Shown here: piece by piece, positions 1 through 64,000 of the stretch
Layout: every line of letters begins with the position of its first letter
Position numbering within the stretch: the first letter of the stretch is position 1
Source of the DNA: Dehalococcoidia bacterium
GTDB lineage: Bacteria > Chloroflexota > Dehalococcoidia > Bin125
Length of the DNA stretch: 64,000 nt
Reading direction: 5' to 3'
Assembly (NCBI GenBank): GCA_965237475.1
Contig: OZ250140.1
Coordinates: 483,549-547,548, forward strand
Program-made: the position numbers and the translations under genes
The notes under the pieces: generated by a model
The model's input: only the letters and a program-made list of their open reading frames with translations
Told to the model about the DNA's origin: nothing
The model's database searches: none

Positions 1-4
1 CGTC

Positions 5-934
5 GTGATCGAGAACTACAGCGCTGGGGCCTTCGCCCGCATGGGCTTCCCCTGGGAGCACCTGCGGGAGATCAATCCGTCGCTGATCTACGTCTCCGTC
101 TCCGGCTTCGGCCACGTCGGCCGCGACGCCTCATATCGCACCTGGGGCCCCAGCGCCCAGGCCATCTCCGGCGCCACCGCCATGTCCGGGCTCCCGGACC
201 AGCCGCCCGCCGGCTGGGGCTTCTCCTACCTCGACCACAGCGCCGGCTACTACGCCGCGATCGCCGTCCTGATGGCCCTCCACCACCGCGCCCGCACCGG
301 CGAAGCCCAGCACGTCGACATGGCCCAGATCGAAGCCGGCATGGTCGTCAGCGCCGTCCCGATGCTCGACTACCAGGTCAACGGCCGCACCTACGAGCGC
401 ATCGGCAACCGCTCCCGCCACCCCGCCACGGCGCCCCACAACACCTATCCCTGCGCCGGCGATGACCGCTGGATCGCGATCGCCGTCGACGATGACGTCC
501 AATGGGCCGCGCTCTGCGACGTGCTCGGCCTCGACGCCCTCCGCGACGCTCCCCGCTTCGCGGAGATGGCCGCCCGCAAGGCTCACGAAGACGCCCTCGA
601 CCAGGCGATCGCCGCCGTCACCAGCGAGCGCGACCCCTTCGACCTGATGCTCCAGCTCCAGGAGCGCGGCGTCCCCGCCGGCGTCTGCCAGCGCAATGAC
701 GACAAGCAAGAGCGCGACCCTCAACTCGCCGACCGCGGCTTCTACCCCAGCGCCCCCCACGCCGAGCTCGGCGAGCACCGCTTCGAGGGCCTGCCCATGC
801 AGTTCTCGCACGCCCGCTGGCGGATCGACCGCGGCGCCCCCCTCATGGGCGAGCACAACCACGCCGTTCTCACTGAGCTGCTCGGCTACGACGACGAGGA
901 GCTCGCCACCATGCTCGCGGAGCTCGCCATCTGA
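5..934 (+). CDS. CoA transferase family III (CaiB/BaiF-like), 5' end lies outside the window
   Basis: 309-aa ORF. Family-III CoA-transferase-like sequence (SGFGHVGRDASYRTWGP...GFSYLDHSAGYY). The reading frame is open to the window edge. Its stop TGA overlaps the next gene's ATG (ATCTGATG). Confidence 0.75.
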   Translation: MIENYSAGAFARMGFPWEHLREINPSLIYVSVSGFGHVGRDASYRTWGPSAQAISGATAMSGLPDQPPAGWGFSYLDHSAGYYAAIAVLMALHHRARTGEAQHVDMAQIEAGMVVSAVPMLDYQVNGRTYERIGNRSRHPATAPHNTYPCAGDDRWIAIAVDDDVQWAALCDVLGLDALRDAPRFAEMAARKAHEDALDQAIAAVTSERDPFDLMLQLQERGVPAGVCQRNDDKQERDPQLADRGFYPSAPHAELGEHRFEGLPMQFSHARWRIDRGAPLMGEHNHAVLTELLGYDDEELATMLAELAI

Positions 935-2250
935 TGCCGCCCTCGAATACCGCCCCCCAGCCAGACCCATCCGGCCCCAGCGACGAGCTCCCCGGCCCCC
1001 GCGAAGGCCCACTCGAAACCCTGCGCGTGCTCGAGATCGGCGACCGCGGCGAGATCGCCGGCAAGCTGCTCGCCGACGCCGGCGCCGACGTCATCCGCAT
1101 CGAACCGCCCGGCGGCGGCCGCAGCCGCCATGTCGGCCCCTTCGTCAACGACGACCCCGGTCAGCCCTCCCTGCTCCACGCCAGCCGTAACACCAGTAAG
1201 CGCGCTGTCACCCTTGACGTCACCCAGCCCGCCGGCCTCGAGATCTGGCAACGGCTGGTCGGCCGCGTCGATGTCGTGATCGACGCCACCAGCCCCACCT
1301 TCCTCGACGCGCTCGGCGGCGGCTGGCAGTGGGCCGAAGCCCAGCCGGACCTGCACGCCTGCGTCTGGTGCAGCATCACCCCCTTCGGGCGCAGCGGCCC
1401 GCGCCGCGACTGGGCCGCCAACGACCTCGTCCAGCTCGCCCTCGGGGGCCCGATGATGAGCAACGGCTACGACGACCACCAGCTCCCCCCGATCCGCCCC
1501 GACGGCGAGCACAGCATCGCGATCAGCAACGAATACGCCGTCGCCGGCCTGCTCGCCGCCCTCTGGATGCGCGATGCCGGCCACCGCGGCCAGCTAGTCG
1601 ACGTCTCCATCCATGAGGCCGTCTCCGCCACCACCGAAGGCGCTTTTCCCAACTGGGAGTACTTCGGCCGCCTCGTCCAACGCCAGACCGGTCGTCACGC
1701 CTCCCCCGACCTCTCCGCCCCCTGGCAATACCTCGCTGCCGACGGCCAGCACGTCTGCCTGATCAGCGGTGGCCTCCCGCGCAGCGTCCCCGCCTGGTCC
1801 GGCCTGCTCGACTGGATGGACGAGCACGATGCCGCGGGCGACCTCCGCGATCCCCAATGGCAGGAGCTCCTCTACCGCGATCCCCGCTCCGACCCCGAAG
1901 CCCGCCTCCACGTCGCCGAGACGATCGGCGCCTTCGTCCAGCGCCTGCCCGCCGAAGAGGTCTACCGCCGCAGCCAGTCCCTCCGCTTCGCCTGGGGCGT
2001 CGTCCGCCGCCCTGAAGAGAACCTGGACGACCCGCACTGGGCCGACCGCGGCTTCTTCTGGGAAGGCGAATGCCCCGGCGTCGACCAGCCCGTCCGCTAC
2101 CCCGGCGCGCCCTACCGCTTTACCCGCTCCCCCGTCCGCCTGCGCCGCCGCCCCCCGCTGCTCGGCGAGCACAACCACGAGGTCTACGTCGGCGAGCTCG
2201 GCCTCAGCCGCGCCGAGCTCCGCGCCTACCTCGAAACGGGCGTCGTCTAG
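934..2250 (+). CDS. CoA transferase family III (CaiB/BaiF-like)
   Basis: 438-aa ORF. N-terminal 'LRVLEIGDRGEIAGKLLADAGADVIRIEPPGGG' glycine-rich CoA-transferase III signature. Translationally coupled to the upstream paralog. Confidence 0.8.
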   Translation: MPPSNTAPQPDPSGPSDELPGPREGPLETLRVLEIGDRGEIAGKLLADAGADVIRIEPPGGGRSRHVGPFVNDDPGQPSLLHASRNTSKRAVTLDVTQPAGLEIWQRLVGRVDVVIDATSPTFLDALGGGWQWAEAQPDLHACVWCSITPFGRSGPRRDWAANDLVQLALGGPMMSNGYDDHQLPPIRPDGEHSIAISNEYAVAGLLAALWMRDAGHRGQLVDVSIHEAVSATTEGAFPNWEYFGRLVQRQTGRHASPDLSAPWQYLAADGQHVCLISGGLPRSVPAWSGLLDWMDEHDAAGDLRDPQWQELLYRDPRSDPEARLHVAETIGAFVQRLPAEEVYRRSQSLRFAWGVVRRPEENLDDPHWADRGFFWEGECPGVDQPVRYPGAPYRFTRSPVRLRRRPPLLGEHNHEVYVGELGLSRAELRAYLETGVV

Positions 2251-2282
2251 CAGGCCGCTGGGAAAGTCGCTGCGCGGGCGCT

Positions 2283-2340
2283 CTCTACTCTCCCCCCGCC
2301 GAGCGGGGGGAGATGGAATCCTAGTTGCTCAGAGCATTCC
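2283..2340. repeat. MITE/REP-like element copy A (GC hairpin CTCTCCCCCCG-N5-CGGGGGGAGA plus IS5-IR-like arm)
   Basis: ctctccccccgccgagcggggggagatggaatcctagttgctcagagcattcctaaac. The arm, reverse-complemented, reads TTTAGGAATGCTCTGAGCAA, close to the IS left IR TTTAGGAACGCTCTGAACAA at 42807. Confidence 0.6.
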
Positions 2341-3416
2341 TAAACGGGTGCCAGCGCCGGCAGCTCGCAGGTGAAGGCGAAGTCGATGGCGGCGTGGACC
2401 GGATGCGTCGATCCGGCCAGGCCGCCGCTGAAGACGGCGGAATACATGCCGCCGCCACCGGCGACGATCAGCACGATGTCTTCGGGGCCGCGCAGTGCGG
2501 GGAGGTCGTCGTCGCCGTCGCCGTCGCGCATGGCCCGCTTCGTGGCCCAGCCTCGCATTACTGATCGGGGCGTCACGGCCAGCTCCGCGAGGCGGTCGCA
2601 GACGGCCTCGCGGCTGAGTCCGGCAGCGGCCAAGACACCGGCGTGGATGGGGTTGAGAGCGACGATCACGGGGCCGCGGCCGATCTGCGTGTTGTTGGCG
2701 CCGGCAATGGCGATGGACGCAGCGACGACGCGGAGGATGCGTTCGGGGGCTTGCGGATCGTCGACGTCGGTCGTCATCATCACGGAGTGCGGTGAGTCGA
2801 CGCCGACCAGGGTGACCGCGGACTGGTCGGCGTCGTAGCCGAAGGCGGTGTGTAGCGGCGGGAAGGGGCTCCCTTCCTCATCCTCGGCAAGGCAGCAGGT
2901 GAACTTGCCGGGCTGACCCAAGGCGGCCATGTCGCCGTGGCCGGGGCGGGCGCCGCCGATGTTCATCAGGCAGAGGCGCAGGGCGCGGCCGATGCTGGCG
3001 TTCGCGCGATGCCCCGGGCCGAGCGCACCCCAGCCGGAGGCGATCGGACCGCAGACCTCCCGCGCGGGCCCGTTGACGATGACCACCGGTCCCAGCGCGT
3101 GTGTCGTCGACTGCATGTTGTCGATGTCGAAGTCCGGATCTCCGACTGCCCGCACGGCGGCCAGGACGACAGGGAAGTGCTCGGGGCGGCAACCGGCCAT
3201 GACGGCGTTGATCGCGATCTTCTCGACCGTGGCCTGGCCGGCGCCGATCATGCCGACAATGACGTCCGGGTCGGTCTCTACCCCGGCGAGCAGGGCTTCC
3301 ACCCGCTCCTCAGTGGGGATCACGACCGGCAGGCCGTCGGTCCACTCGCGCATATGGAAGACCTCGAGCGCCGTCGCTTCGTCCGGGGCCTGGTGGCGCG
3401 TGGCGCGCAGGGTCAC
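2340..3416 (-). CDS. conserved hypothetical protein (family not recognised with confidence)
   Basis: 358-aa ORF with coding-like composition. Its ATG overlaps the stop of the upstream ORF (ATGA-type overlap at 3413-3416). Confidence 0.6.
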   Translation of the reverse strand: MTLRATRHQAPDEATALEVFHMREWTDGLPVVIPTEERVEALLAGVETDPDVIVGMIGAGQATVEKIAINAVMAGCRPEHFPVVLAAVRAVGDPDFDIDNMQSTTHALGPVVIVNGPAREVCGPIASGWGALGPGHRANASIGRALRLCLMNIGGARPGHGDMAALGQPGKFTCCLAEDEEGSPFPPLHTAFGYDADQSAVTLVGVDSPHSVMMTTDVDDPQAPERILRVVAASIAIAGANNTQIGRGPVIVALNPIHAGVLAAAGLSREAVCDRLAELAVTPRSVMRGWATKRAMRDGDGDDDLPALRGPEDIVLIVAGGGGMYSAVFSGGLAGSTHPVHAAIDFAFTCELPALAPV

Positions 3417-3943
3417 AGCTTGCGCCCCTCGAGCAGGTCGATGATGCGGGGCGCGGCCTCGCGGGCGACGCGGGCGAGGTTCTCGTCGCCGGTGCCCGAG
3501 CAGGGGTGAGGCAGGACGTAGCGGGGTATAGCGGGCATGCCCTCGGCCTGGGCGATGAAGGCGGCCAGCTCGACGAACGCCTCGGTAATGATGGCGACGG
3601 CGGGCAGGCCGGCCCTGGCGAAGATCGTTCCGTCACGCACGGTGCCGGATGTGCATCCGCCTCAATGCCCCCAGGCAGCTAAGACGGCATCGCACTCCTC
3701 GGTGATGGCGTCGATCAGCTCGCCGGTCACGGGCGCGACGTTGGGCTTTTGGTAGCGGAGCAAGGCGGCCTGCGGCAGCGCGCTCGCCAGTTCCGATTCC
3801 AAGTTGTCCATAAACTTGACGCCGTCGGGGAAGGCGTTCGCGAGCAGGCCGATCCGGATCGGGCCGCTGGTGTCCGCGAAGAGCTCGTAGGGCTCAACGG
3901 GGATGCCTCCCTCGGCAGTGGGATCGAGAAACGTGACAGTCAT
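3413..3943 (-). CDS. selenoprotein candidate (UxxC motif; two track ORFs joined by in-frame TGA at 3662-3664)
   Basis: ORFs 3662..3943 and 3413..3640 are in the same frame, separated only by TGA. Read-through gives ...DAVLAAWGH-U-GGCTSGTVRDGTIFARAGLPAVAI... (U-G-G-C). Perfect SD AGGAGG 6 nt before ATG 3943. Confidence 0.5.
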
Positions 3944-3964
3944 GATGGGCCTCCTGAGAGGATA

Positions 3965-4453
3965 CTAGGGGATCTCGGCCGGGCCTTCCCGATGGATGCC
4001 GAGCACCGCGAGCTGGCGGCCGCCGCCAACGAAGCACGCGACGCAGGTGGAGAGATCGAGGATCTCGTCGTCATCGAACAGCGCCCGCAGGCCCACCCAG
4101 TAGTCATCGTCCATCGACGAGTGGTCGTAGCAGTAACGCTCGGCGAAGTCGATCGCGGCGCGCTCCCGAGCCGTGTACAGCGGGCTCTCGCGATAGTTCG
4201 AGACCTGCGCGTATACCTCTTCGGTCAGATCGTTCTGCATCGCCGATGCAGAGCGGGTGGCCAGTCAAACAGAGCATTGATTGATCTCCGCAATGCGCAT
4301 GCGCACGACTTCCCGTTCGCGAACGGGAAGCTGGCTGTGCTGCAGGACCGCGCGGGAGAGCGCCGTCATCGCGGCCCCCATTTCGGGGCGCGCCTGGAAG
4401 AGACGGGCGCCTTCGGAGCCTTCACCCGGGGCGATGTCGATCCGTGCCATGTC
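3965..4453 (-). CDS. AhpD-like / carboxymuconolactone decarboxylase (CMD) family selenoprotein candidate (CxxU)
   Basis: ORFs 4265..4489 and 3965..4240 are in the same frame, separated by TGA 4265-4267. Read-through gives RIAEINQ-C-S-V-U-LATRS, aligning to the CMD/AhpD 'INGCxYC' redox motif. SD AAGGAG 6 nt before ATG 4451. Hairpin UCUGCAUC-GGC-GAUGCAGA 12 nt 3' of the UGA. Confidence 0.6.
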
Positions 4454-4593
4454 TTGCTCCTTGTTTCGAGACGATACTACCGGCGGCAACTCGCCGCCAC
4501 AACGCTCGGCCTTCCGCTACCCGCGCCCCTGGCCTGCTCGCCGGGCCCCGAGTTGGCGGCCATGCCGCAGCATGAGGGCGCCGCGGCGGCGGA

Positions 4594-5424
4594 CTAGCGC
4601 GCGCGGGTGCCGCCGTCGACGGGGAAGATGCCGCCCGTGATGTAGGAGGCGTCTTCGCTGGCGAGAAAGGCCACCATCGCTGCGATCTCATCGGCTTCGC
4701 CGTAGCGTCCCATCGGCGTCGACGCCGCGAGCCTCGTGTGTACCGCCTCCGGGTCATCCGGGTTAACGCCTCGCTCCATGGCTCGCATCATGCGCGTCTC
4801 AATGGGACCGGGACAGACGGCGTTGACACGGATGCCGTCGCCGACCAAGGCAATGGCCGCAGACTTCGTCAAACTCACGACCGCACTCTTAGTGGCCCCG
4901 TATGCCGCCGCTCGGGAACTGGCTTGGAGCCCGGCGACCGAGGCCGTGTTGATGATCGCGCCCCCGCCCGCTTCCTGCATCACTCGTCCCACAGCCTGCA
5001 AGCCGAAAAAGACGCCCTTGACGTTGACAGCGAAGACCCGATCGAATTCGTCTTCCGGGTAATCCAGCAGCGGTCCAACCCAGCCCTCGATCCCCGCGTT
5101 GTTGAAGAACACATCGATCTGCCCGAATTGGTCGAGTGCCGCCTGGACATACCCGTCGACCTCGCCGGCGACGGTGACATCGGCTGGATGGGTCGCGATT
5201 TGGCCGCCAGCCCGGTGTACCGCTGCCACCGTCTCGTCCAGTTCAGAGTCCGGCAAATCAACCGCCAGGATGCGGGCGCCCTCTGATGCGAAGCGGACGG
5301 CCGTCGCCCGGCCGATGCCCCCGGCGGCTCCCGTAATCACGACGACCCTTCCCTCGAATCGGTCTGCCATCGGCAATCCTCGCTCCTCGTTCAGGTGGCG
5401 GCGGAGCATACCAGCGGGCGCCAC
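4594..5424 (-). CDS. SDR family oxidoreductase (short-chain dehydrogenase/reductase)
   Basis: 276 aa. TGAAGGIGRATA Rossmann motif; typical SDR length and motifs. Confidence 0.85.
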   Translation of the reverse strand: MAPAGMLRRHLNEERGLPMADRFEGRVVVITGAAGGIGRATAVRFASEGARILAVDLPDSELDETVAAVHRAGGQIATHPADVTVAGEVDGYVQAALDQFGQIDVFFNNAGIEGWVGPLLDYPEDEFDRVFAVNVKGVFFGLQAVGRVMQEAGGGAIINTASVAGLQASSRAAAYGATKSAVVSLTKSAAIALVGDGIRVNAVCPGPIETRMMRAMERGVNPDDPEAVHTRLAASTPMGRYGEADEIAAMVAFLASEDASYITGGIFPVDGGTRAR

Positions 5425-5680
5425 GGTCAGTGCACGAGCAACTGATCGTGGGATTCATCGATCGGCGGCGGCGCGGTCCCGGTCGAGGCCGCGCCCGCCC
5501 CCGCGCGGGGAGCGGCGGCAGCGCGGGCGGGCAGGAGGAAGATCTGCCGACTCCAGAGTCCGCCTCGCGGTTCGCGTGCTGACCCCGCTCCGGCGACCCA
5601 GCGACCGAGTGGCTACCGATCTGACCGATCGGTTAGCCTCCGCAACCTTGGGGTTGCTGCAGGATTCTGGAGGCGCTGGC

Positions 5681-6646
5681 GTGGCCGACATTCAGGTGGA
5701 GATGGGGATTGGCCCCCCGACGGGAGCGGCATTCCCGTCGTGGGAGCTCCGCGATCAGGCAGGGCAGGCGATCGATCTGATGGCCGATCGGGCCGGCCGG
5801 GGCGCGCTGGTCGTGTTCCATCGCAGTGCCGCCTGGTGACCGTTCTGTAAGACGCAGCTCGTGGAGCTGCAGAAGGTGGCGGCGGACCTGGAGGCCGAGG
5901 GGATCGCCCTGTATGCGATCAGCTACGACCCTCCGGACGTGCTTGCCGGTTTCGCCGAGCGGCATGGCATCACCTATCCCCTGCTCAGCGACGCGGGCAG
6001 CGGACTGATTCGCGAGCTCGGCCTGCTCAACGAGGCGGCGAGCGGGCGCGTCGAGGGCATCCCGCATCCCGGCGTGTTCGTCCTCGACGCGGACGGCACG
6101 GTGGCCGAGAAACACTTCTACGAGAGCTACCGGGAGCGAGACACCGGCGCGGGGCTCCTGCAACACGTCCTCGGGATCGCCGCCACGCACGACGGGCCCC
6201 AGACGCAGGTGGCGTCCGATGTGGTCCAGCTCCAGGCTGAATTCGACGCATCCAGCTATACGTGGGGGCAGCGGCTCTGGCTGACCGTCAGTTTGACCAT
6301 CGCCCCCGGCTACCACGTCAACGGGCGTCCCATCCCGGTCGGTTACGTGCCGCTGGAGATCGAGATCGACCCACCGGATCGGGTGACGGTCGGCGCCCCG
6401 CGCTGGCCGACGCCGAAGCCGTTCCACGTGGAGGGGCTCGACGAGCAGTTGCACGTGTTCAGCGGCGAGATCCGCGTCTCCGTGCCGGTCACGTTCATGA
6501 CCGTGGACGCCGGCGAATTGGACGTGCGTGGACGCGTCACACTGCAGGCCTGCACGGCCAGGGAGTGCCTGTTGCCAGACTCGCTGAGCTTCGAGTTGCG
6601 GCTGCCGGAGACACCCCTGGTTGAGCGCCCCGCGCCGCGCAATTAG
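5681..6646 (+). CDS. thioredoxin-fold peroxiredoxin/redoxin-like selenoprotein candidate (W-U-P-F-C) fused to a DsbD-alpha-like domain
   Basis: The frame is continuous across TGA 5837-5839. Read-through gives ...GRGALVVFHRSAAW-U-PFCKTQLVELQK..., a UxxC where thioredoxin-fold proteins have WCxxC. GTG 5681 sits 7 nt after GGAGG. The C-terminal half carries 'QACTARECLLP', resembling the DsbD N-terminal domain Cys pair. Hairpin GCAGCUC-GUG-GAGCUGC 16 nt 3' of the UGA. Confidence 0.6.
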
Positions 6647-6747
6647 GGGTGTCGCGTGGGCGGACGAGTTCGCACACGATGGCGGGATCGTGGCGGCACG
6701 GGGATCTGTTGTTGTCGGGCGGAAGAGGCTGCCCCCCGCGCCGCCGC

Positions 6748-6806
6748 TAAGAATCCTCTGAACAAGTCGGATCCCCTCTCCCCCCGCAAAGCGGGGGGAG
6801 ATGTCA
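6748..6806. repeat. MITE/REP-like element copy B
   Basis: ctaagaatcctctgaacaagtcggatcccctctccccccgcaaagcggggggagatg. Near-identical to the reverse complement of copy C (20264-20320). Confidence 0.65.
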
Positions 6807-6917
6807 CGGAGTGACAGAGGGGGGCCGGTCCTGTCCCCTTAGATACCGCGACGGCAGTGAGTCGGCGCCGCAGCCCCCCTCTGCCCCCTGCCTGCGCAGG
6901 GGCAGGCTTCGGCCTCT

Positions 6918-6962
6918 CCCCCCGCTCCGCGGGGGGAGAGTCGTTCAGCGGCTTCCCAGGAA
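6918..6962. repeat. MITE/REP-like element copy B' (hairpin plus IS right-IR-like arm), preceded by an extra GC hairpin at about 6880-6912
   Basis: ctctccccccgctccgcggggggagagtcgttcagcggcttcccagg. The arm resembles the IS right IR GTTGTTCAGAGCCTTCCTAG. Confidence 0.5.
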
Positions 6963-7031
6963 CATGAGCGCCGCAGGCCGCGTACTAAACTGTGCACCCT
7001 GCACGCGCCGTGGCCGGAGAGGTGATCGGGG

Positions 7032-7244
7032 ATGAGCTTGTCCACGCACCCTCAGTTCCTCCAGACGCATCAGCCTGATGCCGGCTGCGCTGGCTGCTGG
7101 ACGGCGTTTCCCCGGCCATGCCGATGCGGCGGACAGATCCACGCGGAGCGCGGAGACGAGAACGAAAGCGGAGATGTCTGGCTCAGGCGATGGTGCTCGA
7201 AGTGCGGCGTCGATTGGGACGAGCCGATTCGCGCCAAATCGTAG
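7032..7244 (+). CDS. small Cys-rich (CxxC...CxC...CxxC) putative zinc-ribbon protein
   Basis: 70-aa ORF with high GC3. Motifs CAGCW, CRCGG, CSKCG. Confidence 0.25.
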   Translation: MSLSTHPQFLQTHQPDAGCAGCWTAFPRPCRCGGQIHAERGDENESGDVWLRRWCSKCGVDWDEPIRAKS

Positions 7245-7261
7245 CCAACCAGCCCGACCGA

Positions 7262-7663
7262 TCAGTGCTGCGGTTGGAAGTAGGCGTGAGCCACAGCCTC
7301 ATCGGGCCAGAGGAAGTCGAATCCCGCTTTGAGCGCGTATTGGCGATCTAGGTCCTCGCGGTCGCCGATGTGCAGATATACGTCCGCTTCATGCTTGGCT
7401 TTCACGTCCGGCAGCATGTGTTTGGAGACAACAAAGTCGACCTCGATGTCGTGCGCGGCCCAGAGGGCCCGTTGACCGCTCAGCGTGCGATCCGAACAGC
7501 TCCCGATCAGGAAGCCCTTTTCGCGTACCCGGCGGACCATGTCCATCGTCAAGACGCCAGGCGGATCGCCGACTTCTAACGTGCCGTCGATGTCGAAGCT
7601 GATCAGAACCACCACGGGCCACTCCTCGTCTTCGACCGTGACTAGTCGGGGCTGGCGCTCCAC
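7262..7663 (-). CDS. HAD superfamily hydrolase
   Basis: 133 aa. 'ISFDIDGTL' HAD motif I. Overlaps the upstream thiolase end, so operon-like. Confidence 0.7.
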   Translation of the reverse strand: MERQPRLVTVEDEEWPVVVLISFDIDGTLEVGDPPGVLTMDMVRRVREKGFLIGSCSDRTLSGQRALWAAHDIEVDFVVSKHMLPDVKAKHEADVYLHIGDREDLDRQYALKAGFDFLWPDEAVAHAYFQPQH

Positions 7664-9018
7664 ACGGTGTAGTTCCCCCCGAGCGGCATCGGCCCACCCG
7701 AGACCGCCACTTCCGGCTTGACGCCAGTGACCTGTCTCGCGCCCGCGCGGCCTTGCAGCTGTTGAATGCAGTCCGTGTGCATCCAGACCCGGCTGCGGCC
7801 ACTGCCGACGTTGCCCCCGCTGGGGGAGACCGGGTTGGGGCCTTCGATACTGATGTCGGTCTGGTAGAAGTCCAGTGCTTCCCCGAACTGGATCCCGCGA
7901 TAGCCCAGGCCTTCCAGGTGGAATTGATGGAAGAGCGAGAAGCCGTCGTACATGTTTTCGAAGGAGAGATCGTCCGCGCTGATCCCCGCGCCCTCGTAGA
8001 TCTTGCGAGCGGTGCGCGCAGTGTCGGCTTCCACCTCATCGAGCGTGGGAAGCAAGCTGCGCGACCGGGTGTTACTGGACGCGTGATTGAGGATGTAGAC
8101 CGGCTTCTGGTTCATGTCCGCCGCCCGCTCGGCCGTGGAAAAGAGGTAGGCGCCGGACATCATGATCGGAATGTCGTTGTCGAACAGGTTGGCGGGCTTC
8201 GCGATCCAGCGCGCCGCGAGATAGTCCTCTGCTCCAAGTTCCTCGGGCCGGTGCTGCGCCCAGTAGCCCTCCGGAAACATCAGCCCGTTGCGGCGCGAAT
8301 TCTCCATGAACGGCGCCATCATTTCGTGGCTCTTGCCGTACTTCCGGCAATACTCCGCGAATTGCAGGGCCGTGCTGTACGAGGCGGGAGCGCCCCATAG
8401 TTGGGTCATGGCGGCGGTGCCAGGCAGGGCGTCCCCGGCGTTGGCCCCACCCTGGTAATAGCGGCCCTCGAAGTTGTGCCAGCTCTTGACCACGAGGCAA
8501 GTGTGGGTCAGACCGTCACCCACGGCCTGAGCCGTCACGTTGAGCGCGTTCGACATGCAGCCGGGGCCGTACATCGTGAACTGGACGTTGCTGAGCTCCG
8601 GCATGTTCGCCAGCAGCCACTCGGTACTGATCTTCGCGATGCCGTCGAGCGGGTCCTCCGTCTGCTGGAAGCTCTGGATCACGTCCAGAGGAAGCGGCTT
8701 GCCCTCCTCCCAGAACGCGCCGGTCGTGGTGTCGCGGACGACCACCAGACCATCGATCTGATCGGGCGCGACGCCGGCGTCGTCGATCGCCTGCCGCAGC
8801 GCCTGAATGCTGATCGCGCCGACGCACGTCTCCGGGCGGCCGTCCCAGCGCCGGTTTGTCGGCGCGTGGCCGACGCCGACGGCGGCGACCTTGCCGCGGT
8901 GCTCCCAAATACCAAGCCCTTCGTCGTTGCGGTACATCGCAACCGGTGCAGTTGGTGTCGTCACTACGCGTACTCCTTGCGGCATGGGCTGTTCAGGTGG
9001 ATCGGGATCAGCCAGCAA
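7642..9018 (-). CDS. thiolase-like protein (SCP-x / lipid-transfer type)
   Basis: 458 aa. Thiolase-fold length. Paired with a downstream-overlapping DUF35 OB-fold protein, the classic arrangement. Confidence 0.7.
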   Translation of the reverse strand: MLADPDPPEQPMPQGVRVVTTPTAPVAMYRNDEGLGIWEHRGKVAAVGVGHAPTNRRWDGRPETCVGAISIQALRQAIDDAGVAPDQIDGLVVVRDTTTGAFWEEGKPLPLDVIQSFQQTEDPLDGIAKISTEWLLANMPELSNVQFTMYGPGCMSNALNVTAQAVGDGLTHTCLVVKSWHNFEGRYYQGGANAGDALPGTAAMTQLWGAPASYSTALQFAEYCRKYGKSHEMMAPFMENSRRNGLMFPEGYWAQHRPEELGAEDYLAARWIAKPANLFDNDIPIMMSGAYLFSTAERAADMNQKPVYILNHASSNTRSRSLLPTLDEVEADTARTARKIYEGAGISADDLSFENMYDGFSLFHQFHLEGLGYRGIQFGEALDFYQTDISIEGPNPVSPSGGNVGSGRSRVWMHTDCIQQLQGRAGARQVTGVKPEVAVSGGPMPLGGNYTVWSASPD

Positions 9019-9421
9019 TCACGCGCCACTCGGGCACGAGCTGACCGTTCGCCGTGGGCTCGAAGATCACCTCGACGGCCGCGCCGAGCGGCACGTCGTC
9101 GACCGGCGTGCCGGGCAGGTGCGAGAACATCTGGATCTCCGGGTCGTCCTCCAGCATGATCACGGCAACGTTGAAGGGCTGATTCTCTTGGAGCAGCCGC
9201 ACGGGACAGTCATGCACGACGCCGTAGTTGTAGATCGTGCCACGCCCGCTGACGGGCTTCCACTCGAGTGGATCGCTGGCGCCGCACTGGCGGCAGGCAT
9301 CCGCCGGCGGATGCTGCAACCGATTGCAGGCGCGGCAGTTCTGGATCACCAGGCGCTCTTCGTTCGCGGCGTCCCAGAACGGCTGACTGAAGCTGTCCGG
9401 CAGCACGCCTTGCTTGGTCAT
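9008..9421 (-). CDS. Zn-ribbon/OB-fold protein (DUF35 family)
   Basis: 137 aa. CRAC...CRQC zinc ribbon followed by an OB-fold-like segment. Overlaps the thiolase start by 11 nt. Confidence 0.7.
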   Translation of the reverse strand: MTKQGVLPDSFSQPFWDAANEERLVIQNCRACNRLQHPPADACRQCGASDPLEWKPVSGRGTIYNYGVVHDCPVRLLQENQPFNVAVIMLEDDPEIQMFSHLPGTPVDDVPLGAAVEVIFEPTANGQLVPEWRVIAG

Positions 9422-9703
9422 CGGTTCCCCCTGTCGCTGCGCGGCGCTGCTCGACCGCCCGCGGCGTTGCTGCAGAATACAGGCAGCGGCGGAGCAGTGA
9501 GCGATAGCTCGCCTCGAAGACGGTCAAACGAGGCCTGCCGCGGTGCAATCGCCCGCCGCTAGCCCGGACCCCTGATCCTCCGCGGCTCGCGAAAATTCCC
9601 CTTGCCACACACAATGTGTGGATCGTGTGGACGCGGAATCCGACGCGCAGCGATCGGACCTCAGGGAGCCAGAGCCGGACCGGAATTGTCCTGGGGCAGG
9701 GAC

Positions 9704-9735
9704 TTGGAGCGGGAGAAGGGGCTCGAACCCTCGAC
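9704..9735 (-). other. tRNA 3'-end fragment (T-arm, acceptor 3' strand and CCA), a candidate att-site remnant
   Basis: Minus strand reads GGTCGAGGGTTCGAGCCCCTTCTCCCGCTCCA: T-stem GAGGG/CCCTT, T-loop TTCGAGC, acceptor CTCCCGC, discriminator T, CCA. No matching 5' acceptor strand (GCGGGAG) or anticodon arm upstream. Confidence 0.4.
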
Positions 9736-9769
9736 CCGCTGCTTGGGAAGAAGGCCGGTCGAGTCGGAG

Positions 9770-10516
9770 TCAGCAGTGAAACAGCAGGGATCTTGCAGGG
9801 GGTCGGCAGGGATTCGGAGCGCAAGTTCGGCTGCAGGTCCGTGTGCTCCGGCCGGCGTCTGGCTTCCGCGGGCTCGGTGTCGGCGCCGCTTCGGCCAGCG
9901 GTTCGGTAGGGGTCCGTTCGGACCGGCATCGTCCGTGATCATCTGATCGCCCGGGGGAGAACGACTGGGCGTGTCGCAAGAAGAGGTCGCGCGGCAGTTG
10001 CGGCGGCCCCAGTCCCACGTCTCGAAGTGTGCGCTGGGCGAGCGCCGCGTGGACGTGATCGAGCTCGCCGCGTTCGCGGATTGCTACGGGCAGGCGCTGA
10101 CTTACTTCTCCGGCGAGACGGCCTGGCAGGAGCCGCCGGCGCCGAGCGGCCGACGCAGCCGCCTCGGTGATGCCGCGCTCCTCCATGACCAGGAAGCTGG
10201 CGCAGTCGGTCAGGCTCCAGCGCTGATCGGGTCGAGCCGCGTGGCGCGCAAGCGCTGCTCGAAACTGCTCATCCGACTGAGCGACTATTTCCACCTCAGG
10301 GCGGCTCTGTAGCTCTTCGACCAACAATACGGCTCGTCGCCGTGAGACTTGACCGGCTCTGGCTACAAAAGCGAGCACTTCGACCAGCACCGTTTGGGTT
10401 GTCAGGATCTGAATCTCGCCGAGTGCTTCAGTCACCGACTCGGCCCGATTCATGAGCTGGTCGGCAGTTCCGAGCTCGGCAACCCAGTAGCCGGTGTCGG
10501 CGAAGGCCGTTCGCAT
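9770..10516 (-). CDS. PIN-domain toxin (VapC-like); PIN domain about 10120..10516, C-terminal 100 aa of the ORF low-complexity (possible frameshift or late stop)
   Basis: N-terminus MRTAFADTGYWVAEL...SLTDCASFLVMEERGI carries PIN acidic residues. Its start overlaps the antitoxin stop by 1 nt (TGATG). Confidence 0.55.
   Translation of the reverse strand: MRTAFADTGYWVAELGTADQLMNRAESVTEALGEIQILTTQTVLVEVLAFVARAGQVSRRRAVLLVEELQSRPEVEIVAQSDEQFRAALARHAARPDQRWSLTDCASFLVMEERGITEAAASAARRRRLLPGRLAGEVSQRLPVAIRERGELDHVHAALAQRTLRDVGLGPPQLPRDLFLRHAQSFSPGRSDDHGRCRSERTPTEPLAEAAPTPSPRKPDAGRSTRTCSRTCAPNPCRPPARSLLFHC
9947..10312 (+). pseudogene. XRE-family HTH protein fragment (first helix missing)
   Basis: ...LGVSQEEVARQLRRPQSHVSKCALGERRVDVIELAAFADCYGQ... 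is the second half of an HTH_XRE. A stop lies immediately upstream in frame. It overlaps the convergent PIN ORF. Confidence 0.35.
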
Positions 10517-10818
10517 CAGTCCTCTTCTTTGGGGTGCCCGTACAGGTAGTGTTTGTAGTTCTTGGCGCCGTCGGTCGGCAGTCCGTCCGCGGCGGCGTCT
10601 GGCACAGCCTCGCGAATCCGTCGGATCATCCCCGGCAGAGTCTCTGACTCCGACCCTTCGGGCAGCGACGCCTGCGCAGGTATTGCAACGACTTCGATCG
10701 TCACCTCGCAGCCATTCTCGAGTTTCAGCGGCTCCAACGGCGTCAGCATGCCGCCGCCGAATCGAGCTCTCCCGCGGAAACTCGGCCTACTCTCGGGTTT
10801 GAGCGTGATCCATATCAT
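10516..10818 (-). CDS. DUF104-like (AF2212-type) antitoxin partner of the PIN toxin; the likely real start is the internal Met (MLTPLEPLKLENG...)
   Basis: 'LTPLEPLKLENGCEVTIEVVAIP' matches the small PIN-associated antitoxin pattern. C-terminal '...NYKHYLYGHPK'. Confidence 0.45.
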   Translation of the reverse strand: MIWITLKPESRPSFRGRARFGGGMLTPLEPLKLENGCEVTIEVVAIPAQASLPEGSESETLPGMIRRIREAVPDAAADGLPTDGAKNYKHYLYGHPKEED

Positions 10819-12075
10819 CGGTTCGAAGCTAACCGGCCGGATCCCAGCGGAGTTGGGCCAGATCGCAGGACTGCGAGAGCTGTGGCTGCTCGATGATCAG
10901 CTTGAGGGTGAGATTCCGGTGGAGGTTGCTTCGTTGCCGTACCTCTGGTCTGTGGACTTGGGGGGTAATCAGTTCAGCGGCGAGATCCCGGCTGAGTTCG
11001 GTAGGACCGGGCTGGGGATCTTATATCTGGGAGGGAACCGCCTGACTGGTGAGATCCCCCCCCCGAACTGGGATCGGCCGTGTCGCTGCACGCACTGGAC
11101 CTCGTTGCGAATTTGTTGACGGGCGAAATTCCGCCGGAGCTCGGTTCGCTCAAGGGCCTTAACTTCCTGCACGTGAGTAGCAATCGGCTAACGGGCGAGA
11201 TTCCGCATGAACTGGGCGACCCCACGAACCTGAGGGAGTTGTCGGTGAGTACCAATCAACTGACGGGTCCGATCCCGTAAGAACTCGCCGACTTGCCACA
11301 CCTGGTGCGATTCGGATGCGTCAACAATCAATTGACCGGCTGCATTCCGACGGCGTTGTGGTCCAAGTTATCGGTGCCCGTGTGGGACGACGGCACGCCG
11401 ATCGGGACCATCGACTTGCCTTGGTGCGACGCCGTCGAGGTGCTCGTGGCGACACCGCCGCTCAATCCATCGCTGGTCGAGGCCTGCGCGAGCGGCGGCG
11501 CTCTGGCCGATTTCGAGCAGAGCCAAGATCTGATCAACGACTGCGCCACCCTGCTCGAGGCGAAGCAGATCTTGGCCGGTGACTCCGAGGTCTTGAACTG
11601 GAGCGCCGTCACCCCGCTCGCGGAATGGATCGGTGTCGGGTTGGACGCATCGACAGGCAGAGTCCGGAGTCTTGGACTTTCTCGTGAAGGGCTCAGCGGC
11701 CGGATTTCGTCGGTCCTCGCAATCCTGACCAGCCTCGAGTGGTTGTCGCTGAGGGGCAACCGAATGACCGGCGAGATTCCCGCCGAACTCGGGCAGCTCC
11801 GCAACCTCACCCATCTGGTCCTGAAGTCGAATCAGCTCAGCCGCGAGATCCCGGTGGAGTTGGCCGAGCTGAGCAAGCTGCAGACCATCGGGTTGTCTGG
11901 CAATGAATTGACCGGCGAGATCCCGACCGGGTTCGGGACGCTGCCGCGCCTGACCCGTCTGTATCTGAACGCCAACCGGCTCGAGGGCTGCATCCCAGCC
12001 GGACTGGAGCGATTCAGATTCGACATCCGCGATTTCAGCAACCCGAAGCTCACACACTGTGGCAACAACCGGTGA
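10800..12075 (+). pseudogene. plant-type leucine-rich-repeat (LRR) protein, degraded: N-truncated, frameshift at a C9 tract, in-frame TAA
   Basis: Repeated LxxLxLxxNxLTGEIP units. An LRRNT_2-like cap (LNWSAVTPLAEWIGV) sits in the middle. The frame breaks at the CCCCCCCCC run 11056-11064. TAA at 11278-11280 falls inside an LRR unit (...LTGPIP*ELADLPHLVRFGCVNNQLTGCIP). Confidence 0.6.
11056..11064. repeat. C9 homopolymer at the LRR frameshift site
   Basis: gagatCCCCCCCCCgaactg. Adding or removing one C restores ...GEIPPELGSAVSLHALDL... Confidence 0.8.
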
Positions 12076-12273
12076 TCGCCGAGTTCCCGACACGGTGGAG
12101 CGGAGAGAGCATTCGTCTGGATCCCTGTCGGCGGCGAGCGTCGCTGACCAACGGGCAGGCGCCGGAATACAGATCGAGTGCGAACTGAGTCATGAGGTTC
12201 CTCGATGCGGTTCGGCGTGGTGCACCGGTTAGTCAACACCGCGAGGGGTCCTGCAACCGCTCTGCCTGCGCCG

Positions 12274-15360
<3,087 letters not shown>

Positions 15361-15389
15361 GTCCTCGAGTGAGGCTTCATCGAGGAGGT

Positions 15390-16169
15390 TTATTTTGCTG
15401 ACAGGATCTGTTCCACTTCGTCCGGGCGCGACCAGAGGGCCACCTCGGAATGCTGCTCCACAAGGGCGAAGTCCTCGTCACGCCACACATCTTGCGTGTC
15501 GTCGAATAGTGAGACGAACACCAGGTCCGACCGGTCGGCCTTCAGGTTGCTGAGGTCGACGCAGCCTGCCAGCACATGCTCCGCGATGCGATGTGTCGCG
15601 CCGCGCGTGCCGGTGCTGAGTAGGAAGATCATCGATGTGCGCGACGCGGAGCGGACGCGATAGTCCACAGTCCATTCGCGCGCCGAGCGCCCCACGGCTT
15701 TGATCTGACGCTCGACACTGAATCTTCGGCCGCGCAGCCACTCATCCACATCATCTGCGATGGACGCCGCACCGCGCGAGCGGAACGTGAACCAGATGTC
15801 GGTGACTCGCACCGCGCCGAGCGCTACCCGATTGACAGCATCTGCAACGGCTGCAACACCCTCGCAGCGCGCCACCAACCGGCCGCGATCAAACTCCAGG
15901 CCTTGAGTCCGGCAGATATCGGTGATCAATGAGCGTTGATTTTGTGAGAGGTGTTCGGCGATCGACTGCATCCGCAGCCATCCAGTCGCGTCGCCGTGGT
16001 CCGTGACGACATGCTCGACACCCCGGTCCAGCACGAACACGTCGACGGCGCCACCGTCGGGATACGTTAGGGGCGTTCGGACGCGGACTCCCTCGCTTGG
16101 CGCCGGAGCACATTCGTAGATGGCGGGGAGCGTGATTCGCAAGGAGTCGCACAAGAGGTCTGGTGTCAT
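15390..16169 (-). CDS. hypothetical protein, possibly DUF1828/DUF1829-type (from memory)
   Basis: About 260 aa. Its ATG overlaps the stop of the upstream ORF (ATGA at 16166-16169). Sits between hsdM and hsdR. Confidence 0.45.
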
Positions 16170-16651
16170 AACGCGAGCTCCGCCTGCCACTCAGGATTAT
16201 GCAGGATACCCCAATGAATGATCTTCGTCTCCGCGCAAAACTGCTCCCAGACCTCGAGAGGCTGATCCCACGTGGCTGTGATGTCCCCGGGCTTGTAGGC
16301 CCACTCGGCCTTGAACTCTTCCGTCCAGCGGTGCTTGTGGGTGCCGTGCGGGCAGTCACAGGCGACGCGCCGCCCGCGTTTCCGTGGGCACGACGGGTTG
16401 TGGTGGAGAAGGTCGCCAAGATCGAGGCCGACGATGCGGCGGGCCCGCCGGTGAACCAGTGTGAAAGTCAGCTTGCCAGAATGCGGGTTCCACCATCCCT
16501 CAACGAACAACGGCCAGTCGGCTTCTGACTGCACGCCGGCGCGGAACCCCTGCGCCGCCGAGTGGAACTCGTCTGACGTCCAGACGATATCGCCGGTGAT
16601 CCGTTTCGTGTCATCGGCGAGGAGCGATTCGAATTCTTGCTGGGTGAGCAT
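16166..16651 (-). CDS. hypothetical protein with a Cys/His cluster (HHNPSCPRKRGRRVACDCPHGTHKHRW)
   Basis: 161-aa ORF, translationally coupled to the downstream gene. Possible zinc-binding or His-Me-finger-like nuclease motif (speculative). Confidence 0.45.
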   Translation of the reverse strand: MLTQQEFESLLADDTKRITGDIVWTSDEFHSAAQGFRAGVQSEADWPLFVEGWWNPHSGKLTFTLVHRRARRIVGLDLGDLLHHNPSCPRKRGRRVACDCPHGTHKHRWTEEFKAEWAYKPGDITATWDQPLEVWEQFCAETKIIHWGILHNPEWQAELAL

Positions 16652-16782
16652 GGTAGAAGGCTCGGTCCGCGGGCCGGCGTCGCTCGCCAGGGGTCAGCTC
16701 GCGAGCCGCGCAGCTAGGGCTGCCTGTCGCGCGATCGATGGGGCGCAGTGGTTAGGCGAGCGTAACCTGTGCGGCATTCCAC

Positions 16783-17409
16783 TCAGGCGGCCGATCCGTT
16801 CGCTTGTGCTGGTTGCTCGACCATCGTCCTTAGGTCGCTGATCATCCATTCGAGCATCTCGAGATTGCGAAGTGTGGTCGTCTCGTTGCCCACGCTCCGT
16901 CGAATCGTCAATAAGAACTCGCTGAAGGTCGTGACAAATTCCATTCCATTCTCTAGAGTGGGCTGGCTGGAGTCGATCGCCGAAGAGGTCGCATTCTCCA
17001 TCGCGTAGGCGAACTGCATCAAGTTGTTGAACGCACGGATGACTTCGTCGCTCGCAAACAGCGATAGCTTGAACGCAGCCTGACGATACTCGATCGACTG
17101 CATCACTTCGGCGCCACTCTTCGCCTTGCGACCCTTCCGCCGATTCGGTTCGCCGGAGTCACCCAAGCCCTCGCTGAATATGGCGATAAACGGCGCGAGA
17201 ATGTTGTTGTAGACGTCGACACGCTCGTCCCTGATCTCCTCTTCGAGCTTCTGTGCCCTCTGGCGAGCCGCAGCTTCCTTCGCCTGAGCCGATTCGATCC
17301 GTCGTTGGAACACCCACAGTATGCCGGAAGCGAGGACGATCAGAATCGGCGTGACAATCGATCCGATCGCGGTGATGATCTCGAGGGTGGTCGGCGCGCC
17401 GGGATCCAT
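16783..17409 (-). CDS. hypothetical single-pass membrane protein with a coiled-coil; lower GC than surroundings
   Basis: TM helix LEIITAIGSIVTPILIVLASGILWVF followed by a charged coiled-coil region (QAKEAAARQRAQKLEEEIRDERVD). The local sequence is AT-richer than its neighbours. Confidence 0.5.
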   Translation of the reverse strand: MDPGAPTTLEIITAIGSIVTPILIVLASGILWVFQRRIESAQAKEAAARQRAQKLEEEIRDERVDVYNNILAPFIAIFSEGLGDSGEPNRRKGRKAKSGAEVMQSIEYRQAAFKLSLFASDEVIRAFNNLMQFAYAMENATSSAIDSSQPTLENGMEFVTTFSEFLLTIRRSVGNETTTLRNLEMLEWMISDLRTMVEQPAQANGSAA

Positions 17410-17557
17410 CAGGTCGCTCCCTCCCCGATTCTTGTGCCGAATGTGGCGGCCGATCCGAGTCCAATCGAAATGAGTCGGGGCAAGAGTGTGTCCCAAGTGG
17501 TGTCATGTGCGCCCGATGGACGGCACGGATGCAGAGCCTGTGAGTGCGGTCGCGGGA

Positions 17558-19027
<1,470 letters not shown>

Positions 19028-19148
19028 GTTGGTCTACCTGCGCTTCCTCGGTACCAGGAAGTCGTGTGAGGGTTGTCGCAGGGCGAGGATACTGCCACTA
19101 CCCCAGCAGCCGCCAGATCCCGATCGGGCCGTTGTTCAGCGCACCGTG

Positions 19149-20087
19149 CTAGCCGACCGCGGGGAGGCCTTCGGCGCGCCGGACTTCGTTGATGGTCTCC
19201 ATCACGCGCTGTTGGAACGGGGCGTACTGGATTTCGAACTCCTCGACAAGACGCGAGTTGTCCATCAGATAGAGTCCCGAATCCTCGTGCCCGCCCTCGT
19301 CGGCCTCGAACGTGATCTCTGCCTCGGGCAGGAACTCGCGCACGGTATTTGCGAGCTCGCCCATGCTCGTCGGGTTTCCGCCCGAGTTGTAGATCGAGTA
19401 GTGCGTCTCCTCGGCGAGCGTCACGCGCAGGAACACTTCGGCGATATCGTCGACGTGGAGTGGCAGAGTCATGGTGTCGCGATAGGGGAACTGGACGTGC
19501 TCGTTGCGTGCCGGAAGCACCTGGCACTGGACGTGGTTCATCGAACCGCGCACCTTGTCCGGACCCGTGATGTTCGCGGGCCTGACGCCGGTGATGGCCA
19601 TGTCGAACGCGCGGTTGTACCAGTCGGCCTGGTGTTCGTTGAAGGTCTTCGAGACCGCGTAGATCCCGGTGCCAAGCCGAAGGTCCTCCTCGGTCACGGC
19701 GCGGTCGCCGTGCAGGCGCTGCGGACCGTAGACGGCAAGCGAGCTCGCATAGACCACGCGCCGGATCTCGAGCATACGAGCCGCTTCAAAGCAGTTATCC
19801 ATGCCGAGGATGTTCAGCCGCACCTGGGGATGGGGGTCACGCTCGGACGCACCCAGGGCGTACGCGAGGTTAAGCACGCGGTCAGGCTTGCTCAACGTGA
19901 GCGCCTCGACGACATCGTCCATGAGCGTGATGTCACCGCGGGTGATCTGAATTCGGTCACGTAGCGGATCGAGCGCGGGAGCGTCCGGAGCGATGTCCAT
20001 GCAATGGACCTCGTGTCCATGCGCTACCAGCTCACGCATCACGCGTGGGCCAATGAAGCCGCTTCCGCCAAGTACTGCAACACGCAT
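19149..20087 (-). CDS. NAD-dependent epimerase/dehydratase family protein
   Basis: 312 aa. N-terminal VAVLGGSGFIG Rossmann motif; extended-SDR fold. Confidence 0.8.
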   Translation of the reverse strand: MRVAVLGGSGFIGPRVMRELVAHGHEVHCMDIAPDAPALDPLRDRIQITRGDITLMDDVVEALTLSKPDRVLNLAYALGASERDPHPQVRLNILGMDNCFEAARMLEIRRVVYASSLAVYGPQRLHGDRAVTEEDLRLGTGIYAVSKTFNEHQADWYNRAFDMAITGVRPANITGPDKVRGSMNHVQCQVLPARNEHVQFPYRDTMTLPLHVDDIAEVFLRVTLAEETHYSIYNSGGNPTSMGELANTVREFLPEAEITFEADEGGHEDSGLYLMDNSRLVEEFEIQYAPFQQRVMETINEVRRAEGLPAVG

Positions 20088-20263
20088 CCTTCACCGCCCC
20101 CTTACCGACTTGCCACTGCGTTTGGCGCCAACCTAGCACAGCTGCCAGCTCGAACGTTGATCGTGCGGTCTCATCAGGTGCACCCATGGGCTCACCAAAC
20201 CGGACAGAATCGAGAACGTTCGAGTCGACCTTCCCGCTTGAGTTCTAGGGAAGCTCTGAATAA

Positions 20264-20320
20264 CTCTCCCCCCGGCGTGCGGGGGGAGAGGGGATCCGAC
20301 TTGTTCAGGGGATTCTTAGT
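20264..20320. repeat. MITE/REP-like element copy C (opposite orientation to copy B)
   Basis: ctctccccccggcgtgcggggggagaggggatccgacttgttcaggggattcttagtc. Confidence 0.65.
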
Positions 20321-20617
20321 CCGCGAGGCGGGGTGCGCTGACAGATGGCACAATCCGCCGTCGCGATCTACAGTATGGTTCACAATTCGGTACGCGTAGG
20401 TCACATTTGCTGGACCATGCGGAACCGCATTGTGAAATTTAGCCGGTGAGGCCGCATTGTCGCTTGGGAAGGCAGCCCCAGCGCGAACAGCACAGAGCTG
20501 AAGTGCCGCGTTCCCGATGGGTGAGAGCGCCTACGGTGAGCCCCGGCGAGTAATGGTCACCGCTCGTTGGGCTGTGTTGCTGCGGGGGGACCAGGCGCGG
20601 CTTGCGACGACGAGCGG

Positions 20618-20905
20618 CTACGTGCCTTCTACCAGGACCACGCTCACATCGGCTCCCGAGGCCGCCCGAATCGCTTTGACGTGATCGTATTCGGGGGTTG
20701 CCAGGAATGCCCGCGCGCCCTCGACGCTCTCAAACTCGATCACGGCCACGCGCTGAGGAGTCAAGCTCCCCTCGAAGATCTCAGAAGGAGCGTGCTCGAC
20801 GCGATACGTCCCGCCATGCTCCGGCGCCCTGGCGACCAGCCTCGCCCGCGCGTCTGCGTAGGCGGAGTCATCCGCCATCTCCAGAACTGTGATGTAGGCT
20901 GTCAT
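20618..20905 (-). CDS. DUF1330 domain protein
   Basis: MTAYITVLEM...VIEFESVEGARAFLATPEY...VSVVLVEG pattern typical of the ~95-aa DUF1330 family. Confidence 0.6.
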   Translation of the reverse strand: MTAYITVLEMADDSAYADARARLVARAPEHGGTYRVEHAPSEIFEGSLTPQRVAVIEFESVEGARAFLATPEYDHVKAIRAASGADVSVVLVEGT

Positions 20906-20956
20906 GCCGAGCCTCTCTCTGTTCTCAACCGGTAGTTCGCGCGCAGCCAATATATT

Positions 20957-22378
20957 GTGCCATCGTTGGCCGCGCAGTCAACGACCTCGGCAACGCCGGA
21001 TGCGCAGGGTAGGGCACACCGGACCATGAGTCGCGACACTTCAGTCCCTGGGGATGATCAAGAGCAGAGCCTGATGGCAAGCAGCTCTGCAGAGCCCGAA
21101 TTGCTGCTCTCAGTCCCGCCCCGCAGCAGGACACGCGCGGCGAGACGCGGGACGCCCGAGGCGGCGCTGCGCGAAATCCCGGACGGCGCCCGAATTGTCA
21201 TTCCGCCGCTCGGCGGGACTCCTCTTGGCCTGCTTGCCGAGCTGGACAGCCTCCGTCACGGCTGGACGCAGCTCGAGCTCGCCAGCGGACTGCTGCTGGA
21301 ACCGATCGCGCCGCTGGACCATCCCGGCGACCCGTTTAGATTCATCACGTATCAAACCAGCGCTGCATATCGTCCCGCAGAGGAAGCGGGAGTGCTCGAC
21401 CATATCCCGACGTTCTACGTTCAGGTGTCAGAGCTGTTCGAACCCGACAGCGCGCTGCCCGCCGACGCCGTCCTGGTCCAGGTCAGCCCGCCCAACGAGG
21501 AGGCCCGGTACTCGCTTGGCGCCTCGGTCGGCGGCATCCTCAACGCGCTTCGAACGGCGCCACTGGTGATCGGACAGGTCAATCCCCGCGTCCCCTACAC
21601 CTACGGCGCGTCGGAGCTGCTCGCCGAAGACTTCGACTGGCTGGTCGAGCTCGATGGGCGGATTCCCGAGGTCAACCGACCGCAGCCGGGCCCGATCGAG
21701 CAGCAAATCGCCGAGCACGTTGTCTCGCTGATCCGGGACGGCGCCACGCTGCAGTTTGGGATCGGCGCTGTGCCCGAGGCGATCATGGGCCTGCTCTCCA
21801 GCCGCTCCGACCTCGGTATTCATTCGGGCCTGTTCAGCGACGGCCTGATCGAGCTGCTCGAGAGCGGAGCCATCACGGGCGCGCGCAAAGGCACGGCGCC
21901 CGGCGTGATCGTCGTCACGGAAGCGATCGGCACGGCCAACCTGTACCGCTGGCTGGACTACAACAACCGCGTCCTGTTCGCTCCCGCGAGCTACACCCAC
22001 TCACCGATCGTGCTGTCGCAGCAACACCAGCTTGTCGCAATCAACTCCGCGATCGAAGTCGGGCTCGATGGCAGCGTCAATGCCGAAACGGTGCGCGGTC
22101 GCCGGATCTCCGGGCCGGGCGGTCAGCCCGACTTCGCGGCATCGGCGGTGATCCACGGCGGCTTGAATGTCATCGCCTTGCCATCGACAGCGGCGCGCGG
22201 TCGTGTGTCACGAATCGTCAAGGCGTTGCCGCCGGGTGCGGCGGTGACGACGCCGCCATATTTCGCCGACATCGTCGTCACAGAGCACGGCGCGGCTCAT
22301 CTCCGCGGCCGCACGCTTGCGCAGCGCGCTGCTGCCCTCCGCACCATTGCTCACCCCGACTTTCGATCCGATCTGTGA
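20957..22378 (+). CDS. acetyl-CoA hydrolase/transferase family protein (CoA-transferase family I, Cat1/4-hydroxybutyrate CoA-transferase-like); true start probably downstream (21026 or later)
   Basis: Motifs LVQVSPPNEEARYSLGASVGGI, GLDGSVNAETVRGRRISGPGGQPDF. Confidence 0.75.
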   Translation: MPSLAAQSTTSATPDAQGRAHRTMSRDTSVPGDDQEQSLMASSSAEPELLLSVPPRSRTRAARRGTPEAALREIPDGARIVIPPLGGTPLGLLAELDSLRHGWTQLELASGLLLEPIAPLDHPGDPFRFITYQTSAAYRPAEEAGVLDHIPTFYVQVSELFEPDSALPADAVLVQVSPPNEEARYSLGASVGGILNALRTAPLVIGQVNPRVPYTYGASELLAEDFDWLVELDGRIPEVNRPQPGPIEQQIAEHVVSLIRDGATLQFGIGAVPEAIMGLLSSRSDLGIHSGLFSDGLIELLESGAITGARKGTAPGVIVVTEAIGTANLYRWLDYNNRVLFAPASYTHSPIVLSQQHQLVAINSAIEVGLDGSVNAETVRGRRISGPGGQPDFAASAVIHGGLNVIALPSTAARGRVSRIVKALPPGAAVTTPPYFADIVVTEHGAAHLRGRTLAQRAAALRTIAHPDFRSDL

Positions 22379-22424
22379 CACTGACCTACGCCATTGATGT
22401 GCAGCCGACGAATTCGCCGGTGAT

Positions 22425-24083
22425 TTGATGACCTCCGCGCTCCAGGACCGAGTCGTCGCAATCCTCACCGGCTACGGCTGGCAGGGATTGCGCGGCGATG
22501 TGCTGGGCGGCGTCGCAACGGCCGTGGTCGCCCTGCCGGTCGCGCTGGCGCTAGGTGTGGCCGTTGCCGCGACATCGGGCGACGACCCAGGCGTCGGCGC
22601 GCTGGCCGGGCTCTGGGGCGCGGTTGCGGTGGGATTCTTCGCCGCCGTGTTCGGCGGGACCCGTGGGCTGATGTCGGGTCCATCGGCGCCGATGACGGTG
22701 GCGATGACCGCCGTCGTCAGTCAATACAGCCTGGCCGAGGCATTCACGGTGGTGGTGCTGGCCGGACTGATCCAGATCGCGATGGGCGCGCTGCGACTGG
22801 GGCGGTTCATCGCCTACACGCCGTATTCCGTGATCTCGGGTCTGGTCTCGGGCGTGGGCGTGATCATCGTCGTCCTGCATGTCGCGCCCTTCTTCGGCTC
22901 GGAGCTGGAGTCGGGAGGTCTGCTCCGGCAGTTCGCCGCCTGGCCCGATGTCCTGCGCGAGATCGATATCGCCGCGTTCATCCTGGGCGCGGTGACGCTG
23001 CTGGTCGCGATCTTCTGGCCGCTCAGATTGCGCAAGTTCGTCCCGCCAACCCTCGCGGCGCTGATCGCGGGCGCGTTGATCGGGGTCCTCTTGCTCTCCG
23101 ATGCGCCGGTGATCGGCGATGTTCCCTCCGGCCTGCCCAGCCTCGACTGGCCGGCCTTCTCAGGCGGTTTCCTGGTCAGCGCCCTGCAGTCGGCTCTGGT
23201 TGTGGCCTTGATCGGCGCGTTCGCCAGCCTGCTCAGTTCGCCGATCGCTGATGCCATGACTCGAGCGGTGCATGACCCCAATCGCGAGCTGATCGGGCAG
23301 GGCTTGGGCAACACGGTCTCCGGCCTGATCGGCGGACTCCCCGGCGGGGCGACGGTGCTGACCACGGTGGTCAACATCCGCGCCGGCGGGCGCTCACCCG
23401 TGGCCGGAGTGATCGTCGCGCTGCTGATGTTGGCCGTGGCCCTGGGCGCCGGCCGGCTGACGGAGCCGATCCCGCAGGCCGTGCTCGCCGGCATCCTGGT
23501 CAAGATCGGTTGGGATGTCATCGACTGGCGCTTCCTGCTGCGCGTCCGTCGGCTGCCTCGCGGTCAAGTCGCGGTGATGGCGATGACACTGATCGTGATG
23601 ATCTTTACGGATGTCATCACTGCGGTCGCGATCGGGCTGATCCTGGCCGGGATGGCCAACGCCGCTCGACTGGAACGCATCGAGTTGAGCGACGTCATCT
23701 CGGTGCCGCTGCTTGAGAGATCGATGGACGACCCCTTCCTCGCGCGCGTCGGCTTGGTGCAGTTGCGGGGACGATTCACCGTCGCCTCATCGAATGCGCT
23801 CGTGCGAGTGATCACCGAGGACATCGAAGAGCATGAGGTGGTGATCTTCGACTTTACCCGCGCCTCGGAGTTCGACGACAGCGCGGTTCGAGTGCTGGAG
23901 CAGCTCTTCCATCGAGCGGAGGAGAACAACACCCCCAGCATCGTCGCGGGCCTCCGCGGAGCCCCGGCCGATGCGCTGGAGTCGATCGGCGCGCTCGACA
24001 TGATCCCGAACGATCGTCGTGTCGAGACGCTGGAAGAGGCCAGAGTGCTGGCCCAACAACTGCTTCCGAAAATCAGTCCGTAG
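22425..24083 (+). CDS. SulP family anion transporter with C-terminal STAS domain
   Basis: 552 aa. Multiple TM segments; GPSAPMTVAMTAVV SulP signature; STAS-like C-terminus. Confidence 0.85.
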   Translation: MMTSALQDRVVAILTGYGWQGLRGDVLGGVATAVVALPVALALGVAVAATSGDDPGVGALAGLWGAVAVGFFAAVFGGTRGLMSGPSAPMTVAMTAVVSQYSLAEAFTVVVLAGLIQIAMGALRLGRFIAYTPYSVISGLVSGVGVIIVVLHVAPFFGSELESGGLLRQFAAWPDVLREIDIAAFILGAVTLLVAIFWPLRLRKFVPPTLAALIAGALIGVLLLSDAPVIGDVPSGLPSLDWPAFSGGFLVSALQSALVVALIGAFASLLSSPIADAMTRAVHDPNRELIGQGLGNTVSGLIGGLPGGATVLTTVVNIRAGGRSPVAGVIVALLMLAVALGAGRLTEPIPQAVLAGILVKIGWDVIDWRFLLRVRRLPRGQVAVMAMTLIVMIFTDVITAVAIGLILAGMANAARLERIELSDVISVPLLERSMDDPFLARVGLVQLRGRFTVASSNALVRVITEDIEEHEVVIFDFTRASEFDDSAVRVLEQLFHRAEENNTPSIVAGLRGAPADALESIGALDMIPNDRRVETLEEARVLAQQLLPKISP

Positions 24084-24106
24084 AGCCGGCAAGGAATCAG
24101 CCGGCT
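24084..24106 (+). terminator. stem-loop immediately after the SulP stop (agccggc-aaggaatc-gccggct); no T-tract
   Basis: 7-bp perfect inverted repeat 1 nt after the stop codon. Confidence 0.3.
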
Positions 24107-24330
24107 GCCAGAAGACTGACCGGAACCGTAAGCCAGAATCTGTTCCGCAGGAAGGCGCGACGCCGACTTCGCCCTCTGAAGCCCCTGGCGACGGCGCTGA
24201 TTGCGGCCCACGCGCCGTGTCGTTTCGGGCGGTGTTTCAGCGCGACTCAGCCTTCGGGGTCGCGCTGCACCCGTGACTCCCCAGTGCGGACATAACGCCT
24301 AGCGCGCGCAAGCGCTCCTGGCGTCGATAA

Positions 24331-27300
24331 TTGGCTCATTCTGATCATCAGAGTGAGCGAGTGCGCGGGAGAGGGCGATCCATGGGCGAACTCACGCGGC
24401 GCGCGCGGCGTGTGTGTGCGGCGGTCTTCGGCATTGTCCGCCATCGCCCCACGTTGCTGCTCGTCGGAGTTGCAGGAGTTGCCCTGCTCGGCGCCTTGCT
24501 GTCCAGCCCCTTGTCCGCCCATGGCCAGAGCTTCGACCAGGTGTCCGCGGACACCACCGCCCGCTGGATCGTTGAGGGCGGCCGCGTCTCGGCCGGCGGT
24601 GGCAACGGCTTGACCAAGTTCGCCCAACTTTCCGATGCCGGTGCGATCGACGAAGGCCACAGCGTGTCTGCCGTGGTGTGGAGCACTGCGCCGCACGGTC
24701 CGTCTGGCATCGGGATTAGGGGCGCCTACTCGTCCATCGCCAACACCCCGACGAGCGGCGGGCCCGCGACCACTCAGACAACGCCGGCTGAGGTGCTAGT
24801 CACCCCGACCTTTCTGAGGATCGCGGAGGCCGGCAGCGGTAGCTATTGGGTCTGGTTGCGAACCGCGCCCAGCGCCGATGTGGCGATCGTGATCAGCGCG
24901 GGTGCGGGCGTCGCGGCCTACCCGGCGGAGGTCAAGTTTACGCCTACGAGCTGGCGGAGCGCTCAGATCATCACCGTCAGCGCGCCGGACGACGCGGACA
25001 CGACCAACGAAGACATCTTGATCACGCATGAAGTCAAGATCGGCAGCGCGTCCGAGTACCTAAACGTGGTCGTGCGGAGCGTGCACGTGGTGATAGAAGA
25101 CGACGATGATGCCGGGATCTACGTGTCGCCGACCCGGATGCGGATCGCCGAAGGCCACTCGGCGACGATTGACGTGAAGCTGGAAGCTGCGCCGACGGCG
25201 GATGTGACGGTGACTCCGACGGCGACGACGACGACAGGCGACAGCTCGGTTCCGGACTTCGATTCGTTGACGTTTACCAGCAACGATTGGAACACGGCGC
25301 AACAGCTCACGCTGTCCGCCCCGCAGGACGCCGGCATTAGCAGCGAGGGCTTCAGGATTACGTTCACGGCCGGGAGTAGCGACAGCAACTACAACATCAC
25401 CAAATACAGAGGACCGGAGGTCGTCGTCGAGTTCGCCGACGACGACGGCCGTTGGGCGTGTCTGAGCGTCCGGCCTAAGCGTCTGTATGTGCCGGAGGCT
25501 GGGACAGCCACGTTCAATGTTGCGCTCTGCACCAAGCCCAGGGCCAGACGTGCGGGTGGTTCGCCCGACGTCGGGATCAGCATCTCCGCCGGCGGGGACG
25601 TGACGGTCGACCCGAACAGGCTCCGCTTCGACGAGTCGAACTGGGCGTCGGGGATCACTGTGACCGTCAGCGCCGGAGCCGATGAGGACGGCGCCAATGA
25701 CGAGGTCACCGTCAACATTCGAGGCAGTGGGGGTGGCGATTCCCTCTACGCCGGCACGGAGGCTCAGGTCCCGGTCATCGTCATCGATGACGACAGCGGC
25801 GGGATCATCAACCCAACTGACATCACGGTTCCCGAGGGTGGCAGGGGCTACTACAAAGCCATGGTCATCTCCGAACCCTCGGGTGTCGTGACCATCTCCA
25901 TCTCAGCGGGCCCGGGCGTGACCACGAACGTCTCCCGGCTCAGCTTCACGCCCTCAAACTGGGAGACGCCCCAGTACGTGATCGTCAGCGCGCCCGCCGA
26001 CTCCGTCACGGAGAACGTCGGCCTCCAGTTGTCCCATTCGATCGGCGGCAGCTCGAGCGAATATGACGCCATCACGCTGCCGGATGTAATGGTCACAGTG
26101 GCCGACAGTGGAGCTGGTCCGGTCAATTTCGCCCGGGCAGATCAGGCCGACGGCACCCAACTGAGCTGGAGTCCGCCGCCGACGCCGATCACCCCCGGCC
26201 TCCGCACCGAGGTCTACCAGTACGAGCTCGAGCGATCCGTCGATGGCGGCGCCTTCGCGTTGCTGACCTGCGTCGACGGGGACTCGGGCAGCCTCCTCGA
26301 CGAGAGCGTCGTGGAGGGCACGGCGTACCGCTACCGGGTCCGCGCCGTCTACTACGCCACCACCCGCTGTGCAGCGTTGCGAGACATCGAGCTGACGTCG
26401 GGGGCACTTGTTCAGTGTGAGGCCTCCGGTGTCTGGTCCGACGGCGACACGATCTGGGTCGCGCACGAATCCGATCAGACGCTCTACGCATACGATCTGG
26501 CGACGGGCGACGCGCAAGCCGACGATGACATCACACCGAACACTGCCTACACGGATGTCGACGGTGGCCTGTGGGGCGACGCAACGCGCATCTGGACCGT
26601 GACCGCGAAGCACCCCCGACCCAGTCTCCCTGAACAAGTCGCGTTTGTCCCATATCGGATATCCGACGGCGCGTTCCTCTCGAGCGATCTCCTACCTACC
26701 AATGGCGACATGCGCCCCATCGGCTACCACCCGAGTGGCGTGGACCGTGCAGCGCTACCAGCGGCCGAGGCGTTCTTCAGCGACGGTTCGACGTTCTGGG
26801 CCGCCGCGTCGGGGCGTGACACGTTGTTCGCCTACCGAGCGTCCGACGGCGAGCGCGACTACGACAAGGACATCCTCGTGCCGGACACGGTCTGTCAGCA
26901 CGATCAGGTCGTGGGCATCTGGCACGATTCATCGCAGGGTCTGTTATATCTGGCGACGCAGTGCTCCACGCGAAAGCTGTTTGCGCTTGACCTGTCAGAC
27001 GGGCCGGGGAACGCGCACCACATCCCCGTTCACGACGTCACGTTGCCTCCTGCGCATGGCGAGATTAAAGACTTCTGGTCCGACGGCGACATTGTCTGGG
27101 TCAGTTCCAACACCAGCTCTACAACCACCAGGGACAAGCTGCTCGCCTACCCGCTGCACAACAACCGCCAGTACTCGGGCTGGTCCTCGCCGCCTGCCGT
27201 GGAGTCGGTCACGGTGGCCGAGGCCTCGATCACGCAGACCGAGGCGACGGCAACGGCCACGGTCAGCGAGCCCAACGGCGGACTCGTCCACCTCCGTTAC

Positions 27301-30300
27301 TCAGACACAACTGACCCCGAGAACTGGACGCTCACCTCTCTGACGGCGGAGATCGGCTCGACGACGGTCGACTTCCTGCTGACCGGCCTCACCGCGAACC
27401 GTGAGTATACGGTGGAGGCGTCCTTCGACAGCAGCCTCCCGGCGGCGCGTACGAAGACGGCCACGTTTAGGACGCTGCCGCCCGCTATCGAGTCCGTCGG
27501 CGCGATCGCAAAGACGCAGACCACGGCCACCATCAGCGCCATCATCAGCGCTCCGAACGGCGACTCGAAGAGGGTCCAGCTCCGCTACCGGATCAAGGAC
27601 GAGACGGCGTGGCAGGCAACGGACCCAGTAGATACGACCAATGATCACGCGGACTTCGCGCTGAGCGACCTCACCTCCGGGACCGACTACGAGCTGGAGG
27701 CCTCGTTCGACAGCAACTTCCCGACCGACGAGACGACTACCGGCAAGTTCGCGACCGAACCGCCCAGCGTGGATTCGGTCGTCGCGAGCGGCGAGACGCA
27801 GACCGGGGCGACGATCACCGTGAATGTCATCGAGCCAAACGGCAGCCTCGTCTACATCCGATTCCGCGCCGGCGCGACCTGGAAGTCCGAATCCGCGGAG
27901 GTCGCGTCCGGCGAGGTCTCGCACGAGTTCACCCTGATCGATCTGACGTCGGATACCACTTACCAGGTGGACGCGTCGTACGACAACACCTTCACCGACA
28001 GTGACGCGATCCGCTCTGACAGCTTCAAGACGCTGCCGCCGAATGTGGAATCGGTCGACGTCAGTGACGAGGGACAGACGAGTGCGACCGTCACGGTCAC
28101 CGTCGAAGCGCCCAACGGCAGTGAAGTGCAGCTACGCTACCGCACCGGTACCGGTGGCTGGAGGACGACCCGCAAGCCCGTACTCGCCGGCGAAACATCC
28201 GTCGAGTTCGCGTTGCGCGGGCTGATCTCCGACCGCGAATACGAGGTCCAGGCCTCCTACGATTCGAGCTTCCCGGACACCGATGCCACGCTGTCGACGA
28301 CCTTCACAACCCTGCCGCCCAGCGTCTACTCCGTCATCGTTCGCGACAAGACCGAGACGACCGCGAACGCCAAGATCAAGATCGCCGCGCCGAACGGCGA
28401 CTCGCAGACCGTCCGGCTGCGCTACTCCCCCACAGCGGCGGAAAGCTGGAGCACCGCCGAGCCGGCCACCAGCACTGACGCAGACGCGACGATCCCGCTC
28501 CAGAGTCTGACCGCCGCCACGCAGTACAAGGCGGAGGCCACGCTGGCAAGCGACTTCACCTCCGGTGTGCGCTCGACCGTCTTCTCCACCCTGGGCGATG
28601 ACGCAATCGTCGAGGACATCTTTGTGTACGAAGAAGACATCCACCAGACAGAAGCCTGGGCGACGATCATCGTCGCCAACGTGGGCGGAGTGCCGAGACA
28701 CGTCTACCTTCGGTACCGCACCGCCGGCGATACGCCGGGAAGCTGGAACGCAACGCTGCTGGAGGCCGATACCGATCCGATCGCTCAAGATACTGCGACG
28801 ATCAGGATCACGAATCTGATCGCCGGCACGCAGTACGACGTGCAGGCGTCGCTGGACTCGACGTTTGCCACCGGCACTCAGCAGACCACCTTCACGACCG
28901 ACGCGCCGGACCCGGAGATCGTGAGTGTGATCGCCACCAGCGACTCGTCGACCAGGGCCACGGTCACGGTCACCATCAACCACCCGGATGGCAGCAGCGT
29001 CTACGTGGGTTACCGCACGACGGGCGACCCGCCCGGCTCATGGAGCGCGCCCGTTGATTTCGCCGCCGACACGTCCAGACACTCGCTGACTCTGTCTGGC
29101 CTGTCTCCGTCGACAGAGTATGAAGTGACGGCGGTGTTCGGCACCCCGTTCCCCGCGACACCACGCGTGTCGGACATCTTTTCCACCCTGGCGTTCGATG
29201 CCACGCTCACCGACGTACGGGTGACGAACATCGCGCAGTCGGGCTCGGGCGGCGCAGCCAAGGCGACGGTCACCGTCGCAATCGCCAACGCAAACAACAT
29301 GGCTCGGATGATTTACCTGCAATATCGCGAGGTCGGCGCCGCCGCCTGGAGTGACCCACCCCTGGAAGTCAGCGTCACTGAAACTGCCACGCGTGACATC
29401 ACGACCTTGATGGTCAGCTCGAACTACGAGCTGCAGGCATCGCTCACGGACGACTTCACCAGCCCTGCCGCAACCAGCTTTTCTACGCCGGACGTGGTGA
29501 AGGTCAGCGTCGACGTAACCGAGCAGACCGCGAAGGTCACCGTCGAGATCGGCAACCCCGGGAGTGCGGAGAAGACGGTGCACCTCCGCTACGGTCCCGT
29601 CGATGAAACCGAAACGCAGACAAGCACGAAGAGCGAAAGGACAACCAAGACGAGCAGGAGCAGCACCGAGACGAAGAGCAGCACCGAGACGAAGAGCAAG
29701 GAGGGGACAACGACCGGCGACAGTGTCGAGATCCCCCTGCCAGCCCTGATTCCCGACCAGATGTACTCGGTCGAGGCGTCGCTCGATGACAGCTTCAATC
29801 GGGGCGTAAGACGCGCAGAGTTCCGCACAGAGGCGGGCACCAGCCCGATCATCACCACCCCCGGCGGCGGTGGCGGCGGCGGTGGCGGCGGTCCACCGCC
29901 CAAGCCGGTCCCATCCGAAGCCGATTTCACCTGGAACGTCACCCGCGACATCGACTCACTGCACGGGGGGAACGACCAGCCCACAGGGATTTGGGGAGAC
30001 GGTGAGCTGCTCTGGGTCCTGCAGAATGCTACCTCCGGCCCCGACGCCATCTTCGTCTACGACCTTGAAACCGGCGAACGCGTGGAGGACCGCGAGTTCG
30101 AACTCGACCACAGAAATCGCTTCTCGCACGGCATCTGGTCCGACGGCGAAACCATCTGGATCTCCGACAGCGGCCGCGACCTGCTCTTCGCCTACGACAT
30201 CGACACCGGGGAACGCTTGCCCGAGCTGGATATCGAACTCCACGAGGACAACCGCGACCCGCGTGACATCTGGTCCGACGGTGAGGTGATCTACGTACTC

Positions 30301-31683
30301 GACAACCGCAGAGATTCGATCTTCGCCTATGACCTCGAAACTGGCGAACTGATCGCCGAGTACGAACTCGACAAACTCAACGCCGATCCGCGCGGCATCT
30401 GGTCCGATGGAGTCACAATCTGGGTCTCCGATGACGCCGCCAATCGCATCTTCGCGTACCGCATCGACGGCGAAACGCTCAAGCGGATCGAGGCGGAGGA
30501 GTTCAGCTTCCAACAGTTGCTGCGCGCCGGCAACGGCGACCCGCGCGGCATCTGGTCCGACGGCGGGGTGGTCTACGTCGTCGACGACGCAGACGACAAG
30601 GTCTACACCTACAACCTGCCCGACGCGATCGACGCGCGCCTCGCGTCACTATCGCTGAGCGGCATCGCGATCGACGAGTTCTCACCGAGACGGAAGTCAT
30701 ACGCGGCGATCCTCAGCAGTGGTCTGACCGAGACCACCGTGCAGGCCACCGCGATGCAGGAGGAGGCCACGGTCATGCTCGCACCGACCGACGCTGATGC
30801 CGACCCCGAGAACGGTCACCAGGCGGCAGTGTCGGACGGGATGGAAATCACTGTCACGGTGATCTCTCCCGACCGCAGCCGCACGCGGGTCTACCGGGTA
30901 TCGCTCCGGCACTGCCTCTCCGGTCTGACCGAGGTGGGCCTCAGTCTTGTCACCTACGTCGGCGGCAGCCTGGTTGACCTGGCGGATTGCGCTCGCGACC
31001 TTTCCGTGGGAATGCTCTACGACCACAAAGAGACCGGCTGGACCGGATTCTTCCTCGACTATCCCGTGTTCCTCAGTCAGCCCTTCCGCGACCGCTTCGC
31101 CGACGGCCTGGCGGCCGGCCAGGTGCTGATCGCCAACCGCGCGCCGGCCGGCAGCGGGCATTGCCTCTCCGGTCTCACTGACGAGCATCTCAGCGCCGTC
31201 ACCTACACCGGCGGCAGCCTCGCTGAACTGGCGGATTGCGCTCGCGATCTCTTCGTCGACACGCTTTATAGCCAGACCGAGGACGGCTGGACCGGATTCT
31301 TCCCCGGCTATGCCACGTTCCTCAGTCAGCCCTTCCGCGAGCGGTTCCCCGACGGTCTGGGGGCTGGCCAGGCGCTGATCGCCAAACGCGCGCCCGCCGG
31401 CAGCGAGCGCTGCCTCCCAGGTCTCACCGAGGCGCCGCTCAGTGCCGTGACCTACACCGGCGGCAGCCTGGATGGGCTGGCGGAGTGCGCCCGCGATCTC
31501 TCCGTCGACGCGCTCTACCACTACACAAGGGACGGTTGGACCGGGTTCTTCCCGGACCATCCCGCCTTCCTCAGCCAGCCCTTCTTCGACCGCTTCGCCG
31601 GCGGCCTGGCAGCTCGCCAGTCGCTGATCGCGAAACGCAACCCAGCTGCGATCACTACACCGATCAACGGCAGCCCGAACTGA
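24331..31683 (+). CDS. giant exported repeat protein 1 (2450 aa): beta-sandwich repeats, two propeller-like 'WSDG' repeat blocks, about 12 Fn3-like repeats, poly-Gly hinge, triple ~80-aa Cys-containing C-terminal repeats
   Basis: Likely start at Met 24382 followed by a signal peptide (LLLVGVAGVALLGALLSSPLSAHG). Repeats are visible directly in the translation. 18-bp tandem repeat (agcaccgagacgaagagc x2) in a T/S/K-rich linker at about 29660-29700. Confidence 0.85.
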   Translation: MAHSDHQSERVRGRGRSMGELTRRARRVCAAVFGIVRHRPTLLLVGVAGVALLGALLSSPLSAHGQSFDQVSADTTARWIVEGGRVSAGGGNGLTKFAQLSDAGAIDEGHSVSAVVWSTAPHGPSGIGIRGAYSSIANTPTSGGPATTQTTPAEVLVTPTFLRIAEAGSGSYWVWLRTAPSADVAIVISAGAGVAAYPAEVKFTPTSWRSAQIITVSAPDDADTTNEDILITHEVKIGSASEYLNVVVRSVHVVIEDDDDAGIYVSPTRMRIAEGHSATIDVKLEAAPTADVTVTPTATTTTGDSSVPDFDSLTFTSNDWNTAQQLTLSAPQDAGISSEGFRITFTAGSSDSNYNITKYRGPEVVVEFADDDGRWACLSVRPKRLYVPEAGTATFNVALCTKPRARRAGGSPDVGISISAGGDVTVDPNRLRFDESNWASGITVTVSAGADEDGANDEVTVNIRGSGGGDSLYAGTEAQVPVIVIDDDSGGIINPTDITVPEGGRGYYKAMVISEPSGVVTISISAGPGVTTNVSRLSFTPSNWETPQYVIVSAPADSVTENVGLQLSHSIGGSSSEYDAITLPDVMVTVADSGAGPVNFARADQADGTQLSWSPPPTPITPGLRTEVYQYELERSVDGGAFALLTCVDGDSGSLLDESVVEGTAYRYRVRAVYYATTRCAALRDIELTSGALVQCEASGVWSDGDTIWVAHESDQTLYAYDLATGDAQADDDITPNTAYTDVDGGLWGDATRIWTVTAKHPRPSLPEQVAFVPYRISDGAFLSSDLLPTNGDMRPIGYHPSGVDRAALPAAEAFFSDGSTFWAAASGRDTLFAYRASDGERDYDKDILVPDTVCQHDQVVGIWHDSSQGLLYLATQCSTRKLFALDLSDGPGNAHHIPVHDVTLPPAHGEIKDFWSDGDIVWVSSNTSSTTTRDKLLAYPLHNNRQYSGWSSPPAVESVTVAEASITQTEATATATVSEPNGGLVHLRYSDTTDPENWTLTSLTAEIGSTTVDFLLTGLTANREYTVEASFDSSLPAARTKTATFRTLPPAIESVGAIAKTQTTATISAIISAPNGDSKRVQLRYRIKDETAWQATDPVDTTNDHADFALSDLTSGTDYELEASFDSNFPTDETTTGKFATEPPSVDSVVASGETQTGATITVNVIEPNGSLVYIRFRAGATWKSESAEVASGEVSHEFTLIDLTSDTTYQVDASYDNTFTDSDAIRSDSFKTLPPNVESVDVSDEGQTSATVTVTVEAPNGSEVQLRYRTGTGGWRTTRKPVLAGETSVEFALRGLISDREYEVQASYDSSFPDTDATLSTTFTTLPPSVYSVIVRDKTETTANAKIKIAAPNGDSQTVRLRYSPTAAESWSTAEPATSTDADATIPLQSLTAATQYKAEATLASDFTSGVRSTVFSTLGDDAIVEDIFVYEEDIHQTEAWATIIVANVGGVPRHVYLRYRTAGDTPGSWNATLLEADTDPIAQDTATIRITNLIAGTQYDVQASLDSTFATGTQQTTFTTDAPDPEIVSVIATSDSSTRATVTVTINHPDGSSVYVGYRTTGDPPGSWSAPVDFAADTSRHSLTLSGLSPSTEYEVTAVFGTPFPATPRVSDIFSTLAFDATLTDVRVTNIAQSGSGGAAKATVTVAIANANNMARMIYLQYREVGAAAWSDPPLEVSVTETATRDITTLMVSSNYELQASLTDDFTSPAATSFSTPDVVKVSVDVTEQTAKVTVEIGNPGSAEKTVHLRYGPVDETETQTSTKSERTTKTSRSSTETKSSTETKSKEGTTTGDSVEIPLPALIPDQMYSVEASLDDSFNRGVRRAEFRTEAGTSPIITTPGGGGGGGGGGPPPKPVPSEADFTWNVTRDIDSLHGGNDQPTGIWGDGELLWVLQNATSGPDAIFVYDLETGERVEDREFELDHRNRFSHGIWSDGETIWISDSGRDLLFAYDIDTGERLPELDIELHEDNRDPRDIWSDGEVIYVLDNRRDSIFAYDLETGELIAEYELDKLNADPRGIWSDGVTIWVSDDAANRIFAYRIDGETLKRIEAEEFSFQQLLRAGNGDPRGIWSDGGVVYVVDDADDKVYTYNLPDAIDARLASLSLSGIAIDEFSPRRKSYAAILSSGLTETTVQATAMQEEATVMLAPTDADADPENGHQAAVSDGMEITVTVISPDRSRTRVYRVSLRHCLSGLTEVGLSLVTYVGGSLVDLADCARDLSVGMLYDHKETGWTGFFLDYPVFLSQPFRDRFADGLAAGQVLIANRAPAGSGHCLSGLTDEHLSAVTYTGGSLAELADCARDLFVDTLYSQTEDGWTGFFPGYATFLSQPFRERFPDGLGAGQALIAKRAPAGSERCLPGLTEAPLSAVTYTGGSLDGLAECARDLSVDALYHYTRDGWTGFFPDHPAFLSQPFFDRFAGGLAARQSLIAKRNPAAITTPINGSPN

Positions 31684-31923
31684 CAGGCTGACATCGGATC
31701 GTCGGACGGTGCGTCGCCGAGGCGGTTGATGCGGTCCGCGTGCGGGACGACGGCCGTTCCGTGTCCGCCTGTCAGCGTCGAGTTCCATCGGCCTTCATTG
31801 CTCGCGGCGGAAGCTCGCAACACGTCCGTTGAGGACCGCCCTGCTGCCCCTAGGCGCCAACTGGTCGCCAACATGTCGCCGCCGCCTGACGTATATTCAA
31901 CCCACTTGATGGGGGGATGAACC

Positions 31924-33123
31924 ATGGCCGGCCAATTGCTCGAGGGCATCCGGGTGCTCGACTTCACACAGTTCCAACAAGGCCCGTCGGCGACGGTGCT
32001 CTTGTCGGATCTCGGCGCCGAAGTGATCAAGGTGGAACGACTGAATGTCGGCGATCCGTCGCGGCACGTCGCCCAGCGCGAGGACGGGTTCTCGCAGTAC
32101 TTCCACACCCACCATCGTGGCAAGCGAAGCATCGCCGTCGACCTGCGCGCGCCCGCGGGACGTGACCTGATCTACGAACTCGTGAAGCGCGTCGACGTGG
32201 TCACTGAGAACTTCAAGCCGGGCGTGATGGATCGTCTCGGTCTGGGCTGGGACGAACTCCGCGCGCGCAATCCGAAGCTCGTCTACGCGAGCGCGAGCGG
32301 CTTCGGACCGCAGGGGCCGCGCGCTCGGGCGACTTCGTGGGCATCGGTCGCCGGCGCCGCCGGCGGCGGGATGTGGCCGAACGGCGTCCGCGGCAGCAAC
32401 GGCGACAGGCCGTACGCGAATGTGGCTGCACCCGACCCCGACCAGACCGGTGGCATGATCTTCGCCTTCGCCATCGCCAGTGGGCTGGTCGCGCGCGAGC
32501 GCACCGGTGAAGGCCAGCTCGTGCAGACATCGCTGTACGGGAGTCAGATCTGGGGCCGCGCGCCGGCGATCAACGCCATCGCCAACGGCAACGTCGTGCC
32601 GTCGGCGAGGAACATGCCAATCTCCAACATGTTCACCCTGCAAGCGCAGGGCTCCGAGGGCGACTGGCTGTTCGTCGGCTACATCACCGACCGCTGGGTG
32701 CCGATGTGCCGGGCGCTCGAGCGCGAAGACTTGGTCACCGACCCGCGCTTCGCCACGGTGCCGGACCGCAACGCCAACATGGACGAGCTCCGGCGCGAAG
32801 TCGCGTCAACCCTCTGCACGCGCCCGGCGGCGGAATGGCCGACCCGCTTCGACGACGAAGAGGTGCCGAGCACGCTGATCCAGGACTACCCGATGATCGC
32901 CGAGGACGAGCAAGCCGCCGCCAACGAGTACATCGTCCAGTTCGAAGACGAGCGCTTCGGCACACTCACAACGGTAGGTTCGCCAATCCGAGCAAACGGC
33001 GTCCAGGGCCAAGTCAAATGCCTCGGCCCCGAACTCGGCCAGGACACGGATGCGCTGCTTGAGGAGATCGGCTGCCCTCCCGAGGCAATCGAGGAACTCA
33101 GAGCGGCGGGTGTCGTCGGCTAG
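31924..33123 (+). CDS. CoA transferase family III (CaiB/BaiF-like)
   Basis: 399 aa. 'IRVLDFTQFQQGPSATVLLSDLGAEVIKVE' signature. Confidence 0.85.
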   Translation: MAGQLLEGIRVLDFTQFQQGPSATVLLSDLGAEVIKVERLNVGDPSRHVAQREDGFSQYFHTHHRGKRSIAVDLRAPAGRDLIYELVKRVDVVTENFKPGVMDRLGLGWDELRARNPKLVYASASGFGPQGPRARATSWASVAGAAGGGMWPNGVRGSNGDRPYANVAAPDPDQTGGMIFAFAIASGLVARERTGEGQLVQTSLYGSQIWGRAPAINAIANGNVVPSARNMPISNMFTLQAQGSEGDWLFVGYITDRWVPMCRALEREDLVTDPRFATVPDRNANMDELRREVASTLCTRPAAEWPTRFDDEEVPSTLIQDYPMIAEDEQAAANEYIVQFEDERFGTLTTVGSPIRANGVQGQVKCLGPELGQDTDALLEEIGCPPEAIEELRAAGVVG

Positions 33124-33147
33124 AACTTCGCTCGAACTACGCGATGC

Positions 33148-33633
33148 TCAGCACCGGGTTGATGCCGGCAGTTCGGTGATCATGCCATCGGCCACCTGAA
33201 GTTGACGCACGAAGCAGATGACCTGCTGAATCTCGTCGATTGACAGGTCGGGGACGGCCGGCATATTGCCGAACTGCCAGTGGTGTTGCCGCACTCCGCG
33301 CGCGACCGCGATCACGAAGCTGGCATCGGGATGGTGACCGGGTTCGTAGAACTCATGCACGAGCGGCGGTCCCTGTGCAGTCCCCGATGCGTTCTCGCCA
33401 TGACACATTGAACAGTTGGCGATGAACAGCTCCTTTCCGCCGCCGCCGGCCTCCGGCGAGTCGGCGCGGGTCACCGCTACGGGTTCGTCAGCTGGTGATT
33501 CGCTCGCCCCGTAGCCATTCCCATCTCCGCCACCACACGCGGCGCCAACCAGGACGGCGACCGCCAACAGTGCGATCGAGACAGCGAAGTGTGTCGTCCA
33601 ACGACTGGAGCTCGTCATCGTTGCACCGCTCAT
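33148..33633 (-). CDS. c-type cytochrome (class I), exported/lipoprotein-like
   Basis: Signal peptide with LVGAAC lipobox-like; CSMCH heme-binding motif. Confidence 0.8.
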   Translation of the reverse strand: MSGATMTSSSRWTTHFAVSIALLAVAVLVGAACGGGDGNGYGASESPADEPVAVTRADSPEAGGGGKELFIANCSMCHGENASGTAQGPPLVHEFYEPGHHPDASFVIAVARGVRQHHWQFGNMPAVPDLSIDEIQQVICFVRQLQVADGMITELPASTRC

Positions 33634-33719
33634 GCCTGCGAGGATAGAAAGTCGCCGAGCTTGCTGACGGATTCACGCGCGCGGCAGGTCCAGCTCGGGA
33701 CCCTGCGACGCGAACCAAC

Positions 33720-33986
33720 TCAATCGAGCACCCGGGCGTAGAGGAACTCGTCGATCGTCTGACCATCCTTGGTGATGCTCTTGCGCAATCGGCCTTCCAG
33801 GACGTAGCCGACCCTCTCCAGCACGCGCATCGAGACTGGGTTCCACTCAAAGACGGAGGCGTCCAGCCGCACGATGTCGTGATTGGCGAAGGCGTAGTCG
33901 GTGAGCGCCCGCAATGCGGCCGTGGCGATGCCGCGACCCCACGACACGGCCGCGTAAGCTGGGGGAACGGTTCGCCGCCTATCCAC
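33720..33986 (-). pseudogene. displaced 3' fragment of a GNAT acetyltransferase gene (duplicate of the 3' end of the gene at 35937..36506)
   Basis: About 245 bp, roughly 97% identical to 35937-36180 at DNA level. Encodes only the C-terminal 80 aa. Confidence 0.7.
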
Positions 33987-34274
33987 CTTGAATCAACACG
34001 CTGCCTAGAACGGCATCGAACAGGCAACCCTGCAGCTACCCGCGATGCGGCCCAGCGCCCGGCTGCTGAAGTCGATCGCAACACGATGCGCCGCCGCCCG
34101 CTCGCCGCCATCCCGCTCAAGCACCAGAGTGCGCTAGAGTGGCCGAGCAACAAACACGCCTAATGGTATCTGCGCTCGACTACCGGACAACATCGCTGAC
34201 TGTCGACGACGGTCGGAACACTTCATCACCGATGACAACTGCGTGCCGGGGCAGCGTCAGAACGAAGGAGCAGC

Positions 34275-35114
34275 ATGGCACACAAGATAGCGTTGCTCAA
34301 TATGAAGGGCGGAGTAGGAAAGTCGACTCTTGCCGTGAATCTCGCGTGGGAGATGGCTACGGAGCCTTGGAACAAAAGGGTCCTCGTAGTGGATCTCGAT
34401 CCACAGTTCAACTGTAGTCAGTATCTGTTAGGCGTACGCCGCGTCGAAGAGATTATATCGGCCGGCGACCCAACGGTCTGGCACATCCTTGAACAGCACA
34501 CGACAGTTCCTGACAGGCCAAGTGCCCCGTTCGATCCTTCCGACGCGGTAGTCCGTGTATTCTCCAGAAGGTCTGCTGGATCCATTGACCTCATTCCTTC
34601 GCGATTGGAGTTGTCTCAGTCACTGCGCAACCCCGCAGGTAAAGAACAGTTGCTCAAGCGCGCGGTTGACAAATTGGAAGAAGCATATGACCTCGTGATC
34701 ATCGACTGCGCGCCGACTGAATCCATGCTCACCACGGCAGCCTATATCGTTGCCGATCATCTCTTAGTCCCGGTTCGACCGGAGTTTCTGTCCACGATTG
34801 GCTTGCCGCTGTTGGAGCGATCTTTGAGTGAGTTTTCTGCCTCTCACCCTGGATACGAGCCTCAAGTCTTGGGCCTTGTGTTCAATGCGATCTCCGCGTA
34901 TGCACCGGAGGAGGTGACTTCGAGAACTCAGGTCCAACGAGTCGCAGCCGCACAGGGCTGGCCTGTCTTCGATCAAGAGGTTGCCTATTCGCGATCGTTT
35001 CCAAAGGGCGCACGCGAAGGGAGTCCTATCTTCTGGACTTCATATGCGAGGACGAATGCCAAGGCTAACTTCCACAGGTTCGCCAGCGAGTTTGCACAGC
35101 GAATCGGCATATGA
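34275..35114 (+). CDS. ParA/MinD-family ATPase
   Basis: Deviant Walker A 'MKGGVGKST'. GC visibly lower than flanks. Confidence 0.85.
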   Translation: MAHKIALLNMKGGVGKSTLAVNLAWEMATEPWNKRVLVVDLDPQFNCSQYLLGVRRVEEIISAGDPTVWHILEQHTTVPDRPSAPFDPSDAVVRVFSRRSAGSIDLIPSRLELSQSLRNPAGKEQLLKRAVDKLEEAYDLVIIDCAPTESMLTTAAYIVADHLLVPVRPEFLSTIGLPLLERSLSEFSASHPGYEPQVLGLVFNAISAYAPEEVTSRTQVQRVAAAQGWPVFDQEVAYSRSFPKGAREGSPIFWTSYARTNAKANFHRFASEFAQRIGI

Positions 35115-35650
35115 CTGAGCAATACGACAAGGCAATGCTGCGCGCATTGGACCGGCTTGTAGCGCGGTATGGACCACGTCAGGTGACCCGGTTGGCTGAG
35201 CTGGTCCGGGACCCGAAGGAGGCAGAGCGTCTAGCCGACGCGTTGGAAAGTGCAGCCGCTACGGCACGCCAACGTAAGGCTACGCCGAGCAGCAGGGCCG
35301 ACCGCGCTGGAATGGGAGTGCTGAGAGAGCTAAGGCTGTCTGATGCAGCAAAACACGCCGTGGTAGCTGAGATCAGGCGTGAGCTACTATCCGGCATGAT
35401 CCTCCCCTCTATGGGCGAACTGCGTCGATTTGCCATGATCCATGACCTGTCGATAGGTAAAGCGACAGCGAGGACGGCCGCTGTAGCGCCGTTCTTGAGG
35501 TCGCTATCCCAGCTCCCGATGCCTGCGATCATCTCACTACGCGATGCTCTTGTTCAGTTTGACGTTGATGATAGGAGCCTCGACAGATGGAGAGAGGTGA
35601 TCGTCAGAAGTCGGCCTGACAGATCGGATTCAGCAGAGGAAGAGCCGTAA
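35111..35650 (+). CDS. hypothetical protein coupled to parA (candidate partition partner, unproven)
   Basis: ATGA overlap with the parA stop. 179 aa with no recognisable motif. Confidence 0.45.
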   Translation: MTEQYDKAMLRALDRLVARYGPRQVTRLAELVRDPKEAERLADALESAAATARQRKATPSSRADRAGMGVLRELRLSDAAKHAVVAEIRRELLSGMILPSMGELRRFAMIHDLSIGKATARTAAVAPFLRSLSQLPMPAIISLRDALVQFDVDDRSLDRWREVIVRSRPDRSDSAEEEP

Positions 35651-35795
35651 GGCGGTTTCTCTTGACTCGCACTCGTAGAGCTGAAGGACTCAGGTCTGGG
35701 AGAATGAAGGTCCGGAGAACCGGTTGCTAAGCGAAGGCATGGATGCGCGGCGATTCGGCTTGCGAGCAAGTTTGACGTCAACGCTCGTCTCCTTG

Positions 35796-35908
35796 GTCCC
35801 CGCGGACGCTCCGCTGCGGTGGATCAAGGCTGAGGCCGACCTAGGGTGGGGGCGTATCTCGTTGTCCCTGCGGACGCCATAAGCAGGGTGATCAAGGCTG
35901 CGAACTGT
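35796..35908. repeat. two imperfect ~45-bp direct repeats (GTCCCYGCGGACGC...GTGATCAAGGCTG) next to the parA cassette / GNAT junction
   Basis: R1 35796-35840 and R2 35873-35908 share GTCCC-GCGGACGC and GGTGATCAAGGCTG blocks. Confidence 0.45.
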
Positions 35909-35936
35909 GTCGTCCAACGACCTGAGTTGCTCGAAG

Positions 35937-36506
35937 TCAATCGAGCACCCGGGCGTAGAGGAACTCGTCGATCGTCTGACCATCTTTGGTGATGCTCTTG
36001 CGCAATCGGCCTTCCAGGACGTAGCCGACCTTCTCCAGCACTCGCATCGAGGCCGGGTTCCACTCAAAGACGGAGGCGTCCAGCCGCACGATGTCGTGAT
36101 TTGCGAAGGCATGGTCGGTGAGCGCCCGCAATGCGGCCGTGGCGATGCCGCGACCCCAGAACGCCTCTCCCAGCCAGTAGCCGATCTCCGCCGATCGTCG
36201 ATGGATGTCGTCGCGGAACGTCAGCCCGATACCGCCAATCAGCTCGTCGGTTGAAGTGATGGCAAAGTTCGCTTCGGGTGACTGCTGCATCACGAGACTG
36301 ATCCAGTCGTCCGCATCGGACAGCGCGTATGGGTACGGAAACGTGTCGCGCATGTTCCGCGAAATGTTGCGATTGCTGGCGTACCGGGCCAGAGCTGGAG
36401 CATCCTTGACGCGATAGCTCCTGAGCTGCCACTCGCCAATCTCAATACGCATGCGTCGCCTCCCGCTCACCATCGACTTGTAGCAGCCGATCAGGCACCC
36501 TATCAA
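35937..36506 (-). CDS. GNAT family N-acetyltransferase (RimJ/RimL-like)
   Basis: 189 aa. Acetyl-CoA binding 'GYWLGEAFWGRGIATAA' motif. Confidence 0.8.
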   Translation of the reverse strand: MIGCLIGCYKSMVSGRRRMRIEIGEWQLRSYRVKDAPALARYASNRNISRNMRDTFPYPYALSDADDWISLVMQQSPEANFAITSTDELIGGIGLTFRDDIHRRSAEIGYWLGEAFWGRGIATAALRALTDHAFANHDIVRLDASVFEWNPASMRVLEKVGYVLEGRLRKSITKDGQTIDEFLYARVLD

Positions 36507-36540
36507 ATGCTGAGAAGGCCTACAACGCCGGACAGGATGC

Positions 36541-37428
36541 TCACAACGCCGCTAACCGCTCCTCCACCTGCGACAGCAGTCGCGCCGCGTTTTCTCCCAG
36601 CCAGCCGTCCTTGACGTGGTCCTTGAGCGGCAAGTCCTGCAACTCACTCACGGCGCGCTGGAAGGGGATCATGTTGTCGGTGGCGAACAGCACCCGGTCG
36701 CTGAGCAGGGATGAGTTGCCGTACTGCATCAGCGTCTCCCAGCCTGTGCCGGGCGTCCCGATGTACTTGGGCGCGACCGCGCCGATCTCGATGTAGACGT
36801 TGGCGTGCTTCCAGGCGACCGCGACCAGCTCGTTGACCCAGGGCCAGCCGCCGTGGTTCGCGACGATCACGAGGTCCGGAAAGTCGCAGGCGATCTCGCA
36901 GAGGTAGAGCGGGCGGCCGAACTCGATCGATCGGTCGTTCGAGAAGTTGATCGAGGAGTGAATCGTGACCGGAACGCCGAGCTCCTGGCACTTCGCATAG
37001 AGCGCGTAGAAGCGCTTGTCGTTGGCCAGCACGCGGTACGAAAACGGTTGCAGGTTGACGCCGCGCGCCCCGCGTTCGCGGACCTCGTGCTCGACCATCG
37101 CCGCCATGTTGTCGCCCGCGCCGGGATTGACGGTGACGTAGCCGGTCAGCACGTCAGGATGATCAGTGACGATGCGATGGACGGCATCGTTCATGGCGCG
37201 GTAGTCGCCCGCCGCCCATTCGGCCTGCAGCACGGCCCGGTCGATGCCGGCCTCGCCGATCGCGGCGACCATCGCGTCGGCGTCTCGCCCGCCGCCACGC
37301 TCGCGCGTGTAGATGCGGTCGTAGTTGGCCAGGTAACTACTGTCCCCGAAGCGGTTGTCGCCATCGCCGGCGGGGTCGATCCATTCACGCGGCGGCAGGG
37401 TGACTCTGAAGTCGATGATCTCGGGCAT
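36541..37428 (-). CDS. amidohydrolase-2 family metal-dependent hydrolase (TIM barrel)
   Basis: 295 aa. Amidohydrolase_2-like pattern (...RVLFATDNMIPF...). Confidence 0.7.
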   Translation of the reverse strand: MPEIIDFRVTLPPREWIDPAGDGDNRFGDSSYLANYDRIYTRERGGGRDADAMVAAIGEAGIDRAVLQAEWAAGDYRAMNDAVHRIVTDHPDVLTGYVTVNPGAGDNMAAMVEHEVRERGARGVNLQPFSYRVLANDKRFYALYAKCQELGVPVTIHSSINFSNDRSIEFGRPLYLCEIACDFPDLVIVANHGGWPWVNELVAVAWKHANVYIEIGAVAPKYIGTPGTGWETLMQYGNSSLLSDRVLFATDNMIPFQRAVSELQDLPLKDHVKDGWLGENAARLLSQVEERLAAL

Positions 37429-37474
37429 GTGCGGTCCGCCTTTCGCTGCTGCTCACTGCCGGCGGCTGGTCCGC

Positions 37475-38692
37475 TTAGGGGATCACGCCGGCCTGCTTGA
37501 GGGCTGCGATGGCGTCCCAGTCGTAGCCCAACTCTTCGAGGACGAGTTCGGTGTGTTCGCCGAGCTCAGCGGCGCTGCTGTAGTTGGTCGTGGGCGCTTG
37601 GTCGAGCTTGAACGGCGCCCCGAGCACCTTGAACTCGATCCCTGATCGGTGCTGCATCGCGCTGACGTAGCCGTTGGCCGCGGCTTGCGGGTCCTGAGAG
37701 ATCTCCAGCTCATCCGCAGCCGGGGCCCACGGGAAGTCGAGGGCGTCAAAGATCGCCGCCCAGTGTTCGCACGGTTCCTCAGCGATGCGTTGCTCGATCA
37801 GCTCGACCGCCTCGCGGGTGTGCCGGCGGCGCTCGGCGGCCACCGCGAAGCGCGGATCTTCCGTGAGGATCGGCAGATCGATCGCCTCGGCGAACGGCGC
37901 CCAGAATCGTTCCTCCTGGATCATCGCGAGCTGTAGCCACTTGTCGTCGGCTGCGCGATACGAGTTATACAGCGAATTGAAGGCGCTGTAGCGGTCGCCC
38001 CGAGGAAAGTTCCGGCCGGTCGCCAATGCGCCCTGGACGGCGAACCCGTTCGCCCAGATCCCGCCGCCATAGAGCGAGCAGGTGAGGAACTGTCCCTCGC
38101 CGCTGAGTTCGCGCTGGTAGAGCGCGGCGAAGATCGCGGCGGTAATGTTCATCGCGCTGGGCAGGTCTCCCATGGCGCCCACGAGCCGCACCGGGTCGTT
38201 GCCGGGCGCGCCGAGGATCGACATGAAGCCGCCGCGCGCCCAATAGGCCAGCTCGTCGAACGCCGGCCGGTTGATGTCGGGACCTTCCGTGCCGTAGCCC
38301 GTGGCGTGCGCGTAGATCAGTCGTGGGTGGTCCTGGCGCAGCGACTCGTAATCAATCCCGAGCCGTTCGAGGCCGCCGCGGCGGAGGTTGACGATGAAGA
38401 TGTCGGCGTCCGCCAACAGCCGCCGCATCACCTCGCCGCCCTCAGGGCTGCGCACATCGAGCGCGACGCTGCGCTTGTTGCGATTGGCCAGTTCGTAGAC
38501 CCAGTCGACATGATCACGAACGCGATGCACCAGTCCGCGCATCGGATCGCCGGTGTGGGCTTCGACCTTGATCACATCCGCGCCGAGCTCGCCCAACAGG
38601 CACGCGCTCATCGGGGCGAAGAGCCAGGTGGCCATCTCGACGACCTTGAGCCCCCGCAGCAGTGGCTTCGGCTGGGTTTGTTCTCCAGGCAC
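37475..38692 (-). CDS. CoA transferase family III (CaiB/BaiF-like)
   Basis: 405 aa. 'LKVVEMATWLFAPMSACLLGELGADVIKVE'. Confidence 0.85.
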   Translation of the reverse strand: MPGEQTQPKPLLRGLKVVEMATWLFAPMSACLLGELGADVIKVEAHTGDPMRGLVHRVRDHVDWVYELANRNKRSVALDVRSPEGGEVMRRLLADADIFIVNLRRGGLERLGIDYESLRQDHPRLIYAHATGYGTEGPDINRPAFDELAYWARGGFMSILGAPGNDPVRLVGAMGDLPSAMNITAAIFAALYQRELSGEGQFLTCSLYGGGIWANGFAVQGALATGRNFPRGDRYSAFNSLYNSYRAADDKWLQLAMIQEERFWAPFAEAIDLPILTEDPRFAVAAERRRHTREAVELIEQRIAEEPCEHWAAIFDALDFPWAPAADELEISQDPQAAANGYVSAMQHRSGIEFKVLGAPFKLDQAPTTNYSSAAELGEHTELVLEELGYDWDAIAALKQAGVIP

Positions 38693-38828
38693 GCGTTCTC
38701 CATCCTCGCTCAGGCTCGCGAACCCCGAGACTAGCCGACGTGCAAGTCGCGCCGCTCAGATCGACCCACGAGCCCTCCCAGGGGGGGCTTCGGCCCCAAC
38801 GCTGTTTCAGGGCGTCTTGCAAGCGCAG

Positions 38829-39305
38829 TTAAGCCAACGACGCCATGCCGTCCGCCACCCTAGCTGGTAGACGAGCATCAATCTCGACAGACTCGAGCTG
38901 ACTACCGTTTGGATCGTCTTGACACATTGACGCGAGAGTGAAGATGCTTCGCCCGGCCGCGAGGTACGGCGGAGTATGGTCGCGCAGGTTCTGGTTCCAC
39001 ATCCGCACCGCGTCCGCGGCGGCGTTGGGATAGTCGTCCGTACAGACCTCGATGGTGTCTCCGACGATGATGTTGCGGGCGATGTGCCGGTGCTTGCTGA
39101 TATTCACCGGATCGCTGGCATCCGGATCGTCGTTAAACACCCGCATCACACCGTCGGCCACAGCGTACACTGGGTCACCGGCGACTTGGTCTTCGCTCCC
39201 CGCGGAGCGGCTGTACTCGCCGATGTCGAGCCCGATGTGGAACCCATTGCCGCGATTGGTGGACGGATCATGAACGTAGTCGTAGTTCTCGTCAATCGCT
39301 ACCGG
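38829..39305 (-). other. M23 (LytM-type) metallopeptidase domain, in frame with and directly behind the stop TGA (39306-39308) of the upstream surface-protein gene; no usable start codon of its own
   Basis: Read-through translation gives ...GNGFHIGLDIGEY...GDPVYAVADGVMRVF...SKHRHIA..., i.e. HxGxD, the GxPVxAxxxGxV block and HxH. The first ATG/GTG/TTG after the TGA is GTG 39170, which falls in the middle of the domain. Confidence 0.5.
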
Positions 39306-42131
39306 TCAGATGGGACGAAAGGGAAGTGTCCAGATCTCCTCCCACGGATCGGTCGGCGCGGCCGATTCGCTTCGAACTCGGGATTCACCGGGTATCGCCG
39401 CAGTGACAACGACGGAGGCTTCAACTTCCGGGATCGTGCGATGGATGACGTGTACGCGATACGAGAACCCGGCTACGACCCGCCAGTACCTGCCTTGGGT
39501 CGTCCACGTCATCGTGCCGTCAAAGAAATTCCTACTGTCAATCTTGGTGTTGGTTGACCTTTCGAAGATCTGCACCAGATACTTCGATTCGGCACCCTCG
39601 AACGGCGGACCCCAGCTGATTGTGATGCTGTTGCTCGTCGCGCTCGCACGGAGATTCTGGGGACCGCGCAGAGGCGGCTGCCATTCCGATGGCGCGGTCG
39701 CAGTGCGGATCGTGTGGATTGTAGTCGTGATGTTGGTAACGATGTCGCCAACGTCCGGTTGATGGACGCGAGTAATGACCTCGTACTCGGTGTCGGGCGG
39801 CAGATGCTGGAAGACCACCTCGTGCCGTCCGGACAAGCGGTCGTTGCGGTAGGAACGGGTCAGGTAGTGATGCTCCGGCGAGCGCAAGGAAACCGTGCCA
39901 GCGTAATATGCGAGCGGCTGTCCGTCCCAACTCACGGTGGCCGAATCGTGTGTCGCACTCACGACTACGTTCTCGGCGGCCGTGGGTCGGGCGAAGCGCT
40001 GCTCCTCGCTCCACTCCAGCGCGTCCGGTGTGGATAGCTCGATGCGCGCTCTAACGGCAGTCAGTTGAACGATGTGCTCGCCCATCTGCGGCTCCAACCA
40101 GCCTCCGGAAAACCGGCGATGCAGCCGCGAATACGTCCAAGTGTCTGCACCTACGGCTTGGTGGCGAGCGACGACCCCGGCTCCCTTGTCTTGCGCATTC
40201 ACTGCCCGAAACTCGTCCGAGTCTTCCGCCCAGTTGACAAAGACACTCTCTGGAAGTGTCCAGACCGTGATTCCCGGGGGCGGAGCCAACGGGGGCGCCA
40301 GCGAAACCGCTACGCTCGCAGTGACCGTGGCGCCCCGGCTGTCGCTGACCGTGGCGTTGAACGCCTTGCTCGGATCGGGCAGCGGGTCGGTCGTGAACGG
40401 GTCCGTCGGCAGCGGCCCGCAGTTGGCGCGGTGCGCTTCGGCGTCGGCGTCGACGGTGCCGCCATCGATGGTGAGCGCGTAAGGCGGCTGGCCGCCGGTG
40501 ATCTCCCAGCTCAGCTCGGTCAGGGTGTTGGCCGTGCAGAGTTCACGCGAACTCGTCAGCGCCAGCGTCGGAGGAGCGGAGCGTCTGGCTCCCGTCGGAG
40601 GTGTCGTAAAGTCCACCGTGGTGGCTGTTACCTCAAAATCCGTATGCTCGACCGTCGCTTGGTAGGTAGTCTCGGGAAGCAGACGATCCAGTGGCACGGT
40701 CCAACTCGTCGCACCGTGGGTGAATGCTGAATAGGCTCGTCGGTCCGTCTGCCTGTTGTTGATACGGAGGTGCCAAGCGTCGCTCGCACTAGGTGATGGC
40801 GAATTCCAAGAAATGACGATTCCGTTGGCCGCGGACGCCGTACGCAGGTTCTGCGCTCCGCGGGGCAGCGGCGTCCAGTCGCTGGGAGCCTCGCCGGTGC
40901 TAACTGCGTACGTCGTCGCGGGTCCGCCAAACCCGTGGACCATTCGGAACGATTGCGTAAAATCCGTCTCCGGCGGCAAATGTGTGAATGTCACTTCGTG
41001 GCGGCCGCTGAGGCCATCCTCCCAAGAGCGTTGCATCCGCCAGCCACCGTGTCGACGGATATACAGACTGACTTGAATCTCTTGTCCACGCGCGTACGGC
41101 TGCTTGTTCCACGAGACGGTGACGCTGTCATGCGTCGATGTGAACTGAACGTTCTGCGCTAGCGTTGTCGACTTGTAGCGAATCTCGTCGCTCCAGTTGA
41201 GCGAGGCCGGGGTTTCGATTTCCAACGGGTGTCTGACGGCCGCGACTTGAAAGACCTTCAAATTGGTCGTCGGCTCCAGTGCATACGCAGCGTGGCCAAA
41301 CCGATCGACCACGTGGTAGTCCCATTGCGTTGCATCAGTCGCACGTGTCCGCACCACTCCGGACACTTGCGAATCGCCTCTGGTGACGGGGTGTACGCCG
41401 ATGGGGGATTGGGATCCCGATCCCCGCACAGGATCCCAGAACACAGATACCTCGCGGTAATGGGACAGGTATCTGACGTTTGCGGGTGCATCTAGTGGGG
41501 GTTGTAGTAACACTTCGGTTTGGGCAGTCGCTGTCACAGGCGTCGCCTGTGAGTCCGTCACCGCCGCATTGAACGCCTTGCTCGGATCGGGCAGCGGGTC
41601 GTTCGTGAACGGATCCGTCGGCAGCGGCCCACAGTTGGCGCGGTGCGACTCGGCGGCGGCGTCCACCATCTCACCGTCAATCGTCAGCGTGTAGGGCGGC
41701 AGGCCGCCCGCGATCTCCCAGCTCAGCTCGGTCAGGGTGTTGGCCGTGCAGAGTTCACGCGAGCTGGTCAGCTCCAGCGTCAGCGGCGGGACCGGGAGCA
41801 GGAACTCGGTCGTGACGAGCGCGTCGTCTGGTGCTGCGGCTGCGTGCGGCGCCTCGGCCTGTGCCGGCCCGCCAGAACGCAGCGCTACCGCCGCAGGTTG
41901 CGGGCCGGCGTCTGGCGTCAGGACGATCGTGGCCGCCAGCGTCTCGCGGTGTTCCGCCGCTGCGCCGGACCAGGCCAGCCCACACCCGAGCGCCAGCAGG
42001 CTCAGCACGAATCCGACCGCGCGCGCGTTCAGCGACATCCCCAGCCTCTGCGCCGCCCCAGCCCCGATGTGCATCGAGCCTAGCACCCCCGCCCCGCGTG
42101 AGCGGCGATTCACGAGCCTCCGCACACCCAC
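39306..42131 (-). CDS. exported surface protein (941 aa) with two tandem ~450-aa modules (SprB-like 'GGxPPYTLTIDG' segment plus Fn3-like domains)
   Basis: Signal peptide (likely start MSLNARAVGFVLSLLALGC). The internal duplication is near-identical at the start of each module (TLELTSSRELCTANTLTELSWEIAGGLPPYTLTIDG vs TLALTSSRELCTANTLTELSWEITGGQPPYALTIDG). Confidence 0.8.
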   Translation of the reverse strand: MGVRRLVNRRSRGAGVLGSMHIGAGAAQRLGMSLNARAVGFVLSLLALGCGLAWSGAAAEHRETLAATIVLTPDAGPQPAAVALRSGGPAQAEAPHAAAAPDDALVTTEFLLPVPPLTLELTSSRELCTANTLTELSWEIAGGLPPYTLTIDGEMVDAAAESHRANCGPLPTDPFTNDPLPDPSKAFNAAVTDSQATPVTATAQTEVLLQPPLDAPANVRYLSHYREVSVFWDPVRGSGSQSPIGVHPVTRGDSQVSGVVRTRATDATQWDYHVVDRFGHAAYALEPTTNLKVFQVAAVRHPLEIETPASLNWSDEIRYKSTTLAQNVQFTSTHDSVTVSWNKQPYARGQEIQVSLYIRRHGGWRMQRSWEDGLSGRHEVTFTHLPPETDFTQSFRMVHGFGGPATTYAVSTGEAPSDWTPLPRGAQNLRTASAANGIVISWNSPSPSASDAWHLRINNRQTDRRAYSAFTHGATSWTVPLDRLLPETTYQATVEHTDFEVTATTVDFTTPPTGARRSAPPTLALTSSRELCTANTLTELSWEITGGQPPYALTIDGGTVDADAEAHRANCGPLPTDPFTTDPLPDPSKAFNATVSDSRGATVTASVAVSLAPPLAPPPGITVWTLPESVFVNWAEDSDEFRAVNAQDKGAGVVARHQAVGADTWTYSRLHRRFSGGWLEPQMGEHIVQLTAVRARIELSTPDALEWSEEQRFARPTAAENVVVSATHDSATVSWDGQPLAYYAGTVSLRSPEHHYLTRSYRNDRLSGRHEVVFQHLPPDTEYEVITRVHQPDVGDIVTNITTTIHTIRTATAPSEWQPPLRGPQNLRASATSNSITISWGPPFEGAESKYLVQIFERSTNTKIDSRNFFDGTMTWTTQGRYWRVVAGFSYRVHVIHRTIPEVEASVVVTAAIPGESRVRSESAAPTDPWEEIWTLPFRPI

Positions 42132-42808
42132 ATGCGCTCCGCCTCAATCGCCGCGCCAGGGGATGCTGATGGGGCTGGCCTTCATGACCGGGCGGCTGAT
42201 CGGCCATCGCATCCGCCCTGTGGTGATCCGCGCGCACAGCAGCCCCGTACCGTGGATCGACCGGTCCGAGTTCTTCGAACCCACCTGACAAGGGACGCCA
42301 AATCCTCGACCGCATCTGGAGTGCCCGGGACTGGCTGCCGGCTAGGTAGTTCGCACTCGCCGAGTAGACGCGTCCGTTGGGAATGCTCGCGCAATGCGCC
42401 CGCCAACCGCCGTGCTCCCGCGCCCCAATCTCGGGCTCAGTTCAGTCCGTGCGGATACGCGCGATGGGGCCGCGCAGTCGCCGGTCGATTTCCCACCAGC
42501 CCGCCGGCGCAGTTGGGGCGTTCAATCCCGCCCGGCAAGAGGCCCTTAGGCTTGGTGGCGTCGCCTGTCGACTCAGACCGTCCGAGATCCAGACCGCCCG
42601 TCGGCTGATCAGAGTTCGAGCACGAACCTCAGCGGGAAGCTTCTTGATTTTGACCAGTTTGGTGGACTGCGCAGTTCGCCTGCCGGATCGCTGTTGACCT
42701 CGGCGCTCGCGGTTGGAAGCCGGGGACGTTGATTTGCGAAAGCCGCCCTGAGGTCCGCTCACGATAGTAGCTGCGCAGCGGGAGCGAACTTGCCAGCCGC
42801 CAGGGCTT

Positions 42809-43986
42809 TAGGAACGCTCTGAACAAGTCACCCGTCTGAGCACTGGATAGGATCCGGGTAGCGACCGCCGAAGGGAGCGCTGGCATGCCGGAGCTGACGT
42901 TTGCCAGCCTGGAGTCTGCCCACAAGAAGCACAAGACCCGGCGCGAGCGGTTCCTGGAACGAACCGAGGCGCTGACGCCCTGGGCCGAGCTGGAGCCGAC
43001 GATTGAGCCGCACTATCCCAAGCCCGGACGGGGGCGGCGCCCGTACCCGCTGAGCGTGATCCTGCGCGTGCATCTGGTGCAGCTCTGCTGCAACCTGAGC
43101 GACCCGGCGATGGAAGACCTCCTCTACGAGGCCGAGTCGGTGCGGCGCTGCTGCGGGCTCAGCTTGAGCGGCGCGATCCCGGACGAATCGACGATCCTGC
43201 ACTTCCGCCACCTGCTCGAGCAGCAGCAGCTCGGCGAGGCGCTGCTGGAGACGATCAATGCGCGGCTCGCCGGACAGGGCCTGCGGCTGAGCGCGGGCAC
43301 GATCGTCGATGCCAGCATCATCGCCGCGCCGTCCTCGACCAAGAACCAACGCCGCGCGCGCGACCCGGAGATGCACCAGACGCGCAAGGGCAACGAGTGG
43401 CACTTCGGGATGAAGCTGCACATCGGCGTGGACGCCGACACGGGCCTGACGCACAGTCTGAGCACGACCGCGGCCAACGCGGCCGATGTGACCGAGGCCC
43501 ACCGGCGCTTGCGCGGGGGCGAGCGGGAGGCCCACGGCGACGCCGGCTGCCAGGGCGCGGAACGGCGACCCGAGGCGGCCGGCTCAGCGGTTGAGTGGCG
43601 GGTGGCGATGCGTCCCGGACGCCGGCGCCGGTTGGCGCCGGACAGTGCCTTGGCCGAGCGCGAGCGGGCCTCGCTGCGGGCCAAGGTTGAGCATCCCTTC
43701 CCCTACCTCAAGCAGCGCTTCGGCGATCGCCGGACGCGCTACCGCTGCCTGGTCAAGAACCATCAGCGCCTGGCGCTGCTGCTCGGCCTGGCCAACCTGC
43801 TGACCGCTGAGCCGCAACTCGCCTGAACCGGGCCGTCGCTTGCCGATCGCTCCTACGGCGCTGCACAACAACTCCAGCAGCGGCCGCGACCCGCCTCGGA
43901 CCCCCTCCGCAAGGCCGTGCCTCGCCTACAACACGCCTCAGCGGTCGCCAGCCAGGCTCGCTGGCACGTTGTTCAGAGCCTTCCTA
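42809..43986 (+). mobile_element. IS5-family insertion sequence
   Basis: Terminal IRs TAGGAACGCTCTGAACAA (left) and TTGTTCAGAGCCTTCCTA (right; 17/18 match when reverse-complemented). A single DDE transposase ORF lies inside. Confidence 0.8.
42885..43826 (+). CDS. IS5-family DDE transposase
   Basis: 313 aa. IS5/IS1182-like transposase pattern. Confidence 0.85.
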   Translation: MPELTFASLESAHKKHKTRRERFLERTEALTPWAELEPTIEPHYPKPGRGRRPYPLSVILRVHLVQLCCNLSDPAMEDLLYEAESVRRCCGLSLSGAIPDESTILHFRHLLEQQQLGEALLETINARLAGQGLRLSAGTIVDASIIAAPSSTKNQRRARDPEMHQTRKGNEWHFGMKLHIGVDADTGLTHSLSTTAANAADVTEAHRRLRGGEREAHGDAGCQGAERRPEAAGSAVEWRVAMRPGRRRRLAPDSALAERERASLRAKVEHPFPYLKQRFGDRRTRYRCLVKNHQRLALLLGLANLLTAEPQLA

Positions 43987-44475
43987 GCTGAACTGGCTGG
44001 TCCCAGACTGACGACTGCGCCGAGGCCGAGCGGGTCCGCAACCTGCGTGACTACGTTGCAGACCGCGCCCACACTGGCTGCTGGAGCCGCGGCCGAACCT
44101 CAGAGCGCGTGATCGACAGGGCCAAACTGTGGTCGCAACTCACAGCCGCATGGGTCGCCAGAGCCTGGGCACAGAACCGACTAGCGCACGTTCACATCGG
44201 CGACGGAATCGCCAATCGCAGCCGGTGTTGGATCTCCCACTGCCCCTGGCTCCCGCTCCCCGATTCGAGCGGGGCCGGGTCACCGAGCCAGTCGGCGGGT
44301 GAGTTGACTAACCACGAACATCTCTGCCCCAGATGTGTACCGTCCTTCGTCCGAAATGACCCAGCACCGCTTGATTCAAACTCAGTTGCACTGGCAAGGT
44401 GCTTTGACATGCATCATCGGTTGCCTCTTCAGCGCGCTATGGTCAGATGCCAATCGGATGGGCGAGAATCTTCTG

Positions 44476-46541
44476 ATGCGGCGCATGAAGCACATCGCCT
44501 GCCTCGTCATAAGTGCCGTTGCAGCCGCCCTCATCCTCCCCGCGCAGTCCGTGTCTGCGGATGACCAGCCGCCAGCGTCGCTGCCCGTCACGATCCAGTT
44601 GTATCCGGGTTGGAACCTGGTCGGTTGGCTGGGCGAGGAAACCACCGCGGGCTCCTTGTTCGAGTCCATTGAGAGTCTGGAGGTCGTCTTCGTCAGTCGC
44701 CACGTCAAGCGGGTCGGTGGAGTCCAATGGGAGGAGGTACTGCGCAAGTCGGATCTGACCATGCAAGCGGGAGAAGCGCTCTGGCTGAAGCTGCGCGAAG
44801 ACGGTCAGGTGTCGTGGACCCAGCAGGCGTTCACCGAAGTCGATCCGCTGCAACTCCAACCCGGGCTCAATGCCGCCGTCTGGGCCTGGCGCCACGACTC
44901 GTGGGCTGCTCGGCAATATCTCGCGCAGAGGCGCTGGCGCCGCGACCTGCCCGAGTTCAGCGCCTGGGATGCGGCGGCGACAGTGTTGGGTTCCAACCTG
45001 AACGCTATCTGGCGCTGGAACGCATAAAGCCAGCTTTTTGAATTCTGGGGCCGTGGCGCGCCCATCGACCACCGCTCGCGGGACATTCCGGCGCTGCAAA
45101 CCGGCGAGGCGCTGCTGGTCAACGTCTCCAACCAACCCTCCTGGCACGCTCCGCAGGGTCCGGCGGGAGTCGGGACCGAATGGCTCTCTGTCGAGCAGGA
45201 GCGGGATCTTCGAACGGCAATCGCCAGCGTGCATGACTTCTTCGATGGTCACCTGGGACGAGATGCGCCGCGATCACGATCACCGAGTTACCACTCCCTT
45301 GTCTGACCGGCGGAAGCGCTCTGCTACTCGTGCTCTATTTGCCGTGCGAAGAGATCGACTGGCTCATCGGTGTCGCGCTGTCCCAGCACTACGTTCTTCG
45401 CTTCGAATGGCAATCACGTCAGGCCGGCCCGCGGTCCGAGCCCGCCTGTCTGAAGGTCGGGATCGCCCAGTACACCGGCGCGCGCTATCGCGCCGATCGC
45501 GGGATTCACCCACTGGCCAAGTCCCGTGGGACCCTGATCGAGCTGTCCCGTTCCACGCGGCTGAGACTGGATGACCCCCTGTTCTCCCAGGATGTCCAGA
45601 CTCCCGAGCGAGCGCCGCTGTGGGCAAACGACGCAGAGGTGCTGCACGGCGTGCTGAGGGCGCTAGCCGTCGAGTGGCTCGCGGAGACCTTCGGCGAAGC
45701 GGCTGTGCGCTCTCACATCATCGCCACGCGTTCGATCCACTGGGCCGATGCGTTTGAGCAGGCGTTTGGGCGAACGGCCGCCGAAGCCCTCGCAGACTTT
45801 GAGGCGTACCGCCTGGAGCTCTCGCTGATCGACGGTCGCCGCACGTGGTCGAATCGCCCCTATCACCAGGTTGCGATGCTCGGAGCACTGGCCGAACGCC
45901 GCTGGGAGACCTGGGAGCTGGTCGAGCAAATCATCAACCACTTCGACGCTGAACACGATCTCAGGGCGGGCTCGGCGACCTTCATCCTCGGCCTCCTGCC
46001 GGCTGACTACTTGGTTCTGAGCGGAGAGCCCGGATACCTCTCATGCGGGCGGACGTTTGACAGCGTGCTCCTCATCGTCGCCGGCTGCGGGATGGCAAAC
46101 CAGATCGCGCACGAGTACGCGCAGGTGCTGCAAGGCCACTTCCGCGTCGGTACCGTCCTGGGCAGCTATCCAAATTGGTTGCTGGAGGGTCACGCCGACT
46201 ACCTGGCTTACGAGTTCGTCGGCGCGATGGGCATCGAGGAGCACGGTGGATCAAGCCCGTACAGCAGGGCGAACGACCTCAGGCGGATACCGCCGTGGTT
46301 GGGCACAGGGCTTACCGACGAGGAACTGGCCCAGGCGGCCCTGAACGATGAACCGTATGTCGCCGGCGAGGCAGCAATCAAGCTGATTATTGAGCTGTTC
46401 GGCCACGACGCGCTCTTGGAGCTGCTGGGTCCGACAGACACGTTCGATTACGGCGAGCACTTCGAGACCGTGACCCGAACCAGCCTGAGCCGTTTCGTGG
46501 CGCATTTCGGCATGCACCTGCGGTCGCTGCCTGCACAATGA
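44476..46541 (+). pseudogene. paralog of the secreted Peptidase_MA_2-like protein at 48465..49727, disrupted (in-frame TAA at 45025-45027, frame change near 45300) and with HEYAQ in place of HExxH
   Basis: Signal peptide MRRMKHIACLVISAVAAALILPAQS. Shared 'LYPGWNLVGW' and 'AIWRWNA/AIAWRWDP' blocks. The alignment with the paralog runs straight through the TAA. Downstream part: IAHEYAQVLQGH...NWLLEGHADYLAYE. Confidence 0.5.
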
Positions 46542-47100
46542 CGTCGGAGGGAGGTGCGCGCCCGCTGCCAGCCCGGGTTAGGCGGAGGGCGCGCAATTGG
46601 ATTGAAGGACGAAGCGCGCGGCAGTGACTCCAATGCAGGGGATTGAACCCTTCCGAGCTAAAGCTCAAGATCGAACGTCAACACGAAGGCTCTCGATATC
46701 GTCCGGTTCGGTGGGCCTCGCCGTTGGACCGTCGCGTCGTCCGCGATCTCGCCGCCTGCGGATGGAGAACGTTGTAAGCGGCAACGGTTCCGAATTCCGC
46801 TCGCGCGAGTTCGGCCGGTCCGGAGCAGAACTCGGCAGGGCCCAGGGCATTGCCTCGCCGATCGGTTGCAGCGGTGAGCTGCCATTGCATTGCCGTCCAC
46901 CGCAGAGCTGCAGCGACGGGCTGAACTCGATGGTTCCTGTCTTTGTTCGCTAGCGCGGTGGACCGGTCGACAGCGAGCTGTGCTGAACGGACAGGAACCC
47001 GAGCCGCGGGGAGGTCCCACCTTGCCCGGACTTCGTAGCGCGGGGTGAAGCGTTGCGTGTTGCGCCGTCCTTGTCGGTCGGACGGTTGTGGGCGTCGACA

Positions 47101-48468
47101 TCATGGCGCGCAGGGGTCGCTTGGGAGGACCCAATGTACGTCCTTCACGTCTGCCGAACTCACGGAGAGCTGGCGTTGCAACGCGGGATTCGATCCTGCG
47201 GCGCAGTCGCTTCGCCGCCAGTGGGGAAACACAAGAGTTTGCGGGCCCGCTGTAGGAGCGACCACGCTGAAGCGTCCGCTCTCGCTGGTAGTGGGGCCGA
47301 CGCAGGGACCGCGGCCGTCCGTTCCTTGGCACAAGTCGAATGTCAGATTGGCGTGTGGATTCAAGTCCGAGTCGGTCACTCGGCCCTCGATCAACCAGCG
47401 GCAGGCACCCGGGTCGATGCGCCACGTTAACGTCACCGGGGCTTCCGGACCGACGTGGAGATAGCCTCGTTCGACCGCGGTCGAGGTTTCCCGCTCCTGC
47501 CATTGCTCCACATTGTCGGACGTGATATGACAGGCGCCAGCTACTCCGAGCTTCGGACGACGGACGGTGATCGTCAAGCGGTGCTTGCCCGCCTCAGGTA
47601 CCGAAGCGACGAATGTTCCATCGGACCGAATCCGGGCAGAATAACTAAATGCCGGACCTAGCTCGTCGGGTAGTCGGTACAGGGTCACCGCGTGGCTGTC
47701 GTTCCAATCGGCCGAGCGGCCGAGCAGTTGGCCTTTCACTACCAGGTTGCATAACCCGCCGAGTTGCTCCGCAGACACCGTCACCGTTTGCGAGCCAGTC
47801 TCAAGCGGGTAGCGCCTCGCGCTATCGAGGTCGGCGACGAGCCCGTCATCGCTCAGATACAACGGACAAGAACGGCCTTGCTGATCGAGAGAGATCACGT
47901 ATTCGCCCGGCAGCGGAATCGAGGCAATGTACGCCTCTCTACCTGCTGGCCTTGCCTTCACGCAGCCGGCGCCGTCCGCCTTGCAGATGGATACGACCAG
48001 ATTGTGGCGTACAGCATCGGCTGCCTGACCTTCAGGCAGTCTCAAGGTGACGGTCAAATCACAGAACAAGGGGGGCAGGGCCAGGTCAATGCCAGCGACC
48101 ATGTCCAAGTTGGATTTGAGCTTGAGGGGTGTCCTTGTCCATGCCGCCTCACCAGCAACGCTCACAGGCAAGCGACAGTCGGTCGCCCCGTCAGCCAACG
48201 CCAGGGTATGCGCCTGACCCTTCGGCAGATTGAGCGTGAATGCGCCATCATCGGCGACCGCCGCGACGTGCACGAGCGGGAGGCGATCAACGATTTGATC
48301 GATAGCCGTCGCGACGACGAACCCTCCCGACGGAAGCGCATCGGCGTCGAACTGCACACGTCCGTGGAACTGCGTGAACAGGTCGCGCCTGCGTTCGTAG
48401 AAATAGTCATAGAACTCGGCGGTGGTCAGTCCAAAGGCGCGGGCAAATGCTGCCTCCCAGGTGGTCAC
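47101..48468 (-). CDS. C-terminal continuation of the Peptidase_MA_2-like protein (Ig-like/prealbumin-like beta domains), separated from it by a 4-nt overlap/frame change
   Basis: Begins MTTWEAAFARAFGLTTAEFYDYF, which aligns to the region of the paralog 45330..46541 immediately after the point where 48465..49727 stops. GTG 48468 overlaps TGA 48465-48467. Confidence 0.55.
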   Translation of the reverse strand: MTTWEAAFARAFGLTTAEFYDYFYERRRDLFTQFHGRVQFDADALPSGGFVVATAIDQIVDRLPLVHVAAVADDGAFTLNLPKGQAHTLALADGATDCRLPVSVAGEAAWTRTPLKLKSNLDMVAGIDLALPPLFCDLTVTLRLPEGQAADAVRHNLVVSICKADGAGCVKARPAGREAYIASIPLPGEYVISLDQQGRSCPLYLSDDGLVADLDSARRYPLETGSQTVTVSAEQLGGLCNLVVKGQLLGRSADWNDSHAVTLYRLPDELGPAFSYSARIRSDGTFVASVPEAGKHRLTITVRRPKLGVAGACHITSDNVEQWQERETSTAVERGYLHVGPEAPVTLTWRIDPGACRWLIEGRVTDSDLNPHANLTFDLCQGTDGRGPCVGPTTSESGRFSVVAPTAGPQTLVFPHWRRSDCAAGSNPALQRQLSVSSADVKDVHWVLPSDPCAP

Positions 48469-49727
48469 CTCGGTTCGTCGGAGCCCAGGATGCGCCAGAA
48501 GTTGAGCAGCGAGTCGAGGTCGGTCAGTTCGAGGAGGTAAGGGATGGCGATCGTGTCTTGCCGGTAAGATCCTGGGCTGACGAGGCCGCCCTGGTCATAG
48601 AGCGACAAGTCCAAGAGATTCGAGCGAGCTGCGGTCTGCTGGTCGATGACCGGGAATGGTCTGCCAAACCGATCCCACACCGTTGTCCCTTCCACCAGCC
48701 AGTTCGGGACGAATGGACGGTTCGGCGTCGTGAACTCGAACTGAACCAGATGAAAGTACTCGTGCGTCATCACATGTCGTCCGAATGCGTATAGCTCCGA
48801 CTCGTACTCCCGACCGAGGGTCTCGTCCCAGGTCTCCCATGGGATCACGATCACATGTGGACTCCCGCCGGTCGTGGGAGCACCCCGCAGCGCGGCTCCG
48901 GCGGCGTCCGAATCCTTAAGTAGCCCCGAGCGCGTCTGCGAGGTTGTCGGAATCTTGACCACGAAGTGAGATGGATCGATTTCGACTCGGCCGTGGCCTG
49001 TGAACAACGCAACCGTGTGGATGAGGTCGTTCTTGACGATCAGCTCGAAGTCGCGTTCAAGATAATCGTGGTCCAATCCACCGGGGAACTCAATCTCCGG
49101 CAAACGCCCAGACGGATGCAGCCAGGGAGTAGCCCTCTTTAGCTGGAGAATGAAGGCGTCGCCGCGATTCACCGGCAGCCCGTCTCGGTATGGAGCGTAT
49201 ACGTCGGGCGCCCAGGCCTTGAACTCTTGTTGACTCGGGTCCCAGCGCCAGGCGATAGCGAGGTGCGGCTGCAGGCCGACCAGTGCATCGCCAATCGGAA
49301 TGTTGTTTCCGCCTGTCCAGGCGACCGCATTGTGGCCGGCGCCCATTTCGAAGAACCGGCGGGCGGGTGGAGCATCGCGTGTCCAGATGACCTGTTCCGT
49401 TCCACTGACTCGGAACCAATAGCCGACTCCGAAGCGCAGCAGCTGTAGCCCGCGCTTATCCTCAGCCGTATTGCGGATTGCGGAGAGGCCGTCGAGTTGG
49501 TGGATCGACTCGAGCTGTGGTAGCTCCTCGAACAACTCGGCAACGGCGCGGTCCTCGTGGATCCAGCCAACAAGATTCCAACCCGGGTACAAGATGGTCG
49601 TAGAGGCGTCCTCAGCCGAAATCGGAGCACGCGCCACCGCCAGCGCGACCGCCAGGACCGCTACCGACGCGAGAACAAGACGACATGTCAGGCGCGCTTG
49701 GCTTGGCATCGGCCGGTTTCGGTCCAC
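48465..49727 (-). CDS. secreted zinc metallopeptidase-like protein (Peptidase_MA_2-type HEYFH...NWLVEG) with N-terminal 'LYPGWNLVGW' domain
   Basis: Signal peptide. HExxH plus downstream WLxEG glutamate motif. Confidence 0.65.
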   Translation of the reverse strand: MDRNRPMPSQARLTCRLVLASVAVLAVALAVARAPISAEDASTTILYPGWNLVGWIHEDRAVAELFEELPQLESIHQLDGLSAIRNTAEDKRGLQLLRFGVGYWFRVSGTEQVIWTRDAPPARRFFEMGAGHNAVAWTGGNNIPIGDALVGLQPHLAIAWRWDPSQQEFKAWAPDVYAPYRDGLPVNRGDAFILQLKRATPWLHPSGRLPEIEFPGGLDHDYLERDFELIVKNDLIHTVALFTGHGRVEIDPSHFVVKIPTTSQTRSGLLKDSDAAGAALRGAPTTGGSPHVIVIPWETWDETLGREYESELYAFGRHVMTHEYFHLVQFEFTTPNRPFVPNWLVEGTTVWDRFGRPFPVIDQQTAARSNLLDLSLYDQGGLVSPGSYRQDTIAIPYLLELTDLDSLLNFWRILGSDEPR

Positions 49728-49827
49728 GCTCGATTGTGCGCATCGTATTCGATCGGGGAGCCGAGTCGGCCACAGTGAATTCCGACAGAATCTGCTCTGT
49801 TCTCAGTCGTCTATCGGACCGCCCGTT

Positions 49828-50214
49828 CTAGGGACCGGGTCGAGCCATGGACCAACTCTGTTTCAGCGCCCAGGATGCCGGCTGCGACGCCGATGCCGGT
49901 TGTAATCGCCAAGACGAAGAGCTGCATGGAGGGTCCTCGCCAACTTCGGGCTCGTGCCCGACTGATTCGACGATCGCGTCCAATACGTCTTCAAGCTCGC
50001 CGGCCGTGTCCCGCGCGCGAGCGGGGGTCGGACGGCTATCGCGCCCGCGCTCGGCACCGTCGCTGAAGAACAGGGACACACCCGCATCGACGTCCTCGCC
50101 GACCAGCTTGACCGTGAACGAGGCTTCACAGCGTTCGCCGGCCGGCACGTCAGTACACTCCGGCTCCGCCATGCTCCCAAGTTTCAGGTCGTGGCTGGAC
50201 GGCGCGGTGATCAA
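49828..50214 (-). CDS. hypothetical small protein (second of a coupled pair)
   Basis: ATGA overlap with the upstream 75-aa ORF. No homology recognised. Confidence 0.25.
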   Translation of the reverse strand: MITAPSSHDLKLGSMAEPECTDVPAGERCEASFTVKLVGEDVDAGVSLFFSDGAERGRDSRPTPARARDTAGELEDVLDAIVESVGHEPEVGEDPPCSSSSWRLQPASASQPASWALKQSWSMARPGP

Positions 50215-50438
50215 AAAGCCATGGCCCGATCGCTCTCGCCACGGCGCATGATGTGGCAGCCGGCTGCGAAGTAGAGAATCACGTAGAAGTCCACCGAGGC
50301 CTCGTCCATCTGACCCGCTGCGTCCGTCACGACCGCGCGAATCGGCTTGGGCCCTGAGTCCACTTCGGGATGTTCGCGCAATCCTCGCCCGTCGAATTTG
50401 TCAATCAACGACTCCGCCGCTGTCGTCACGCAGCTCAC
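50211..50438 (-). CDS. hypothetical small protein (first of a coupled pair)
   Basis: 75-aa ORF whose stop overlaps the next ORF's start by 4 nt. Confidence 0.25.
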   Translation of the reverse strand: MSCVTTAAESLIDKFDGRGLREHPEVDSGPKPIRAVVTDAAGQMDEASVDFYVILYFAAGCHIMRRGESDRAMAF

Positions 50439-52068
50439 CGACGCGCGGCCGCCGGGGTCTGCTCAGCCTCGCCCTCGTCGCCACGGACAAGCTGCCTGGT
50501 TGTCTCCGCTTCGTCCCCGGCGCCAGCCCATTCGCCGACGCTCGCCTCGCGAGCCGCGATTCCCCCCGCCACCGCGAGCGGCCCCGCCGACAGCACAAAC
50601 AGGGCCAGGTCGCGCATCCTGATTCGACTCGGCTTGGCTCTCATCTTACGCTCGTCCGTTCGCGGGTCAGCCTCATTCGAATGGCAGACTCCCCTCAAGA
50701 GCCGGGACTCGGGTCCCAGGCCACCGATCGCGTCCCAGACTGTTCCCAGCGAGTCTCGCGCAACGGCCCCAGCAGATCGTGCGGCTCGGCCGCGGCGGCG
50801 TATATGAGGAGGAACGGCCGACGGTGCCGCGTGAGTTGGTCACTGCCTCTGGCGAATGCGCAGTATCGCTCCTTCTCCTGCTGGTCCAGCTGACCGCGAT
50901 CAAGTGACCGCACCTTCACGTAGATTTGCGATAGGGAGGCGGGGTCCCTAGATGCCCGCATCGCCGCAGTCGACTCAGCGAGATCGGCGATGCAAGCGAG
51001 TCGTGGCGCGGCCGCCCAACGGTCCAGCGACCACGCGCAAGTTTGGTGACGAGGACCGCAAGCCGCGCTACATGCGGTCGCTACCGCGGTGCAAGTGGCA
51101 GAAGCGTACAGCCGACATGTGCGGAGACACGCAGGTAGCGCCATCGCAACCCGTGCTTCTGAGCGCGGGCGCTGCCCTCGGACAGGTGCGAGGCACACAG
51201 AGCGTGCAACGCGTGCCTCATCGGATGGATCTACCACGACGGGCGGCGCGCGAAACGGAGGAGCTCGGAGCTCAAATGCGAAGGTCAGGTCGAAGGTTCT
51301 TAACTTTGTCCAGTTTGGTGGACCTACCGGGACCGTACTGCGAACTTTCTGCTGGAAGGTCGCGTTGTAGGAGTGTGCACCGACGAGGCATCGCACGCCA
51401 GCTTGGCGCGGTCGAGCGCCTGCAGCGCCCAGTCGATCGGGTTCGATCGCAGGCCGTGCCGCAGAGTCAGCCGCCGCTCCGCTAGCGTGGCGCTGCCGAT
51501 CCGAGGGCCCCAGATACGCAGCAGCGCATGGGTAGCAGGCGGCGAGAACGCCACCAGGCCCGTCGCCGCTGCAGTGGTCGCCATGACCTCGCGCGCCTGG
51601 AGACAACCAGCCGCAGCCGCGCGCAAGCCGACCGTCCGAGACTGGATCCCGTCGGTCGCCCTACCGCTGGAGGGCGCTAGTTGGCAGGCGGCCGACTGAC
51701 CGCGGGGATGGTCGCGGCGCTGCTGGACAGCCGGCGGTCGAGCTCGGCCGCGTCGCGCAGCAAGCGGGCGCTGGCCAGCAGCCGCGCGCCCCACTCGCCA
51801 TCGATCTGCTGCTGCAGCGCGAACCCCACCCGTCCATCGGCCAGACGCCGCGCCGCGATTCGCAGCTCGGCCCGCAGCTCGATGCTACCCGCCGACGGCG
51901 CGACCGCTTCCCGCTTCCTCGCGGTCGAGCACGCTGACGCGACCACCAGCTCACCGCGTCCTCGCACATCCAGGACGATCGTTCGTGAAGTGATCTTCAC
52001 GCACGCCTGCGCATCATCCCCTGCCACCCCACAGGGTCAGACGCCGCCGCACCGTCGGTCAGCTGCAA

Positions 52069-55000
52069 TCAGCCGTCCGGCCGCGTCGCCGCGAGCCCCG
52101 GCGCGGCGCTGACGATGGTCCAGGTCAACGGCTCCGTGACGGAGATCAGATAGGCGCTGCCGTTGCTGAGAGTGGTGAGCGTGCGGAGTCCGGGAACGTT
52201 AGCCAGCTCGGGGTCCGTGACAAAGATGCGCCAGGTTTGCGTGGCTGGGTCGTACTCGTAGATCGCGATGACCTTGTCTGAGATGTCGTCGTCGGCCCCG
52301 GTCCCGCGCAGCGCGTCGGCGATCGGGACGCCGTCGCGGCCGGGCCAGCTGAACGAGCTCAGGCCGGCGTCAAGCTCGATCAGCGACTCGACGCTCTCGA
52401 TTCGGACTCGGTAGACGCGCCTGCGGCTGGCGTCTGCGGAGGTCACGGTGATCGTGATCTCGGCGCCCGCCGTGATCGCGACCTGGTGGCCGTTCTCCGC
52501 GTCCGCGTCCGCGTCGGCGGGCTCGATCACCACGCCGGCCTGCTCCTGCACGGCTGCGGCTGCGATCGTGCTGGTCGCCGCACCGCCCGTTGAGGAGCCG
52601 CCGTACTGCGTTGTACGGCTCGAGAACGCGCCGAACTCGATCTCGCTCAGGCTCAACTCGGCCAGCCTCGCGTCGGCCGCGTCGGGCAGGTTGTAGCTGT
52701 AGACATGGTCGTCCTGCTCGTCGACCACATAGACCACCTCGCCGTCGCCCCAGATGCCGCGCGGCTGGCCGTTGCCGGCCTTCAGCAGCGGACGGAAGCT
52801 GAACTCCTCCGCCTCGATCCGGGTCAGCGTCTCGGCTTCGACGCGGTAGGCGAAGAGCCGCTTCGCGCCGTCGTCGGAGGCCCAGAGGGTGAGGCCGTCG
52901 GACCATAGGCCGCGCGGGCTGCGGTTGAGCCGGTCGAGCGGATATTCGGCCAGCAGTTCGCCGCTCGTCAAGTCGTAGGCGAACAGCGAGTCGCGCACGC
53001 TGTCGAGCACCCAGAGCGTTGCGCCGTCGGACCAGATGCCGCGTGGGTCGCGGTTATCCTCGGACAGTTCGAGGTCGCGCTGCTCCACACGCTCGCCCGT
53101 GGCGAGTTCGTAGGCGAACAGCCGGTCCTGGCCGCTATCGGCGATCCATATGGTCTCACCATCGGACCAGATGCCGTGCGCGAAGCGGTTGCGAGCGACG
53201 AGCGGGAACTCAAGCTCGGGTTGGCGCTCCCCGCTGGCGAGGTCGTAGGCGAAGACCGCGTCGGCGCCGCCGGCGGCGTTCTCCAGCACCCAGAGCGTCT
53301 GGCCGTCGGACCAGATCCCGGTGGGCAGATCGTGTTCGCGGTCCAGTGACTCGATGTCGCGAGTCACGTTCCACTCGAAGTCAACCTCCGAGGGGATCGG
53401 GATCGGCGGCGGTCCCCCGCCTCCGCCCCCGCCACCACCGCCGCCGCCCGTTGAGGTGGTGGTCCTGACCGGGATTTGAGCCAGAAGTTCGGAGATATCT
53501 ACCTCGGTGACGATCACCTTTACCTCGAAGTCAGCCGAGTTGCCCTCACTATCAGTAGCCGTGATTGTCAACTCGTAGATGTTGTCGGAGCCGCTGTCTG
53601 TTGGCGCAGCATAGTTGGGCAACGGGGCCCAGTTTGTGTACAAGTGCTCGAAGCCTGGGTCCGTGCCCGGCAGGCTGAAAGGCCTGTCGTTATAGAAGCT
53701 GAGCACGCCGCCTGCGCTGATTTCGAAGTCGGCGCCGTCGGCCCCGGACAACGCCCAGGTGATTGGTGTATGGCCATCCTCGTCGGTCGCGGTATACGTC
53801 GCCACGGGATCGTCTACATGCTCCTCAAAGGTCAAGAACGATTCGCCCGTCACGACCGGCCGGTCATTCACATCGATGACGCTGATGGTCACGCGTATCG
53901 AGTCGGTCTCACCGGAGGGGTCAGTGGCGGTCACAACCACTGTATAGCTGGTTCTCTGTTCATAGTCGAGGGCGGCTCTTGTACTGAGCTGGCCCGTGTT
54001 TCTTTCGATCTCGAAATACTGCTCGCCACCGCTGTCCAACTGGTAAGTCCGCGGGTCGCCGTCCGGGTCGGTGGCCTCGACGGGCGGTCCAATGGGTTGA
54101 CCGCTGGGGGTGTTTTCGCGCACAGTTCGGGCGCCCGTCTCGCTGGATGGGAACTCGGGCGGATCGTTGGTGTCCGGCCTGGCCTGCGACCGATTCACGG
54201 AGACCGCTTCCTCAGACTGCCCCGTACTCCACCGGTCGTCATACGAAACGACGACCCTCAACAGGAAATCCGTGTCCGTAGCTGTGGGCGTATAAGTCGC
54301 CGACACGGCATCGTTGATCACAAACCACCGGTCGACCACCGTCCCCTTGCGCCACCAGGTCCAGACGGCGTTGGTCACACCCCCATCCGGGTCGCTCAGT
54401 TCGGCCCTGAATGGGACATCCTCGACCGGTTGCTGCGACGATAGCTGCAGCGTTCCGGGCTCATTTTCGTTGCCAATGGTCACCGAGACAGGTTGCGTCG
54501 CGGTGTTGGTCCCGTCGGTGACCTCCAGCGTCACCTGGTAAACGCTGTCTGAGTTCGCGTCGGTCGGAGACTCATAGTCGGGAATCGCCAGCAATCTGAG
54601 CACGCCATCGTTGGCGATGGGCTCGAAGTCCTCGCTATCGGTCCCCGACAGACTCCAGACGAGCGGCTGATCTTCCGGGTCCTCAGCCGTGTAGTCGTAC
54701 GTCAGATCGGAGTCGTTCTCCATCCGGGTCGGGGCAAAATCACCCAAGATCACTGGCGCTTCGTTCGCATCGGTGACCGAGACAGTCAGGTCCCAGGCGC
54801 CGGTCAATAGCGCTTCGTCCCTGACGCTCACGGTCAAGTGGTAGACGTTGTCCACATCGGCGTCGCCGGGCATTTCGAAGTCTGGTGGCGCATTGAAACT
54901 GAGCACGCCGCGTTCGCTGAGCGTGAAGAGGTCCTTGTCGGCGCCGGCCAACTCCAACCAGGTGATCATCGTCCCTTCCGGGTCGCTGGCAGTGAACGTG

Positions 55001-58000
55001 TGTACCGCGCCGACGCCGTTTTCCTCGTACCGGGCGTTCTCGGGACCGGTGACCAGGGGCATCTCCTCCACGTTGGTCACCGTGACGGTGATGGCGCTGG
55101 TCACTGCGTTGGTCCCGTCAGAGGCCCGCACGTCGACCCGGTAGGTGTTGTCGCCACCACTATCAAGGGGAAAATCGTAGTTGCGCAATCGACGTAATTT
55201 GCTTCTGAGGATCCCGTTGCTACTGATCTCGAATCGGAGCTCGTCAGTCCCCAGCAGCGACCAGACGATTGGCGCGTTCTCAGGATCGTTGGCTGTGAAG
55301 ACGGCCACCGCCCCAGAGGTGTTCTCGGCTTGGGTCGCCGTGCCTGGTCCCGAGATCGTTGGAGCTTCATCGCGGTCGGTGATCGCGATTCGGACGTTCC
55401 GCGCGCCCCTGTTGCCGTTCTGGTCCGCAGCCTGCACTGACACGTGGTAGACGTTGTCCCGGCCGGCATCGGTCGGCGCCTCGTAGTCGGGCGTCGTGAC
55501 GAAGCTGAGCGACCCGTTGGTGATCGTAAAGTCGTCACGGTCTTGCCCCGCCAGCGACCAGGAAATCGTGCCGCTCTCCGGGTCCGACGCGCTGTAGCTG
55601 CCCACGGCGCCGGTGCGGTTCTCGGCAAACACGATGTCGGCCAGACCCGAAACGGACGGGGCCTCGTCCACTCCGGTGACCGTGATCGTGACGGCCTGCG
55701 TGTCCGCGGCGAGCGACGGATCCCGGACCGTGACCGTCAGTGAGTACGAGGCCCGGCTTTCCGTGCTGAGAGCCGCCTTCGTGCGCAGTTGGCCCGTATC
55801 AGCGTCGATCTCGAAGTCGCTGGCCCGGGAGCCACTGAGGGCATAGTTCAGGGTGTCGCCACTATCGGCATCCGTCGCCTCGACCGGCGCGCCGATGTCC
55901 ACGCCGGCGGCCGTGTTCTCGGCCACGCTGCGCGCGCCCGTTTCGGTGGACGGGAACTCGGGCGCGGCATTCGTCGCCGGCGCTGCGCGGACGGCGGAAC
56001 TGAGTTCGAACTGCGCGCTCCTGCCCGCTCCGAGCGGGTCTCTGTAGGCCGCCGTCACTCGCAGGTAGTTGTTCAGGTCGGCGTCAACCGGGGTGTAGCG
56101 GAACGAAGTCGCTCCGCTGATTGGACTCCAGCTCACGAGGTTGCTCGAGCTCTCCCACGTCCACGTGATCCTGCTCGCGTTGCCGTCCTGGTCAACCACG
56201 GTCGCGGTTAGTGCGGCGCCGACCTGCGGCTGGAGCGAAGACAGGCGCAGCTCGCCTGGATCGTCCCGGTTGACTACGTTGACCGTGATGTCGATCAAGG
56301 CGGCGTTGGCGCCGTCACTGGCCTCGACCGTCAGCTCGTGGCTGCGCAGGCGCTCGTAGTCGAGCGTGGCGCTCGTACGCAACTGGCCGTCGCTGTCGAT
56401 CGCAAAGAGCGCAGCGGCCGGGCCGGTCAGGGTATAGGTCAGTGCGCCGCCCTCCGGGTCTACAGCCGCGAGCGGAGCTCCGATCGCGCTGCCCGCCGCT
56501 GCGTCTTCAACGATTTCGCGCGTCGCGGTCGCCTCCGCGAAAACCGGTGGTTCATCAACCCCGCTCACCGTGATCTCGACATGTCGGAAGGCAACCAGCT
56601 TGCCGTCCGAGACCTGCACGGCGAACCTGAGGACATCCTGGGCTTCGTGATCCAGGACGGCCCCGACTGCCAACTGGCCCGTCGCCTGGTCGATGTCGAA
56701 GGCGAGGGCGTCTGCCCCGACCAGCGCGTACGAGAGCGTGTCGCCGTCGCTATCGGTGGCGTCGACGGGAGCGCCGACGTCGGTTCCCAATGCTGCATCC
56801 TCGGCAACCGTGTATAGGGCCGTCGCCGAGCTAAACGAGGGCGGAACGCTTGGCTGCCGCAGCGTCGGATAGTCGCTGCTGGCGCCGAAGTCCCAGGGGT
56901 CATGCGCGCTGACCGGAAAGTAGCCGAAATCAGTCAGAACTTGCTCCACGTTCCAGTGCAGGTAGATGCCCGTGTAGTCGATGGGCGTCTGTAGCTCGGA
57001 GGTGGTCAGGCCCGATGCGCCGTCGGTTGACGTTTCGCCGCTCCCGATCATGCCGTCGCCGTTGAGATCGTCCGACCCGACGCCAACGCTCCGTCCCGTG
57101 GTCTGCGTGTCCCAATAGTCATAGAAGAATCCACCAAACCCCAACGAGCCGGCAAATCCACCAACGTTCGTCGTGCCGGTCACTGAGCCCGTGGCATAGC
57201 TGGCGCGGACTCCGGGCCTTGTGCTGGCGCCGACCAACCCACCGACATCTGTGGCGCCGCTCAGCGATCCCGTCGCATACGACGCAAAGATCCTGCCCCT
57301 GAGACGTCCGACCAGGCCTCCGACATTGCTGGATCCGATCACGCCACCCGTTGCGTAGCTGCGGTGAACTTCGCCGTTACCCAACCCCACCAAGCCACCG
57401 ACATCTGTGGTTCCAGTGACAGTTCCGCTGGCAAAGGTTCCATTAAGGATCGATGCCACCGAGCCATGGCCAACCAACCCTCCCGTTTCCGCGCCTCCGC
57501 TGATCGCGCCGGTCGCGGCGCTCTCGACGATCGTGCCGCCGACGACGCCGAGCAACCCACCGACCTTCGTGCCCGTGCTGAGCACGTCGCCGAACGCCGT
57601 GCTCCCGCCGACCCCAGAAATGGCGCGGCCGGCGAGGCCGCCGACCTCGTCACCCGTGCCGGTCGCGTCACCGACAGCGCCGATCGCGCTGCTGTCGAAA
57701 ATCGCTGCCCTGCTGTAGCCGATCAATCCGCCAACTTGGTCGTGGCCCGTCACGGCGCCGCTGGCGAAGCTGTCGCGGATCGTTCCGCTGTTCCGTCCGA
57801 CCAGACCGCCGGTGGCCTCGCCTTCCGCGTTGTTGCCGGTGACCGCGCCGCTGGCCGTGCTTCGCTGAATCTGCGCGCTCACATTCCGGCCGACCAGACC
57901 GCCAACGTAGCTGTGGCCCGTCACGCCGCCGCGAGCGCTGCTGTCGCTAATCGGACCGTCGTTCCAGCCGACCAGCCCGCCCGCCCAGTTGCCCGCTGTG

Positions 58001-59268
58001 ATGGCGCTAGCGCTCGCCGTGCTCTCGCTGATCGCATTGACACCTCCGGCGCCGTCGTTGGACCCGAGCAGTCCGCCCACCGTTGAGAGTCCACGCACTG
58101 TCGTGCCGAGGGCATGGCTGTCGCTGATCGGACCGTTGTTCCAGCCAACCAACCCTCCGGCATAGTGGCCGCTGGCCGTCACATCCCCACTGGCAGTACT
58201 ATTCTCGATCTGGTTGTGACCGTCTGCCTGCTCGTCATAGTTGCTGCCCACGAGTCCGCCGACATTGGCGCCGCCGCTGACGGTACCGCTGGCGCTGCCG
58301 GCGCTGATCGGGCCGTTGTTCCAGCCGACCAGCCCACCGACGGAATGGTCGTAGCCGGTCACCGCGCCGCTGGCAGCGCTGTCGCTGATCGGATTGTCAC
58401 CATCGTTCTGAGCGTCATAGTTGTTGCCTACCAGGCCGCCGACGGAGCTGTTGCCGCTGACGACGACGCTGGCGCTGCTAGCGCTGATCGGGCCGTAGTT
58501 CAGCCCGACCAAGCCGCCGATGACGTCGCCGGAAGCGGATACAAGGCCTGAGGCGCTGCTGCCGCTGATCGTTCCTGCGTTCCAGCCGACCAACCCGCCG
58601 ACAGTCCCCAATCCGGTAATGGTCAAATTGACCAGGGTGACATTGCGGATCACGCTGCTCGTGCCCGCCTGGCCGAACAAGCCAAGGCTGTACGAAAGCG
58701 CCCGGTTGATGTACAGGCCGTTGATCGTAAAGTCCGGGGCTCCGCCGTCGAAGGTGGCGTTAAATCTGCTCGTCTCGCTATCCGTCGAGCCGTCGCCGAT
58801 CGGATACCAGCCGGCAGCGCCATGTCCTGCGTCAGCAAGGTTCAGGTCCGCCACCAGCTCATAGCCCGTGCAGGTCGATGGGCAACCCATCCTCGAGACC
58901 GCGTCCGGGAACGCTGCGGCGTAATCAGTCGCTGAGGCGCTGGAGTCCGCGCTGCCATCGCCGTTCAGATCCCAGCGGACGGCGTTCAGCTGCGCGACCG
59001 ACCGGATCTCAATCAGGCCGTCTTGATCCGTGTCGTAGTCAATGCTGCCGGTCTGCGCATGGGCGGTTGAGTCGAAGCCCTGCTCGGCCAGTAGGATCAC
59101 GCAGCCAAGCGCGATCGCCACTACGGCCAACAGCCTGACCGTATTCGGCGCTGCCAGCGCTCTGCGTGTTCGCGTCGGTCGAGCAGAGCGGTCGCGCGCA
59201 GCGACGCACGCTGGCGGAGCTTGGTTGGAACGGGCCCAGCCAATGCGTCGACAAATGCGCCTATGCAT
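52069..59268 (-). CDS. giant exported repeat protein 2 (2399 aa): DxDxDG Ca-binding-like N-terminus, GLUG-motif glycine-rich repeats, about 8 cadherin-like repeats, poly-Gly/Pro hinge, 'IWSDG' propeller-like repeats, cadherin-like beta-sandwich C-terminus
   Basis: GLUG-like VGGLVGxNxGxI repeats. Cadherin-like repeats ending ...TVTGVDEAP. C-terminal about 450 aa collinear with protein 1 (GGGGGGGGGPPP..SE(A/V)DF(T/E)WNVTRDI(D/E)SL...). Confidence 0.85.
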   Translation of the reverse strand: MHRRICRRIGWARSNQAPPACVAARDRSARPTRTRRALAAPNTVRLLAVVAIALGCVILLAEQGFDSTAHAQTGSIDYDTDQDGLIEIRSVAQLNAVRWDLNGDGSADSSASATDYAAAFPDAVSRMGCPSTCTGYELVADLNLADAGHGAAGWYPIGDGSTDSETSRFNATFDGGAPDFTINGLYINRALSYSLGLFGQAGTSSVIRNVTLVNLTITGLGTVGGLVGWNAGTISGSSASGLVSASGDVIGGLVGLNYGPISASSASVVVSGNSSVGGLVGNNYDAQNDGDNPISDSAASGAVTGYDHSVGGLVGWNNGPISAGSASGTVSGGANVGGLVGSNYDEQADGHNQIENSTASGDVTASGHYAGGLVGWNNGPISDSHALGTTVRGLSTVGGLLGSNDGAGGVNAISESTASASAITAGNWAGGLVGWNDGPISDSSARGGVTGHSYVGGLVGRNVSAQIQRSTASGAVTGNNAEGEATGGLVGRNSGTIRDSFASGAVTGHDQVGGLIGYSRAAIFDSSAIGAVGDATGTGDEVGGLAGRAISGVGGSTAFGDVLSTGTKVGGLLGVVGGTIVESAATGAISGGAETGGLVGHGSVASILNGTFASGTVTGTTDVGGLVGLGNGEVHRSYATGGVIGSSNVGGLVGRLRGRIFASYATGSLSGATDVGGLVGASTRPGVRASYATGSVTGTTNVGGFAGSLGFGGFFYDYWDTQTTGRSVGVGSDDLNGDGMIGSGETSTDGASGLTTSELQTPIDYTGIYLHWNVEQVLTDFGYFPVSAHDPWDFGASSDYPTLRQPSVPPSFSSATALYTVAEDAALGTDVGAPVDATDSDGDTLSYALVGADALAFDIDQATGQLAVGAVLDHEAQDVLRFAVQVSDGKLVAFRHVEITVSGVDEPPVFAEATATREIVEDAAAGSAIGAPLAAVDPEGGALTYTLTGPAAALFAIDSDGQLRTSATLDYERLRSHELTVEASDGANAALIDITVNVVNRDDPGELRLSSLQPQVGAALTATVVDQDGNASRITWTWESSSNLVSWSPISGATSFRYTPVDADLNNYLRVTAAYRDPLGAGRSAQFELSSAVRAAPATNAAPEFPSTETGARSVAENTAAGVDIGAPVEATDADSGDTLNYALSGSRASDFEIDADTGQLRTKAALSTESRASYSLTVTVRDPSLAADTQAVTITVTGVDEAPSVSGLADIVFAENRTGAVGSYSASDPESGTISWSLAGQDRDDFTITNGSLSFVTTPDYEAPTDAGRDNVYHVSVQAADQNGNRGARNVRIAITDRDEAPTISGPGTATQAENTSGAVAVFTANDPENAPIVWSLLGTDELRFEISSNGILRSKLRRLRNYDFPLDSGGDNTYRVDVRASDGTNAVTSAITVTVTNVEEMPLVTGPENARYEENGVGAVHTFTASDPEGTMITWLELAGADKDLFTLSERGVLSFNAPPDFEMPGDADVDNVYHLTVSVRDEALLTGAWDLTVSVTDANEAPVILGDFAPTRMENDSDLTYDYTAEDPEDQPLVWSLSGTDSEDFEPIANDGVLRLLAIPDYESPTDANSDSVYQVTLEVTDGTNTATQPVSVTIGNENEPGTLQLSSQQPVEDVPFRAELSDPDGGVTNAVWTWWRKGTVVDRWFVINDAVSATYTPTATDTDFLLRVVVSYDDRWSTGQSEEAVSVNRSQARPDTNDPPEFPSSETGARTVRENTPSGQPIGPPVEATDPDGDPRTYQLDSGGEQYFEIERNTGQLSTRAALDYEQRTSYTVVVTATDPSGETDSIRVTISVIDVNDRPVVTGESFLTFEEHVDDPVATYTATDEDGHTPITWALSGADGADFEISAGGVLSFYNDRPFSLPGTDPGFEHLYTNWAPLPNYAAPTDSGSDNIYELTITATDSEGNSADFEVKVIVTEVDISELLAQIPVRTTTSTGGGGGGGGGGGGPPPIPIPSEVDFEWNVTRDIESLDREHDLPTGIWSDGQTLWVLENAAGGADAVFAYDLASGERQPELEFPLVARNRFAHGIWSDGETIWIADSGQDRLFAYELATGERVEQRDLELSEDNRDPRGIWSDGATLWVLDSVRDSLFAYDLTSGELLAEYPLDRLNRSPRGLWSDGLTLWASDDGAKRLFAYRVEAETLTRIEAEEFSFRPLLKAGNGQPRGIWGDGEVVYVVDEQDDHVYSYNLPDAADARLAELSLSEIEFGAFSSRTTQYGGSSTGGAATSTIAAAAVQEQAGVVIEPADADADAENGHQVAITAGAEITITVTSADASRRRVYRVRIESVESLIELDAGLSSFSWPGRDGVPIADALRGTGADDDISDKVIAIYEYDPATQTWRIFVTDPELANVPGLRTLTTLSNGSAYLISVTEPLTWTIVSAAPGLAATRPDG

Positions 59269-59790
59269 CGTTTAGCCCCAACCCGCCCTGTCGCGTTCGC
59301 GCCCCTGTGCCTGGACCAGATGGATGGCGCCAGCTACCCGCCACACACAAAAGACAGGGCCAGCTAGCGCCGTTGCGCCTGCGAAGGCGGCCGACGCTCG
59401 TGAGCTCAGGAGTGGCGGTGATCTGGCATGTAGCGAGAAGTGGATGCAGCCGGACCACGGTGACTAGCACGGGCCCGAGCAGCGCGAACATCGACCAGAA
59501 CAGACCGATCAGCCGACGACAGCAGTGATCCATCGATTGCACCTGCGCTTTCGCTTGCACCCCGTGGCTCGCAGGAGCCCGGACAAGGTCGATTCGGCCA
59601 AATTACTTGATTACCGATTTACGATAGCTCTAGTGTCCCTGCGGCGCAACAATGCGTGTCAGCGTGCGTCGCATGTTGCCGGAGGCGGATCGACCGTCTG
59701 AGTTGTTCGCAGCATGCCCCGCCCTGCGGGCCCCGCGCCGTCGTCACGGCCGTAAGGCTGGACCGGATCCATCACTGTGCCTCGGCGGAA

Positions 59791-60630
59791 ATGACCGCCC
59801 ACCCGCTTGTGTTTCCGACGCTCCCAAGCCAGTTGCTGTCCTGCTGCGGCCAACCAGCCTTCCGCAATCGTCCACAGCCAATCCGGTTCGGCTGGCCGGT
59901 CGCGATCAGCGGCCCCGCAGCGGCAGGCCCGCCATCCGACCACCTTGCCGGGCTCAATGCCCGGTTCGCAACGCGCGAGCGGGAGGTCGTTGCAAGACAG
60001 CAACAGGCACGCCTGTGCTCCGTGATTCGTCACCTCCTCGAGCAGGCAGGACGGGGCCGCTTCTCGCCCGACGATGCATCGAGCATCGAGGATCGCTGGC
60101 GTGCGCTTGTCAAGGAGGCTGAGTCAACGATGCTCTCGAGTCATCTCGAGCGCCACCTTGTCCCGCTGGATGAATCCATCCCCGACTTTGAGGTCCGATG
60201 CATTCAAGCCCACGAACGCGCACTCCATTTATCGGCTGGGGTCCGAACCGCTAGACCTTCGCCCTCCGGAAGTGGCGAGTACGGCTTCGAGCTGCCGGTA
60301 TGGTCGCCGGACGGGCTGGTTCGCGGCCCAATCGATGCGGTGATTCCTTCGGATCATGGACCGGTAGTCCTCGATGACAAGTCCGGTGCGGTGTTCGAGC
60401 GCGGTCCGAGTCCAGCGCCGGTGAAGGAGCGCTACGCGGTCCAGCTCCGTCTGTATGCGGCGCTCTACGCGTCTGCGACTGGAACGTGGTCATCGCGCCT
60501 CGAGATCGTCCCGATCCTCGGCGAAGCGCAAGCAGTCGAATTCGATGAGGAGACTTGCGCCAGCCTCCTCGACGACGCGCGCCGCTTTGGAGCCGCGGCT
60601 GCGCCGCACCGCGTGCCGCCCGATCACCAC
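59791..60630 (+). CDS. PD-(D/E)XK nuclease family protein (RecB/Cas4-like fold), 3' end undefined; abuts a truncated permease gene
   Basis: Motifs IDAVIP, VVLDDKSG (D-x-K), QLRLYAALY. No stop codon before the junction near 60630. Confidence 0.5.
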
Positions 60631-61305
60631 TCGCTCGCTGAGCCCCTTGGCCCGCGCCGTGCGAATGAGGTCGGTCTCCATCACCTCGATCATCCCCGAG
60701 CGGGTCAGCCGCATGATCGCGACCATCTCGAACAGCGCCAGCGCCAGCGGCGGCAGAATCAACGAGCGGAAGCCGTCCTTCGCGCCGCCGGTCGGAAACC
60801 AGCCGAGCTGCACCGCGAAGAAGAGGATCATCATCAGGCCCAGCCAGAAGCTCGGCGTCGCCTGCCCGATCACCGCCACGAAGCTCGACAGCCAGTCGAT
60901 CGGCGTGCCGCGTCTCAAGGCCGCCAGATGCCCAGCGGCAGCGGCAGCGGCAGCGGCAGCGGCAGCGGCAGCGGCAGCGCGAACACCACGCCCGCCACCC
61001 CCAGCTTGAGCGTGTTCGCCGCCCGGTCGCCGAGCGCCGGCGTGCCCCCGCCCCGCCACGAGGTCCCGAAATCGCCCTGCGCCAGGGGCCCACAGGAAAT
61101 TGCCGTACTGGACGATCAGCGGGGCGTTCAACCCCAGGGTCTCCCTCAGAGCCTCGATGTCGATGTCCCGCGCCTCGAGCGGCAGCAGCGTCGTTTCGGG
61201 ATTGCCCCCGCTGCGCGAGACGAAGCAGACGGTCGTCACGACGATCAAGACGACCAAGAACGCCTGCAGCAGCCGGAACGCGAAGTAGTTCCAGAACTGC
61301 ATCAA
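60631..61305 (-). pseudogene. peptide/nickel ABC transporter permease (OppB/DppB family), 3'-truncated and carrying an in-frame (AGCGGC)7 insertion
   Basis: N-terminal MMQFWNYFAFRLLQAFLVVLIVV... and EAA-loop region ...LIRTARAKGLSERVVIGRHAVR match OppB. Homology stops near 60630, 45 codons before the ORF's stop. Poly-Ala is encoded by a hexanucleotide repeat. Confidence 0.6.
60934..60979. repeat. (AGCGGC)7 hexanucleotide microsatellite
   Basis: agcggc x7 perfect; encodes A14 in the permease frame. Confidence 0.9.
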
Positions 61306-61310
61306 GTTCC

Positions 61311-61324
61311 GGGGGGGGGGGGGG
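61311..61324. repeat. G14 homopolymer between the SBP fragment and the permease start
   Basis: 14 consecutive G. Confidence 0.9.
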
Positions 61325-63205
61325 TCAGGCCTTGCGCCGCTGCGCGGCGTAGGTGCTGCCCCCGCTCAGGGCTCCGAAGAGCCCGCCCTTCGGCCAGTTC
61401 ACGTCACTGCGGGTCAACACGCCGTCGGGCGGCTCGACGAGGAAGATGAAGTACGATTGGCGCGCGTGCTCGAGGAACAACTCCGCGATCATCGCGAGGC
61501 GCCGCTCGGGATCTAGCTCGACCTTCTGCGCCAGGTACAGCTCGTGCAGGCTCGGATCCATGGGCGGCGAGGGGTTGAGCTTCGTGAAGGAGGATTCGGG
61601 CCCGGCGCAGCAGTTCCACATCGATCCGACGTCGGGGACGGTGTTGCCCCAGAACCAGTAAAGGCCCGCCGTGCGCTCGCGGCCGCCGCGCAGGTAGGCG
61701 TCGGTCAAGTAGTCGCTGAAGATGACCGACTCGGTCTGCACGCGGATGCCGACCGCGCTCAGGTCCTGCGACACCGCCAGCGCCAGGTCCGTCGCGTACG
61801 AGCCGCCCCACTCGGGCGCGTAGTACAGGGGGATGTCGAAGCTGTCCGGGTAGCCGGCCTCCGCCAGTAGTTGTCTCGCCCGCTCCGGGTCGTAGTCGAA
61901 GATCACTTCCTGCTTCTGCTCCGGCGACGGGTAGCCCTGGACGCCGCTGAACGCGAACAGTTATTGCTCTCCCTGGCCGAGCAGGAGGTTGTCGATGATC
62001 GCTTGGCGGTTGACCGCGTGGTTCGCGGCCGGGCGCACGCGGAGGTCCAGGAACGGGTTCGGGCTGCCGTCTGCCTGCGCCTCGGCGAACAGGTTGGAAT
62101 AGATGTTGTGGACGGCCCACGGTCCGGGCGGTTGGAACCGGACGGTGAAGTCGGGGTCATCCAGGTACGGCTGGACGATATCGGGGCCCAGCGCGTCCAG
62201 CATGTCGATCTCGCCGGCCTCAATGCCGGCGAGACGCGACTGGATCTCGGTCCGCACCAGGATCGTCAGGTGTTTGTTGTGGGCGTAGTGCGGCACCCGG
62301 ACGGGGTGGTCGATCGGGAGGAAGTGGTCCTCGAATCGCTCGAAGACGAAGTCCTCGTCTTCCGCGTGGCTGACGATGCGGTAGGGGCCGGTACCCATCG
62401 GCGCGGCGTCCACGGCCGCGTCGCCGCGCCGCTCCGTATCCGCCTGGGAGAAGATGGACGTGTTGACCGTGGTCATGTTGAGGAGGGCGAAGGCCGCGTC
62501 GGGCGCCGGGAGTTCAATCGCCCAGGTGCGGTCGTCCATGGCCTCGCTGCGGGCCCAATTGTTCGATCCGTAGGTCCCGCAGCACGTCGCCCAGCCGCCG
62601 GCGTGATCGCTCGCCGCGCCACCGTCGTGATATGCGGCGACGCCGCCCACGCGCTCATAGCTGAAGACCAGGTCGTGGGCCGTGACGGTCGAGCCGTCGT
62701 GGAACGGCGCCGGGGCGACTGCCGCCCGGATCGTGACGGGGTCGATCCACTCCGGCGTGACGACCGTTGAGATCACGGTGTTATCGCGGGGATCCACCTC
62801 CATGGCCGCATTGCAGACGGCGCCGTGCGAGTAATAGTTGGCGGCGCTGCCGCTCCGCATCTGATCCAGACCGCGGTTGTCGCCGGCGACCCCGGCGACG
62901 ATCGAGGCGTTCAGATCGACCTGGTCGAGCGGCCAGGGCACGGAACATTCGGCCTCCTCGGCCTGGGCCTGCGCCTGCTCTTCCGCCTGCGACTGTTCCT
63001 CCGCCTGCTCGTCGGCTTGCTCCGTGACGGCGGTCGCGGCGTCGTCGCCATCGTCGTCGTCGTCGCCGCAGCCCACCAGGGCCAGGCCGGCCGCGCCCAC
63101 GCCGGCGCGTCCGCTCGCCTGTAGCATCGTGCGGCGGGAGATCTTCCGGTGCCGCAGACTCGTCCAGTAGTTCTTCTCGCTCATTTCGGTCCTTCCTGAG
63201 GCCAC
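61325..63205 (-). pseudogene. ABC transporter substrate-binding protein (family 5, Opp/Dpp-type) with Tat/lipoprotein signal; in-frame TAA at 61961-61963
   Basis: ORFs 61961..63205 and 61325..61906 are in the same frame. Read-through gives ...LLGQGEQ*LFAFSGVQGYPSPEQKQEVIFDYDPE..., a contiguous SBP_5 sequence. Confidence 0.6.
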
Positions 63206-63260
63206 GCGCGGTATCCGCCACCGGGGAGGAGGCGCAGCGATCGATTCGCGGCGTTATCAC

Positions 63261-63308
63261 GGGGGGGGTACCCTGTCAAGGAGATAACAGCGTCAAGTTC
63301 GGGGGGGG
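63261..63308. repeat. two G8 tracts 32 nt apart in the region upstream of the SBP gene
   Basis: ggggggggtaccctgtcaaggagataacagcgtcaagttcgggggggg. Confidence 0.8.
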
Positions 63309-64000
63309 CAAAGGGGGACTTCCACCCAACCCGCGGCGCCACGGAGGAACCGGAGAATGTCATACAGAACGGAATGAGATGGCGCGTTGGTCGTGGGGGC
63401 GCGGAGGACTCAGCCCTGCCGCAACCGGATCATGGGGCTGAACGTCGCGTGCGCAGCCGCGGCATTGGCCGAGTCGTAGGTGGCGGCGTCACGTCGCATC
63501 ATCGCCGAGCTGGAGTGCAAGCAGTGCGTCGGGCGTCCGCGCGATCTCGGTGTGGTCGTCGTCAGCGCCGAGATAGTTCGACGTTGGGACCAAAAGCAAG
63601 AACGTCAGCGGTTTCGCGCGGAGGTTCATGCCCGGCACTCCCGGTGATCATTGCAGATCCTGCCATTCACCGCGCAGAATGCTCTAGTTCAGACAGGAAC
63701 TAGTGTCCGATGAATGAGAGTGCCTGCCTGGTGAACGGCGAGGGAACCATGACGAACGTGGAGAGGATGGAGCAGCGGATCGACGCCCTCGAATGGGGTT
63801 GCGCCTCGTTGTGCGGGAGCTGCTCAGACCGCGGGACAACACGAGCCCGGCGGACTCACCTGCCTCCGATCCTCGGACGAGTCTGGCCACCGTGGACGGA
63901 TCCGTGCTCGCTCCTGCGAGCGATCGGACTCCCGGGGAGCCCGACGAGACGAAGATTCTGATGACGGTCAGTGAGGTGGCCGACGCGCTGAGGATTGGGC

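What the first reader, a model, noticed from the sequence alone, without database searches (positions are those of the whole stretch)
52069..59268. Second giant protein (2399 aa, GLUG plus cadherin-like) converges on the first and shares its about 450-aa C-terminal module (about 75% DNA identity in the hinge)
Both giant genes end in: poly-Gly(10-12)-PPPxP, then SE(A/V)DF(T/E)WNVTRDI(D/E)SL, then five ~45-aa 'GIWSDGxTIWVxDxxxxxLFAYDLxTGE' repeats, then 'EAEEFSF..LL.AGNG.PRGIWSDG', then an LSLS cadherin-like beta-sandwich ending ...SR.RVYRV. The N-terminal parts are unrelated (Fn3-type vs GLUG/cadherin-type). Their module-encoding ends face each other across a ~20 kb island of secreted-enzyme and surface-protein genes. 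This looks like a common anchoring, secretion or partner-binding module on two different stalks, possibly defining a surface system.
Basis: seen in the sequence. Interest (0 to 1): 0.65.

Follow-up and report, generated by a model that had tools for sequence, protein, structure and literature searches.

The report
Shared C-terminal propeller module, symbiont surface proteins
Two giant secreted proteins of a Dehalococcoidia bacterium (most likely a sponge symbiont) end in the same uncharacterised module, which turns out to be the common C-terminal end of a very large protein family and most likely holds or targets these proteins at the cell surface.

Summary
Protein B (52069-59268, minus strand, 2399 aa) and protein A (24331-31683, plus strand, 2450 aa) share about 366 aa at 61% identity (E 4e-127; 72.6% DNA identity). 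Their N-terminal parts are unrelated.

Three details need correcting:
- There are five repeats in all (4+1), not 5+1.
- The shared part is about 370-390 aa, not 450. The extreme C-termini differ.
- The 20-kb spacer is not a coherent surface-protein island.

The module consists of a poly-Gly/Pro hinge, a five-bladed beta-propeller, a cadherin-like beta-sandwich, and in B a ~95-aa domain with no structural match in the PDB.

This is not a local pairing. A and B are old paralogues (dS about 0.9) of a very large family:
- 2,602 clusters (at 50% identity) match at E<=1e-30.
- A 3.6-Mb genome holds at least 13 copies.
- The named records are almost all Chloroflexota/Dehalococcoidia MAGs, some with sponge-type names.

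In 74 of 75 related loci the module sits at the C-terminus. It follows cadherin, fn3, LRR and Calx-beta stalks, and also subtilase and sugar-dehydrogenase domains. No neighbouring gene is conserved.

My best reading (about 0.5) is a general surface-retention or targeting module in a lineage reported to lack peptidoglycan. It matches no known sorting domain.

The parts
52069..59268 (-). Gene for giant protein B (2399 aa from the first ATG; an ENA gene call gives 2350 aa)
   Evidence: ORF list, translation, gene call on the source contig.
59053..59139 (-). Predicted Sec signal peptide of B (about aa 44-72: VRLLAVVAIALGCVILLA...STAHA|Q). Coordinates are approximate.
   Evidence: Read from the sequence. 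The same hydrophobic stretch followed by AxA|Q is seen in most complete family members. No signal-peptide predictor was available.
53479..58701 (-). Variable stalk of B: GLUG-repeat region (about aa 190-700), then about ten cadherin/Big_9-type domains (about aa 810-1930). Boundaries are approximate.
   Evidence: Pfam Glug 1.9e-20, Cadherin 2e-55, Big_9 7e-16, Cadherin_4 3e-11.
53392..53448 (-). Hinge of B: G12 (nt 53413-53448) followed by PPPIPIP
   Evidence: The Gly codons are mixed, so this is not a simple slippage tract. A G(7-25)-PPPxPxPS hinge is seen in nearly all canonical family members.
52681..53391 (-). Five-bladed beta-propeller of B (aa 1960-2196), including the N-terminal cap motif SEVDFEWNVTRDIESLD
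   Evidence: AlphaFold2 model with pLDDT 85.6. Best Foldseek matches are the five-bladed glutaminyl cyclases 3nol/3mbr, TM 0.72-0.73. Blade-to-blade identity is 26-60%. PF13360 scores 38 bits when the propeller is scanned alone.
52393..52674 (-). Cadherin-like beta-sandwich of B (aa 2199-2292), from ARLAELSLS to SRRRVYRV
   Evidence: PF12733 scores 20.9 bits in B and 24.0 in A, just under the 24.2 cut-off. It scores 29.7-47.4 bits in family members. Strands are visible in the model.
52105..52392 (-). Terminal ~95-aa domain 'T' of B (aa 2293-2388)
   Evidence: Separate model with pLDDT 84.4. No Foldseek match in the PDB, best E 0.28. No Pfam hit. Present once or twice at the C-terminus of canonical family members.
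24331..31683 (+). Gene for giant protein A (2450 aa), a paralogue with an fn3-type stalk
   Evidence: It has an orthologue at 79% nt identity, with synteny, in a Dehalococcoidia MAG (L066, OZ253504.1).
29863..30912 (+). Hinge (G10 PPPKPVP), propeller and beta-sandwich of A. This is the part shared with B.
   Evidence: BLASTP 61% identity, blastn 72.6%, codon analysis dS 0.86 and dN 0.28.
30913..31680 (+). Three tandem 86-aa Cys-containing repeats (CL[SP]GLT...), which end A in place of the T domain
   Evidence: Homology to T is not shown (hhalign probability 3%).
26380..27160 (+). Internal, divergent third copy of the propeller, inside protein A
   Evidence: tblastn 25-32% identity, E down to 9e-16. 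BLASTP segments.
48465..49727 (-). Secreted protein resembling an MA-clan metallopeptidase (HEYFH, NWLVEG), with two T-like domains directly after its signal peptide
   Evidence: hmmsearch with the T-domain profile, E 3.5e-6. Weak Peptidase_MA_2 hit, E 0.053. Sequence.
44335..45027 (+). ORF with a signal peptide and a T-like domain (LYPGWNLVGW...)
   Evidence: BLASTP against the 48465-49727 ORF, E 4e-11. It was not hit directly by the T profile.

Best explanation
B and A are two paralogues of a large, lineage-specific family of Sec-secreted proteins of Dehalococcoidia. The named records are almost all Chloroflexota, and several carry sponge-type MAG names.

Every canonical member has a variable N-terminal 'payload'. 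This can be a cadherin, fn3, GLUG, LRR or Calx-beta stalk, or an enzyme. It is followed by the same C-terminal cassette:
- a flexible poly-Gly/poly-Pro hinge;
- an acidic, internally symmetrical five-bladed beta-propeller;
- a cadherin-like beta-sandwich;
- one or two copies of a small terminal domain, or alternative terminal repeats.

Proposed mechanism: after export and signal-peptide cleavage, the cassette holds the protein on the cell envelope without a covalent bond. It would do so by binding a common envelope component or by self-association. The hinge then lets the payload project outwards. This would replace sortase-, SLH- or LysM-type anchoring in a lineage reported to lack peptidoglycan.

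Shown here: the homology, the fold, the constant C-terminal position, the diversity of payloads, the copy number, and the purifying selection.

Inferred only: signal-peptide cleavage, surface retention, and the identity of the receptor.
For: 1. The module is at the C-terminus in 74 of 75 related loci, 414-452 aa from module start to stop. Exceptions: a few carry extra terminal repeats (551-699 aa), one is shorter (355 aa), and one ORF is cut short. 78 of the 147 best cluster representatives have hinge, propeller, sandwich and tail at the very end.
2. The payloads are unrelated and include enzymes: subtilase S8 with P-domain, glucose/sorbosone dehydrogenase (249 bits), LRR_8, Calx-beta, cadherin and fn3. 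This is the pattern seen with generic anchoring or targeting modules, not with a specific ligand-binding head.
3. The module is the most conserved part. B against its nearest relatives is 62-84% identical over most of the module but 18-55% in the stalk. A against B gives dN/dS of about 0.33 with dS of about 0.9.
4. Copy number is high: at least 13 and at least 11 copies in two 3.6-Mb genomes among the best 80 of 423 matches, and 130 family ORFs in 75 loci.
5. N-termini look like cleavable Sec signals (hydrophobic core, then AxA|Q) with no lipobox, so another means of retention is needed.
6. T-like domains also sit directly behind the signal peptide of a peptidase-like protein in the same window, as portable wall-binding domains do.
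7. Sponge SAR202 genomes, a group placed in Dehalococcoidia, lack peptidoglycan synthesis genes (PMC6306507). The Dehalococcoides S-layer protein is annotated as a BNR/Asp-box repeat protein (PMC6646388), a repeat type typical of propellers. An archaeal S-layer protein with a propeller followed by an Ig-like domain is among the best fold matches (1l0q).
Against: - There is no direct evidence of localisation.
- 54 of the 147 best representatives are giant proteins with many tandem propeller-sandwich units, and protein A has an internal propeller. So the propeller-sandwich pair is also used as a building or binding block away from the C-terminus.
- The terminal domain varies (T, Cys repeats, RIAARR...GRVEFALQ repeats), so it is unclear which sub-domain would be the anchor.
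- No receptor or partner gene is conserved nearby.
- The whole protein is acidic, so charge gives no hint.
- Signal-peptide cleavage could not be predicted with a dedicated tool. If the signals are uncleaved anchors, the module would be the distal end.
- The source genome was not checked for peptidoglycan genes.
Confidence: 0.5

Rival explanations
1. The cassette is the distal, ligand-binding head. It would be a multivalent, lectin-like five-bladed propeller that binds a common host (sponge matrix or glycan) or microbial ligand. The protein would be held on the cell by its N-terminal signal-anchor, and the stalks would act as spacers.
For: - The five blades are highly symmetrical (26-60% identity between blades) with the same conserved acidic and aromatic positions in each, as in multivalent propeller lectins (general knowledge).
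- Tandem arrays of propeller-sandwich units occur in other giant proteins, which fits binding by avidity.
- Cadherin/fn3 proteins of sponge symbionts are thought to mediate attachment to the host (PMC8163846).
- Surface-exposed ligand-binding propellers (BtuG) are among the fold matches.
Against: - The payloads include enzymes and LRR domains, which are themselves the likely functional ends.
- The N-termini look cleavable (AxA|Q).
- A conserved head on dozens of very different giant stalks in one genome is hard to rationalise.
- No lectin fold such as tachylectin-2 appeared among the 50 best Foldseek matches listed.
Confidence: 0.22
2. The cassette is a secretion or quality-control domain. It would be recognised by a dedicated export or processing machine and possibly removed at the poly-Gly hinge, by analogy with the C-terminal domain of type IX secretion substrates.
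For: - Strict C-terminal position on diverse cargo.
- The hinge and cap motif, G(n)-PPPxPxPS-x-DFxWNVTRDIxxLD, is extremely well conserved.
Against: - The proteins already carry N-terminal Sec signals.
- No conserved neighbouring machinery gene was found in 75 loci.
- 440 aa in three folded domains is very large for a signal.
- The DFxWNVTRDI motif belongs to the propeller unit itself. It recurs without poly-Gly between internal units of P0139.
- The module also occurs internally and in tandem.
Confidence: 0.1
3. The propeller is an enzyme of the plant/bacterial glutaminyl-cyclase type. It would, for example, convert the N-terminal Gln left by signal-peptide cleavage into pyroglutamate.
For: - The best structural matches are five-bladed glutaminyl cyclases (3nol, 3mbr, 2iwa; TM 0.65-0.73, E about 1e-10).
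- Most family members, including A and B, have Gln directly after the predicted cleavage site.
Against: - Identity to those enzymes is only 14-16%.
- There is no hit to PF05096 or to any solved cyclase by sequence or profile.
- The conserved residues are the same in all five blades, so they look structural or binding rather than a single active site.
- Gln at +1 is common in bacterial signal peptides generally (own knowledge).
- An enzyme copied onto dozens of giant proteins is implausible.
Confidence: 0.03
4. The shared module has no common function. It would be a selfish or recombination-spread cassette, homogenised by gene conversion at the GC-rich poly-Gly junction.
For: Family members are often clustered or in tandem. 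IS elements lie nearby.
Against: - Synonymous divergence between A and B is high (dS 0.86) with dN/dS of about 0.33 along the whole module.
- The Gly codons are mixed.
- The cassette is conserved between Dehalococcoidia-labelled and Tepidiformaceae-labelled MAGs.

Together these indicate protein-level purifying selection, not recent conversion.
Confidence: 0.03

Closest known systems
Non-covalent surface-anchoring modules that define paralogous families of secreted proteins (SLH domains, CWB2 repeats of Clostridioides difficile, choline-binding repeats, GW modules)
   Same: The logic is the same: a conserved terminal module sits on dozens of paralogues whose other ends vary (adhesin-like stalks, proteases, other enzymes). 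It is combined with an N-terminal Sec signal and is built from internal repeats.
   Different: The fold is entirely different (five-bladed propeller, Ig-like sandwich and a new small domain) and there is no sequence relationship. The usual ligands, peptidoglycan-linked polymers, are probably absent in this lineage (PMC6306507). Anchoring is not demonstrated.
Plant/bacterial-type glutaminyl cyclase (five-bladed beta-propeller; PDB 3nol, 3mbr, 2iwa; Pfam PF05096)
   Same: Best fold match: five blades, TM 0.65-0.73 normalised to the target, rmsd 3.3-6.3 A over about 240 columns.
   Different: 14-16% identity and no sequence or profile hit. The blades here are near-identical repeats. The domain is a C-terminal appendage of giant secreted proteins, not a stand-alone enzyme.
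Archaeal S-layer protein with tandem YVTN beta-propeller and PKD domains (Methanosarcina, PDB 1l0q)
   Same: A propeller directly followed by an Ig-like domain in a surface protein (rank 4, E 8e-10), in an organism without murein (own knowledge).
   Different: That propeller has seven blades (own knowledge) and overall TM is low (0.32-0.35). There is no sequence relationship.
Eukaryote-like cadherin, fn3 and NHL-repeat proteins enriched in sponge symbionts
   Same: Same setting and same stalk domains. Cadherin and fn3 genes are enriched in sponge MAGs, and fn3 is particularly abundant in Chloroflexota (PMC8163846). The blade motif P-R-G-I-W-S-D-G-x-T-I-W-V-x-D...L-F-A-Y resembles NHL/YWTD-type blades (own reading).
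   Different: The two papers I read do not describe a shared C-terminal cassette, and a search for the repeat motif found no paper. No Pfam NHL hit was obtained.
'Choice-of-anchor' domains (NCBIfam/TIGRFAM concept): conserved domains found just upstream of alternative C-terminal anchors
   Same: The propeller-sandwich pair is followed by alternative terminal elements: the T domain once or twice, Cys repeats, or RIAARR...GRVEFALQ repeats.
   Different: None of the terminal elements is a known sorting signal. There is no C-terminal transmembrane helix and no NCBIfam hit. The comparison rests on my own knowledge of that concept.

Membership tests
Known C-terminal sorting/anchoring signals (LPXTG, PEP-CTERM, PGF-CTERM, GlyGly-CTERM, T9SS CTD, SLH) | Match to the curated NCBIfam/Pfam models of these signals | tested here: not met
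   NCBIfam gives only low-scoring cadherin/VCBS-type stalk hits for B and nothing for A. Pfam gives no such domain.
Known C-terminal sorting/anchoring signals (LPXTG, PEP-CTERM, PGF-CTERM, GlyGly-CTERM, T9SS CTD, SLH) | C-terminal motif followed by a hydrophobic transmembrane segment and a basic tail | tested here: not met
   B ends ...TEPLTWTIVSAAPGLAATRPDG and A ends ...KRNPAAITTPINGSPN. Neither has a hydrophobic helix.
Plant/bacterial glutaminyl cyclase (PF05096) | Five-bladed beta-propeller fold | tested here: met
   The model has five blades. Best Foldseek matches are 3nol/3mbr/2iwa with TM 0.65-0.73.
Plant/bacterial glutaminyl cyclase (PF05096) | Sequence or profile similarity to the family | tested here: not met
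   No PF05096 hit even at E<=5 with the propeller alone. No cyclase found in PDB sequence or profile searches at E<=10.
Plant/bacterial glutaminyl cyclase (PF05096) | Catalytic Glu and substrate pocket | not testable with these tools
   Model coordinates and residue-level structural alignments were not available. The conserved residues repeat in every blade, which argues against a single active site.
Generic beta-propeller families (Pfam PQQ_2/BamB-like PF13360; lactonase, SGL, NHL-type propellers) | Pfam hit above the gathering score | tested here: met
   PF13360 scores 38.0 bits against a cut-off of 27.6 when the propeller is scanned alone. Lactonase PF10282 scores 21.5 against 21.7. This places the domain only among propellers in general, not in a functional family.
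Cadherin-like beta sandwich domain (PF12733) | Pfam hit above the gathering score of 24.2 bits | tested here: inconclusive
   B scores 20.9 bits and A 24.0 bits, both just below the cut-off. Homologous positions in family members score 29.7-47.4 bits. The domain is therefore very probably a member.
Bacterial cadherin/GLUG adhesin-like giant proteins (the stalk of B) | Multiple Cadherin (PF00028) and Glug (PF07581) domains behind a signal peptide | tested here: met
   Cadherin 185.6 bits, Glug 72.2 bits. The N-terminal hydrophobic segment with AHA|Q was read from the sequence.
Propeller lectins (e.g. tachylectin-2, five blades) | Fold or sequence match, and sugar-binding residues | tested here: not met
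   None appears among the 50 best Foldseek PDB matches listed and there is no Pfam hit. Only the high blade symmetry is similar.

The most novel reading that the evidence does not exclude
The hinge-propeller-sandwich-T cassette is the signature of an undescribed surface-display system of peptidoglycan-less Dehalococcoidia. A ~440-aa C-terminal module would dock dozens of giant adhesin-like proteins and exo-enzymes per cell onto a common envelope receptor or into a lattice, taking the place of sortase-, SLH- or T9SS-type sorting. This would explain how sponge-symbiotic Chloroflexota present their large repertoire of eukaryote-like cadherin, fn3 and LRR proteins to the host.
Probability: 0.35. 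Interest if true: 0.7.

Novelty: new variant of a known kind. Interest (0 to 1): 0.5.

Why it matters
Sponge symbionts are known to be rich in cadherin, fn3 and other eukaryote-like proteins. How these proteins are displayed is not known, least of all in Dehalococcoidia, which appear to lack a murein wall.

This work shows that many such proteins, and some exo-enzymes, belong to one family defined by a common C-terminal cassette:
- The family has thousands of sequence clusters.
- A small genome holds at least 13 giant copies.
- No curated database model tested here and no paper found here describes the cassette.

That gives a concrete handle on the problem:
- a profile to count and classify these proteins in metagenomes;
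- a defined ~440-aa fragment to express for binding and localisation tests;
- a candidate new small fold, the T domain.

If the docking role is confirmed, it would add a new type of protein anchoring in bacteria. If not, the cassette is still a marker of a major family of symbiont surface proteins.

Tried and rejected
- **Exact look-up of protein B:** not on record. The source contig was found instead through the neighbouring 414-aa protein.
- **PDB sequence and profile searches:** only weak virginiamycin B lyase and SMP-30 hits, E>=0.006.
- **Glutaminyl-cyclase membership:** rejected at sequence level.
- **Homology between A's Cys repeats and B's T domain:** not demonstrable.
- **Conserved partner gene:** none found.
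- **Recent duplication or gene conversion between A and B:** rejected (dS 0.86).
- **Slippage-prone homogeneous poly-Gly tract:** rejected, because the codons are mixed.
- **N-glycosylation sequon in WNVT:** rejected. The Asn is replaced by Thr in the loci from Tepidiformaceae-labelled MAGs (e.g. L010, L021, L027, L036) and protein A lacks the acidic -2 residue.
- **Lipoprotein anchoring:** no consistent lipobox.
- **Charge or pI as a hint to the binding partner:** all parts are acidic, so this is uninformative.
- **Names for the multi-unit giant proteins:** none on record.
- **Literature:** searches for the motif and for such a cassette found nothing.
Full report
**1. The observation**

The ORF at 52069-59268 (minus strand) encodes 2399 aa from its first ATG. 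An ENA gene call on the source contig starts 49 codons later. Pfam finds GLUG motifs and many cadherin/Big_9-type domains in the first ~1,900 aa. The other giant ORF, 24331-31683 (plus strand, 2450 aa), has an fn3-type stalk.

BLASTP aligns B 1957-2321 with A 1859-2222 at 61% identity over 366 aa, E 4e-127. At the DNA level the identity is 72.6% over 1,047 nt.

Four corrections are needed:
- There are five GIWSDG repeats in all: four regular ones of 43-51 aa, and a fifth after the EAEEFSF insertion.
- The shared region is about 370-390 aa, not 450. After ...VYRV, B has one ~95-aa domain and A has three 86-aa Cys-containing repeats. Their relationship to B's domain cannot be shown.
- A contains an additional divergent propeller inside the protein, at nt 26380-27160.
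- The copies are old. dS is 0.86 and dN is 0.28, with no segment of near-identity, and the poly-Gly runs use mixed codons.

**2. What the module is**

An AlphaFold2 model built on 46 homologues (mean pLDDT 85.6) shows three parts:
- a five-bladed beta-propeller (module residues ~26-237);
- a beta-sandwich (~246-335);
- a small alpha/beta domain (~338-430).

The best Foldseek matches in the PDB are the five-bladed plant/bacterial glutaminyl cyclases (3nol, 3mbr, 2iwa; TM 0.65-0.73 normalised to the target; 14-16% identity). They are followed by an archaeal S-layer propeller-plus-PKD protein (1l0q), BtuG surface lipoproteins and NHL domains.

At the sequence level nothing specific is found:
- There is no NCBIfam hit on the module.
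- There is no solved relative by sequence or profile.
- There is no PF05096 hit. When the propeller is scanned alone it gives only a generic propeller hit (PF13360, 38 bits).
- The sandwich is a borderline PF12733 hit in A and B, but a clear one in homologues.

The terminal domain was modelled separately (pLDDT 84.4). It has no Foldseek match in the PDB (best E 0.28) and no Pfam hit.

The five blades are 26-60% identical to one another, with the same conserved positions in each: W-S-D-G, W-V-x-D, F-A-Y-D, G-E, N-x-x-P-R-G.

**3. The family**

- A word-indexed search gave more than 543 hits, down to E 1e-150.
- An exhaustive profile search of 1.84 billion cluster representatives gave 2,602 at E<=1e-30 and 6,248 at E<=1e-10.
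- A scan of one genome per species found 423 confirmed stretches. All but one of the best 75 loci lie in about 13 MAGs, labelled Dehalococcoidia, Tepidiformaceae or Chloroflexota. They include RHO3_bin_68, IRC3_bin_11 and bin125. The exception is a 21-kb contig labelled Vicinamibacterales.
- By their names, the RHO3 and IRC3 MAGs probably come from the sponges Rhopaloeides and Ircinia, which were sampled in PMC8163846. This is my inference from the names.
- Single 3.6-Mb genomes hold at least 13 and at least 11 copies among those best 80 matches alone.
- The window is syntenic with one of these MAGs, OZ253504.1. The orthologue of A is 79% identical at nt level and the adjacent CoA-transferase gene 90%. 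The source is therefore a Dehalococcoidia bacterium of this group.

In 74 of the 75 loci the module ends the protein:
- In most loci the distance from module start to stop is 414-452 aa.
- In eight loci with extra terminal repeats it is 551-699 aa.
- One locus is shorter (355 aa), and one ORF is cut short.
- The host ORFs range from about 430 aa to more than 2,600 aa.

The hinge and cap, G(7-25)-PPPxPxPS-x-DF-x-W-N/T-V-T-R-D-I-x-x-L-D, is the most conserved stretch. The DFxW...RDI...LD part belongs to the propeller unit, because it recurs without poly-Gly between internal units of P0139.

Among the 147 best representatives:
- 78 have the canonical C-terminal cassette;
- 54 are giant proteins with many tandem propeller-sandwich units;
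- 15 have other arrangements.

The N-terminal payloads of canonical members are diverse. They include cadherin, fn3, Calx-beta and LRR_8 domains, and also subtilase S8 with a P-domain and a glucose/sorbosone dehydrogenase.

**4. Surroundings**

The 20.4-kb spacer between the two genes contains:
- two family-III CoA-transferases and an amidohydrolase_2;
- a ParA-like ATPase on a low-GC stretch that has no match in the syntenic locus held;
- an IS transposase;
- a 941-aa fn3 protein with an internal duplication;
- several ORFs of unknown function.

Two of the unknown ORFs (48465-49727 and 44335-45027) carry T-like domains just after a signal peptide. The first of them looks like an MA-clan metallopeptidase.

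Across 75 related loci, the only recurrent neighbour is another family member (130 family ORFs). The next most frequent gene cluster occurs in 7 loci. The neighbourhood of one further homologue is also unrelated. So there is no operon-like 'system', and the convergent arrangement in this window has no special meaning.

**5. Mechanism**

The pattern is a conserved C-terminal cassette under purifying selection, placed on dozens of paralogues whose payloads range from adhesin-like stalks to proteases, each with an N-terminal Sec-type signal that looks cleavable (AxA|Q). This is the pattern of generic anchoring or targeting modules such as SLH, CWB2 or choline-binding repeats (established knowledge).

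The lineage context fits:
- Sponge SAR202 genomes, a group placed in Dehalococcoidia, lack peptidoglycan synthesis genes (PMC6306507), so classical wall anchors would have no substrate.
- The S-layer protein of Dehalococcoides is annotated as a BNR/Asp-box repeat protein (PMC6646388). That repeat type is typical of propellers.

I therefore favour non-covalent retention on the cell envelope, by binding a common component or by self-association, with the Gly/Pro hinge as a swivel. My confidence is about 0.5.

Rival explanations:
- A distal lectin-like head (0.22). It is supported by the blade symmetry and the tandem arrays.
- A secretion or processing domain (0.10).
- A cyclase-type enzyme (0.03).
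- A functionless recombining cassette (0.03). This is contradicted.

None of the functional steps is shown directly.

**6. Comparison and novelty**

Giant cadherin/fn3 proteins are a known feature of sponge symbionts (PMC8163846). What seems undescribed is that many of them share one C-terminal cassette with no dedicated Pfam or NCBIfam model. I found no mention of it in the literature I could search.

The cassette is not a member of any known sorting-signal family, and not of the glutaminyl cyclases by sequence. By fold it is a five-bladed propeller followed by a PF12733-type sandwich and a small domain without a PDB relative.

I rate it a new variant of a known kind: a modular secreted surface protein with a conserved terminal module.

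**7. Verdict**

- The general interpretation, a common module on different stalks, is supported and much extended.
- The local 'surface system' idea is not supported.
- Interest is 0.5. This is a large, uncharacterised family with a testable role, but its function rests on inference.

Noticed in passing
window 48465-49727 (-), 47101-48468 (-), 44335-45027 (+), 45330-46541 (+): These are secreted proteins that resemble MA-clan metallopeptidases (HEYFH...NWLVEG; a second ORF has HEYAQ...NWLLEG). They carry one or two copies of the same small 'GWNLVGW' domain that ends giant protein B, placed directly after the signal peptide. ORF 47101-48468 overlaps the upstream ORF by 4 nt and begins with what looks like the tail of the peptidase domain. 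The homologues P0285-P0287 are 649-674 aa, so the two ORFs may be one split gene.
   Followed up: partly
window 26380-27160 (+), inside protein A: Protein A has a second, divergent propeller of the same repeat type (25-32% identity to the C-terminal one), between its N-terminal Ig-like domains and its fn3 array.
   Followed up: partly
window 34000-36000; ORFs 34275-35114 (+) and 35111-35650 (+): GC drops to 0.578, against about 0.65 elsewhere. The stretch holds a ParA/MinD-like ATPase and a small unknown ORF, and it has no match in the syntenic locus L066 held here. It is probably an inserted mobile segment.
   Followed up: partly
window 42885-43826 (+): An IS transposase (DUF772 plus DDE_Tnp_1). 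Copies at 76-80% nt identity lie next to family members in other MAGs (L015, L019, L020, L066), so the element is multi-copy in this group.
   Followed up: partly
window 12274-19027 (-): A type I restriction-modification system: HsdR (12274-15360) and HsdM (17558-19027), with ORFs between them that could encode HsdS. R-M systems are reported to be enriched in sponge symbionts (PMC8163846).
   Followed up: no
window 39306-42131 (-): A 941-aa secreted fn3-containing protein made of two ~430-aa halves that repeat each other. The stretch 'LTSSRELCTANTLTELSWEI.GG.PPY.LTIDG' occurs twice.
   Followed up: no
N-termini of A, B and loci L003-L076: Most complete family members have Gln as the first residue after the predicted signal-peptidase site (AxA|Q), while their C-terminal propeller is structurally closest to glutaminyl cyclases. 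This is probably a coincidence, but it was not excluded.
   Followed up: partly
L026, L031, L070, L073, L074 (C-terminal ends); L020, L068: Some family members end in other repeat types: 'RI[AG]ARR..GRVEFALQ.R..DG.WG.R.LP..RF' repeats, or further domains placed after the T domain. The extreme C-terminus is therefore interchangeable.
   Followed up: no
P0137-P0187 (representatives): These are giant proteins of up to 6,437 aa. Most are made of many tandem propeller and/or sandwich units, for example ten or more pairs in P0137 with no poly-Gly hinge. All come from unnamed ENA metagenome contigs.
   Followed up: partly
window 31924-33123 (+), 36541-37428 (-), 37475-38692 (-), 20957-22378 (+): A cluster of CoA-transferase (family III, two copies), amidohydrolase_2 and acetyl-CoA hydrolase/transferase genes flanks protein A. 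This is ordinary cytoplasmic metabolism and is unrelated to the surface proteins.
   Followed up: no
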